Below are positions 1-34,964 of a DNA stretch of 34,964 bases, piece after piece. Under the pieces are notes generated by a model. That model had not been told where the DNA came from and did no database searches. It was given only the letters and a program-made list of their open reading frames with translations. Every line of letters starts with the position of its first letter. The stretch's first letter is position 1. The stretch comes from an uncultured Desulfobacteraceae bacterium (GTDB taxonomy: Bacteria > Desulfobacterota > Desulfobacteria > Desulfobacterales > JAABSP01). The stretch lies in contig CAYNGG010000004.1 of the NCBI GenBank assembly GCA_964396575.1, positions 1 to 34,964 of the forward strand. Direction: 5' to 3'. A program made the position numbers and the translations under genes.

Positions 1-2667
1 GGCGAGGGCTTCTTTCAGGACGGCTTCAGCGGTGATCATCTTTTCGGCCGGCGGTGTTTTGTCCTTGGTTCCCGTTCCCGTTCCCGTTCCTGATCCGGTT
101 CCAGGTCCACCGCCTCCTGGTTCTTCTCCACCGCCTTCACTTTCCCCGCCCTCCGTTCCGGTTTTTCCTTTCTCATCCGGCTTGGGCTTCGGCGGGGGCG
201 GCCAGATCTGGTTCTCTCTGGCGTAAGCGGTGGTCATCACCACCGACCGTTCGTCGATTTGGATTTCCGTCCACGGCTCGCCCCGTCCGCAGAACAGGTC
301 CCCCTCTCGGTAAACGAGCTCCCCCGCCTCGATCCCCTTCCGGATGCCCTTGATGAACACATCGTTGCCCACCAGCATGGGCAGGGCCGGGTTCCGATGG
401 TATTCCGCCCGGAGAGCCGCCGTGGTGATGATGCCCTTTTTGAGCGGCGTTTTCTCCCGGATGAACAGGGGGGAGTCGGGCTCGTCATCCGGCTTCCGGA
501 GCTTGTTGATGCCCTGGAGCACCCGGACCACCTGCTTCTGGCCGTCGCCGGGGTTGGCCGAGGCGTTCTGGACGTCCACCACCGTGTGGCCAAGGTCCAC
601 GTCGGCCCCCTCAACCCGGTCCCGGGATGGATAGAAGACATGGCGGTAGGCTTGCTGGACGGCGATCGCCAGTTGTTGCTCGGATGTTCGGTACCACTCA
701 TCGAGCCGGTCCTGCTGGTGCCGGGCCAGGTCCTTGCGGCGTTCCGGGTCCCGCAGGGCCGACAGGGCCAGACGGCGGACCATCTTTTTTTTCATCTCCT
801 CTTTTTTCAGGGCATCCACCGTCACGAAGACGAGGTTGTTCCGGTTTTTCCGGACATCCCCGCCGGCCCCTTTTCGTTTGAAGAGCTTGCGGATGAGGTC
901 CGGCAGTGCCGTCCCTTCGCCCGAGACCTCCATGGCGTCGTAGCTGATCACCGCCAGATGGGGTTTCCCGTCCCCCGTGTCGTCCGGGATGTCGTTGGGG
1001 ATGTTGGGAAACGAGATCATCTGGAAATCCTTGCCGGCGAAGATGGATTTAATCCGGTCGTTGAGCCCCGTCCGGACGTCCCCGCCGTCCACCTGTTTTT
1101 CCTGGCGGCTCACCATCTGAGTCAGATTGGCTTCGGTGGAAAACCGCAGGGGGGCGCTGGCCCGGTCGTCCAGGTAAGAGGACGCCTGGACGAACCGGCG
1201 GACCGCGTCGTCGATGAAGCTGATGTCGGTACCCGGAGAAAGGAGGGCGTAGCGGAGCTCCTTTTGGGTCAGCCCCTTGAGGTCGTTGTTGAAGGCGAGG
1301 GTGTGGAAGAAGACGGCCCGGGCCACATAGGACCCGTAGGGCGGCAGGCCGATGTAGTGGGCGGCATCGAGCTCCTGGGCCAGCGAGGGCTGGTCCCCTT
1401 CCACGGCCGCGATGTCGGCCTTTAAGGCCGGAACAAAAGCCCGCTGGCCCAGCTTGGTCACGATCTCCTGCCGGATCGCCTGGGCCGCCGGGTCGATATG
1501 GTGGAGATGGATCGCATAGGCGTCCGACGGCTGATCAGCCCACAACCGCTCAACCGTCCGGGCCAGAAGCCGGAGCATCCCCCGGACCCGCTGGAAATGG
1601 ATCAGGGTGGCGGTCTTCTCCTTGAGGGTCTGGATCAGCTCGGGATGGAGCGGATAACCGTCTCGGAACGCATCTTCCCGCATATCATGAGCCCCGACGG
1701 CGGGCAGATGCTCCCGCTGGTCCTCCCACAGCTTCCGATAGGCCGCGATGATCTCTTCGGACCGGCCGTCGTCGATACTGGTGAAGAGCCGCCGCCGGAG
1801 AATCCGGACCGTCTCGTCCTCCTCGGTGGGGTCCAGGAGCGTGGCCTTCCGAGCCGATATACTTTCGGCCTCCTCCATGCAGTCGGCGATGAACTGGTTC
1901 TCGTCGCCGTAAGCGTCGGTGGCCAGCTTGTCCTTGCCGATGGCCAGGGTGTAAACCAGGGCCGCGTCGGGCGTGGCTTCCACCGCCTTGAAGAGCCCGG
2001 TCAGAAAGGCGGTCAACTGGCCGCCGGCCTGAGCCCGGTCCCGGGCCTTGAGCTTCCGGAGGTAGATGGAAAGCTCGTCGATGAGAATGAGAGCCGGGGC
2101 GCCGCCAAAAAGCTCCCGGATGGTCTCCGCTCCGGGGGCCACGCCGTCCTCGTCGCTTTTCCGAACCCGGGCGTAGCCCTCCCCGCCGGCCAGGGCATGA
2201 GCGATCTCGCCCCAGGGCGTGTAGGCCCGGAGCCCGTTGCCCAGGGACCGCCCATTGGCCGGGTCGGCGTTTTCCCCGTCAAAGGCCGCGATCCGGACCC
2301 CGGCCGCCGGCAGGAGAGCCGGATCGATGAATTCATCGACGTTTTGGACCCCCGGCATCCCCCGGGCCGCATGGGTCAGGGCGATGAGGGCGTGGGTTTT
2401 GCCGCCGCCGTAATTGGTGTCGAGCCGGAAGATCGACGCCGCTCCCCCGCCGTCGCCCCGGAGCCGCCCGCAGATATTTAACAGCAGGTTCCGGAGCCCT
2501 CGGGTCGGATGGGTATTGGCGAAAAACCGGACCGGGTCCCGGTACTCCTCCGGGGCATCCCCCCGGAGCACCTGGGCCAGATCGGCCGCGAAATCCGCTT
2601 CCGTAAGCAATCCCTTGCGGACATCTTCTCTCGGTGTGCAGACATCAAACAGGGTGGGTAACGCCAT
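1..2667 (-). CDS. DUF499-family (COG1483-like) anti-phage-associated P-loop ATPase, N-terminal 889 codons; C-terminus lies beyond the left edge
   Basis: Absent from the ORF track because no stop lies in the window. Hand translation from the ATG at 2667-2665 (AAAGGAG about 10 nt upstream) gives MALPTLFDVCTPREDVRKGLLTEADFAADLAQVLRGD...SIFRLDTNYGGGKTHALIALTH, with P-loop GGGKTH. I checked the frame as open at 1-480 and about 1490-2667. Plus-strand shadow ORFs 259-1425 and 1498-2481 share its codon boundaries, as expected for a high-GC minus-strand gene. Confidence 0.75.
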   Translation of the reverse strand, partial: MALPTLFDVCTPREDVRKGLLTEADFAADLAQVLRGDAPEEYRDPVRFFANTHPTRGLRNLLLNICGRLRGDGGGAASIFRLDTNYGGGKTHALIALTHAARGMPGVQNVDEFIDPALLPAAGVRIAAFDGENADPANGRSLGNGLRAYTPWGEIAHALAGGEGYARVRKSDEDGVAPGAETIRELFGGAPALILIDELSIYLRKLKARDRAQAGGQLTAFLTGLFKAVEATPDAALVYTLAIGKDKLATDAYGDENQFIADCMEEAESISARKATLLDPTEEDETVRILRRRLFTSIDDGRSEEIIAAYRKLWEDQREHLPAVGAHDMREDAFRDGYPLHPELIQTLKEKTATLIHFQRVRGMLRLLARTVERLWADQPSDAYAIHLHHIDPAAQAIRQEIVTKLGQRAFVPALKADIAAVEGDQPSLAQELDAAHYIGLPPYGSYVARAVFFHTLAFNNDLKGLTQKELRYALLSPGTDISFIDDAVRRFVQASSYLDDRASAPLRFSTEANLTQMVSRQEKQVDGGDVRTGLNDRIKSIFAGKDFQMISFPNIPNDIPDDTGDGKPHLAVISYDAMEVSGEGTALPDLIRKLFKRKGAGGDVRKNRNNLVFVTVDALKKEEMKKKMVRRLALSALRDPERRKDLARHQQDRLDEWYRTSEQQLAIAVQQAYRHVFYPSRDRVEGADVDLGHTVVDVQNASANPGDGQKQVVRVLQGINKLRKPDDEPDSPLFIREKTPLKKGIITTAALRAEYHRNPALPMLVGNDVFIKGIRKGIEAGELVYREGDLFCGRGEPWTEIQIDERSVVMTTAYARENQIWPPPPKPKPDEKGKTGTEGGESEGGGEEPGGGGPGTGSGTGTGTGTKDKTPPAEKMITAEAVLKEALA

Positions 2668-2786
2668 ATCTAAAGCACTCCTTTCGTTCCGTCAGCGGGA
2701 AACGGCCCGGTTTTTCAAATGCGCTTTCGTCGGCGCAACGGGGATGTCGGCTGTATCGACGGAGAATCCAGCTACCATGAGCCTGA

Positions 2787-2815
2787 TTTTTATCAGAAAG
2801 GATATGATTTGTAAA
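2787..2815 (-). promoter_or_regulatory. Candidate sigma70-type promoter for the DUF499 gene
   Basis: Minus strand reads TTTACA-N17-TAAAAA in the only AT-rich stretch upstream of the ATG at 2667. The -10 overlaps a small palindrome, CTGAT-tttt-ATCAG. Pattern match only. Confidence 0.3.
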
Positions 2816-2870
2816 GATTGTGATCCAAAGCGGACCCGACGGCCTCAGTGAAAGACTCGAAGGCCTCAGA

Positions 2871-3028
2871 TCCCATCCCCCCTTGCCCGCCCCGCCGAAT
2901 TGATTTATAGTCCCATCCCTTGTGTTGGGGAATAGGGAGCCAACCGATGACGATGGATGGGATCAGGTGAGACCTCCGAGGTTTCCAGAGTGTTGGAAAC
3001 CTCGGAGGTCTAAGAACGATGGATGGGA
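2871..3028. promoter_or_regulatory. Cluster of four copies of the 8-mer TCCCATCC (two forward, two inverted) in the radical SAM leader; possible operator set
   Basis: TCCCATCC occurs at 2871-2878 and 2911-2918. Its complement GGATGGGA occurs at 2955-2962 and 3021-3028. I noticed only one other copy in the window (9685-9692). Confidence 0.4.
2970..3011. repeat. Perfect 18-bp inverted repeat (hairpin, 6-nt loop) flanked by 13-bp direct repeats
   Basis: AGACCTCCGAGGTTTCCA (2970-2987), loop gagtgt, TGGAAACCTCGGAGGTCT (2994-3011). ACGATGGATGGGA is repeated at 2950-2962 and 3016-3028. The second copy ends 1 nt before the ATG at 3030. No T-tract follows on either strand. Confidence 0.9.
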
Positions 3029-3029
3029 C

Positions 3030-4340
3030 ATGAAAATACTTTTAATCAACCCCCCGAACAGCGGGCGGAGCATCCCCGAGGAGGAATACGGGATCGAGAC
3101 CGTCAAGCTGATCTTCCGGGGCGAGCCCCTGGCCCTCGAGGTTCTCGCCGGGAACCTGAACGGGCAGGATGTCCGGATCGCCGACCTCAAGGTCCGGCCC
3201 GACTCGTTAGAGGCCGAGCTGGCCGATCTCGCCCCGGACCTCGTGGGGATCACCGGGATGACCTGCGAGGCCAACGCGGTGTTGAAGATCGCCGAAACGG
3301 TCCGGGACCAGACCGGCGCGACGGTGGCCGTGGGCGGACATCACGCCTCGGCCGACCCGCCCTTTTTCAATCATCCGGCGGTGGATTACGTGGTGGTGGG
3401 TTTGGGAAAGGCATCGTTTGCGGAGCTGGTGGCGGCATTGGAGACCGGCGGCGACCCCGGAGAGATCCCGGGCGTGGCCCGGACCCGGCCGGGCGGGGAG
3501 ATCCAATGGACCCCTCGCCGGTTCAGCCCCGCCGATCTGGTCGATAACCGGGCTCCCCGCTACGACCTGGTGGCGTGTCACCGGGACCAGTATGTCATGA
3601 GCGGGGTCGGGGGGAAGACCGGGTACGTGGTTTCGGCCCACGGCTGCACTCACCACTGCACCTTCTGCTGCGTGCCGTCGGTCACCGGCGGCCGGTATCT
3701 GGCCCATTCCCCCGAAGCCGTGGTCCGGGACATCGGCCTGCTGGGGGAGGTTCCGGCCATCCGCCTGGCCGACGCCAACACCTTCGGCGACCCGGTTCAG
3801 GCCGAGGCCCTGGCTCATCGGCTCTTGGATGCCGGGCTCGATAAGCGGATCGTGGCCGACGTCCGTGCGGACACGGTGGTCCGTCACCCGGAGCTGTTCG
3901 AGCTCTGGCGTCAAGCCGGGCTGGCCGCGGCGGTGATCGGGTTCGAGGAGATCTCCGACGAGGGCCTCCGGGTTCTGGGCAAGGGCTGCGACACGGCCGC
4001 CAACCATCGGGCGGTGGAGATTCTCAAGGGGCTCGGCATCCGGATTATCGGCGATTTCATCGTCTCCCCGGATTACACCGAGGCCGACTTCGACCGCCTC
4101 GAGCGGTACATCGGGGACATGGCCATCGATCTGCCCATCCCGGCGGTTCTGACCCCGCTTCCCGGCACCCCCCTGTTTCGCCGGCTTCGGGACCGGATCA
4201 CGGTCACCGACCTCGACTATTACACCTTTACCAACGCCGTCGTGCCCACCCGGCTGCCCGAGCGGACCTTTTACGAGGTCTATTCGGGGCTGCTCGGCCG
4301 GTGCCTGGCCCGCGGCCATCAGCCGTCAAACTCAAGCTAA
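3030..4340 (+). CDS. B12-binding-domain (class B) radical SAM enzyme
   Basis: ORF track 2922-4340. I prefer the ATG at 3030 (MKILLINPP..., a typical N-terminus for a cobalamin-binding domain). The CX3CX2C motif is present in GCTHHCTFCC. The stop overlaps the next start (TAATG). Confidence 0.85.
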   Translation: MKILLINPPNSGRSIPEEEYGIETVKLIFRGEPLALEVLAGNLNGQDVRIADLKVRPDSLEAELADLAPDLVGITGMTCEANAVLKIAETVRDQTGATVAVGGHHASADPPFFNHPAVDYVVVGLGKASFAELVAALETGGDPGEIPGVARTRPGGEIQWTPRRFSPADLVDNRAPRYDLVACHRDQYVMSGVGGKTGYVVSAHGCTHHCTFCCVPSVTGGRYLAHSPEAVVRDIGLLGEVPAIRLADANTFGDPVQAEALAHRLLDAGLDKRIVADVRADTVVRHPELFELWRQAGLAAAVIGFEEISDEGLRVLGKGCDTAANHRAVEILKGLGIRIIGDFIVSPDYTEADFDRLERYIGDMAIDLPIPAVLTPLPGTPLFRRLRDRITVTDLDYYTFTNAVVPTRLPERTFYEVYSGLLGRCLARGHQPSNSS

Positions 4341-5482
4341 TGGATGCCTATATCACCGACCTGGCCGCGTTTCTGCCCAACGAACCGGTGGGCAACGACG
4401 AGATCGAATCGGTCCTGGGACGGATCAACCACGTCTCATCCAAGACCCGACGGATCGTCCTGAAAAACAACGGAATCAGGAGCCGGTACTATGCCATCGA
4501 CCCGGCTACCGGCCGACTGACCCACACCAACGCTCAGCTCACCGCCGAGGCCATCCGCCGGCTCTGTCCTCACCCGGACTTTTCGGTGGAACGGATCGAA
4601 TGTCTCTGCTGCGGGACCACCAGCCCCGACATCCTCTTTCCCGGCCACGGCCTGATGGTCTTGGGCGAGCTTGGCGTTCCCGAATGCGAGGCGGTCTCGA
4701 TGTCGGGGATCTGCATCTCCGGGATGAACGCCCTGAAATATGCCTGCTTAAGCGTAGCGGCCGGGGATTCGGCCAACGCGGTGGCCACGGGGTCGGAGCT
4801 GTCCGGCTCCTTTATGCGGGCTCCGTTTTTCGTCCCCTTTCTCGCCGATGATCCGGCTCTGGAAAACCGCCCCATCAAGGCCTTTGACGCCGATTTTCTC
4901 AGATGGATGCTCTCCGACGGCGCCGGGGCGGCTTACGTGGTCCGGGACCGCCCCCCGGACCGAGCCGCGCTTAAGGTAGAATGGATCGAGACCGTCTCCT
5001 ACGCGGGTCGGATCGAGACCTGCATGTACGGCGGGGGGGTGAAAAACGAGGACGGGTCGGTTACCGGCTGGCGGGCGATCGACGAGATCGACCCCGCACA
5101 GGCCCCTTACCGGTTCTGCGTCCGGCAGGACATCCGGCTCCTGGATCGGGAGATCGTCCGGACCATGGGCTGGGCCCTCCGCCGGGCCGCGGACAAGCAC
5201 GGGCTGGAGCCGGAATCGGTGGACTGGTTTCTCCCCCACTACTCATCAGCCTACTTCCGGCCGAAGTTCATGGATGAGATGGCCCGGATCGGGTTTACGG
5301 TCCCCGAGGACCGGTGGTTCACCAATTTGCCCGAGAAGGGGAACACCGGGTCGGCGGCGATCTTCATCATCCTCGAGGAGCTCTTTCATTCGGGACGGCT
5401 GACTCCCGGCCAGCGGATTCTCTGCTTCATCCCGGAAAGCGGCCGGTTCTCCCACTGCTTCATGCTCTTGACCGCGTGCTGA
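4340..5482 (+). CDS. KAS III (FabH)-like condensing enzyme
   Basis: ORF track 4301-5482. The ATG at 4340 (MDAYITDLAAFLP...) overlaps the rSAM stop. A Cys/His/Asn triad is recognisable: SGICISGMNA, LPHYSS, GNTGSAA. Confidence 0.8.
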   Translation: MDAYITDLAAFLPNEPVGNDEIESVLGRINHVSSKTRRIVLKNNGIRSRYYAIDPATGRLTHTNAQLTAEAIRRLCPHPDFSVERIECLCCGTTSPDILFPGHGLMVLGELGVPECEAVSMSGICISGMNALKYACLSVAAGDSANAVATGSELSGSFMRAPFFVPFLADDPALENRPIKAFDADFLRWMLSDGAGAAYVVRDRPPDRAALKVEWIETVSYAGRIETCMYGGGVKNEDGSVTGWRAIDEIDPAQAPYRFCVRQDIRLLDREIVRTMGWALRRAADKHGLEPESVDWFLPHYSSAYFRPKFMDEMARIGFTVPEDRWFTNLPEKGNTGSAAIFIILEELFHSGRLTPGQRILCFIPESGRFSHCFMLLTAC

Positions 5483-5495
5483 TCGCTGACCGTAA

Positions 5496-6518
5496 TCAGG
5501 CGCAAACCGTGATCCGCCCCCACTGCCCGTCAGCCCCCGTCCGGAAACAAAAAAGCCTTGCCGAAGGGGTATCCAGGGGCGTCGTCCGACCTGGCTCATC
5601 GGGTGAAAACAGGCACTCCGCCCCGATGGAGAGCGCCGCGATGGCCAGGTCAAAGGCCGATCCCACCGGAATCCGCCCGTAGAGCCGCTCGTAGGATACC
5701 CGTCGAGCATCCGGGGGAAGCGCGCCGGCCGGGTCCGGCGCCCCCTCCGCCACTAAGTAAATCCCGCCATCCCGATCCGAAAATCCGGAAACGGTCTCGG
5801 CCCGGCCGGTCTCGATGGACTCGATCCGGGCATGGGGGCGTTCCCCGCCGGCACCCGGCGTGAGGACGAAAAAGGCCCCGCCCTCGCCCACCACCGGTGT
5901 CTCGTCCGCCGTCCCGCTTCGATGGCGATGGTAGGCCGCCACATAGGAAAAGGCGTCCACCCCGCCGACCAGCACGGCATCGCAGCGGCCTTCCCGGAGC
6001 CAGAGGTCGGCGGCCGACAGGGCGGTGACCACCGACATGTCGAGCTGGTTGATGGTCAGGCTGGGGCCCGGGGCGCCGAAAAAGGCGGCCAGGTGAGCGG
6101 CGGCCGCGTTGTGAACCGAGTTGGAAAACCGGATGGGTGAGATCGGCTCGGGGGCGACGGTGAGCCCCTCGAAGTCGAAGGTGTTGCAGGTGGCCCCGTA
6201 TCCGGTGCCCACCAGAATTCCCAGGCGGCCGATCAGGGGGTCCATCAGGCCTCGGTCCCGGGCGTCGGCCAGGGCGAGGTGGCCGGCCAGCAGGGCCATC
6301 CGGGAAAAGGGATCGGTCCGGCGGAGAAAGCGTCGGTCAGCCACCGCCTTTAACGGCGCTGTGTCGGCTCGAAAGCCGGGCACCGTTACTTGCCCGGTCA
6401 GCGTGTCGATAACCACCGGCTCAGGGGGCGGCGGGCCGGTCCGGAGGGCGTTCATCAGGTCGGCTTGACCGGTCCCGAACCCGCCGATGCACCCGATGCC
6501 GACGACGGCCAGGGTCAT
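5496..6518 (-). CDS. KS-like protein lacking the active-site Cys (chain-length-factor-like partner)
   Basis: 340 aa, MTLAVVGIGCIGGFG... with a thiolase-fold N-terminus. The position equivalent to the KS catalytic Cys reads LTINQLDMSVVTAL. Its start overlaps the upstream KS stop (ATGA at 6515-6518). Confidence 0.7.
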   Translation of the reverse strand: MTLAVVGIGCIGGFGTGQADLMNALRTGPPPPEPVVIDTLTGQVTVPGFRADTAPLKAVADRRFLRRTDPFSRMALLAGHLALADARDRGLMDPLIGRLGILVGTGYGATCNTFDFEGLTVAPEPISPIRFSNSVHNAAAAHLAAFFGAPGPSLTINQLDMSVVTALSAADLWLREGRCDAVLVGGVDAFSYVAAYHRHRSGTADETPVVGEGGAFFVLTPGAGGERPHARIESIETGRAETVSGFSDRDGGIYLVAEGAPDPAGALPPDARRVSYERLYGRIPVGSAFDLAIAALSIGAECLFSPDEPGRTTPLDTPSARLFCFRTGADGQWGRITVCA

Positions 6519-7714
6519 GCCTTCGCCTCCCCGCCGCCAAGGACCAAGACGGAGTTGGATCCGCCAAAGGCCAGGGTCTGGGAGAGGGCGACATTCCCGG
6601 AGATCGGAGTGACCCGGTCAACCACGCCGCACGGCGTGGCCGGCAGGTCAGGGTCCTGTTGCGAGAACCCGGCCGAGGCCGGCACCCGCCCGGCCGCCAG
6701 GCAGGCCAGAGTGAAGGCCGCTTCCACGGCCCCGGCCGCTCCGAGGGTGTGGCCGGTGTAACCCTTGGTGGAAAGAAAAGGGACCCCCGGAAACCGCTCG
6801 GCGAATAATTCGGCCTCGATGGCGTCGTTATCCCGGGTTCCGGTGCCGTGGGCGTTGATAAAGGCGAGGTCCGCCGGGTTGATCCCGGCCGCCTGGATGG
6901 CCTCGTCAACGGCCAGGCGGAGCCCCCGGCCGTCCGGGGACGGGGCGGTGAGGTGATAGGCGTCCGATGCGTTGCCATAGCCCAAAACCCGGCCCCGGAG
7001 ATTCCAAGTCCCCGAACCGTCGGCCGCCAGAACCATCATGGCCGCCCCTTCGCCCAGGTTGAGCCCGTTCCGGCGGGCGTCAAAAGGCCGGCACGGTTCC
7101 TCGTCGGTGTTCATCAGGGAGATGAACCCGTTATAGGTGATCTCGTAGAGCTCGTCGGCTCCCCCGGCAATGGCCAGGTCGCACAGACCGTTGCGAATCC
7201 AGGCGGCGGCCAGCCCGATGGCGTCGGACCCGGCCGAGCAGGCGGTGACCGTCGTGGCTAAGGGTCCGCTCAGGTCGTATTCCCGGGCGATGGCCATCGC
7301 CGGGCTGGTCTCTGAGAATCGCCGCGCCGGCTCGATGTAGCCGTGCCTCAGCAAGGCCTGGCCATCCGTTTCAGAGGCGGCCCCGCCCACATTGGTTCCC
7401 ACGCAGACCCCGACCCGCCGCCCGGTGAGAACCGCCCGGGTCAGCCCGGCATCTTCGATGGCCTCCCGAGCCGCGGCCAGGGCCATCCGCGGGGTCCGTG
7501 AGGGGGGCGGCGGGCCGCGGAAGTCGGCCGGGTCGAAAAACGGGTCGGGCAGCTCGAAGACCGGGTGCGAGCCACGAACCGGCGTGGCAAACCGGGTCGG
7601 AAGTCCATGGCGGCGGATACCGGCAAAGAGGCTTGCCATGCAGGCGGGCAGGGTCGGCCCGGCCGCGCAAAGGCAGCCGATGCCGGTGATGGCGACGGGG
7701 AGAAGGGGCCTCAT
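6515..7714 (-). CDS. Beta-ketoacyl-ACP synthase, FabF/KS II-like, catalytically intact
   Basis: 399 aa with the Cys-His-His triad motifs VTACSAGSDAIG, SDAYHLTAP and INAHGTGT. There is an ATGA overlap with the ACP gene stop. Confidence 0.85.
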   Translation of the reverse strand: MRPLLPVAITGIGCLCAAGPTLPACMASLFAGIRRHGLPTRFATPVRGSHPVFELPDPFFDPADFRGPPPPSRTPRMALAAAREAIEDAGLTRAVLTGRRVGVCVGTNVGGAASETDGQALLRHGYIEPARRFSETSPAMAIAREYDLSGPLATTVTACSAGSDAIGLAAAWIRNGLCDLAIAGGADELYEITYNGFISLMNTDEEPCRPFDARRNGLNLGEGAAMMVLAADGSGTWNLRGRVLGYGNASDAYHLTAPSPDGRGLRLAVDEAIQAAGINPADLAFINAHGTGTRDNDAIEAELFAERFPGVPFLSTKGYTGHTLGAAGAVEAAFTLACLAAGRVPASAGFSQQDPDLPATPCGVVDRVTPISGNVALSQTLAFGGSNSVLVLGGGEAKA

Positions 7715-7965
7715 CCGGCCTGTCGGGCCTCGATGAATTCGGCCAGGGTTCGGATCGACTGGAGTGCCGGCCGGCCTTCCTTCATGTTGCGGATTTCCAC
7801 CCCGAAGTGGTGCTTGACCTGGAAGACCAGCTCCACCGCGTCGATGGAATCCAGGCCGAAGGCGTCGCCGAAGAGCGGGTCGTCGTCCCCGATGTCCTCG
7901 GGGCTCACATCGTCTAAGTCAAGCTCCCGGACGATGATTTCCTTGAGTCGAACCTTGATGTCCAT
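7711..7965 (-). CDS. Acyl carrier protein
   Basis: 84 aa and acidic, with the phosphopantetheine attachment motif FGLDSIDAVEL. Confidence 0.85.
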   Translation of the reverse strand: MDIKVRLKEIIVRELDLDDVSPEDIGDDDPLFGDAFGLDSIDAVELVFQVKHHFGVEIRNMKEGRPALQSIRTLAEFIEARQAG

Positions 7966-7969
7966 GGGG

Positions 7970-8995
7970 TCAGCCTTTCACCGGTGCCAGGCCGTTTCGG
8001 AGGGCGATGTCGAGGTCCCGGTAAATGGCGGTTTCCAGGTCCGCGCAGTCCCCGAGGATCTCGCCCAGGGCCGCATAGGTCTCGGACTCCGATGCCCGGC
8101 CCTTGCAGATCCGGGACCCGGCCACCGCGAAGTCCCGCCACCGGTCCCCGGCCCCGGTCATCCGAACCGACAGGGCATGGAGGGCATCAGAAGATAGAAG
8201 GTCCCCGGCTTCCTGGAGAAAGGCCGCAAAGAGAAACCGGAACCCGCCGCCGCCGGTGCCGATCTCCTCCTGCATCCGAATCAACTGGCCCAGGTAGAGG
8301 GTCGCCCGGTCTTCCCCCAGCCGGGCCGGCCACCGGGGGACGACTTTGGCCAGGTGACGGATGCCCCGGACCCCTAGAAAGGGTCCCGGTGCCCGGAGCA
8401 TGGTCCGGGCGGCCTCCCGCAACCCGGCCACAGCGGCTCCGGCCAGGTCGGGGGCCTCGGGGACGGCGGCCACCGTGTACATGTACCCCTTGGGCGGCAT
8501 GGGGCCCCTGGCGAACCTCGCCCGTTCGAGGGACTCGGGCGGGCAGCGCACCGGGTCCGGAAAGACCGGATCACTGATCAGATAGTCGCCGTCAACCTTG
8601 TCGAAGACCACGATGTTGTGCATGTTGAAGTGAAACCGGTACCGCCGGGGGAAATAGGAAAGCCAGTAGGCCCCGGTCCGGCATCCCACCGGAAATCCCT
8701 CGGCCAGCTTCCGGTCAAGCGCCGCCATGGCCCGGCCGGGGCGGCGGAACTTTTCCCGTTTCAGCTTGACCCCCAGGCGTTTGGTGACCCGGCCCATGAT
8801 CCCGCCGGTCCGGATGCGAAAGGCCGTCAGGGGAAGGTGGTTCAACCGGACAAAGGGGAGATAGCCGAAGAAGATCCCGGAGCCGATCCCGAAGGCCATG
8901 GCCTCGGTCAAGGGGATGCCGTAATGGGCCAGAAGGTTGGCGGTGACCCCGGTCTCGCAATGGGCCGACTGATGGTGGGCAAACGGAACGGACAT
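7970..8995 (-). CDS. BtrH_N / DUF4872-family protein (papain-like putative ACP-dependent acyltransferase or peptidase)
   Basis: ORF track 7970-9034. I prefer the ATG at 8995 (MSVPFAHHQSAHCETGVTANLL...), which resembles the conserved BtrH N-terminal HCxxG start. A later FNMHNIVVF histidine is present. The family call is from memory of the domain. Confidence 0.7.
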   Translation of the reverse strand: MSVPFAHHQSAHCETGVTANLLAHYGIPLTEAMAFGIGSGIFFGYLPFVRLNHLPLTAFRIRTGGIMGRVTKRLGVKLKREKFRRPGRAMAALDRKLAEGFPVGCRTGAYWLSYFPRRYRFHFNMHNIVVFDKVDGDYLISDPVFPDPVRCPPESLERARFARGPMPPKGYMYTVAAVPEAPDLAGAAVAGLREAARTMLRAPGPFLGVRGIRHLAKVVPRWPARLGEDRATLYLGQLIRMQEEIGTGGGGFRFLFAAFLQEAGDLLSSDALHALSVRMTGAGDRWRDFAVAGSRICKGRASESETYAALGEILGDCADLETAIYRDLDIALRNGLAPVKG

Positions 8996-9000
8996 GGCGG

Positions 9001-9411
9001 CTACATCGGCTCCGGTTCGTCCGGAACCCGGCAAAGGTCCGGGACGCTGAGGTTGAAAACCCGGGCGTACCGGGCCAGGATCTCCGGCTTGAGGCGGGCA
9101 AAGGGCCGCGGTTTCAGGTGGCGACGGACCCGCCAGCGGGAGAGGCCGGCGTAGTCGGCCAGGAGTCCGGGGTTCATGAGATGCCGGACCATGTGGTAGG
9201 CCAGCGGGCTCCTCTCCCCGGCCCGGACCGCCCGAACCGCCTCGTCGATCTCGGCGGTGATCACCTCCCAGGCCTGGGCGTTGGCGACGTTTTTGGGCTC
9301 CCAGCCGAGGCTGGAGACCTTGACGTACCGGCCCGTCTCGTCCACGGCATAGGCGATCTCCCGCATACCTTCGTTCATGCCGTCTTCCTGCGGCACATCA
9401 ATTGTTTTCAT
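9001..9411 (-). CDS. Small protein with C-terminal XRE-like helix-turn-helix; first gene of the minus-strand operon
   Basis: ORF track 9001-9507. I prefer the ATG at 9411 (MKTIDVPQEDG...) with GGAGA upstream. The C-terminal segment LLADYAGLSRWRVRRHL...ILARYARVFNLSVPDL looks HTH-like. No family recognised. Confidence 0.5.
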   Translation of the reverse strand: MKTIDVPQEDGMNEGMREIAYAVDETGRYVKVSSLGWEPKNVANAQAWEVITAEIDEAVRAVRAGERSPLAYHMVRHLMNPGLLADYAGLSRWRVRRHLKPRPFARLKPEILARYARVFNLSVPDLCRVPDEPEPM

Positions 9412-9478
9412 CCGTCTCCGTCCGCCCGCGTTTAAAATTCGATGTTGCCCGGTTCCGGGCTCCCCTCGAAAGCTTTTC

Positions 9479-9507
9479 AATATGGGCAAACTGATCGGAA
9501 AAGTCAA
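9479..9507 (-). promoter_or_regulatory. Candidate sigma70 promoter for the HTH-BtrH-ACP-KS-CLF operon
   Basis: Minus strand reads TTGACT (9507-9502), a 17-nt spacer, then CATATT (9484-9479), about 70 nt upstream of the ATG at 9411. Confidence 0.4.
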
Positions 9508-9534
9508 TATCTAGTGTTCATCCGATCTCCCCTC

Positions 9535-9601
9535 TCACGCCCCGCCAAATAGAGCCGCGTCACCTCCGGGTCGGCCAAAAGATCGGCGTCGGTTCCGGTG
9601 G
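9535..9601 (-). pseudogene. Decayed remnant of a livF-like 3' end
   Basis: By hand alignment, 57 of 67 positions plus a 1-nt gap match the 3' end of the intact livF (23528-23595), in the same orientation. It encodes ...TDADLLADPEVTRLYLAGR versus LivF ...TGADLLADPEVTRLYLGGA*. The 1-nt deletion removes the stop. Weak similarity may continue to about 9680. Confidence 0.6.
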
Positions 9602-9863
9602 ACAGGATTGCCGAGGCCAGGGAAAAGCAGAAAAGATCTTCCACGAAACCCAAACCGCCGACGGCAAGGCCGTGACGGTCTGGGGGATGGGAGCGCCGGA
9701 ATCCGCAACCCGGGCTTGACGAGGGAACCGGCTTATGGCAAAAACTTTCAAAACCCGCCGCCGATGCGCGGGGCTGACCGGAATCAGCGGGCCATGAGAC
9801 CCGCGAAGGATTCAGGACCTCGCCGGGCTTTCGGCTGGCCAACCATCAGGATATCCACCGACC

Positions 9864-11333
9864 ATGTTTGAGCAGACCTTCAAGAACATCGATGACGTCC
9901 TCTGGAAAGAGGCGGGGTGCGCCTCCGAGCTGGACTACACCGAGCAGACCTCGTGGATGCTCTTTCTCAAGTACCTCGACGACCTCGAACGGGAACGAAC
10001 GGCAACCGCCGGGCTGACCGGAAAGCCCCACCAGCGGATCATCGACCGGGAATTCCGCTGGTCCGGCTGGGCCGCGCCGAAAACGCGCGACGGGAGCTTC
10101 GACCACGACACCGCCATGACCGGCGACGACCTCATCCTCTTCGTCAACGGCAAGCTCTTTCCCTATCTCCAGGGCTTCAAGGAACGGGCATCGAGCCCGG
10201 ACACCATCGAATACAAGATCGGGGAGATCTTCGGGGAGATCCACAACAAGTTCCAGAGCGGATACAGTCTCCGGGACGCCCTCGAGCTGGTCGATGCCCT
10301 GAGCTTCCGGTCCCAGAAGGAAAAGCACGAGCTCTCCCACCTCTACGAGGCCAAAATCCGGAACATGGGCAACGCCGGCCGGAACGGGGGCGAATACTAT
10401 ACCCCGCGCCCGCTCATCCGGGCCATGATCCGCGTAGTCCGGCCCCGGATCGATGAGCGGATCTACGACGGCGCGGCCGGGTCGGCCGGGTTCCTCTGCG
10501 AAGCCCACGACTACCTCCGCTACGGCGGCGACGGCACCGGCAACAACCTCTCCACCGCCGACCTCGAAACCCTCCAGAACCGGACCTTCCACGCCAAGGA
10601 GAAAAAGAGCCTCCCTTACGTCATCGGCATCATGAACATGATTCTCCACGGGATCGAGGCCCCCAACATCGTCCACACCAACAGCCTCACCGAAAACATC
10701 AGCGACATCCAGGAAAAGGACCGGTTCGACGTCATCCTCGCCAACCCGCCCTTCGGCGGTAAGGAGCGCAAGGAGGTCCAACAGAACTTTCCCATCAAGA
10801 CCGGCGAGACCGCGTTCCTGTTTCTCCAGCACTTCATCAAATACCTGAAGGCCGGCGGCCGGGCCGCCGTGGTCATCAAAAACACCTTCCTGTCCAACTC
10901 CGACAACGCCTCCCGGTCCCTCCGCCGGGAGCTGCTCGAAACCTCCAACCTCCACACCGTCCTCGACTGCCCCGGCGGAACCTTCCTCGGCGCCGGGGTC
11001 AAGACCGTGGTCCTCTTCTTCGAGAAAGGCGCCCCGACCCGGAAAATCTGGTACTACCAGCTCGATCCCGGCCGGAGCCTCGGCAAAACCAACCCCTTGA
11101 ACGACGATGACCTGAAAGAATTCGTCGAGCTTCAGGCGAGCTTTTCGGACTCGGACCATTCCTGGACCGTGGATGTCAAGGACGTGGACCCGGAGACGAT
11201 GGATCTCTCGGTGAGGAATCCCAACAAGGAAGACGAGAGACCCCTTAGGGACCCGGAGGTGATCATCAACGAAATCCAGATGCTCGATAAGGAGAGTGAG
11301 GAGATTTTGGAAGAGATTCGGGGGATGTTATGA
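9864..11333 (+). CDS. hsdM: Type I R-M system methyltransferase subunit HsdM (N6-adenine)
   Basis: 489 aa with an HsdM_N-like start, GEYYTPRPLIRAMI, YDGAAGSAGFL and the catalytic ILANPPFGGKE. The stop overlaps the hsdS start (ATGA). Confidence 0.95.
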   Translation: MFEQTFKNIDDVLWKEAGCASELDYTEQTSWMLFLKYLDDLERERTATAGLTGKPHQRIIDREFRWSGWAAPKTRDGSFDHDTAMTGDDLILFVNGKLFPYLQGFKERASSPDTIEYKIGEIFGEIHNKFQSGYSLRDALELVDALSFRSQKEKHELSHLYEAKIRNMGNAGRNGGEYYTPRPLIRAMIRVVRPRIDERIYDGAAGSAGFLCEAHDYLRYGGDGTGNNLSTADLETLQNRTFHAKEKKSLPYVIGIMNMILHGIEAPNIVHTNSLTENISDIQEKDRFDVILANPPFGGKERKEVQQNFPIKTGETAFLFLQHFIKYLKAGGRAAVVIKNTFLSNSDNASRSLRRELLETSNLHTVLDCPGGTFLGAGVKTVVLFFEKGAPTRKIWYYQLDPGRSLGKTNPLNDDDLKEFVELQASFSDSDHSWTVDVKDVDPETMDLSVRNPNKEDERPLRDPEVIINEIQMLDKESEEILEEIRGML

Positions 11334-12511
11334 TGGAGGGGTGGGAAACAAAAACACTCGGCGAGATTTGTAAGATATACCAACCCAAGACGATTTCTAA
11401 AAAACAACTCAAACAAAACGGAGAATACCCTGTCTTTGGTGCAAATGGAATCATTGGGCGATATGATAAATACAACCACAAGATACCACAAGTGTTGATA
11501 ACATGCCGTGGCGCTACATGCGGTCATGTAAATGTTTCTTTGCCCAAGTCTTGGATTACAGGCAATGCAATGGTAGTTCGCCCTTTGTCTGATGAATTGG
11601 ATTTGCAATATCTTGAATATTTTTGTCGTGGAGGTATCGACTTTTCTACTGTGATCAGTGGTGCTGCACAACCGCAGATCACAAGAAAATCCTTATCTCC
11701 GGTTACAATATCTTACCCCCCGCTCCCCGAACAAAAGCGCATCGTCGCCATTCTTGATGAAGCTTTCGCGGGGATCGAAAAGGCAGTCGCCAACACTGAA
11801 AAGAACCTGGCGAATGCGAGGGAGTTGTTTGAGAGTTATTTGAATTCGATGTTTAGCGATAAAGATAACGGTTGGATCGAAACTCGCTTAGGTGACGTCG
11901 CAAAAACTCAATATGGACTTTCTAAACCAATGAATGAAACTGGCAAGGGATTTAAGATTTTTCGTATGGGCGAGGTCCAAGACGGAAGGCTCCATGATAC
12001 AGGCTCCATGAAATTCGCTGACATTGATAAATATGAGTTTGAAAAATATAGACTTCGTGAGAATGATGTCTTGTTTAACCGCACGAACAGTTTCGAATTG
12101 GTTGGAAAGGTAGGAATATTTAAGCTTAAAGGGGACTATTGCTTTGCTTCTTATTTGATTCGAGTACTTCCAGACAAAAAGATGCTATTGCCTGAGTTTC
12201 TCAACTATTTTATGTGCTCTAACATTTTTCAGACAACCATTAAGAAAAAAGCATCACGGTCGATTAATCAGGCAAATATCAATGCGAAAATTCTATCAAA
12301 CGAAGTTATTCGTTTTCCACAATCGCTCAAAACGCAAGCTTCAATCGTTGGTAAGCTTGACTCTATCCGAAATGAATCTGAACAACTGCAATCCATTTAC
12401 CAAAACAAATTCACCGCCCTCTCCGAGCTCAAGCAATCCCTCCTCCAGAAAGCCTTTTCCGGCGAGCTGACCGCCAACCCCGGCAAGGTCTTGAACGAGG
12501 CCGCCGCATGA
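11330..12511 (+). CDS. hsdS: Type I R-M specificity subunit HsdS (two TRDs)
   Basis: 393 aa. The conserved central helix is LPEQKRIVAILDEAFAGIEKAVANTEKNLANARELFESYL. The C-terminal helix is IVGKLDSIRNESEQLQSIYQNKFTALSELKQSLLQKAFSGEL. Both TRDs are visibly AT-richer than the flanks. Confidence 0.9.
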   Translation: MMEGWETKTLGEICKIYQPKTISKKQLKQNGEYPVFGANGIIGRYDKYNHKIPQVLITCRGATCGHVNVSLPKSWITGNAMVVRPLSDELDLQYLEYFCRGGIDFSTVISGAAQPQITRKSLSPVTISYPPLPEQKRIVAILDEAFAGIEKAVANTEKNLANARELFESYLNSMFSDKDNGWIETRLGDVAKTQYGLSKPMNETGKGFKIFRMGEVQDGRLHDTGSMKFADIDKYEFEKYRLRENDVLFNRTNSFELVGKVGIFKLKGDYCFASYLIRVLPDKKMLLPEFLNYFMCSNIFQTTIKKKASRSINQANINAKILSNEVIRFPQSLKTQASIVGKLDSIRNESEQLQSIYQNKFTALSELKQSLLQKAFSGELTANPGKVLNEAAA

Positions 12512-12512
12512 A
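12497..12512 (+). repeat. Copy 1 of the 16-nt junction repeat GAGGCCGCCGCATGAA (hsdS stop / rhuM-like start)
   Basis: Exact 16-mer, also present at 12904-12919. The extended match is CTTGA(acga)GGCCGCCGCATGAA. Confidence 0.95.
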
Positions 12513-12918
12513 TGACAATACCCAGCAGGCCGTTGTCATTTATAAAAATGATGATAAGCAGGCAGAGGTTCATCTTGACACTCGGGAGCTTACGGTTTGG
12601 CTGTCGCAAGCCCGGATGGCCCGGCTATTCGGGCGGGATCAATCCGTGATTTCAAGGCATATAGGCAATGTTTTCAAGGAAGGTGAGCTGGAAAAGAAAA
12701 GCAATATGCAAAAAAGGCATATTTCAAATTCAGACAAGCCGGTGGAATTCTACAATCTTGATGTCATCATATCCGTCGGATACCGCGTAAAATCCAAAGA
12801 GGGTACTCGTTTCCGCCAATGGGCCACCCGCATCCCGCGCGAACACCTGACTCAGGGCTGGATTTTGAGCCAGCGGCGCTTTGAAGCCAACGCCCGCGAG
12901 CTTGAGGCCGCCGCATGA
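12508..12918 (+). CDS. Truncated RhuM-family protein (N-terminal ~130 aa only)
   Basis: 136 aa. VWLSQARMARLFGRDQSVISRHIGNVFKEGEL...FYNLDVIISVGYRVKSKEGTRFRQWAT matches the RhuM N-terminal region as I recall it. Full-length members are roughly 2.5x longer. ATGA overlaps on both sides. Confidence 0.7.
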   Translation: MNDNTQQAVVIYKNDDKQAEVHLDTRELTVWLSQARMARLFGRDQSVISRHIGNVFKEGELEKKSNMQKRHISNSDKPVEFYNLDVIISVGYRVKSKEGTRFRQWATRIPREHLTQGWILSQRRFEANARELEAAA

Positions 12919-12919
12919 A
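12904..12919 (+). repeat. Copy 2 of the 16-nt junction repeat GAGGCCGCCGCATGAA (rhuM-like stop / hsdR start)
   Basis: Exact repeat of 12497-12512. Confidence 0.95.
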
Positions 12920-15302
12920 CGAAGCCGAGACCCGGGCCGAGCTGATTGATCCGGCGTTGAAGGCCGCCGGGTGGGGCGTGGTGGCCGGGAGCCGGATTCA
13001 TCGGGAGGTGATCGCGCCGGGGCGGCTGCTCGGGGCGGGAAAGCAGGCGAGTTCCGAGGTCGCCGACTACGTGCTCTTCTACAGGGGCCAGAAGCTCGGC
13101 GTGATCGAGGCCAAGCGGCGGGACCTCCCGGACACCGAGGGTCTGGCTCAGGCCAAGCGGTATGCCGATCGCTTAGAGACCCGGTTCGCGTTTTCCACCA
13201 ACGGCGTCGGGATCTACCGGGCGGACATGCGGACCAACGCGGAGGGGTACATCGATGCGTGGCCGTCACCGGAGCGGCTCTGGGCTGAGACCTTTGCCGA
13301 GGCGAACGTCTGGCGGGAGCGGTTCGGGGCGGTCCCGTTCGAGGACCGGGGCGGCTACTGGCAGACCCGGTATTACCAGCACAACGCCATCAATCTGACC
13401 CTCGAAGCCATCGCGGCCGGCCGGGACCGGATGCTTCTGACCCTGGCCACCGGGACCGGCAAGACCGCCATTGCCTTTCAGATCGCCTGGAAGCTCTTCC
13501 ACGCCCGGTGGAGCCTGGCGGCCCGGCAATCGGGCGAGCCCGGCCGCCGGCCCCGGATTCTCTTCCTGGCCGACCGGAACAACCTCGCCGACCAGGCATT
13601 CAACGATTTTTCGGCCTTTCCCGAGGACGCGATGGTCCGGATCGCCCCGGATCTCATCCGGAAAAAGGGCCGGGTCCCGAAGAACGGGAGCATCTTCTTT
13701 ACCATCTTCCAGACCTTCATGACCGGCCGGGACGCCGATGGAAACCCCGCGCCCAATTTCGGCGAATACCCGCCGGACTTCTTCGACTTCATCGTCATTG
13801 ACGAGTGCCACCGGGGCGGGGCCAATGACGAGAGCACCTGGCGGGAGATCCTGAATTATTTCCACCCGGCGGTCCAGCTCGGGCTCACGGCCACGCCCAA
13901 ACGTCGGCACAACGTGGACACCTACGCCTATTTTGGCGAGCCGGTTTACACCTATTCCTTGAAGGCGGGGATCAACGACGGCTACCTCACCCCGTTCAAG
14001 GTCCGTCAGTTCGCCACCACCCTCGACGAGTACGTTTACACCCCGGACGACGACGTGATCGAGGGCGAGATCGAGGAAGGGCGGCGGTACACCGAGGACG
14101 ACTTCAACCGGGTCATCGAGATGATGCAGCGGGAGCGGTACCGGGTCGGGCTCTTCATGGATGAGATCAACCCGAGGGACAAGACCCTGGTCTTCTGCGC
14201 CACCCAGGCGCATGCCCTGGCGGTCCGGGACCTGATCAACCAGATCAAGCAGGTCCCCGACCCCAACTACTGCGTCCGGGTGACCGCCAACGACGGCAAG
14301 GCCGGCGATCAGTTTTTGAAACAGTTCCGGGACAATGAAAAGACCATCCCGACCATCCTCACCAGCTCCCAGAAGCTCTCCACCGGCGTGGATGCCCGGA
14401 ATGTCCGGAACATCGTCCTCATGCGCCCGGTCCGGTCGATGATCGAGTTCAAGCAGATCATCGGGCGGGGAACCCGGCTCTTCGACGGCAAGGACTATTT
14501 CACGATCTACGATTTCGTCCGGGCCCACGTCCATTTCAGCGACCCGGAGTGGGACGGCGAGCCCCTGGCCCCGGAGCCCTGCCCGAGGTGCGGCGGGATT
14601 CCCTGCACCTGCGCGTCCGCATCGCCTTCACCCTGTCCGGTCTGCGGCCGGTTGCCGTGCGTCTGTGAACCGGAGCCCGAGGGGCCTTGTCCCCGGTGTG
14701 GTGAGCGGCCCTGCGTCTGTCGGCGGCAACGGAAGGTTCGGGTGGGGCTGGCCGACGGCAAGGAGCGGACCCTCCAGCACATCGCGGCCACCACCTTCTG
14801 GAGCCCGGACGGCCGGCCCATGTCGGCGGCTCAGTTTGTCGAGCAGCTTTTCGGGGACCTGCCCGGCCTCTTCAGGGACGAAGACGAGCTCCGGGCCTTG
14901 TGGGGCCGGCCGGATACCCGGAAGGCGCTCCTGGACGGACTGGCGGAAAAGGGCTATGGCGAGGACCAGCTCTTGGAGATCGGCCGGATGATCGAGGCGG
15001 AAAAGAGCGACCTCTACGACGTCCTGGCCTACATCGCGTTTGCGCTTCCCCCGATCACCCGGGCCGACCGGGTGGACGCCCGCCGGGACCGGATTTTCAG
15101 CGGGTACGACTTCCGCCGGCAGGAGTTTCTGGGCTTTGTATTGGGTCACTATATCGAGCGCGGCGTGGGCGAGCTGGACCCCGATAAGCTCCCGAGGCTC
15201 ATCGAGCTGAAATACCACGGCATCGGCGACGCGGTCGCCGAGCTCGGGAGCCCCGAAAACATCCGGGAGGTCTTCGTCGATTTCCAGCGGCATTTGTATT
15301 GA
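12915..15302 (+). CDS. hsdR: Type I restriction endonuclease subunit HsdR (EcoEI-like C-terminal domain)
   Basis: 795 aa with the HSDR_N start MNEAETRAELIDPALKAAGW. The PD-(D/E)xK motif is ADYVLF...GVIEAKR. Helicase motifs are LATGTGKT and IVIDECHRG. A Cys-rich insert spans aa 556-602. The C-terminal domain is YGEDQLLEIGRMIEAEKSDLYDVLAYIAF... Confidence 0.95.
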   Translation: MNEAETRAELIDPALKAAGWGVVAGSRIHREVIAPGRLLGAGKQASSEVADYVLFYRGQKLGVIEAKRRDLPDTEGLAQAKRYADRLETRFAFSTNGVGIYRADMRTNAEGYIDAWPSPERLWAETFAEANVWRERFGAVPFEDRGGYWQTRYYQHNAINLTLEAIAAGRDRMLLTLATGTGKTAIAFQIAWKLFHARWSLAARQSGEPGRRPRILFLADRNNLADQAFNDFSAFPEDAMVRIAPDLIRKKGRVPKNGSIFFTIFQTFMTGRDADGNPAPNFGEYPPDFFDFIVIDECHRGGANDESTWREILNYFHPAVQLGLTATPKRRHNVDTYAYFGEPVYTYSLKAGINDGYLTPFKVRQFATTLDEYVYTPDDDVIEGEIEEGRRYTEDDFNRVIEMMQRERYRVGLFMDEINPRDKTLVFCATQAHALAVRDLINQIKQVPDPNYCVRVTANDGKAGDQFLKQFRDNEKTIPTILTSSQKLSTGVDARNVRNIVLMRPVRSMIEFKQIIGRGTRLFDGKDYFTIYDFVRAHVHFSDPEWDGEPLAPEPCPRCGGIPCTCASASPSPCPVCGRLPCVCEPEPEGPCPRCGERPCVCRRQRKVRVGLADGKERTLQHIAATTFWSPDGRPMSAAQFVEQLFGDLPGLFRDEDELRALWGRPDTRKALLDGLAEKGYGEDQLLEIGRMIEAEKSDLYDVLAYIAFALPPITRADRVDARRDRIFSGYDFRRQEFLGFVLGHYIERGVGELDPDKLPRLIELKYHGIGDAVAELGSPENIREVFVDFQRHLY

Positions 15303-15472
15303 GGGGGCGGCCGACCCGCCACCGGATGCCCCGGCCCGTTCGGATCGGCTCGGGCGGCAATGCCCCTGGGGACTCCCGGCGCTGCCTTTGGCCGGGGTTG
15401 GGGTTGTCTTGATGAACCGGGGACTTCACCCGAGACGGGCCGGGGGGCTTACTGATCCGTCCTCCGTGGAAA
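14951..15472 (+). repeat. 522-bp direct repeat, copy 1 (last 352 nt of hsdR plus 170 nt downstream)
   Basis: A base-by-base comparison with 18929-19450 found a single mismatch (C at 14966 versus G at 18944). The offset is 3,978 bp. Confidence 0.97.
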
Positions 15473-15615
15473 GAATCGGTGGCATATCGATACTGGACTA
15501 ACCCCCTGTCATCTGATATATGGGGTTCATGTATCGACCAGTTTTCACTTTGCATTGGCCCCGCCAAACGATTGTTTCGCTATTCAAACCGAAAAGTAAG
15601 GGCGAATAAGCTGCT

Positions 15616-18600
15616 ATGTCGCATATCACGGTAATCCACAATGCTTTGCAAGCCTTGGGCGCTGAGGTCACGGAAAAGATGGCCCAGCTCCTTCAGGGAG
15701 AGCCTGAAGACCAATTGCGTGGTCCCTTTGAAAGCTTCATGAAAGCCATCGCGGACGGATTCGGGGGGTTAATCGTATGTACCGGTGAAACCCCGCTCCC
15801 AGATCGAATTGGCCGTCCGGACTATGCGGTCCACTTGAACGATCAGCTCACCGGTTACGTTGAGCTCAAAGCGCCCGGCACCGGCGCTCTCAAGTCCCGG
15901 TTCAAGGGCCACAATCGAAAGCAATTTAAACGGTTTACAGCTATCCCCAACATCCTTTACACGGATGGCAATGAATGGGCGATCTATCGTGGGGGTGAGC
16001 AGGTAGGTAAGGCCGTCCGGCTGGTCGGTGATGTCAGCTCGGACGGCAAAGCAGCCGCCAACCGGGACGACGCGCAAAACCTCGAACGGCTTCTGTCGGA
16101 TTTCCTATCCTGGGCACCTTTTATCCCAACCGATCGTTCGGGCAGAATTGACCTCAAAGGATTTGCCGCCATGCTTGCCCCGCTGTGCCGGATGCTTCGA
16201 GATGACGTTGCCGATGCCCTTGATGCCTCATCATCGCCTCTCGTTGACATGGCCGCGGACTGGCGAAGCATCCTTTTCCCGGATGCGCCGGATGACCAAT
16301 TCGCCGATGCTTACGCACAGACGGTAACCTTTGCCCTGCTTCTCGGTCGAAGCGAGGGAGCCAACCCGCTGACGCTTAAAGCAGCCATCAACACCCTTCT
16401 GTCGAAGCACAGTCTCCTCTCTCGCGCGCTTGAAGTCCTTACCGACCCCGCCGCTCAAAGCGAGATCAAGGCTTCAGTGGACCTCTTGTTGAGGGTCATT
16501 GCCGCCGTGCCGCCCCGCACGCTTGCCTATCCAGAGGACCCATGGCTTTATTTCTACGAAGACTTTCTCGCCGTCTATGATCCAAAGCTGCGTAAGGATG
16601 CGGGAGCGTATTATACTCCCATCGAGGTGGTCCGGTATCAAGTGCGGCTGATAGACCACTTGCTCGTCAATCGCCTCGGAAAGCCTTTGGGGTTCGCCGA
16701 CTCCGGCGTCATCACACTCGATCCGGCCACCGGCACCGGCACGTATCTGCTTATGGTGATCGAGCATGCGCTCAGCCGGATTGAAAAAGAGCAAGGAGCC
16801 GGCGCGGTTCCGGGACAGGCTACGGCGCTGGCCCAAAACCTGTATGGCTTCGAGCTGATGGTTGGCCCGTATGCCGTCAGCGAGCTACGGATCAGCCGGG
16901 CGCTCCGGGACCGGGAAGCCGACCTGCCGGAAGACGGCATCAACATCTACCTGACCGATAGCCTCGAAAGCCCAAACGCCGAGCCCCAAACCCCTTTTCA
17001 TTTTTACAAGCCCATTGCCAAGCAGCATGCCAAGGCCCTGGAAGTCAAAAACAACATTCCGGTCATCGTCTGCCTGGGAAACCCCCCGTATGACCGACAT
17101 GAAGCGGCATCAGGCGAAAACCGGTCACGGACCGGTGGCTGGGTCAGATGGGGGGACACCGAGAACGCGGAAGATGCTATCCTGAAAGACTTCCGCGCCC
17201 CCGCCATTGCGGCGGGGCATGGCTTGCACGTCAAAAACCTTTACAATCTTTACGTCTATTTCTGGAGATGGGCTTTATATAAGGTCTTTGAGCACGAGAC
17301 GGCGCTCGGGCCGGGGGTGGTCAGCTTTATCAGCGCATCGAGCTATCTGGATGGCAGCGCCTTTTGCGGGATGCGTCAGCATCTGCGTGAAATCTGCGAC
17401 GAGATATGGATACTCGACCTGGGCGGCGAAGGGCGCGGCACCCGTAAAAACGACAATGTCTTTTCCATTCAAACGCCGGTCGCCATTGCGGTGGCCGTGC
17501 GGTACAAGGAAGCCGCCACCTCAAGACCCGCCGTGGTTCACTACTCACTGCTGGAAGGCGACCGTGACGCTAAGCTCGCCGCACTCGATGGTATCGATCA
17601 ATTCTCAAAAGTTGAATGGCGGGATTGTCCGGATGACTGGCAGGCTCCGTTCAGACCAGAAGGCATCGGCGGCTACTTTCAATGGCCGCCGCTGACCGAT
17701 CTCATGCCGTGGCAGCATTCGGGGTGCGAAATTAAACGAACTTGGCCGATATGCCACGACCCAAAGACATTGAAGGCGCGATGGAATGCTTTGATTAGAA
17801 CAAAAGACCGTGCATCGGCATTTAAAGAAACTCGGGATCGGGATATCCATTCAGAATGCAAACAGCTTTCAACTATTAAAAGCGATACTACCCCTATCAA
17901 CGAGTTATCATTTGACGCGCCGGTGCCTCCCGTTGTCCGATATGCGTTTCGGTCATTTGATCGCCAATGGGTCTTTGCGGACAACCGCTTGGGGGATTAT
18001 TTCCGCCCTCCGCTTTGGCGCACCCACGGGCCAAGCCAGGTTTACATCGCAAGCTCTTTGATTCTTGGCCTTGGTACCGGACCGTCATTGAGTGGCGCTT
18101 CATCAATTCCTGATAGACACTATTTTTCAGGAAGGGGCGGCAAAGACATCCTTCCCCTTTACAGAACCCAAGATGCCACCGAAGCGAACCTTCCGCCCGG
18201 CATCCTGGATTTGCTCACCAAGGTATATCATCGAAAGCTAACGCCGGAAGACTTCCTTGCCTATGTGTACGGCGTCCTGGCCCACCCCGCCTTTACCGCA
18301 CATTTTCATAAGGAGTTGGAAAGCCGAGAGCTTCGTGTGCCCATCACCAGGGATGCATCGCTTTTTGAGGCTGTCCGTAAGACGGGGGCGCGTCTTCTCT
18401 GGCTTCACACCTACGGTGAGCGTTTTGTGCCGAAAGGCATGAAACAGGGCCAGGTGCCACGGGGCGAGGCGAAATGCACCCGGGCGGTACCGGGTGATCC
18501 ATCCGGATATCCCGAAACCTTTGGATATGCCGAAGCCGATCAGACCCTTCGGGTTGGATCGGGCGAGTTTACCCCCGTTTCCCGCGAAGTCTATGATTTC

Positions 18601-18909
18601 GAGGTCTCAGGGCTCAAGGTTGTCCAGTCTTGGCTCAAATATCGGATAAAAAATGGGGCTGGCAAGAAATCTTCGCCGTTGGACGACATCCGCCCTGAAC
18701 GCTGGACCAGTCAGCACACGACCGAGCTGCTTGAGCTGCTGTGGGTGCTTGAGGAGACGGTCAAGGTTTATCCGGAGCAGGAAAGGCTTCTGGAAGCAGT
18801 TGTAAATGGGGACTGCTTACTGGCTGACGAGCTCCCAGATGTCTCCCCTGACATGCGGAAACCACCGCGGCCCAGGAAAGGATTGGAGAATTTGCAAATG
18901 TGTGATTAG
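15616..18909 (+). CDS. Single-polypeptide Type IIG/IIL R-M enzyme (MmeI-like N-terminal nuclease, gamma-class N6-adenine MTase, Type ISP-like C-terminal target-recognition region)
   Basis: 1097 aa. D69...E83-x-K85 (GRPDYAVH...GYVELKAPG) is placed like the MmeI D-EXK motif. MTase motifs are AYYTPIEVVRY, LDPATGTGTYL and CLGNPPYDRHE. The C-terminal segments RYAFRSFDRQWVF and DILPLYR recall Type ISP/IIG TRDs. GC is lower than in the flanks. Confidence 0.8.
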   Translation: MSHITVIHNALQALGAEVTEKMAQLLQGEPEDQLRGPFESFMKAIADGFGGLIVCTGETPLPDRIGRPDYAVHLNDQLTGYVELKAPGTGALKSRFKGHNRKQFKRFTAIPNILYTDGNEWAIYRGGEQVGKAVRLVGDVSSDGKAAANRDDAQNLERLLSDFLSWAPFIPTDRSGRIDLKGFAAMLAPLCRMLRDDVADALDASSSPLVDMAADWRSILFPDAPDDQFADAYAQTVTFALLLGRSEGANPLTLKAAINTLLSKHSLLSRALEVLTDPAAQSEIKASVDLLLRVIAAVPPRTLAYPEDPWLYFYEDFLAVYDPKLRKDAGAYYTPIEVVRYQVRLIDHLLVNRLGKPLGFADSGVITLDPATGTGTYLLMVIEHALSRIEKEQGAGAVPGQATALAQNLYGFELMVGPYAVSELRISRALRDREADLPEDGINIYLTDSLESPNAEPQTPFHFYKPIAKQHAKALEVKNNIPVIVCLGNPPYDRHEAASGENRSRTGGWVRWGDTENAEDAILKDFRAPAIAAGHGLHVKNLYNLYVYFWRWALYKVFEHETALGPGVVSFISASSYLDGSAFCGMRQHLREICDEIWILDLGGEGRGTRKNDNVFSIQTPVAIAVAVRYKEAATSRPAVVHYSLLEGDRDAKLAALDGIDQFSKVEWRDCPDDWQAPFRPEGIGGYFQWPPLTDLMPWQHSGCEIKRTWPICHDPKTLKARWNALIRTKDRASAFKETRDRDIHSECKQLSTIKSDTTPINELSFDAPVPPVVRYAFRSFDRQWVFADNRLGDYFRPPLWRTHGPSQVYIASSLILGLGTGPSLSGASSIPDRHYFSGRGGKDILPLYRTQDATEANLPPGILDLLTKVYHRKLTPEDFLAYVYGVLAHPAFTAHFHKELESRELRVPITRDASLFEAVRKTGARLLWLHTYGERFVPKGMKQGQVPRGEAKCTRAVPGDPSGYPETFGYAEADQTLRVGSGEFTPVSREVYDFEVSGLKVVQSWLKYRIKNGAGKKSSPLDDIRPERWTSQHTTELLELLWVLEETVKVYPEQERLLEAVVNGDCLLADELPDVSPDMRKPPRPRKGLENLQMCD

Positions 18910-18926
18910 GCGCTCACCATCTGAGC

Positions 18927-19280
18927 ATGGGCTATGGCGAGGAGCAGCTCTTGGAGATCGGCCGGATGATCGAGGCGGAAAAGAGCGACCTCTACGACGT
19001 CCTGGCCTACATCGCGTTTGCGCTTCCCCCGATCACCCGGGCCGACCGGGTGGACGCCCGCCGGGACCGGATTTTCAGCGGGTACGACTTCCGCCGGCAG
19101 GAGTTTCTGGGCTTTGTATTGGGTCACTATATCGAGCGCGGCGTGGGCGAGCTGGACCCCGATAAGCTCCCGAGGCTCATCGAGCTGAAATACCACGGCA
19201 TCGGCGACGCGGTCGCCGAGCTCGGGAGCCCCGAAAACATCCGGGAGGTCTTCGTCGATTTCCAGCGGCATTTGTATTGA
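18927..19280 (+). pseudogene. Detached duplicate of the HsdR C-terminal (EcoEI_R_C-like) domain; possibly expressed as a 117-aa ORF
   Basis: The cassette/repeat junction reads gcATGGGCTATGGC, supplying an ATG in frame with the duplicated hsdR codons. The ORF differs from HsdR residues 679-795 by the junction Met and one D-to-E change. It starts 17 nt after the Type IIG stop. Confidence 0.6.
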
Positions 19281-19450
19281 GGGGGCGGCCGACCCGCCAC
19301 CGGATGCCCCGGCCCGTTCGGATCGGCTCGGGCGGCAATGCCCCTGGGGACTCCCGGCGCTGCCTTTGGCCGGGGTTGGGGTTGTCTTGATGAACCGGGG
19401 ACTTCACCCGAGACGGGCCGGGGGGCTTACTGATCCGTCCTCCGTGGAAA
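18929..19450 (+). repeat. 522-bp direct repeat, copy 2
   Basis: 521/522 identical to 14951-15472. Homology ends abruptly at both junctions. Confidence 0.97.
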
Positions 19451-19724
19451 CGGTTGCTTGAGCTGGTGTTGCCGGCATTGGATGAATTGCCGGATTCGAT
19501 GGCCCGGACCCTGGGCGGAGAAACGGGGCCGGCGATTTCTGGGAACATCGCGTCAGTTTTGACATTGACGTCTTTTTTGAGCACGCGGGGGCTTTGAAGC
19601 TGCTGTCTCCGAATAAAAACGGGGCGATAAGACAATTGTCCGACAATCTGCAACAACCCGGACATTATCTCAAAATTGAAAGGCCGGAAGGCGACATTGA
19701 TTTTCTTGTCACGTCGATTTCGAT

Positions 19725-20465
19725 GTGTCCGGAGCCCCGGCGGTGAGCCTCTTCACCCGCCTCCTGTCCGATCTCGCGTCGGGACGGCGGGAAACCGCCT
19801 TTCCCCGGGAGCTGATCCCGGATGAGATCGGCATTGCTTACATGGGCGCGGACCTGACTGTCCCCACGGTGATTGAGGCCTATGTCCGGGGATGCTATCC
19901 CTACACCGGGAGCGATCCCATCCCCTGGCTTTCCCCCGATCCCCGCCTGGTACTCTTCCCCGACGACTTCCGGGCCTCGCGCCGGTTGAAGCGGTCGGCC
20001 CGTCAGAACCGCTTTACCATCCGGTTCGACACCGATTTTACCGAGGTGATGCGGTGCTGTGCCACCGTCCTCCGGGAGGATCAGCCCGGAACCTGGATCA
20101 CCGACAACATGATCGAGATCTACACCGAGCTTTTCGACCTCCGGATCGCCCACTGCGTCTCGGTTTACAACCGGGCGGGGACCCTTTGCGGCGGGCTTTA
20201 CGGACTCACCTTCGGCCGGGCCTTTTTCGGGGAATCGATGTTTTCGACCGCCCCGAACACCTCCAAGCTCGCCCTCTACGCCCTTTGCCGTCGGTTGTCG
20301 GCCTGGCGGTTCGATATGATCGACTGCCAGGAAGTCTCCGCTCACCTGATGCGCCTGGGGGCCGTCCCCTTGAGCCGGCGGGAATACCTGACCCGGCTCC
20401 ACCTCACCCTTCAGTACCCTTCCCGGCACACAAGCTGGGCGGACCTTGTCGAGAGTCCGGGCTGA
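19725..20465 (+). CDS. aat: Leucyl/phenylalanyl-tRNA--protein transferase
   Basis: 246 aa (GTG start in the ORF track). Aat-like motifs are YVRGCYPY, PWLSPDPRLVLFP, GTWITDNMIEIY, HCVSVY, GGLYGLTFGRAFFGESMFS and MIDCQ. Confidence 0.85.
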   Translation: MSGAPAVSLFTRLLSDLASGRRETAFPRELIPDEIGIAYMGADLTVPTVIEAYVRGCYPYTGSDPIPWLSPDPRLVLFPDDFRASRRLKRSARQNRFTIRFDTDFTEVMRCCATVLREDQPGTWITDNMIEIYTELFDLRIAHCVSVYNRAGTLCGGLYGLTFGRAFFGESMFSTAPNTSKLALYALCRRLSAWRFDMIDCQEVSAHLMRLGAVPLSRREYLTRLHLTLQYPSRHTSWADLVESPG

Positions 20466-20479
20466 TGACATCGGGCCGG

Positions 20480-20830
20480 CGTCGGGATCGGCTATCGGCC
20501 CTCGAATTCCGGGTGGCCGAGCAGACCGAGGAATAGCAGCGAGCCGGCCGCCAGGTCGCCTGCATCACCGAAGCATCCACGGCGCCGGACGACGGGATCG
20601 GGAGATTGTCCGACAGCTTTTGGCCTTCAGCCGGAAGGGGGCCCTGACGGTCAAGATCATCGACCTGAATGCCATTCTCATGGGGTTCGAACAGCTCCTC
20701 CGGCGGGCCATCCGGGAGGACATCGACGTCGCACTCGCCCCCGCCGCGACCGGAGAGCGCCGCAGGCTGGTTCGGCAAAACTCTGGAGGGGTTAAACATC
20801 CCAGACCGGCTTTACGCCCGCGACGCTGTA
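20480..20830 (+). pseudogene. Degenerate relic of a sensor histidine kinase (HisKA-to-HATPase linker region)
   Basis: Frame 1 reads ...IVRQLLAFSRKGALTVKIIDLNAILMGFEQLLRRAIREDIDVAL (about 20605-20760). This is a stereotyped kinase segment. The flanking kinase motifs are missing or frame-shifted (RLSALEFRVAEQTEE* upstream, LYARDAV in another frame downstream). Confidence 0.4.
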
Positions 20831-20916
20831 AGATCCTAAATATCGTAACCTTATCATTCGACTGGGCCGACCTCAGCGCAGCTATATGAAGGCCGGCAGC
20901 TTACCGGTGGACCTGA

Positions 20917-21753
20917 TCAAGATTTGTTATGGGGGTCGCCATGACATTGAATACAGTTCATTTTCGAAAGCGTGTTCTCCATTTCCCCCCCTTTCCCGTG
21001 GCAGGAAAGGCAGTCGGCGACGTCTTCTGACACTGCCGCTGAGTACAACGATTTAAATCGGTTGTCGAAATGGTCGTTCAAGATTTGAATGGCAAACGCC
21101 ACGGAATCCCCGGTCAGGCGGGCGCAGCGTTCCTTGCGCTCGACACAGGTAATCTCGGCCTCTGTTTCTCTGCACCAATTCGTGGCGGAAACATGACACA
21201 TGGGCGAGCCGCTTTTACAGGGCTTGATCTTCTTATCGTGCTTATTAACCGCGTATTTTTTTTCGACGGCATATTGATTGCTCAAATCCGTAGGCAGCAA
21301 GGACTGCGAATACCATTCGAAAAGCTCGTTGGTCAGCAAATCCGCGGTTTTTTTATCGCAAACCAGTGATATGGCGGCCGCGGGCCCATTCAGGGCGCCG
21401 CACAACATGCCCCAACCGGCTCCGCCTCCATGGCCGTAGATCATGATTTCCGCCGGCAGGCTGTGATAGGGGCCGCCGACCTTGGCCTGAAGGGCGCTGA
21501 GAATGGCGTGAAAGGCGGCATAGGAACAGCCTTTACCACTCCAATAGGCGTCATGGCCCGCTTTCCGGCCCGCTTCCGGGTCCAGCTTCGCATAAGGCCA
21601 CGGCCACTCATACGTTTCAGTGGTTCTGGCAAACACCTTTGTTGACGACAACGCCGTCATCCCGGAAACCGCGCCGGCGGCACCCGCGCTCGCTATCGCC
21701 CCGTATTTCAATGAACGCTTCATGAAGCTTCTTCTTGTTGCAGCCGTTTCCAT
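20917..21753 (-). CDS. Tat-exported C_GCAxxG_C_C-family redox protein with C-terminal dihaem c domain (split-Soret cytochrome c-like)
   Basis: 278 aa with a twin-arginine signal (TRRSFMKRSLKYGAIASAGAAGA), GWGMLCGALNG (CGAxxG), and two CxxCH motifs (CLSCH, CIQCH). AAGGAGA RBS upstream. AT-richer than the core genes. Confidence 0.75.
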   Translation of the reverse strand: METAATRRSFMKRSLKYGAIASAGAAGAVSGMTALSSTKVFARTTETYEWPWPYAKLDPEAGRKAGHDAYWSGKGCSYAAFHAILSALQAKVGGPYHSLPAEIMIYGHGGGAGWGMLCGALNGPAAAISLVCDKKTADLLTNELFEWYSQSLLPTDLSNQYAVEKKYAVNKHDKKIKPCKSGSPMCHVSATNWCRETEAEITCVERKERCARLTGDSVAFAIQILNDHFDNRFKSLYSAAVSEDVADCLSCHGKGGEMENTLSKMNCIQCHGDPHNKS

Positions 21754-22079
21754 TGGTATCTCCTTTCTTTCGTTGGGTTTTTCCGCAAAGCGCGGATATG
21801 GAGCCGATTATGACAATTTGCGGGGAAGAGGCGACGCGGCAAAGCGCTGAAGACCGGATCGAAGAAAAAACGAGATAAGGGGATTGAGAAGAAATACAAC
21901 TAAAAAGTAGCGACGCCCCGCATCGCACATTAAGTCAATTATTATGGTGAAGTAAGCGGGAACGTCAAATTAAAAAAAGTGATAACCTCATATTTCCATA
22001 AAGAAAAATAATAAGGCAATAAGTCTGGGCTATGGTTATCTTTTGATCCGGTATAAGTAAGGTCAGTATCCGCGGGGTG

Positions 22080-22991
22080 TCAGGGAGAGATAACCGTTTG
22101 AGATCGAGATAAGAAGGCAATCAGGTCGTGCAAAGTTTCAGGCAGATCTTCCTGCTTGCGGTAGCTTAAGAAAAACGACTGCATCGGCCGGCCTTCCCGC
22201 AGGTAGATTTCGGCAAAAAGCCCCTCTTCGATGTCTTTCCGAATCATAAATTCAGGTAAAAAGGAAATTCCATATCCGTCCTTGACCAGATTTTTTATGG
22301 CCTCATTGCTGTCGGATTCACTGATAACCGAAAAGTGTTTCAGGCTCATCTTATGTTTGGCCAGGAAACGCTCGAATTCAATTCGACAGCCGGAGCTCTT
22401 TTCCCTCAATACTAATCGGTAGTTTCGCAATTGTTCAAGGTCGATGGTCCCGGTCGGCGCTTGAGCCTTTGCCGTCTCAAATAGAATCAAAGGCGCCCGA
22501 AGCAGCTTTTTTTTAGAGAGAAAACGGTTCTTAGGATCCAAGCCGGTAACCCCGATATCGTATTCTCCGGACAGCAGTCCGTTGAAGACTTCATCACATT
22601 TGGTGATAGACAGCGCCAGATGGGCTTCCGGATGCGCATCCCGAAAGGCCGTCAGCCCCATCGGCAGAAGATGCTCGCCGGCAATGCAGCAGGCCCCGAT
22701 GCGCACTTCACGCAGATGATAGGCGCTGAAGTTTTCCATATCCCGAATAATCGACTGCTCAAGTTTCATCAGCTCTTCGGCATGTTGATATAGATTCTTT
22801 CCGGCCTTCGTCAGCCGGATACGCCCCGAATGTGTCCTGATGAAAAGCGCCGTTTGAAACAATTGCTCGATTTTCTGAATTTGGAGGCTTACGGCCGGCT
22901 GGGTGAGCAGTAGCGAATTGGCGGCCTGGGTGAAGCTTCCCGTCTCAGCGACCTTCGCAAACACTTTTATGGAAAAGAGATTTAAATTCAT
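22080..22991 (-). CDS. LysR-family transcriptional regulator
   Basis: 303 aa with the N-terminal wHTH FAKVAETGSFTQAANSLLLTQPAVSLQIQKIEQ and a LysR substrate-binding-like remainder. Confidence 0.9.
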   Translation of the reverse strand: MNLNLFSIKVFAKVAETGSFTQAANSLLLTQPAVSLQIQKIEQLFQTALFIRTHSGRIRLTKAGKNLYQHAEELMKLEQSIIRDMENFSAYHLREVRIGACCIAGEHLLPMGLTAFRDAHPEAHLALSITKCDEVFNGLLSGEYDIGVTGLDPKNRFLSKKKLLRAPLILFETAKAQAPTGTIDLEQLRNYRLVLREKSSGCRIEFERFLAKHKMSLKHFSVISESDSNEAIKNLVKDGYGISFLPEFMIRKDIEEGLFAEIYLREGRPMQSFFLSYRKQEDLPETLHDLIAFLSRSQTVISP

Positions 22992-23273
22992 TGCTTATCT
23001 TTCATCACCGTAGTGGTAGATGTCCTCGAAAAGGGAAGGAAGATATTGATAGGGGCACAAGGAACAGATTCGGCGGGGTTTATCTCTACTTTCATTTCAA
23101 GAGCCAAAAATGCTCATTGCCAATCAACCTGACTCATATACCATTTTCGCTTTTCTGGTTGTACCCTTTTTTTAAATGCATCCGGATCAATATCGTCGTA
23201 CCCAAGATGCCTTATTTTTTTGCTTTACCGTGAAAATTCATGACGCCCGTGCTCCAATCGAAAAAACCGGAAC

Positions 23274-23303
23274 CACGAATGAACACGAATAGGCACGAAT
23301 GAG
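23274..23303 (+). repeat. Three tandem 10-bp units CACGAAT-nnn
   Basis: cacgaatgaa / cacgaatagg / cacgaatgag, starting at 23274, 23284 and 23294. An inverted half-site TTCGTG lies at 23341-23346. Confidence 0.85.
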
Positions 23304-23346
23304 AATTGTTTCTTGAAAACTATTTAAATTTATAATTTTTTTCGTG

Positions 23347-23364
23347 TTTTTAGTGTGTTTCGCG
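23347..23364 (+). repeat. 18-nt direct repeat TTTTTAGTGTGTTTCGCG, copy 1
   Basis: Exact second copy at 23490-23507 (143-bp offset). Confidence 0.9.
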
Positions 23365-23467
23365 GTTTAAAATCCATTTTCATGACCGGGGGTGATGTGG
23401 CGCCCGCCCCGATCATGAGGGTTTACATTTGCTCTCAAAGTGGTAGCGGCATCCCGGCGCTTAAATT

Positions 23468-23494
23468 AGCGGCTGGAAGCCGCTTCCACTTTTT
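23468..23494. terminator. Short GC hairpin with T-run; possible terminator
   Basis: AGCGGC-tggaa-GCCGCT (23468-23484), then tccac and TTTTT (23490-23494) on the plus strand. On the minus strand the same hairpin lies 44 nt after the livF stop and is followed by AATTT. The stem is only 6 bp. Confidence 0.3.
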
Positions 23495-23507
23495 AGTGTG
23501 TTTCGCG
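23490..23507 (+). repeat. 18-nt direct repeat TTTTTAGTGTGTTTCGCG, copy 2
   Basis: Exact copy of 23347-23364. Confidence 0.9.
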
Positions 23508-23527
23508 CCGGAGTCCACTGCTTTCGC

Positions 23528-24238
23528 TCACGCCCCGCCCAGATAGAGCCTCGTCACCTCGGGATCGGCCAGAAGATCAGCGCCGGTCCCGGTCAGGCGG
23601 TTTTCCCCCAGCTCGAGGACGTAGCCCCGATGGGAGACCGACAGCCCCTTCCGGGCGTTTTGCTCCACCAGCAAAAAGGAGATCCCCTCACGGTTCATCC
23701 CGGCGATGGATTCGAAGATCTGGTCCACCACCAGGGGCGCCAGCCCGAGGGAGGGCTCGTCTAAGAGCACGAGCCGGGGGGAGACGATCAGAATCCGGCT
23801 CAGGGCCAAAAGCTGGCGCTGGCCCCCGGAGAGCTCCCGGCAGGGCCGGTCCCGGCGCTCCCCGAGGAGCGGGAAAGTCGCCACCGCCCGGTCGATTCCC
23901 TCCCGGAGCGCCCGGCGGTCCCGGACCCCCGTCCCGGCCATCTCGAGGTTTTCCATCACGGTCAGGTTGGGAAAGATGTTGATTCCCTGGGGGATGAAAA
24001 TGAGGCCCCGGTCGGCCTTGTCCCGGATGCTCAGGCGGGTGACGTCGGCGCCATCGTAGCGGACCGAGCCGGCGGTGGGGATGAGCTGGCCGGCCACGGC
24101 CCGGAGGACGGTCGATTTCCCGGCGCCGTTGGGACCGATGATGCAGACGATCTCCCCGCCGTCCACCGTCAGGCCGACGTCTTTTAAGACGGGGGTTTCG
24201 CCATAGCCGGCGGTGATGCCGTCCACCTCAAGCAACAT
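23528..24238 (-). CDS. livF: Branched-chain amino acid ABC transporter ATP-binding protein LivF
   Basis: 236 aa with Walker A GPNGAGKST, signature LSGGQRQLL, Walker B LVLLDEPS, and the LivF-type C-terminus ...DPEVTRLYLGGA. Confidence 0.9.
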   Translation of the reverse strand: MLLEVDGITAGYGETPVLKDVGLTVDGGEIVCIIGPNGAGKSTVLRAVAGQLIPTAGSVRYDGADVTRLSIRDKADRGLIFIPQGINIFPNLTVMENLEMAGTGVRDRRALREGIDRAVATFPLLGERRDRPCRELSGGQRQLLALSRILIVSPRLVLLDEPSLGLAPLVVDQIFESIAGMNREGISFLLVEQNARKGLSVSHRGYVLELGENRLTGTGADLLADPEVTRLYLGGA

Positions 24239-24992
24239 GGCTCGACCGTCCCAGGTAGGCTTCGATGACCCGCTCGTCGGACCGGGCCGCCGCCGGGGTT
24301 CCCTCGAAGATGAGGGCGCCGGCGTCCATCACCAGGACCCGGTCGCAGAGCTCGCTCACCAGCGGCATGTTGTGCTCGATGAGAAAAATTCGGATGCCGT
24401 CTTCCACCAGGCGGCCGATGGCGTCCACGAGCCGGCGGATGAGGGTGGGGTTGATCCCGGCGGTGGGCTCGTCCAGGAGCACCAGCCGGGGGTCGGCCAT
24501 GAGAACCCGGCCCAGCTCCAGGAGCTTGCCCTGGCCGTAGCTGAGCCGGCCGCCCAGGGCATCGGCCATCAGGTCGAGCTTCAACAGGGAGAGAATCCGG
24601 TCAGCTTTGTCCCTGAGCTTCGCTTCGTCGGCCGCCACCCGCCGGGGGGTCAACAGCACCGGAAGGAGGTTTTCCCCCCGCTGCCGGGGCGCGGCGGCCA
24701 GGAGGTTTTCGGTCACGGTGAGAAACGGGAGAATCCGGGTGTGCTGGAAGGTCCGGACGAGGCCGGCCCGGCTGATGACGTGGGGGGGAAGGCCGGTGAT
24801 CCGACGGTCTCCGAGCCGGATTTCCCCCCGGTCGGCCCGGTAGAAACCGGTGATGAGGTGGAAGAGGGTGGTCTTCCCGCTCCCGTTGGGGCCCACCAGC
24901 CCGGTGATCCCGACATCGCCCAGCTCGAAGGAGACGTGGTCCACGGCCATCAGGCCGCCAAAGGTCTTGACCACGCCGTCGAGGGTCAGCAT
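24228..24992 (-). CDS. livG: Branched-chain amino acid ABC transporter ATP-binding protein LivG
   Basis: The ORF-track entry 24228-25685 is over-extended. The ATG at 24992 gives 254 aa (MLTLDGVVKTFGGLMAVDHVSF..., GPNGSGKTT, LSYGQGKLLEL, LVLLDEPTAG). It overlaps the livM stop and the livF start. Confidence 0.9.
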   Translation of the reverse strand: MLTLDGVVKTFGGLMAVDHVSFELGDVGITGLVGPNGSGKTTLFHLITGFYRADRGEIRLGDRRITGLPPHVISRAGLVRTFQHTRILPFLTVTENLLAAAPRQRGENLLPVLLTPRRVAADEAKLRDKADRILSLLKLDLMADALGGRLSYGQGKLLELGRVLMADPRLVLLDEPTAGINPTLIRRLVDAIGRLVEDGIRIFLIEHNMPLVSELCDRVLVMDAGALIFEGTPAAARSDERVIEAYLGRSSHVA

Positions 24993-25867
24993 GGCCGCTC
25001 CCGGTACTCGGCCAGGATGCCCTGGGGCCGTTTCAACATCAGGATCACCAGGATCAGGCCGTAAGCGGCGCCCTGGATCGGGCCGACATAGGGGGCGAGC
25101 TGGTCCGGGATGGGCAGAAACCGGATCGCCTCGCCGAAAAAGACGATGACCACCGCTCCGATCACCGGCCCCCAAACCGTTCCCCGCCCGCCCAGGACCA
25201 CGCACAGCAGGACCATGATGGTTTCGGTGAGGGTGAAGTCCACCGGGCTGATGTAGGTGATGTAGTGGGCCCAGAGGGCTCCGGCCAGCCCGGCCAGGGT
25301 CGATCCGATGATCACCGCCCGGACCTTGAGCCAGAGGACGTTTTTGCCGAAGGCCCGAGCCACGTGCTCGTCCTCCCGGACCACCTTTAATGCCCGGCCG
25401 AAGGGCGAGGTGGCGATCCGCCACAACAGGAGACCGACCAGGGCGACGATTCCGATGCAGATCGCCAGGATGACCGGCAGCCCGGCGACGCCGGCCGGAA
25501 TCCAGTCCGGCCGGGGGATGCCGGGCAGGCCCATGGGGCCTTTGGTAAGCCACCTTTCGTTTAAAAACACCAGCCGGGCCATCTCCCCGAAGGCCAGGGT
25601 GGCGATCCCGAAATAGTCTCCGGAAAGCCGGAGGGCCGGGACGGCGAGAAGCCCGCCGGCCGCTCCGGCGGCGGCCAGGGCGCACAGGACGCTAAACGGG
25701 ACCGGCCACCCCGCCAGGCTCAAGAGCGCCGACGTATAGGCCCCGATCCCGAAAAAGGCCACGTGGCCGAAGTTGTAGAGCCCGGTGTAGCCCAGCTCCA
25801 GGTTGAGCGACATGGCAAAGATCGCGTAAATGGCCGCGACGATGACGATGTGGATGAGGTAGTCCAC
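24986..25867 (-). CDS. livM: Branched-chain amino acid ABC transporter permease LivM
   Basis: The ORF-track entry 24986-26020 overlaps livH by about 150 nt. I prefer the GTG at 25867, 4 nt after the livH stop (VDYLIHIVIVAAIYAIFAMSLNLELGYTGLYNFGHVAFFGIGAY...). Confidence 0.85.
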   Translation of the reverse strand: MDYLIHIVIVAAIYAIFAMSLNLELGYTGLYNFGHVAFFGIGAYTSALLSLAGWPVPFSVLCALAAAGAAGGLLAVPALRLSGDYFGIATLAFGEMARLVFLNERWLTKGPMGLPGIPRPDWIPAGVAGLPVILAICIGIVALVGLLLWRIATSPFGRALKVVREDEHVARAFGKNVLWLKVRAVIIGSTLAGLAGALWAHYITYISPVDFTLTETIMVLLCVVLGGRGTVWGPVIGAVVIVFFGEAIRFLPIPDQLAPYVGPIQGAAYGLILVILMLKRPQGILAEYRERPC

Positions 25868-25871
25868 GGCG

Positions 25872-26750
25872 CTATCGGACCCCGCCGATGATCCCGAAGA
25901 TCCCCTGGGGCCGGAAAAGGAGCAAAACGATGATAAGACCGAAGGAGATGAAGTCCTTGTAGCCGGGGGAGAAAAAGGCCACGCCGAGGTTTTCGGCCAC
26001 TCCGATAAAGAGCCCGCCAAGGAGCGCCCCCCAGACGTTCCCGGCCCCGCCCAACAGCACCGCCGCGAATGCCTTAATCAGGTTGGTCAGGCCCATCATC
26101 GGCTCGAGATTGGTGTCCATGGCCAGAAGAATCCCGCCGATCCCCGAAAAGAGGGCCGCCAGGGCCCAGACGGTCCGGCTCACCCGGACCATGTCGATCC
26201 CCATGATCCCGGCCAGCTCCAGATTGTCGGCCGCGGCCCGGAGCCGCTTGCCCAGAAGGGTCCGGGTGAGGAGAACGTAGAGAAAGGTGAGCGAGACCAC
26301 CGCCGTGATCATGATGGCGATCTGGGTGGGGGTGATGGTGATGCCCCCCGGCAGCCGGTATCCCCGAACCAGCCCGAGCCCGTAAGTGGTCAGGTCCGAT
26401 CCCCAGATCAGGCGAATAGCGTTTCGGAGCAGGTAGGACAGGCCGATCGAGGCGATGAGCAGGGTAATCCGGTCCCGGGACCTCAGGGGGGCATAGACAA
26501 ACCGGTCCTGGGCCAGCCCCAGGGCGACGGTCACGGCGAGAGCCGGGATCGCCGCCACCGGCAGGGGCAGGGAGAAGGGCGGGGCCATGAACAGGAGCGG
26601 AAGGTAGGCCCCCCAGGCGATCAGCTCGCCATGGGCGAAGTTGATGAACCGGAAAACCCCGTAAACCATGGTCAGGCCCACGGCGAACATCGCGTAGATC
26701 GACCCGGCGATGACCCCGTTGGCCGTCAGTTGGAGGTAATAGGCGAGCAT
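25872..26750 (-). CDS. livH: Branched-chain amino acid ABC transporter permease LivH
   Basis: 292 aa multi-pass membrane protein: MLAYYLQLTANGVIAGSIYAMFAVGLTMVYGVFRFINFAHGE... Confidence 0.9.
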   Translation of the reverse strand: MLAYYLQLTANGVIAGSIYAMFAVGLTMVYGVFRFINFAHGELIAWGAYLPLLFMAPPFSLPLPVAAIPALAVTVALGLAQDRFVYAPLRSRDRITLLIASIGLSYLLRNAIRLIWGSDLTTYGLGLVRGYRLPGGITITPTQIAIMITAVVSLTFLYVLLTRTLLGKRLRAAADNLELAGIMGIDMVRVSRTVWALAALFSGIGGILLAMDTNLEPMMGLTNLIKAFAAVLLGGAGNVWGALLGGLFIGVAENLGVAFFSPGYKDFISFGLIIVLLLFRPQGIFGIIGGVR

Positions 26751-26768
26751 GGAAAGGATGGGCCGGGG

Positions 26769-27887
26769 CTATTTGTAATCGATGATCTCCCCGTCCTTAA
26801 CGGTCCACCGGCCGTATTCAGCCCCCACATCGCCGTTCGGGTCGAAGGATTTGTCGCCGGTCACCCCGACATAGCCATGGCTCACCTTCATGAGGGCGAC
26901 CCGGATGGCGGGGGCTTCGAGCTGGTCCGCGGCCCGGAGGGCCATGGCCGTGAGCTTCACCATGTCGTAGTTGTACTCCCCGAAGATGGGGGTTTTCTCG
27001 CCGGGGTATTTCTTGTCCCAGGCCGCTTTGAAGGCTTTGTACTGGGGGGTGTCCTGGGAGAAGGTGGGGTAGGTCCCGATGACGCCCTCGGCGGCAACCC
27101 CGGCCAGCTCCACCAGCTTGGGCGACTTTGACGCCGATCCCATGAGCCACTGGACGGAGAGGCCCGACTCATAGGCCTGCTTGAGCATCGTGGCCGCCTC
27201 CTTGATGTAGGTCAGGTTGACCACGGCTTTCGGCTTGTGGCGGGCGATCCGGAGCAGCTCGCTCCGATAGTCGGTCTTGCCCTCGTCATGGCCCAGCTCG
27301 TCGATGATCGACCCGCCGGCCCGGACGTATTCCCGGAGGAAGACCTCAGCCAGGCCCACGCCCCAGTCGTTGTTGACGTAAGTCAGGACCACCTCTTCAT
27401 ATCCCAGGCCCCGGGCCAGCTCGGCCACGCCCTCGCCCTGGAGGGTGTCCGAGGGAAAGACCCGGAAGACGAAGCTGCCACAGGTGCTGATGTCCTCGGC
27501 GGCGCTCTCCGCTCCAATGAGGACGGTTTCATTTTGCTGAGCAATGGGGCAGACGGCGAGGAAATTGGATGAGGCGGCCGGTCCGAAGATCACCGGGAGC
27601 TTATTCACGGTGATCAGCTTCTGGATGGCTGAAACCGAGCCCTTGGAGGTGGAGGTGTTGTCCTCGAAAACGATCTCCATGGGCCGGCCGTTGATCCCGC
27701 CTTCGGCGTTGACCTCCTCGAGCGCCAGATACATGGCCTTCTGGAAGCCCTCACCGTAAACGGCGAGCTTCCCGGTGAGCGGGGTTACCGACCCGACCCG
27801 CACCGGCTCCGGTTCCGCGTATCCGGTCCCCGCCATGCCCCAGGTCAACACCACCGCCGCCACGACAATCCAGACGATTCGCTTCAT
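26769..27887 (-). CDS. Branched-chain amino acid ABC transporter substrate-binding protein (LivK/LivJ-like)
   Basis: 372 aa with a signal peptide, then VRVGSVTPLTGKLAVYGEGFQKAMYLALEEVNAEGGINGRPMEIVFEDN, typical of the type I periplasmic binding fold. Confidence 0.9.
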   Translation of the reverse strand: MKRIVWIVVAAVVLTWGMAGTGYAEPEPVRVGSVTPLTGKLAVYGEGFQKAMYLALEEVNAEGGINGRPMEIVFEDNTSTSKGSVSAIQKLITVNKLPVIFGPAASSNFLAVCPIAQQNETVLIGAESAAEDISTCGSFVFRVFPSDTLQGEGVAELARGLGYEEVVLTYVNNDWGVGLAEVFLREYVRAGGSIIDELGHDEGKTDYRSELLRIARHKPKAVVNLTYIKEAATMLKQAYESGLSVQWLMGSASKSPKLVELAGVAAEGVIGTYPTFSQDTPQYKAFKAAWDKKYPGEKTPIFGEYNYDMVKLTAMALRAADQLEAPAIRVALMKVSHGYVGVTGDKSFDPNGDVGAEYGRWTVKDGEIIDYK

Positions 27888-28053
27888 AACGCGCTCCTTT
27901 ACGGATAGAATTTACAGCCCGTGGCCCGCCGTCGGCCACTCGAACCTGTATAGTACGGGCAGGCCCCCGGAGTCAATCCGCTGCCGGGGCTTCAGCCCCC
28001 GGAGCGGCAAGGAGAACGCCGGGAGCGGTGAAGCAGGAAACCGGGTCTGCCGG

Positions 28054-30546
28054 TCAGGCCGCTTCGGCGCGCATCCGCCGGCGGATCTCGAGGGTTTCGA
28101 GGGCCAGGCGGATGGCGTCCTTGAGCTCCGGTCGCTGGTCCATGTATCCGGTCATGAAATCGCGGACGGCGTCGGGCTGGTGGATGCCGCAACCGGGGAT
28201 CAGGGCGACCACCACCCGCTCGTAGAGCAGCGGGTGCATTGCCTCCAGGGCTTCCCGCCGGGAGATGAACCAGTCCCACATCAGCGGGGCGGCGTCCGGG
28301 TTGCCGGCCAGGACCGACAGGGGGATGAACCGGTTCCGGTCCGGCACCGAGCTTAGGACATACTCGCGGACCTTCCGGATGGCCCCCTCGTGGCGGAAGC
28401 AGCCCATGGCGGTCAGGATGTTCATCCGCTCGTGCTCGCTCTCGGCCGCTTCGAGCCGCCGGCGGAACCAGGTCAAGGTGGACTCGTCCCCGGCCCTTGC
28501 CCCGGCCTGGAGGACGCTTTTGAGGATATCGGCCGGGACATCCCGGCCGGCGGTGAGGTCGGCGAACCGGTCCCCTAGCTCAGCCTGGGTCGGCTCGGAA
28601 CCGTAGAACGCGGCGTGCCAGAGGAGCTGATCCCGAAGGACGGCCACCGGGTGAGGCTCGTCGGGGGCCGGCGCCATCCCGATGTCGGCCAGGACATTGT
28701 CGAAGAGGGTCCGGCCCACCTCGGCGATCCGGTCCCGGGTGGAACCGTCGAAGATCCCGTAGGCCGATCTGAGGTTGTCCGAAATGCCCATCAGGGGCAG
28801 ATAGGCCCGCTCGGCGCGGTAGTGGGTCAGAAAGGCCAGAAAGCGCCGGACGCTCACCTCGGCGGCGGTGACCCGGGCATAAAGGTCGTTCTGGAGGCCC
28901 CACCGGTCCACCGGGTCCAGGTCTCCGGACGAAACCCGCTCGCCCAGGGCGTCCAGGTCGGCATCATCTGAGTATCGAACCCGGAAAAACCCGGTCTGCC
29001 GGTCGTTGACTTTGTAAGCCGCCACGCCGGGCCCGATCTTCAGCTCGGCCGACCGGCCGGTCATCCGGACCGAGGCCGTCCGTTGGCCGCCGTCCTCGCC
29101 GAAAAGCCGGACCGAGACCGGAATCAGCCAGGTGGCGTCCGAATCGTTGGGCAGGCAGGTAAACCGGCGCTGGGTCAGGTGGAGGGTCTCCTCCGTCCGC
29201 CGGACGGTCACGGCCGGATAGCCCGGCTGCTCGATCCAGGTCCGCATGGTCTCGACCACGGGCATCTCCGAAGCCGCCTCGAAGGCCTCCCAGAGGTTCC
29301 GGCTTTCGGCGCAGGCGTAAGCATGAGTGGTGAGGTACCGCCGGAGGCCGGCCTGAAAGGCATCAGCGCCGATGTCCCCCTCGATCTGCCGGAGGATGGC
29401 GCCGCCCTTGTTGTAGATGATGGGCGCGGTGGCGGTGTTGATCACCACGTGCTCGCCGCCGGGGATCTCGATGGCAAAGGTCTCGTGGAGTGCGTCCCGG
29501 GTGAGAGCCCGGTCGGTCTGGCTCAGGAGAAAAGTCTCCCAGACCCCCCAGTCCGGATGGCGATTGGCCACCACCCCGAACCCGAAATAGGTGGCAAAGC
29601 TTTCGTTGAGCCAGAGATACCGCCAGTCGGACGGGGTGACCAGATTGCCGAACCACTGATGAGCGATCTCGTGGGCGATCACCTCGCAGATCCGTTCGGC
29701 CCCGGCCCGTGAGGTAAACCCCGGGTAGTGGAGCAGAAGGTTTTCCCGGAAGGTGATGGCCCCCCAGTTTTCCATGGCCCCGAAGGCGAAATCGGGCACG
29801 GCGATCAGGTCCATCTTGGGCAGGGGATAGTCGATGCCGTAATAAGCCTCGCAATAGTGGAGGGCCTCCCGGCCGAAGGCGAGGCCGAAGTCGCCGTACC
29901 GGCTCCGGCCGGGCAGGGCCAACAGCCGAACCCGGGAATCCACCGGGTCGCTGATGGTCTCAAAGGGCCCGACCCCGAAAAAGAGGAGATAGGTGGACAT
30001 CCTCGGGGTCCGCTCAAAGGCGACCCGGATATTGCCCGATTCGGCTTCCGCCGTCCGGGCCACCGGGGTGTTGGAGACCGCGACCAGCTCCCGGTCGATA
30101 ATCATTTCGACCTCGAACGTGGCCTTGGCCACCGGGTGGTCGATGCAGGGAAAGGCCCGCCGGGCATCGCTTTCCTGGAACTGGGTGATGGCGATATACC
30201 CTTGGCCCCCATCGATTGGGTATCGGCTCCGGTAAAACCCGGCCATCCGGTCGTTGATCTCGCCGGTGTAATCGACCGTCAGCGTGATGTCGCCGGAGAC
30301 CGTCTCCGTTATCGGCAGATCGATCACCATGCGCTCGGCGCCGGGGTCAACGGAGACCTCGGCATCGGCCCGTCCCGCTTCGGTCTCGGCCTCGCATCGG
30401 GTCACGGTCAGGTCGATGGCGTGGAGAGACACCAGTGATACCGGCGCGTCGGCGTGGAGGGTGATCACCGCCCGGCCGGAAAAGGTGAAGGCCGTCAGGT
30501 CAGGCTCGATGATCAGGTGGTAGTGGATCGGAGTGATGGGCTGCAT
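28054..30546 (-). CDS. pepN: M1-family zinc aminopeptidase (PepN-like)
   Basis: 830 aa with the exopeptidase motif FGAMENWG, zinc motif HEIAHQWFGNLVT...WLNESFA, and an ERAP1-like C-terminal helical domain. Confidence 0.9.
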   Translation of the reverse strand: MQPITPIHYHLIIEPDLTAFTFSGRAVITLHADAPVSLVSLHAIDLTVTRCEAETEAGRADAEVSVDPGAERMVIDLPITETVSGDITLTVDYTGEINDRMAGFYRSRYPIDGGQGYIAITQFQESDARRAFPCIDHPVAKATFEVEMIIDRELVAVSNTPVARTAEAESGNIRVAFERTPRMSTYLLFFGVGPFETISDPVDSRVRLLALPGRSRYGDFGLAFGREALHYCEAYYGIDYPLPKMDLIAVPDFAFGAMENWGAITFRENLLLHYPGFTSRAGAERICEVIAHEIAHQWFGNLVTPSDWRYLWLNESFATYFGFGVVANRHPDWGVWETFLLSQTDRALTRDALHETFAIEIPGGEHVVINTATAPIIYNKGGAILRQIEGDIGADAFQAGLRRYLTTHAYACAESRNLWEAFEAASEMPVVETMRTWIEQPGYPAVTVRRTEETLHLTQRRFTCLPNDSDATWLIPVSVRLFGEDGGQRTASVRMTGRSAELKIGPGVAAYKVNDRQTGFFRVRYSDDADLDALGERVSSGDLDPVDRWGLQNDLYARVTAAEVSVRRFLAFLTHYRAERAYLPLMGISDNLRSAYGIFDGSTRDRIAEVGRTLFDNVLADIGMAPAPDEPHPVAVLRDQLLWHAAFYGSEPTQAELGDRFADLTAGRDVPADILKSVLQAGARAGDESTLTWFRRRLEAAESEHERMNILTAMGCFRHEGAIRKVREYVLSSVPDRNRFIPLSVLAGNPDAAPLMWDWFISRREALEAMHPLLYERVVVALIPGCGIHQPDAVRDFMTGYMDQRPELKDAIRLALETLEIRRRMRAEAA

Positions 30547-30547
30547 A

Positions 30548-31555
30548 TCAGGCCTCCGGCGCGGGCTGAGCCATTTGCCAGGTCAAGAGGATGCCGCCCC
30601 AGGTGAACCCGGCCCCGAAGGCCGAGATCACCACCGGGTCTCCGGGGGAGAGGCGCCCGGCCGCATAAGCCTCGGACATGGCCATGGGGATGGTGGCGGC
30701 GGTGGTGTTGCCATACCGCTGGATGTTGATCATCACCTGATCGGGGCGGAGATTGAGCTTCCGGGCCACTGCGTCAATGATCCGGTAGTTGGCCTGATGA
30801 GGGATGAGGAGCTTGAGGGCGGCGGGGTCCACCCCGTTGCGGTCCAGCAGGCGGGCGGCGACATCGGCCATGGCGTTGACCGCGTGCTTGAAGACCACCC
30901 GGCCGTCCTGGTAAACGTAATGCCGGCGGGCATCGACCGTTTCGTGCGAGGCCGGCTCGATGGCCCCGCCGGCGGCGATGTAGAGATAGGGGGCCCCGGT
31001 CCCGTCGAGGTGGAGCTCGAAATCGGTGATCCCGGCGTCGTCTGAATCGGCCGGGCAGAGAACCACCGCGCCGGCGGCGTCTCCAAAGAGGATGCAGGTG
31101 TTCCGGTCCTGGTAGTCGGTAATGGCGCTCATTTTGTCGGCGCCCACCACGAGGACGCGGCGGTGTCGGCCGGCCTCGATAAACTGGGCTCCGGTGGTCA
31201 GAGCACAGAGGAACCCCGCGCACCCGCCGTTGATGTCGAACCCCCAGCACCGGTCCGCCCCGAGGGCGTCCTGGACGTAGGCGGCCATGGATGGCACCGG
31301 CCGGTCCGGGGTCACGGTGGCGACAATGACGAGATCCAGGTCCGACGGCGACACCCCGGCCCGGTCCAGGGCCATCCGGGCGGCCGGGACCGCCATCTCC
31401 GAGGTCCCCGTTTCGGGGTCGAGTATCCGTCGCTCCTTGATCCCGGTCCGGGTGGTGATCCACTCGTCGTTGGTGTCCACCATCCGCTCGAGGTCCGCGT
31501 TGGTCAGCTTTCGGTCCGGCGCAAAATGGCCGACTCCGCTAATAATCGCTCGCAT
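30548..31555 (-). CDS. fabH: Beta-ketoacyl-ACP synthase III
   Basis: 335 aa with DEWITTRTGIKERR and the Cys in NGGCAGFLCAL, His in IPHQANYRI, Asn in YGNTTAATIP. Its stop lies 1 nt from the pepN start. Confidence 0.9.
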   Translation of the reverse strand: MRAIISGVGHFAPDRKLTNADLERMVDTNDEWITTRTGIKERRILDPETGTSEMAVPAARMALDRAGVSPSDLDLVIVATVTPDRPVPSMAAYVQDALGADRCWGFDINGGCAGFLCALTTGAQFIEAGRHRRVLVVGADKMSAITDYQDRNTCILFGDAAGAVVLCPADSDDAGITDFELHLDGTGAPYLYIAAGGAIEPASHETVDARRHYVYQDGRVVFKHAVNAMADVAARLLDRNGVDPAALKLLIPHQANYRIIDAVARKLNLRPDQVMINIQRYGNTTAATIPMAMSEAYAAGRLSPGDPVVISAFGAGFTWGGILLTWQMAQPAPEA

Positions 31556-31560
31556 CGATT

Positions 31561-31606
31561 CAATTTCCGGTCAATTTCCGGTTGATTCCGGTTAAGGTTT
31601 CCCGGT
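31561..31606 (-). repeat. Four tandem ~10-14-nt units containing ACCGG(G)AA immediately upstream of the fabH start
   Basis: The minus-strand leader reads UCCCCUAACCGGGAAACCUUAACCGGAAUCAACCGGAAAUUGACCGGAAAUUGAAUCG-AUG. The two units nearest the start are exact 11-mers (plus-strand caatttccggt at 31561-31571 and 31572-31582). Confidence 0.85.
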
Positions 31607-31613
31607 TAGGGGA

Positions 31614-31988
31614 TCAGCGGGGATAGACCCCATGGTTATAGATGTAGTCGTAGTAGTAGTCGTTGTAGCCGTCGTCGATGGAATCGTCGATCTCCTCGCC
31701 TTTGGCCAGGGGATCGTCATCCTGGACCCGTTGGACGTAATCAAGCCAGAGCTTTTTAGAAAAGCGGTAGAGCCGCTGCTTGAGGTTGGCCGGGTCCTCG
31801 ATGACGCCTCCGTGGGCTCCGTGAAACCGGTCCACGGCGGCAAGCACCGACTTGACGTTCCGGATGTATTCGGTGTCGTCCTGGATGTCCGCCACAAACC
31901 GCTGGTGGATGTGGACCAGGATGTCCCGGGCCATCTCCTCGGCCGCCTCGGCGGCCGTCAATTCCGCTTTTTCCGAAGGGCTTCCCAT
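31614..31988 (-). CDS. Hypothetical 124-aa protein with Asp/Tyr-rich C-terminal tail
   Basis: The ORF has GC-rich third positions like its neighbours. It ends ...EEIDDSIDDGYNDYYYDYIYNHGVYPR. No family recognised. Confidence 0.55.
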   Translation of the reverse strand: MGSPSEKAELTAAEAAEEMARDILVHIHQRFVADIQDDTEYIRNVKSVLAAVDRFHGAHGGVIEDPANLKQRLYRFSKKLWLDYVQRVQDDDPLAKGEEIDDSIDDGYNDYYYDYIYNHGVYPR

Positions 31989-32195
31989 GAGCTAAATCCT
32001 TCCCCCGGCCGTCGCGCCGGCAAATGGCGTCCGCCGAGCCCGATCATTCCGCCGCGCCCCCCGGCGCGCGAATTCGATCTTCAATAGCAAAGCCCCCCGT
32101 TTCCGTCAACCGTTTAAGGGGTCCGGTCGGCTCGAAGTGGATTGCCGCCGCGTTGTCCGGGGGCATGGGAGTCGAGGCGCCAAATCCCTTTTTCG

Positions 32196-32224
32196 TTGAC
32201 AAGATCGGGGCGGCCAAGTAGATT
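32196..32224 (+). promoter_or_regulatory. Candidate sigma70 promoter for the nfeD-nfeD-floA operon
   Basis: TTGACA (32196-32201), a 17-nt spacer, then TAGATT (32219-32224), about 70 nt upstream of the ATG at 32293. Confidence 0.4.
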
Positions 32225-32292
32225 GATGGCTGGTTGGATGGTACGTTAACCCCAATGGAGACGGGCATTTTACCCCCTTTCAAACATACCTG

Positions 32293-33759
32293 ATGAATAA
32301 ACAGTCTCGCTTTTTTTACCGAATCTTGCCGGTGCTGACGGTTTTCCTCCTCGCGACCGCCGTCGGTGCCGCGCCTCGCACCGTTTACGTGATTCCGGCC
32401 CAGGGCAATGTGGAGCCGGGTTTGGCCGCGTTCATCGAGCGATGCCTCACGGAGACGGCCGAGGACCCGAACGCTTTGGTGGTCCTCGAGATGGACACCT
32501 TCGGCGGCCGGGTGGACTCGGCCTTTTCCATCGTTGACAGCATCGTCAACATCCCCACCGGCAAGACGGTCGCCTATGTCTCCAAAAAGGCCATCTCCGC
32601 CGGAGCCCTCATCGCCATGGCCTGTAACGAGCTGGTCATGAAGCCCCATACCACCATCGGCGACTGCGCTCCGATCATCAACTCCAGCGAGGGTCCCAAG
32701 ATGATGGGGGAGAAGTTCCAGTCCCCCCTGCGGGCCAAGTTCCGGTCCCTGGCCAAGCGCAACGGCTATCCCGAGACCCTGGTTGAAGCCATGGTCACCG
32801 CCGACATGACCGTCTATCGGGTGGAGATGAACGACACGGTCCGTTACATGGACGCGGTGGCCTTTACGGACCTCACCGAGGCCGAAAAGGCGTCGGTGAC
32901 GTCCAAAAAGACGGTGGTGGCCGAAGGGGAGCTGCTGACCGTGGACGACGTCGAGGCGGAGGCGCTCGGGTTGTCCCGGATGAGCGCCGGGAGCATCGAG
33001 GAGATGTTGGCGGCCATGGACATCACCGACTACACGATCCAGCGGATGGACGAGGTCTGGTCCGAGTCCTTTGTCCGTTTGATTTCCACGATGGCTCCGA
33101 TCCTGATGATGATCGGCCTGGCGGCCCTCTATACCGAGATCCAGGCGCCCGGCTTCGGGTTGCCCGGCCTGGTGGGGGTCATCTGTCTGGGGCTGGTCCT
33201 CTTCAACCAGTACCTGGTGGGCCTGGCCAATTACACCGAGCTCCTGCTTCTCATCCTGGGGCTCATCCTTATGGGATACGAGATCTTTGTTCTGCCCGGC
33301 TTCGGGATCGCCGGATTTGCCGGGGTGGCCGTCATCGCGATGGCGATGGTTCTGGCTTTTCAGGGCTTTGTTCTGCCCAACCCGGACCTGCCCTGGCAGA
33401 TGGCGTTGTTGATGAAAAACATCACCATGGTCCTGATGGCTTTGGTGGGGGCGTTCGTGGCTTCGCTGATCCTCATGCGCTACGTCTTTCCCACCATCAG
33501 CCGATATACGAGGGAAGGGCCTTACCTTTCGACCAGTCTGGGCGGAGCCCACGCCGACTCATTGGAAACCGCCTATGTCCATGCCGGGGACCGGGGGGTG
33601 GCCGCCACTTTTCTCCGCCCCGCCGGGAAGGTGACCGTCGGCGACGAGACGGTGGACGCCGTGTCCGAGGGAGAATTCATCGAAAAGGGGACGCGGGTCC
33701 GGGTTTTGGCCATCGAGGGAAACCGGGTGATCGTGGAGCGGGAGGCGGCCGATGGGTGA
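32293..33759 (+). CDS. NfeD-family membrane-bound ClpP-class serine protease
   Basis: 488 aa with a signal/anchor, then a ClpP-like domain (VLEMDTFGGRVDSAFSIVDSI...AISAGALIAMACNELVM), multiple TM helices, and a C-terminal OB-like NfeD domain. Confidence 0.85.
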   Translation: MNKQSRFFYRILPVLTVFLLATAVGAAPRTVYVIPAQGNVEPGLAAFIERCLTETAEDPNALVVLEMDTFGGRVDSAFSIVDSIVNIPTGKTVAYVSKKAISAGALIAMACNELVMKPHTTIGDCAPIINSSEGPKMMGEKFQSPLRAKFRSLAKRNGYPETLVEAMVTADMTVYRVEMNDTVRYMDAVAFTDLTEAEKASVTSKKTVVAEGELLTVDDVEAEALGLSRMSAGSIEEMLAAMDITDYTIQRMDEVWSESFVRLISTMAPILMMIGLAALYTEIQAPGFGLPGLVGVICLGLVLFNQYLVGLANYTELLLLILGLILMGYEIFVLPGFGIAGFAGVAVIAMAMVLAFQGFVLPNPDLPWQMALLMKNITMVLMALVGAFVASLILMRYVFPTISRYTREGPYLSTSLGGAHADSLETAYVHAGDRGVAATFLRPAGKVTVGDETVDAVSEGEFIEKGTRVRVLAIEGNRVIVEREAADG

Positions 33760-34246
33760 CCTGATACTCGTGGCCCTGCTTCAGCTCGCCGGGGCCGCCG
33801 TAATCATTGCCGAGCTCTTTCTTCCATCGGCCGGGGTCCTGTCGATCATAGCGGTGGGGCTCATCGGCTACTCGATTTACATTGTCTTCACCGCCATTTC
33901 GGAGACCGCCGGCGCGGTGCTCATCGGGATCGATATGATCCTGCTGCCCGTGGCGGTGATCGTGGGGATCAAGCTGATCGCCCGTTCTCCGCTCACCTTG
34001 AAGACCTCGCTGTCCCGCGCCGGCGGCGTGATCTCGCAATCCCCCGAGCTCGAGACCTACCTCGACGCCCGGGGCCAGGCCGTATCCGACCTTAGACCCT
34101 CGGGAATTGCCGTCATCAACGGCCGGCGGCTCGATGTCACCACCCGGGGGGAATATATCGAGCGGGGCGCCGATGTCTATGTCTCGGCGGTTCGCGGCAA
34201 TCAGATCATCGTCCGTCAGACCAAACCCAAGATTGAAACCCCTTGA
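33752..34246 (+). CDS. NfeD-like protein (TM helices plus C-terminal OB-fold)
   Basis: 164 aa. Overlaps the upstream stop by 8 nt. Has a hydrophobic N-terminal half and a C-terminal GQAVSDLRPSGIAVINGRRLDVTTRGEYIERGADVYV motif. Confidence 0.75.
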   Translation: MGDLILVALLQLAGAAVIIAELFLPSAGVLSIIAVGLIGYSIYIVFTAISETAGAVLIGIDMILLPVAVIVGIKLIARSPLTLKTSLSRAGGVISQSPELETYLDARGQAVSDLRPSGIAVINGRRLDVTTRGEYIERGADVYVSAVRGNQIIVRQTKPKIETP

Positions 34247-34267
34247 CCCAATTTCAGGAGGTGCTTA

Positions 34268-34964
34268 ATGGGCTTTTCCCAATTCATTATGATCATCATC
34301 GTCATTGCGGCGATCGTCATGCTCTACTTCGTCGGCTCGGCCATTTCCCTCTGGATTCAGGCCCTGGTCTCCGGCGCCCACGTGGGGCTGGTCAATATCG
34401 TCTTCATGCGGTTCCGGAAGGTCCCGCCCAAGCTCATCGTCGAATCGAAAATCATGGCGGTGAAAGCGGGCCTGGAGATCGGCACCAACGACCTCGAGTC
34501 CCACTACCTGGCCGGCGGCGACGTCATGCGGGTGGTCCAGGCCCTCATCGCGGCGGACAAGGCCAAAATCGAGCTGAAGTTCAACCGGGCCGTGGCCATC
34601 GACCTGGCCGGCCGGAACGTCCTGGAGGCGGTCCAGATGAGCGTCAATCCCAAGGTGATCGAAACTCCGCTGGTGGCGGCCATGGCCAAGGACGGCATCC
34701 AGCTCAAAGCGGTCTCCCGGGTGACGGTCCGGGCCAATATCGACCGGCTGGTGGGCGGCGCCGGAGAGGAGACCATCCTCGCCCGGGTGGGTGAAGGCAT
34801 CGTCACCACCATCGGGTCGGCCGAATCCCACAAAAACGTCCTGGAAAATCCGGACCTGATTTCCAAGCGGGTCCTGGAAAAAGGGCTGGACGCGGGCACC
34901 GCCTACGAGATCCTCTCCATCGACATCGCCGACGTGGACGTGGGCAAGAACATCGGCGCCGAGC
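34268..34964 (+). CDS. floA: Flotillin-like protein FloA (UPF0365/YqfA family), N-terminal 232 codons; runs off the right edge
   Basis: Not in the ORF track (no stop in window). ATG at 34268 with AGGAGG upstream. Hand translation gives [17 protein letters not shown]...[58 protein letters not shown]...[19 protein letters not shown], closely matching B. subtilis YqfA as I recall it. Confidence 0.85.

Follow-up and report, generated by a model that had tools for sequence, protein, structure and literature searches.

In its minimal form, known as DarABC/StlCDE from Pseudomonas, Photorhabdus, and Eikenella, dialkylresorcinol (DAR) biosynthesis relies on a DarB/StlD ketosynthase-cyclase with a Cys/His/Asn triad and a dedicated acyl carrier protein (ACP), both of which recur in the locus described here, and on DarA/StlC as aromatase, without DarG, DarH, or a ketosynthase (KS)/partner pair (PMC13748660, PMC6836626). 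The substrate of DarA is a carboxy-cyclohexanedione (carboxy-CHD), and its aromatization is accompanied by decarboxylation (PMC6836626). A larger version, the dar cluster of the arcuflavin pathway in Azoarcus sp. BH72 (azo0283-0293), encodes the same proteins as our locus: the DAR cyclase DarB, the ACP DarC, the ketosynthase DarJ, a hypothetical protein with an N-terminal KS domain (DarK), the BtrH-like DarE, and the conserved hypothetical DarD; ABC transporter genes are present, and KR, DH, and ER are missing (PMC3949708). In Azoarcus, however, DarA stands beside DarB, whereas the genome studied here has a B12-radical SAM (rSAM) gene in its place and carries its exporter genes on other contigs.

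The flexirubin clusters of Chitinophaga pinensis and Flavobacterium johnsoniae (PMC3992019) contain DarB, DarG, DarH, ACP, KS, and partner with 34-53% identity to our proteins and in the same relative order, and the likeness extends to a tyrosine-ammonia-lyase-like lyase, an LpxL-type acyltransferase, and an ABC-2 exporter in the same pathway. The differences lie in the anaerobic Desulfobacterota host, in the rSAM that stands in for DarA, and in the Dak2/DegV fusion and 4HBT thioesterase present here, while the FabZ-like dehydratases found beside darB in Flavobacterium are missing from our block.

The window, that is, the whole stretch of 34,964 nucleotides that was analyzed, belongs to an uncultured bacterium labeled Desulfobacteraceae, in the phylum Thermodesulfobacteriota. 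The block of interest (2873-9511) is the part homologous to a genome of the same genus (G001), beyond which the flanks differ: by blastn, positions 2873-5484 correspond to G001:C328 2886-5498 with 91.7% identity and positions 6532-9511 to G001:C151 with 88%. It holds seven tightly packed genes, all with intact open reading frames, in two convergent operons whose stop codons, read directly from the sequence, are separated by 13 nt (5483-5495). The start of darB overlaps the rSAM stop in a TAATG, the KS/partner and ACP/KS junctions are ATGA overlaps, and short spacers separate DarH from ACP (4 nt) and DarG from DarH (5 nt). With dN/dS values of 0.08-0.28 against the same-genus genome, all seven genes are under purifying selection.

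The forward operon begins with a class B, B12-binding radical SAM enzyme of 436 aa (3030-4340, + strand; Pfam B12-binding 7e-17, Radical_SAM 2e-13), whose CX3CX2C motif (C206/C210/C213) is invariant in 22 orthologues. It is followed by a DarB/StlD-family KAS III-like ketosynthase-cyclase of 380 aa (4340-5482, + strand; NCBIfam NF005293, 525 bits, cut-off 450), the sole such gene in the genome, in which C125/H300/N335 align with the Cys/His/Asn residues of FabH and are invariant in 67 homologues.

On the opposite strand, a KS-like partner of 340 aa (5496-6518, - strand; darK of Azoarcus) matches only the N-terminal ketoacyl-synt domain of Pfam; since Leu occupies the Cys column and neither His motif is present, it is predicted to be catalytically dead. 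The adjoining FabF-like KS of 399 aa (6515-7714, - strand; darJ of Azoarcus) has both the N and C ketoacyl-synt domains and retains C159/H289/H322, with a score of 268 bits against PRK09185, under the cut-off of 407. The dedicated ACP of 84 aa (7711-7965, - strand; darC; Pfam PP-binding 2.4e-10) contains an LDSID serine motif and scores 66.6 bits against PRK09184 (cut-off 70). DarH, a predicted BtrH-related acyltransferase of 341 aa (7970-8995, - strand; darE of Azoarcus; NCBIfam NF053550, 439 bits, cut-off 300), was called as an ORF at 7970-9034 (- strand), although its true start is likely the ATG at 8995. BtrH, from butirosin biosynthesis, passes an acyl group from an ACP to an acceptor; DarH shares its BtrH_N domain (8e-46), has an invariant Cys/His/Asp set (C13, H122, H126, and D142 in 79 homologues), and differs in carrying an extra DUF4872 domain (2e-54) and in being always paired with DarG. 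The latter, a DarG-family small protein of 136 aa (9001-9411, - strand; darD of Azoarcus; NCBIfam NF053536, 143 bits, cut-off 70), had no match in Pfam. Its AlphaFold model (mean pLDDT 78.5, above 90 over the C-terminal half) gave weak Foldseek matches to XRE/Cro-type HTH proteins (E 0.003-0.1, target TM 0.6-0.76), which suggest a helical, XRE/Cro-like C-terminal domain.

Three of the seven proteins, the StlD/DarB ketosynthase, DarH, and DarG, thus exceed the cut-offs of NCBIfam families of the DAR pathway, and the same gene set is named darB, darC, darD, darE, darJ, and darK in Azoarcus sp. BH72 (PMC3949708). The dar genes are also syntenic in Bacteroidota flexirubin clusters: a search for DarH relatives found 584, and in the 80 loci kept for comparison, DarB is repeatedly accompanied by DarG, DarH, ACP, KS, and partner, both in Desulfobacterota and in flexirubin clusters of Bacteroidota. 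In the 17 rSAM-type loci plus the window (n=18), the conserved core comprises DarB, the rSAM, DarH, DarG, an ABC ATPase, an ABC permease, ACP, and KS/partner. Our findings indicate that the block at 2873-9511 is probably the dar sub-cluster of a flexirubin-type aryl-polyene/resorcinol lipid pathway, with the rSAM in place of DarA and processing the product of DarB. A preliminary description of this DNA had read the genes as rSAM, KAS III, KS, dead partner, ACP, BtrH-like protein, and HTH protein in two tightly packed convergent operons 13 nt apart, and the sequence, the Pfam and NCBIfam matches, the catalytic residues, and, for the HTH protein, the weak Foldseek matches bear this out. Its idea of an acyl/beta-keto chain held on a dedicated ACP and passed to an acceptor was right, and the DAR analogy that it offered tentatively proved to be the answer. 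The set matches a described pathway, however, and is not the unrecognized orphan cluster that had been supposed.

The one unusual feature, overlooked in that description, is the rSAM in the slot of the missing DarA. The gene lies directly upstream of darB, where the aromatase would stand, and a DarA HMM found no match at E<=10 in this genome, which is 96% complete; in a leave-out control, the HMM recovered divergent DarAs of anaerobe-lineage MAGs at 1e-71 to 1e-110. The rSAM orthologues (47-69% identity) always adjoin darB. Among 62 loci with DarB, DarA was adjacent in 43, the rSAM in 17, both in none, and neither in two, and the genomes of these last two carry an unlinked DarA and no rSAM. 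Similarly, in a phylum sample of 400 genomes, 29 contained DarB, with the rSAM directly upstream in 14, DarA directly upstream in 14, and a partial DarA at a contig edge in one; none of the 29 had both or neither, and no rSAM orthologue without DarB was found in the sample. Ten further rSAM-type genomes, nine of them outside this sample, yielded no full-length DarA. Every DarB genome checked therefore holds exactly one of the two. The exchange leaves the surrounding order recognizable, as in L012 (rSAM-DarB-DarG-DarH-ACP-KS-partner) and the DarA-type L034 (DarA-DarB-DarG-DarH-ABC-ACP-KS-partner), and the DarB active site is the same in both types, with only one diagnostic column between rSAM-linked and DarA-linked sequences.

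Because the rSAM-linked DarBs form one clade (SH-aLRT 99), these counts reflect one switch, and the complementarity of DarA and rSAM rests on few evolutionary events. The sole DarB of this clade without the rSAM comes from a genome with DarA elsewhere; the single reversal, G438, is a MAG in which contamination is possible. A SPASM radical SAM enzyme lies beside the B12 enzyme in three loci and alone in L009, and there may be two or more radical steps. Our literature search found no paper describing a dar variant with an rSAM for DarA.

Position and distribution make it very likely that the rSAM is the DarA-slot enzyme acting on the product of DarB. For its reaction, an aromatizing oxidative decarboxylation is the foremost candidate, though we hold it only tentatively. 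Reactions of this type are established for radical SAM enzymes such as HemN, which forms a C=C bond by oxidative decarboxylation and has no B12 domain. HemN versus HemF and BchE versus AcsF offer an analogy, no more, for a radical SAM enzyme in place of another enzyme class at the same oxidative step. BchE is a non-methylating B12-radical SAM enzyme, and its similarity to our rSAM is weak (120 bits, cut-off 481). DarA is widespread in this anaerobic phylum, in 15 of 29 DarB genomes, which means that an oxygen-free substitute does not explain the switch, and oxygen is probably not its driver here. HemN-type chemistry does not need cobalamin, a point against aromatization.

The majority of characterized class B radical SAM enzymes are methylases, and the closest solved structures and best-scoring characterized families are mostly C-methyltransferases: MgmA (9CCB, 4e-12), TokK, TsrM, and HpnR, the last with the top NCBIfam score (157 bits, cut-off 650). 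The rSAM might accordingly transfer a methyl (or alkyl) group to the cyclohexanedione ring or the alkyl chain, giving a methylated, possibly non-aromatic product without DarA. The anti-correlation with DarA fits alternative finishing enzymes equally well as a shared reaction, and cyanobacteria are already known to have DarA-less DarB clusters with unknown products (PMC6836626). We nevertheless regard this as the less likely reading. Every similarity score is far under its family cut-off, and sequence or structure cannot separate non-methylating B12-rSAMs from methylases (PMC12931638). A tailoring methylase, moreover, would not be expected in the exact position of DarA, nor to be mutually exclusive with DarA in every genome checked, nor to give way to DarA in the single member of the clade that lacks the rSAM. 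The constancy of DarB, and of DarG/DarH downstream, also points to an acceptor of the same kind.

With decarboxylative aromatization as the preferred reaction, we propose that the FabF-like KS, its dead partner, and the private ACP would carry out a single extension of an acyl starter with malonyl-ACP and leave it as a 3-oxoacyl-ACP, because no KR, DH, or ER follows. DarB, by its family membership and intact triad, would perform the known chemistry of its family, a head-to-head condensation of a beta-keto thioester with a 2-enoyl thioester by Michael addition and Claisen reaction to a carboxy-cyclohexanedione. Translationally coupled to DarB, the B12-rSAM would replace the flavodoxin-like aromatase DarA on this intermediate, abstracting a hydrogen atom, with subsequent HemN-type loss of CO2 and one electron to give a 2,5-dialkylresorcinol. 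DarH, with its obligate small partner DarG, may then move an ACP-bound acyl group, which in flexirubin would be the aryl-polyenoyl chain, to a resorcinol hydroxyl.

The remaining genes of such a pathway are identifiable through related genomes. In G001, the genes upstream of darG, in divergent orientation, encode a thioesterase, a Dak2/DegV fusion, an ABC exporter, and an aromatic amino acid lyase, and G002 has in addition an LpxL-type acyltransferase, an ACP, and a KS. Our genome, which is fragmented, carries all of these on the small contigs C477, C550, C465, C542, and C493, with 55-nt end overlaps linking C477 to C550 and C542 to C493. What remains of the pathway comprises a thioesterase, a Dak2/DegV fusion, an ABC-2 exporter, a tyrosine-ammonia-lyase-like lyase, an LpxL-type acyltransferase, and a second ACP/KS, physically separate from the sub-cluster. 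Since rearrangement parts the block from the lyase, exporter, and acyltransferase genes, the seven genes alone could yield free dialkylresorcinols or cyclohexanediones that serve as signals or antimicrobials, like those of Pseudomonas DarABC and Photorhabdus, and not a flexirubin-type lipid anchor; free DARs and CHDs are bioactive or signaling molecules in other bacteria (PMC13748660, PMC4414361). This is improbable in our view, given that DarG/DarH with KS, partner, and ACP are the usual accessory genes of flexirubin- and arcuflavin-type clusters and not of minimal darABC ones, and that the partner genes are intact, with 86-96% identity, where compared, to the G001 copies, which there are contiguous with darG (58-80% to the G002 acyltransferase, ACP, and KS). 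The separation may be recent.

The preliminary description had also placed the cluster between a DUF499 system and two R-M systems, as Pfam and PADLOC confirm. To the left, outside the cluster, lies a DUF499/HmaC-type ATPase gene cut by the contig end (1-2667, - strand; Pfam DUF499 3e-34, PADLOC HmaC 4e-101), and to the right a Type I R-M operon and a Type IIG enzyme. From these neighbors it had been supposed that the cluster is defence-island cargo that acts against phages through a small molecule or lipid and travels with the DUF499 and R-M systems, which we consider highly improbable. A PADLOC search of the seven proteins gave no match (0/7), DarH occurs in 8 of 9 same-family genomes and the rSAM in 5 of 5 family genomes tested, and identity drops with phylogenetic distance, from 88-92% within the genus to about 62-69% within the family. 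In G001, where homology ends at window positions 2873 and 9511, neither flank has a defence gene and the DUF499/HmaC-type gene is absent from the corresponding position; no defence gene family recurs beside the cluster in the 17 other rSAM-type loci. The R-M segment is a compositional outlier (55-58% GC, against 62.8% for the genome and 66.6% for the dar block) and is bracketed by a duplicated livF end: a decayed copy of the livF 3' end at 9535-9601 (- strand), aligned to 23528-23595 with ~57/66 bases identical, marks the start of the R-M/low-GC block (about 9.6-23.5 kb). The dar cluster, under purifying selection, is conserved in the family, and the defence genes are the variable part, probably strain-specific insertions or rearrangements at the cluster borders.

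A perfect 18-bp hairpin was read in the rSAM leader (2970-3011). It matched no Rfam family. With 131 blastn-short HSPs over the genome's contigs, both orientations counted, and an estimated ~60 copies, it is a genome-wide REP-like palindromic repeat and not a regulator specific to the cluster.

The seven open reading frames of the cluster lie where the preliminary description placed them, and all are intact. The forward strand carries a B12-binding radical SAM enzyme (rSAM; 3030-4340; Pfam PF02310, 7e-17, and PF04055, 2e-13) followed by a KAS III-like protein of the StlD/DarB family (4340-5482; NF005293, 525 bits, cut-off 450). On the reverse strand are a KS-like partner (5496-6518; Pfam, with the N-terminal KS domain alone matching), a FabF-like KS (6515-7714) and an ACP (7711-7965), both recognized by Pfam, a BtrH_N plus DUF4872 protein assigned as DarH (7970-9034; NCBIfam equivalog model NF053550, 439 bits, cut-off 300), and DarG (9001-9411; NCBIfam DarG family model NF053536, 143 bits, cut-off 70). 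The DarH start is probably the ATG at 8995 rather than the TTG at 9034. The genes are tightly packed, with TAATG at the rSAM/DarB junction, two ATGA overlaps in the minus-strand operon and remaining gaps of 4 and 5 nt, while the convergent stop codons are separated by 13 nt, as had been reported.

The catalytic residues of both condensing enzymes are likewise in place. C125/H300/N335 of DarB correspond in alignment to the FabH triad and do not vary among 67 homologues, and the KS retains C159/H289/H322. The window DarB falls within the DarB tree and scores 440 bits with the DarB exception model NF053539, under its cut-off of 550. An ordinary FabH (30548-31555; ACP_syn_III domains 1e-28 and 3e-35), located beside a peptidase M1 gene, is a housekeeping KAS III distinct from DarB. 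The KS had also been paired with a partner of the chain-length-factor type; the partner does lack the nucleophile, with Leu in the Cys column, but it is not a full-length factor of the Gln type. This 340-aa protein has an N-terminal KS domain alone, a Gln one position before the Leu, and neither His motif. Given the Leu and the loss of both His motifs, it is a dead KS rather than a Gln-type chain-length factor. In DarH, C13, H122/H126 and D142 are invariant. The rSAM belongs to class B, combining an N-terminal B12-binding domain with a CX3CX2C core whose cysteines (C206/C210/C213) are invariant. DarG, which has no Pfam match, had been called an HTH protein; its AlphaFold model (pLDDT >90 across the C-terminal half) does resemble an XRE/Cro HTH fold, but at weak significance, and HppE and HEPD are among its structure matches. 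In these two enzymes, the XRE/Cro-like fold is a non-DNA-binding domain.

Dialkylresorcinols serve as membrane-active lipids, as anchors of pigments and as signals; the two-enzyme core of their pathway, DarB and the aromatase DarA, is seen as settled. The cluster had been considered an unrecognized orphan, a view that no longer holds because its StlD/DarB, DarH and DarG proteins all exceed the cut-offs of their NCBIfam models and the same genes occur in the dar cluster of Azoarcus sp. BH72. The latter comprises darK (hypothetical, with an N-terminal KS domain), the KS darJ, the ACP darC, the BtrH-like darE, the conserved hypothetical darD, the dialkylresorcinol cyclase darB and the aromatase darA (PMC3949708). 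The window contains this gene set, including the accessory pair DarG/DarH (darD/darE of Azoarcus), minus DarA and plus a radical SAM enzyme. A search with DarH returned 584 relatives, the nearest in MAGs labelled Desulfobacteraceae and Syntrophobacteraceae (89% and 67% identity). Of the 80 loci retained from this search, about 50 are Bacteroidota flexirubin clusters (~48% identity), and among the 80, DarG, DarH, ACP, KS and the partner recur alongside DarB. The cluster type is therefore known, and the exchange of DarA for an rSAM appears to be the new part. Our literature search, whose coverage was incomplete, found no paper linking radical SAM enzymes with DarB, dialkylresorcinols or cyclohexanediones in this sense, which is a weak indication that the variant is unpublished.

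In flexirubin loci, the flavodoxin-like DarA (~300 aa) lies directly upstream of darB (for example, L070:6215-7225); in the window, this position is occupied by the rSAM, which is translationally coupled to darB. In the host genome, which is 96% complete, a 43-sequence DarA HMM run on the six-frame translation gave nothing at E<=10, the F. johnsoniae protein gave nothing at E<=1, and the DarA profile A2 gave no match. A leave-out version of the HMM recovers the most divergent DarAs at 1e-71 to 1e-110. Among 62 DarB loci, 43 have DarA adjacent to darB and 17 have the rSAM, none has both and two have neither; both of these last genomes encode DarA at full length on a separate contig and lack an rSAM orthologue. 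The same complementarity emerged from 400 genomes sampled evenly across the phylum, 29 of which contain DarB: an rSAM orthologue (47-61% identity) lies directly upstream in 14, DarA in another 14, and a partial DarA at a contig edge in the remaining one, with no genome carrying both or neither. No rSAM orthologue was found without DarB in the 400 genomes. Ten additional rSAM-type genomes, nine of them outside the phylum sample and one the isolate Desulfobulbus rhabdoformis DSM 8777, contain no full-length DarA.

Apart from this exchange, gene order is the same in the two types, being rSAM-DarB-DarG-DarH-ACP-KS-partner in an rSAM-type locus (L012) and DarA-DarB-DarG-DarH-ABC-ACP-KS-partner in a DarA-type one (L034); the convergent layout of the window is derived, through inversion of rSAM-darB. 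Weak DarA-like matches (1e-16 to 1e-22, ~230 aa) in some rSAM-type genomes were set aside as flavodoxin-like paralogues, present also in genomes without DarB. One such open reading frame, in a Desulfotalea MAG (G390/G443, C2:28342-28965; E 2.7e-17), covers the N-terminal two thirds, contains one internal TAA and lies ~6.5 kb from rSAM-darB. Since similar weak matches occur in DarB-less genomes, a paralogue is more probable here than a relic of DarA.

In a DarB tree rooted with FabH, the rSAM-linked sequences and that of locus L009 form one clade (SH-aLRT 99) nested among DarA-linked sequences, so that the large counts correspond to a single switch from DarA to rSAM. The L009 genome (G438; C148:9424-10308 and C91:13178-14311) has the only DarB of this clade without a B12-rSAM and carries a full-length DarA on a different contig with no dar genes around it, which may reflect reversal, re-acquisition of DarA or contamination of the MAG. 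The total is thus two evolutionary events, the second coming from a MAG with possible contamination. The rSAM is strictly dedicated to darB, and the pair has been retained over a long period, with identities within the clade falling to 51% for DarB and 47% for rSAM. A whole clade of anaerobic Desulfobacterota has kept DarB and exchanged DarA for a dedicated B12-radical SAM enzyme, accounting for about half of the sampled DarB genomes in the phylum. The explanation that DarA needs oxygen and was replaced by anaerobes was rejected, because 15 of the 29 DarB genomes in this anaerobic phylum sample carry DarA, making it as common there as the rSAM. Separately, a DarA-type dar cluster occurs on a contig assigned to a Klebsiella pneumoniae MAG (L071, CAMDRJ010000013.1); as the DarB encoded there is the sister of the Desulfobacterota rSAM clade, this contig is likely misbinned.

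A single alignment column separates rSAM-linked from DarA-linked DarBs, and with DarB unchanged, the intermediate to be processed should be the same carboxy-cyclohexanedione. This compound is the substrate of DarA and loses its carboxyl group in the course of aromatization (PMC6836626); accordingly, we take the rSAM to be the enzyme that completes the product of DarB. The 3-oxoacyl-ACP probably comes from the KS, its partner and the ACP, in which case KR, DH and ER would be unneeded. The rSAM would then abstract a hydrogen atom adjacent to the carbon that bears the carboxyl group, after which CO2 and an electron would be lost and the ring would tautomerize to the resorcinol; DarH, together with DarG, probably moves an ACP-bound acyl group onto a resorcinol hydroxyl. 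HemN performs an oxidative decarboxylation, and by analogy, this chemistry is the most likely one for the rSAM, with a chance we place a little short of even. We tentatively propose, as possible but by no means assured, that the rSAM is a non-orthologous replacement of DarA, converting DarB's carboxy-cyclohexanedione into an aromatic dialkylresorcinol by radical oxidative decarboxylation. To our knowledge, a reaction of this type is undescribed for cobalamin-dependent radical SAM enzymes.

The main rival, which we judge less likely, is that the rSAM C-methylates its substrate, so that its product is methylated or non-aromatic. Among solved structures, the closest is that of the glutamine C-methylase MgmA (9CCB, E 4e-12), and the best NCBIfam match is HpnR; the scores fall far short of the cut-offs and leave the enzyme outside the characterized methylase families (157 vs 650 for HpnR, 81 vs 360 for the MCR glutamine methylase family). 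The BchE model also stays far under its cut-off (120 vs 481). According to a review, structure cannot tell non-methylating B12-radical SAM enzymes from alkylating ones, and sequence likewise does not separate the methylases (PMC12931638). If the rSAM aromatizes the ring, the non-methylating B12-radical SAM enzymes, which are poorly understood, would gain a new reaction, and as a replacement of DarA, the enzyme would represent a large and dedicated family confined to positions beside darB in Desulfobacterota. If it methylates, these abundant sediment bacteria would make resorcinol or cyclohexanedione lipids of a class not yet described. The case is directly testable either way, and Desulfobulbus rhabdoformis DSM 8777 (locus L036) is a carrier available in culture.

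Other radical SAM genes were also considered. The nearest paralogous B12-rSAMs (34-38% identity, in DarB-less genomes) were discarded as a functional hint, as their five loci have no conserved neighbours. In six loci (L016, L018 and L020-L023; ~10 kb around DarH), DarG-DarH stands beside distant B12-radical SAM genes (23-28% identity to that of the window) with no DarB within 10 kb, and these may constitute a separate DarG/DarH-rSAM module. A SPASM radical SAM enzyme (~350-446 aa) lies directly upstream of rSAM-darB in L036 (15956-16999), L029 (16551-17567) and L031 (9797-10852), and divergently beside darB in L009 (6728-8068). It belongs to a large family (1863 proteins at E<=1e-40) and is missing both from the host genome and from the majority of loci. 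We regard it as a probable accessory enzyme rather than a substitute for DarA, and its occurrence in L009 was dismissed as independent proof of a redox role because most loci lack it and the L009 genome has DarA.

The window represents only part of a larger pathway, as its relatives show. Divergently upstream of darG, the same-genus genome (G001) encodes a 4HBT thioesterase, a Dak2/FakA-M/DegV fusion, an ABC ATPase with an ABC-2 permease, and a lyase for aromatic amino acids; in another genome (G002), an LpxL-type acyltransferase, an ACP and a KS come after the exporter and lyase. Lyase, acyltransferase and ABC-2 exporter form one block with darG in G001 and with rSAM in G002, and the first two also belong to the flexirubin loci of Flavobacterium. 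Flexirubin synthesis begins with a tyrosine ammonia-lyase (PMC3992019). The host genome carries all of these G001 and G002 pathway genes on five other contigs (C477, C550, C465, C542 and C493), with 86-96% identity to the G001 copies where compared and, for the acyltransferase, ACP and KS, 58-80% identity to those of G002. Overlaps of 55 nt join C477 to C550 and C542 to C493. The ammonia-lyase, LpxL-type acyltransferase and ABC-2 exporter (C465, C550 and C542) are unlinked to the window in the current assembly; the polyene-building genes found in the host genome are KS, ACP and acyltransferase. In the host's family, the fatty-acid-kinase-like A+B fusion (Dak2/FakA-middle/DegV) and the thioesterase lie between darG and the ABC exporter (L019, 4501-6306 and 6303-6986; host C550 and C477). 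Both are extra relative to the described flexirubin and arcuflavin clusters, and they might activate or load an acyl or aryl acid.

The headline proposal of the preliminary description, that the cluster is defence-island cargo, is refuted by the lack of any PADLOC match (0 families for all seven proteins), by conservation across the family and by the absence of defence flanks in G001. PADLOC identified the flanking DUF499 gene as HmaC (4e-101) and 15616-18909 as Type IIG enzymes. For the DUF499 protein (1-2667), whose gene is truncated by the left end of the contig, the HmaC match surpasses the generic DUF499 model. DarH is kept in 8 of 9 genomes of the host's family, the exception being only 73% complete, and of the 31 other families of the order, 8 have it too. 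All five family genomes tested encode the rSAM, and the dN/dS values of the cluster's genes against G001 are 0.08-0.28.

Homology to G001 covers 2873-5484 and 6532-9511, with sharp ends on both sides. The left flank in G001 is an 804-aa protein of no known family, with an orthologue on C20 of the host, and the sole DUF499 homologue in G001, 31% identical, is on another contig. The right flank there consists of the thioesterase, Dak2/DegV fusion, ABC exporter and lyase, and the break falls within the 85-nt thioesterase-darG intergenic zone. To the right of the break, the window contains a decayed copy of the livF 3' end (9535-9601), matching 23528-23595 at ~57 of 66 bases; GC between the two livF copies is 57.7% and 54.9% (7th and 2.5th percentiles of genome windows), compared with 66.6% in the dar block and a genome mean of 62.8%. 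Taken together, the conservation, the G001 comparison and the GC and livF evidence identify the defence genes as newcomers bordering an inherited cluster, and defence-gene neighbours alone are no evidence of defence cargo. From the sequence comparison, a rearrangement appears to have separated the dar sub-cluster from its partner genes. At the place taken by darG in G001, upstream of the thioesterase and divergent from it, C477 of the host carries a further pair of KS genes (146-2621; products of 419 aa and 493 aa, each with N and C KS domains), which is the other side of this putative rearrangement.

Two families of repeats were encountered in the window. The rSAM leader (2945-3030) contains an 18-bp perfect hairpin with ACGATGGATGGGA repeats on either side, a genome-wide palindromic REP-like element that yields 131 blastn-short HSPs with both orientations counted, or an estimated ~60 copies. 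A riboswitch or other RNA in this leader was ruled out on finding no Rfam match and recognizing the hairpin as this repeat. Similarly, a G001 contig end matching 23370-23424 was discarded as a synteny clue, being a dispersed ~56-nt repeat. This repeat (also L019, 1-56) lies at many contig ends of the host genome and of G001 (C5, C10, C132, C530 and others) and is probably the cause of much of the assembly fragmentation.

Follow-up and report, generated by a model that had tools for sequence, protein, structure and literature searches.

A solo Type IIG restriction-modification gene inserted behind a Type I hsd operon, between 522-nt copies of the hsdR 3' end and its flank

Restriction and other defence genes spread widely, many of them without mobility genes. 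Insertion of restriction-modification (RM) genes with a long duplication of the target was described by Nobusato et al. (2000, Gene 259:99) and by Furuta, Abe and Kobayashi (2010, NAR 38:2428, PMC2853133), and this signature, known since 2000, has stood without a mechanism. In the later of these works, RM genes were flanked by target duplications of 30 to ~420 bp, which often span a start or stop codon and sometimes lie inside other RM genes, and insertions with long target duplications were found mostly in competent species (PMC2853133). Type I loci are also known to hold accessory genes, e.g. PrrC in EcoprrI and RhuM-like genes (PMC12707154).

The window analysed here, a 34,964-nt stretch of DNA from an uncultured Desulfobacterota-like lineage, contains a foreign solo Type IIG gene inserted directly behind hsdMSR, with the hsdR 3' end and its flank duplicated. 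Base-by-base comparison shows that 14951..15472 (+) recurs at 18929..19450 (+) as a 522-nt direct repeat whose sole mismatch is 14966 C versus 18944 G, and that identity falls to background on either side of each copy; the near-perfect duplication claimed by a sequence-only reading of this DNA thus holds to the base, and so does the abrupt stop of homology at its junctions. The repeat is composed of the final 352 nt of hsdR and 170 nt of non-coding DNA. As in the long-target-duplication class, it exceeds 30 bp, is a duplicated piece of the target and covers a stop codon, leaving the target gene (hsdR) intact. The left copy is followed by the insert and the right copy by native downstream DNA, and self-BLAST of the whole 35-kb window found no repeat besides this pair. 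At the right copy, a predicted ORF of 117 aa (18927..19280, +) is a remnant of the hsdR C-terminus that matches Pfam EcoEI_R_C at profile positions 46-163; its ATG is created across the insert/repeat junction, and it is annotated as a gene in the JGI and ENA assemblies. An 8-nt match (AGGCGCTC) to the left of both copies and a GGAAA common to the surroundings of the repeat ends were judged to be chance, and the 170-nt flank has no unusual fold (z = 0.36).

The inserted segment (15473..18928, +) is 3,456 nt long and was correctly read earlier as a stretch of lower G+C made up only of a 143-nt leader, one gene and a 19-nt tail, with a G+C of 0.559 versus 0.653 for hsdR and 0.659 for the repeat. 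Its only gene by Pfam and PADLOC (15616..18909, +) codes for a single polypeptide of 1097 aa, which PADLOC matches to REase_MTase_IIG over its full length (1168 bits). Pfam places an N-terminal PD-ExK nuclease motif, a gamma-class N6-adenine methyltransferase and a Type_ISP_C specificity domain (residues 695-1041) in the protein, and no helicase domain; D69/E83/K85, DPAxGTG (369-375) and NPPY (489-492) are invariant across 18 homologues. Judged by these features, the predicted product is a Type IIG single-chain RM enzyme with all catalytic motifs present. The insert resembles those of the long-target-duplication class in being an RM unit of less than 20 kb without a mobility gene, in carrying both restriction and modification functions (here in one fused nuclease-methyltransferase-TRD gene), in its deviant G+C, and in having an RM gene as its target. 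The earlier claim that the locus has neither terminal inverted repeats nor a transposase or integrase was borne out by alignment of the insert ends (score 6, against a shuffle mean of 7.0) and by gene annotation, in which the interval from 9.5 to 23.5 kb is free of integrases and transposases; likewise, no tRNA gene or Rfam family was found at the locus. The closest homologues of the Type IIG gene are ~70% identical, and plasmid ones reach 45% at most (43-45% in Thermus and Oceanithermus); the gene had no phage matches, and the search for a donor found none closer.

The target is a complete Type I R-M system, with hsdM, hsdS and hsdR all at full length. The methyltransferase subunit gene hsdM (9864..11333, +) matches Pfam N6_Mtase and HsdM_N and PADLOC MTase_I (1.4e-160), and the specificity subunit gene hsdS (11330..12511, +; G+C 0.425) matches Pfam Methylase_S in two stretches and PADLOC Specificity_I. 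Between hsdS and hsdR lies a short RhuM-family gene of 136 aa (12508..12918, +; Pfam Virulence_RhuM, 9-70 of 252; PADLOC PDC-S05, 8.8e-55). hsdR itself (12915..15302, +; 795 aa) contains HSDR_N, ResIII, Helicase_C and EcoEI_R_C in Pfam, the last of which reaches residue 795, and its homologues align across residues 1-795. A terminator-like hairpin with a T-run (19550..19581, +), found by a consensus scan only, lies 100 nt past the right repeat copy and may mark where the hsd transcript once ended. Scans for promoters and terminators did no better than chance. The whole 13.9-kb block is itself bracketed by copies of a gene's 3' end.

The repeat-bracketed layout is real and vertically inherited. 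Four other public assemblies of the same lineage share it (98.6-99.9% identity; 99.86% for the JGI contig L001), and the five assemblies, from at least three projects, agree on it. A 143-kb ENA contig (L008) runs through both repeat copies, which differ there by 12 substitutions, and the MEGAHIT pieces L002, L006, L005 and L007 carry copy-specific SNPs and each span a single repeat boundary; separate contigs cross all four junctions. A G at position 16 of the right copy is common to three assemblies, which indicates a single ancestral event, and 8 of the 9 variable coding sites among the repeat copies of the lineage are third codon positions. Part of the close agreement between the copies in the window and L001 may stem from short-read assemblers collapsing the repeat.

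We infer that homology-anchored recombination with the resident hsd operon is the most likely route of insertion, and give it about an even chance of being correct. The incoming DNA would already have carried the hsdR 3' end, the 170 nt and the Type IIG gene, and would have recombined with a resident, nearly identical hsd operon through one homologous exchange, in or upstream of the repeat, and one illegitimate joint, linking the insert end to 14951 in the resident hsdR, where the 18928/18929 junction is now seen. In that case, the former 3' end of the resident would survive as the right repeat copy, and the right-hand repeat boundary (15472/19450) would mark the limit of homology between donor and recipient. 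An anchor combined with an illegitimate joint accounts for one repeat boundary at the homology limit and the other at an arbitrary position in hsdR. The one testable side of the illegitimate joint shows no microhomology. The near-identical copies and the foreign G+C of the insert together imply that the gene did not bring the homology arm along from a distant donor, and because the arm is native and the insert foreign, an earlier step must have put the gene beside an hsdR 3' end. The incoming DNA may have been linear, as in homology-facilitated illegitimate recombination, or circular, as in Campbell-type integration; either would leave the same product, and a linear fragment joined once by homology and once illegitimately explains the locus no less well than a Campbell-type circle. 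The former process is reported from natural transformation (de Vries and Wackernagel 2002; Prudhomme et al. 2002). Gene conversion between the repeat copies could have followed, and RecA-dependent loss or amplification of the cassette would be possible in principle.

A survey of 80 related hsdR loci revealed three (L027, L058 and L087) in which other cassettes lie between duplicated hsdR 5' ends, i.e. between a 122-250-nt hsdR 5' fragment and a full hsdR, with homology beginning at the hsdR start codon (-2, 0 and +1 nt). These parallels concern other genes and the opposite end of hsdR. Third codon positions account for 14 of 25 differences between the copies in L058 (p = 0.016) and 10 of 14 in L087 (p = 0.004), which is the expected product of joining two diverged alleles, and the 5'-end cases point to recombination anchored in hsdR homology; third-position bias could alternatively reflect selection acting on the 117-aa ORF or conversion of the copies by functional hsdR alleles. 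In hsdR loci totalling 926 kb, 14 direct-repeat pairs of 80 nt or longer were found, 6 of which abut an hsdR end, and the ORFs between 3'-flank repeats in L022 and L072 gave no Pfam matches. The earlier proposal of homology-driven integration through a circle hence receives indirect support from L027, L058 and L087 in its homology part; no circle was found, nor is one required. The companion idea that the hsdR 3' end serves as a landing pad fails for this gene family: an EcoEI-type hsdR adjoins the Type IIG homologue in none of 80 loci, and neither a duplicated coding hsdR 3' end nor this Type IIG gene occurs in any of the 80 hsdR-homologue loci, 57 of which extended 1 kb or more beyond hsdR on its downstream side.

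The strongest competitor, which we consider possible but rather unlikely, is a non-homologous insertion in one step, with the target duplicated in situ and no homology arm. A foreign linear fragment bearing nothing but the Type IIG gene would have been captured between sister copies of the locus, at staggered breaks 522 nt apart or through template switching during replication. A compositionally foreign insert between native, near-identical repeats is what such an event would leave, and the original account of the class tied it to double-strand breakage. Single-copy direct repeats of 44-224 nt also surround Type IIG homologues in 5 of 71 loci, one of them a compact 3.5-kb cassette (L089), versus 1 of 119 shifted control windows; the raw count of 11/71 was reduced to 5/71 by dropping four tandem paralogue pairs and two multi-copy repeats. 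However, this explanation accounts neither for the start-codon boundary of the repeats in the three 5' cases nor for their third-position-biased divergence, the junctions are without visible microhomology, and staggers of hundreds of bases have no established mechanism.

A free 3,978-bp circle of the insert plus one repeat, integrating and excising by a RecA-dependent single crossover, operating as a working gain/loss switch and carrying the cassette between Type I loci, seems improbable to us. The topology of the product is exactly that of a Campbell integration, with direct repeats of the homology arm bracketing the insert, and direct repeats 522 nt long serve RecA well as substrates; RM units flanked by long direct repeats can reportedly be amplified (Sadykov 2003). 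Nevertheless, no circular contig was obtained. The sole circle candidates were L006 (4,141 bp) and L007 (3,921 bp), contigs too short to decide the matter, in which the repeat parts differ or do not overlap: both are linear, and the overlapping ends of L006 differ by 6 substitutions and 2 indel columns of 165. Since every junction of such a circle would also be present in the chromosome, short-read data cannot reveal one. The 12 substitutions between the copies of L008 speak for long residence rather than frequent cycling, and the absence of an EcoEI-type hsdR beside the 80 Type IIG homologues also argues against a vehicle between Type I loci.

The gain/loss switch that the circle would provide, also proposed by the sequence-only reading, was not borne out either. 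No empty or excised site turned up when the exact proteins of hsdR, the 117-aa ORF and a gene further downstream were looked up, nor in 90%-identity clusters, in 80 metagenome hsdR loci or in BLAST searches of 160 loci with the non-coding repeat, the leader and the flank. The clusters, loci and BLAST searches likewise gave no donor arrangement, with hsdR, the 170-nt flank and the Type IIG gene but no right repeat copy, and the suggested comparison with cassette-less relatives found the cassette retained in 5 of 5 sampled assemblies of the lineage. The hsdR 90% cluster has members solely from this lineage, and the 80 hsdR loci (63-82% identity) and 80 Type IIG loci have no flank DNA in common with the locus. 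One contig of ERZ922772, L002, which reaches 371 nt into the repeat, was considered as a possible empty-site strain and rejected, because contig ends of this kind fit the graph of a two-copy repeat with copy-specific SNPs: it ends ~126 nt beyond the last distinguishing SNP at k = 127. The same sample also contains the cassette contig L006.

The two remaining explanations fare worse. Action of a site-specific recombinase or transposase in trans or since lost, with the repeat as an att-like sequence or a target duplication, is very improbable: direct repeats do flank many integrated elements, and the 13.9-kb block lies between copies of a gene's 3' end, but 522 nt far exceeds att cores and transposon target duplications, and the locus lacks inverted ends, a tRNA and, from 9.5 to 23.5 kb, any integrase or transposase. 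An assembly artefact, with the duplication or the placement of the insert being a mis-join, is hardly credible and the concern can be set aside, for although the window and L001 assemblies thread the 522-nt repeat and their interior identity, with one mismatch 16 nt from the edge, resembles a collapsed de Bruijn repeat, the five assemblies are concordant, separate contigs cover the four junctions and the two copies are told apart in L008.

Taken by itself, the locus is of modest practical consequence. Loss or amplification of the cassette by recombination would be possible in principle, but neither is seen in the five assemblies. Together with the three hsdR 5'-end cases, the locus suggests a route made up of homologous exchange in a conserved restriction gene and an illegitimate joint. 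It is a tentative and, on balance, unlikely extension that hsdR ends act generally as homology landing pads, letting addiction or defence cassettes pass from one diverged Type I locus to another with no recombinase involved; the cargo may be the solo Type IIG gene here and toxin-antitoxin pairs and a 410-aa gene elsewhere. If the route were general, conserved defence genes would be entry points for new defence genes, which would help to explain the growth of defence islands.

Among described systems, Campbell integration (suicide-plasmid co-integrates, IS26 translocatable units) has in common with the locus that two direct copies bracket the insert in a RecA-reversible arrangement, but here no circular form, replicon or IS was found and the shared segment is the end of a host gene. 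An island borne by a transposon or integrase differs in its inverted repeats, att core, short target duplication or recombinase gene, none of which is present. Classically, homology-facilitated illegitimate recombination yields insertions accompanied by deletions, and its illegitimate joint shows 3-8 nt of microhomology. The proposed event is like that process in combining one homologous anchor with one illegitimate joint and no recombinase, and unlike it in that the joint lies upstream of the anchor end, giving a duplication, and is without microhomology on its testable side. As with accessories of the PrrC/RhuM type, a Type I operon carries a further defence or addiction gene along; those genes, however, lie between hsd genes, lack duplicated hsd ends and cooperate with the Type I enzyme, whereas no functional link of the Type IIG enzyme to the hsd system was seen at this locus. 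The enzyme shares with DrdV, MmeI and the Thermus-family plasmid enzymes a nuclease, a gamma-class N6A methyltransferase and a specificity domain in a chain of ~1,100 aa, although the structural match is confined to the methyltransferase region (PDB matches DrdV 7lo5, LlaBIII and LlaGI). The long-target-duplication class, which the sequence-only reading did not recognise, remains the closest relative, even with a 522-nt repeat that is longer than the longest listed for it (~420 nt, PMC2853133). That class has been defined by comparison with empty-site genomes, and the present locus fits it in structure, as a good example of a known phenomenon and not a new one. It contributes a clean case from an uncultured lineage, with a repeat as large as 522 nt and support from several assemblies.

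With the sequence offset by 3,978 nt against itself, base-by-base comparison aligned the left (14951-15472) and right (18929-19450) copies of the direct repeat over 522 nt, with a sole mismatch (14966 C versus 18944 G) and identity dropping at once to background beyond either copy. Self-BLAST of the whole window recovered no further repeats. The left copy consists of the final 352 nt of hsdR (12915-15302, 795 aa) and 170 nt of non-coding DNA, and the 3,456-nt insert between the copies (15473-18928) holds a 143-nt leader, a single 1097-aa ORF (15616-18909) and a 19-nt tail. The insert has a G+C content of 0.559, lower than that of hsdR (0.653) or the repeat (0.659). No inverted ends were detected on the insert, no tRNA or Rfam family was found in the region, and no integrase or transposase is encoded within window 9.5-23.5 kb. 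A sequence-only reading had described this same anatomy, from the abrupt edges and low G+C to the leader/gene/tail make-up and the lack of terminal inverted repeats and recombinase, and our analysis reproduced it exactly.

Upstream of the insert are hsdM (9864-11333) and hsdS (11330-12511), and hsdR codes for HSDR_N, ResIII, Helicase_C and EcoEI_R_C domains. A 136-aa RhuM-family gene (12508-12918) lies between hsdS and hsdR, overlapping both through its start and stop codons; it matches the N-terminal portion only of the Pfam model as well as the PADLOC candidate family PDC-S05, and RhuM-like genes occupy this position in four homologous loci (L013, L054, L070 and L078). The inserted gene is a full-length match to the PADLOC Type IIG model (1168 bits), with an N6_Mtase and a Type_ISP_C specificity domain and without a helicase. 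Alignment with 17 homologues showed that the nuclease residues D69/E83/K85, motif I (DPAxGTG, 369-375) and motif IV (NPPY, 489-492) are invariant, and the solved structures DrdV, LlaBIII and LlaGI match the methyltransferase part only. Judged by its full-length match, domains and catalytic motifs, the product looks like an intact single-chain Type IIG enzyme.

The window is a complete NCBI contig, and its layout was found in four further assemblies. JGI contig Ga0153773_1000756 is 99.86% identical over 22 kb, and the 143-kb ENA ERZ1757541 contig_4434 (L008), 98.6% identical and suggested by its name and scattered indels to be a long-read assembly, threads both copies. ENA ERZ922772 carries the layout in three MEGAHIT pieces, one with the upstream genes running into the repeat (L002), one of 4,141 bp with repeat, insert and repeat (L006) and one with the repeat running into the downstream flank (L005), and contig L007 of ENA ERZ922773 carries it likewise. 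Therefore, independent contigs cross each of the four junctions, and the assembly artefact against which the sequence-only reading had cautioned can be set aside. At repeat position 16, the right copy has a G in the window, the JGI contig and L006 alike, which points to a single ancestral event, and the duplication is older than the split of the sampled strains.

Both the window and the JGI contig have one differing site between copies, and the four sites separating these two strains are identical in both copies within each strain. This identity could result from gene conversion, or equally from collapse of the repeat interior during short-read assembly, with the edge mismatch alone retained. 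Separately resolved copies differ more (ERZ922772, 6 substitutions over 373 nt; L008, 12 substitutions over 525 nt plus 7 indel columns), so the figure of one in 522 is unfit for dating the event. When all copies are pooled, the coding part has 9 variable sites, 8 of them in third codon positions and 7 of them synonymous; this tally includes sites that vary in the fragmentary right copy alone. The non-coding 170 nt diverged about 10 times faster than the coding part in L008 (10/170 versus 2/352). Most copy-to-copy and strain-to-strain differences fall in a hypervariable G+C-rich patch 25-60 nt past the hsdR stop (repeat positions about 375-410; window 15325-15360 and 19303-19338), where the RNA fold is not unusual and at or beside which the three MEGAHIT contigs end. 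In L008, frameshifts split hsdS, hsdR and the IIG gene (5713-6896, 7300-9686 and 10001-13296) and changes cluster at window 18055-18131, reflecting either decay of both systems in this strain or sequencing error. The right copy also yields a 117-aa ORF with an EcoEI_R_C domain (18927-19280), whose ATG straddles the junction. Third codon positions account for 4 of the 5 variable sites private to the right copy in this ORF, and its coding part changes between strains as slowly as the functional hsdR end, for which conversion, an allelic origin or a small protein under selection are possible reasons.

A survey of 80 hsdR loci (926 kb) found 14 pairs of direct repeats 80 nt or longer, of which 6 abut an hsdR end, and three of these six are duplications of the hsdR 5' end. 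These enclose a 410-aa gene of unknown function in L027 (226-347 and 1590-1711; 122 nt, 96.7%), a Gp49/HTH toxin-antitoxin pair in L058 (181-380 and 1042-1241; 200 nt, 87.5%) and a Phd/PIN toxin-antitoxin pair in L087 (6386-6635 and 7473-7722; 250 nt, 94.8%), each cassette being located between a partial 5' copy of hsdR and the complete gene. In every one of these loci the homology sets in at the hsdR start codon (-2, 0 and +1 nt, respectively), and third codon positions hold 14 of 25 copy differences in L058 (p = 0.016) and 10 of 14 in L087 (p = 0.004). Direct repeats of lower identity (79-83%, 94-181 nt), starting 14-90 nt past the hsdR stop, were seen in L022 (12421-12514 and 14276-14369) and L072 (12345-12522 and 14479-14658), bracketing 1.8-2.1 kb of ORFs without Pfam match, and in L041 (3156-3249 and 7619-7706), where the copies are about 4.4 kb apart and the repeat has more copies elsewhere in the locus.

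Joining of two diverged hsdR alleles would account both for a boundary on the start codon in three loci and for differences that are mainly synonymous, one repeat boundary being the limit of donor/recipient homology and the other an illegitimate joint within hsdR. In the window the arrangement is mirrored: the arbitrary joint would lie inside hsdR at 14950/14951 (now 18928/18929), and the other boundary is 170 nt beyond the stop codon. Incoming DNA composed of the hsdR 3' end, its 170-nt flank and the IIG gene would have entered a resident operon of almost the same sequence by recombination. It could have been linear, in which case one crossover and one illegitimate joint suffice and no sister chromosome is needed, or a circle of Campbell type. 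Because of the start-codon boundaries and the synonymous-biased divergence, we favour homology-anchored insertion by either route, giving it an even chance. One weakness is that the arm is native and the gene foreign, and therefore an earlier event must have put the IIG gene beside an hsdR end. The lack of visible microhomology at the illegitimate joint also counts against it, and conversion, or selective pressure on the 117-aa ORF, could produce a similar codon bias. A serious, though less likely, rival is non-homologous capture with in-situ duplication; a random staggered cut does not explain why a boundary falls on the start codon in three separate loci, and a decaying in-situ duplicate is not expected to differ mainly at synonymous sites. 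The start-codon edges and codon bias lend indirect support to the part of the sequence-only reading that invoked integration through hsdR homology; the 3,978-bp circle it proposed was not found.

Among 80 GTDB loci of the IIG family, 11 of the 71 testable had a direct repeat (at least 40 nt, at least 80% identity, within 2 kb) flanking the gene, compared to 1/60 and 0/59 in shifted windows and 1/71 for inverted repeats (Fisher p = 1e-4). Six of the 11 were set aside as tandem paralogues (four) or multi-copy repeats (two), leaving 5/71 (p = 0.03). A Nitrospiraceae MAG (L089) has a compact 3.5-kb cassette with the IIG gene alone between 52-nt repeats (9745-9796 and 13341-13392), and in L134 a 224-nt repeat (1458-1677 and 6166-6380) surrounds an ORF6N gene and the IIG gene, adjoining a ResIII helicase gene. 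In each of the tandem loci (L140, L145, L162 and L168), the two IIG paralogues are full length and share conserved gene ends (118-202 nt at 92-98% identity), through which domains or alleles could be exchanged. For this gene family, the hsdR 3' landing pad that the sequence-only reading envisaged gained no support: none of the 80 IIG loci had an EcoEI-type hsdR neighbour, and the 80 hsdR-homologue loci from metagenomes (63-82% identity; 57 with 1 kb or more of sequence following hsdR) contained neither the IIG gene nor a duplicated coding 3' end.

Searches for empty sites, circles and donors found none. Clustering at 90% identity grouped hsdR, hsdM, the IIG gene and the 117-aa ORF with no sequence from outside the lineage, and the non-coding repeat part, leader and downstream flank had no match among the 160 fetched loci. 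The closest IIG homologues are about 70% identical and spread across many phyla, plasmid homologues reach at most 45%, and there were no phage matches. The host belongs to a sparsely sampled Desulfobacterota-like lineage; for its peptidase M1, a single relative reaches 91% identity and the next are at no more than 59%. L006 was ruled out as a circle, as its overlapping repeat ends differ by 6 substitutions and 2 indel columns in 165. Recombination between direct repeats of 522 nt is expected; the cassette was kept in 5/5 assemblies and the copies have diverged wherever resolved. Measured against the refuting condition of the sequence-only reading, the layout is fixed among the available relatives, all of them close, and the gain/loss switch it proposed may or may not operate.

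About 80 nt directly upstream of hsdM (9534-9612) resemble, at roughly 80% identity, the 3' end (23526-23605) of an ABC-ATPase gene on the minus strand (23528-24238). The C-terminal peptide of this remnant (ADLLADPEVTRLYLAG) matches 15 of the last 16 residues of the gene (ADLLADPEVTRLYLGG), so a 13.9-kb block with hsdMSR, IIG, aat, C_GCAxxG and LysR, and no integrase, lies between direct copies of one gene's 3' end, a second, outer signature resembling target duplication. L008 lacks window 19486-23363, a 3.9-kb segment with aat, an 89-aa ORF, C_GCAxxG and LysR and G+C down to 0.43-0.51; the breakpoint (13870-13873) is just 35 nt past the right copy, with no repeat at the joint, and from window 24011, inside the ABC-ATPase gene, L008 parts from the window and leads into glycosyltransferase genes.

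Insertion with long target duplication was defined by Furuta, Abe and Kobayashi 2010 (PMC2853133), after Nobusato et al. 2000, for restriction-modification genes without a mobility gene that have direct repeats of 30 to about 420 bp on either side. These repeats duplicate part of the target, often across a start or stop codon, so that the target gene survives, and the insertion is at times within another restriction-modification gene (PMC2853133). The class covers Types I-IV, chiefly in naturally competent species, its mechanism was given as unknown, and its repeats permit amplification (PMC2853133). Bar the empty-site comparison, the window locus has every defining feature of this class and is a further case of it, and its chief interest is the hint that hsdR ends anchor recombinase-free cassettes by homology.
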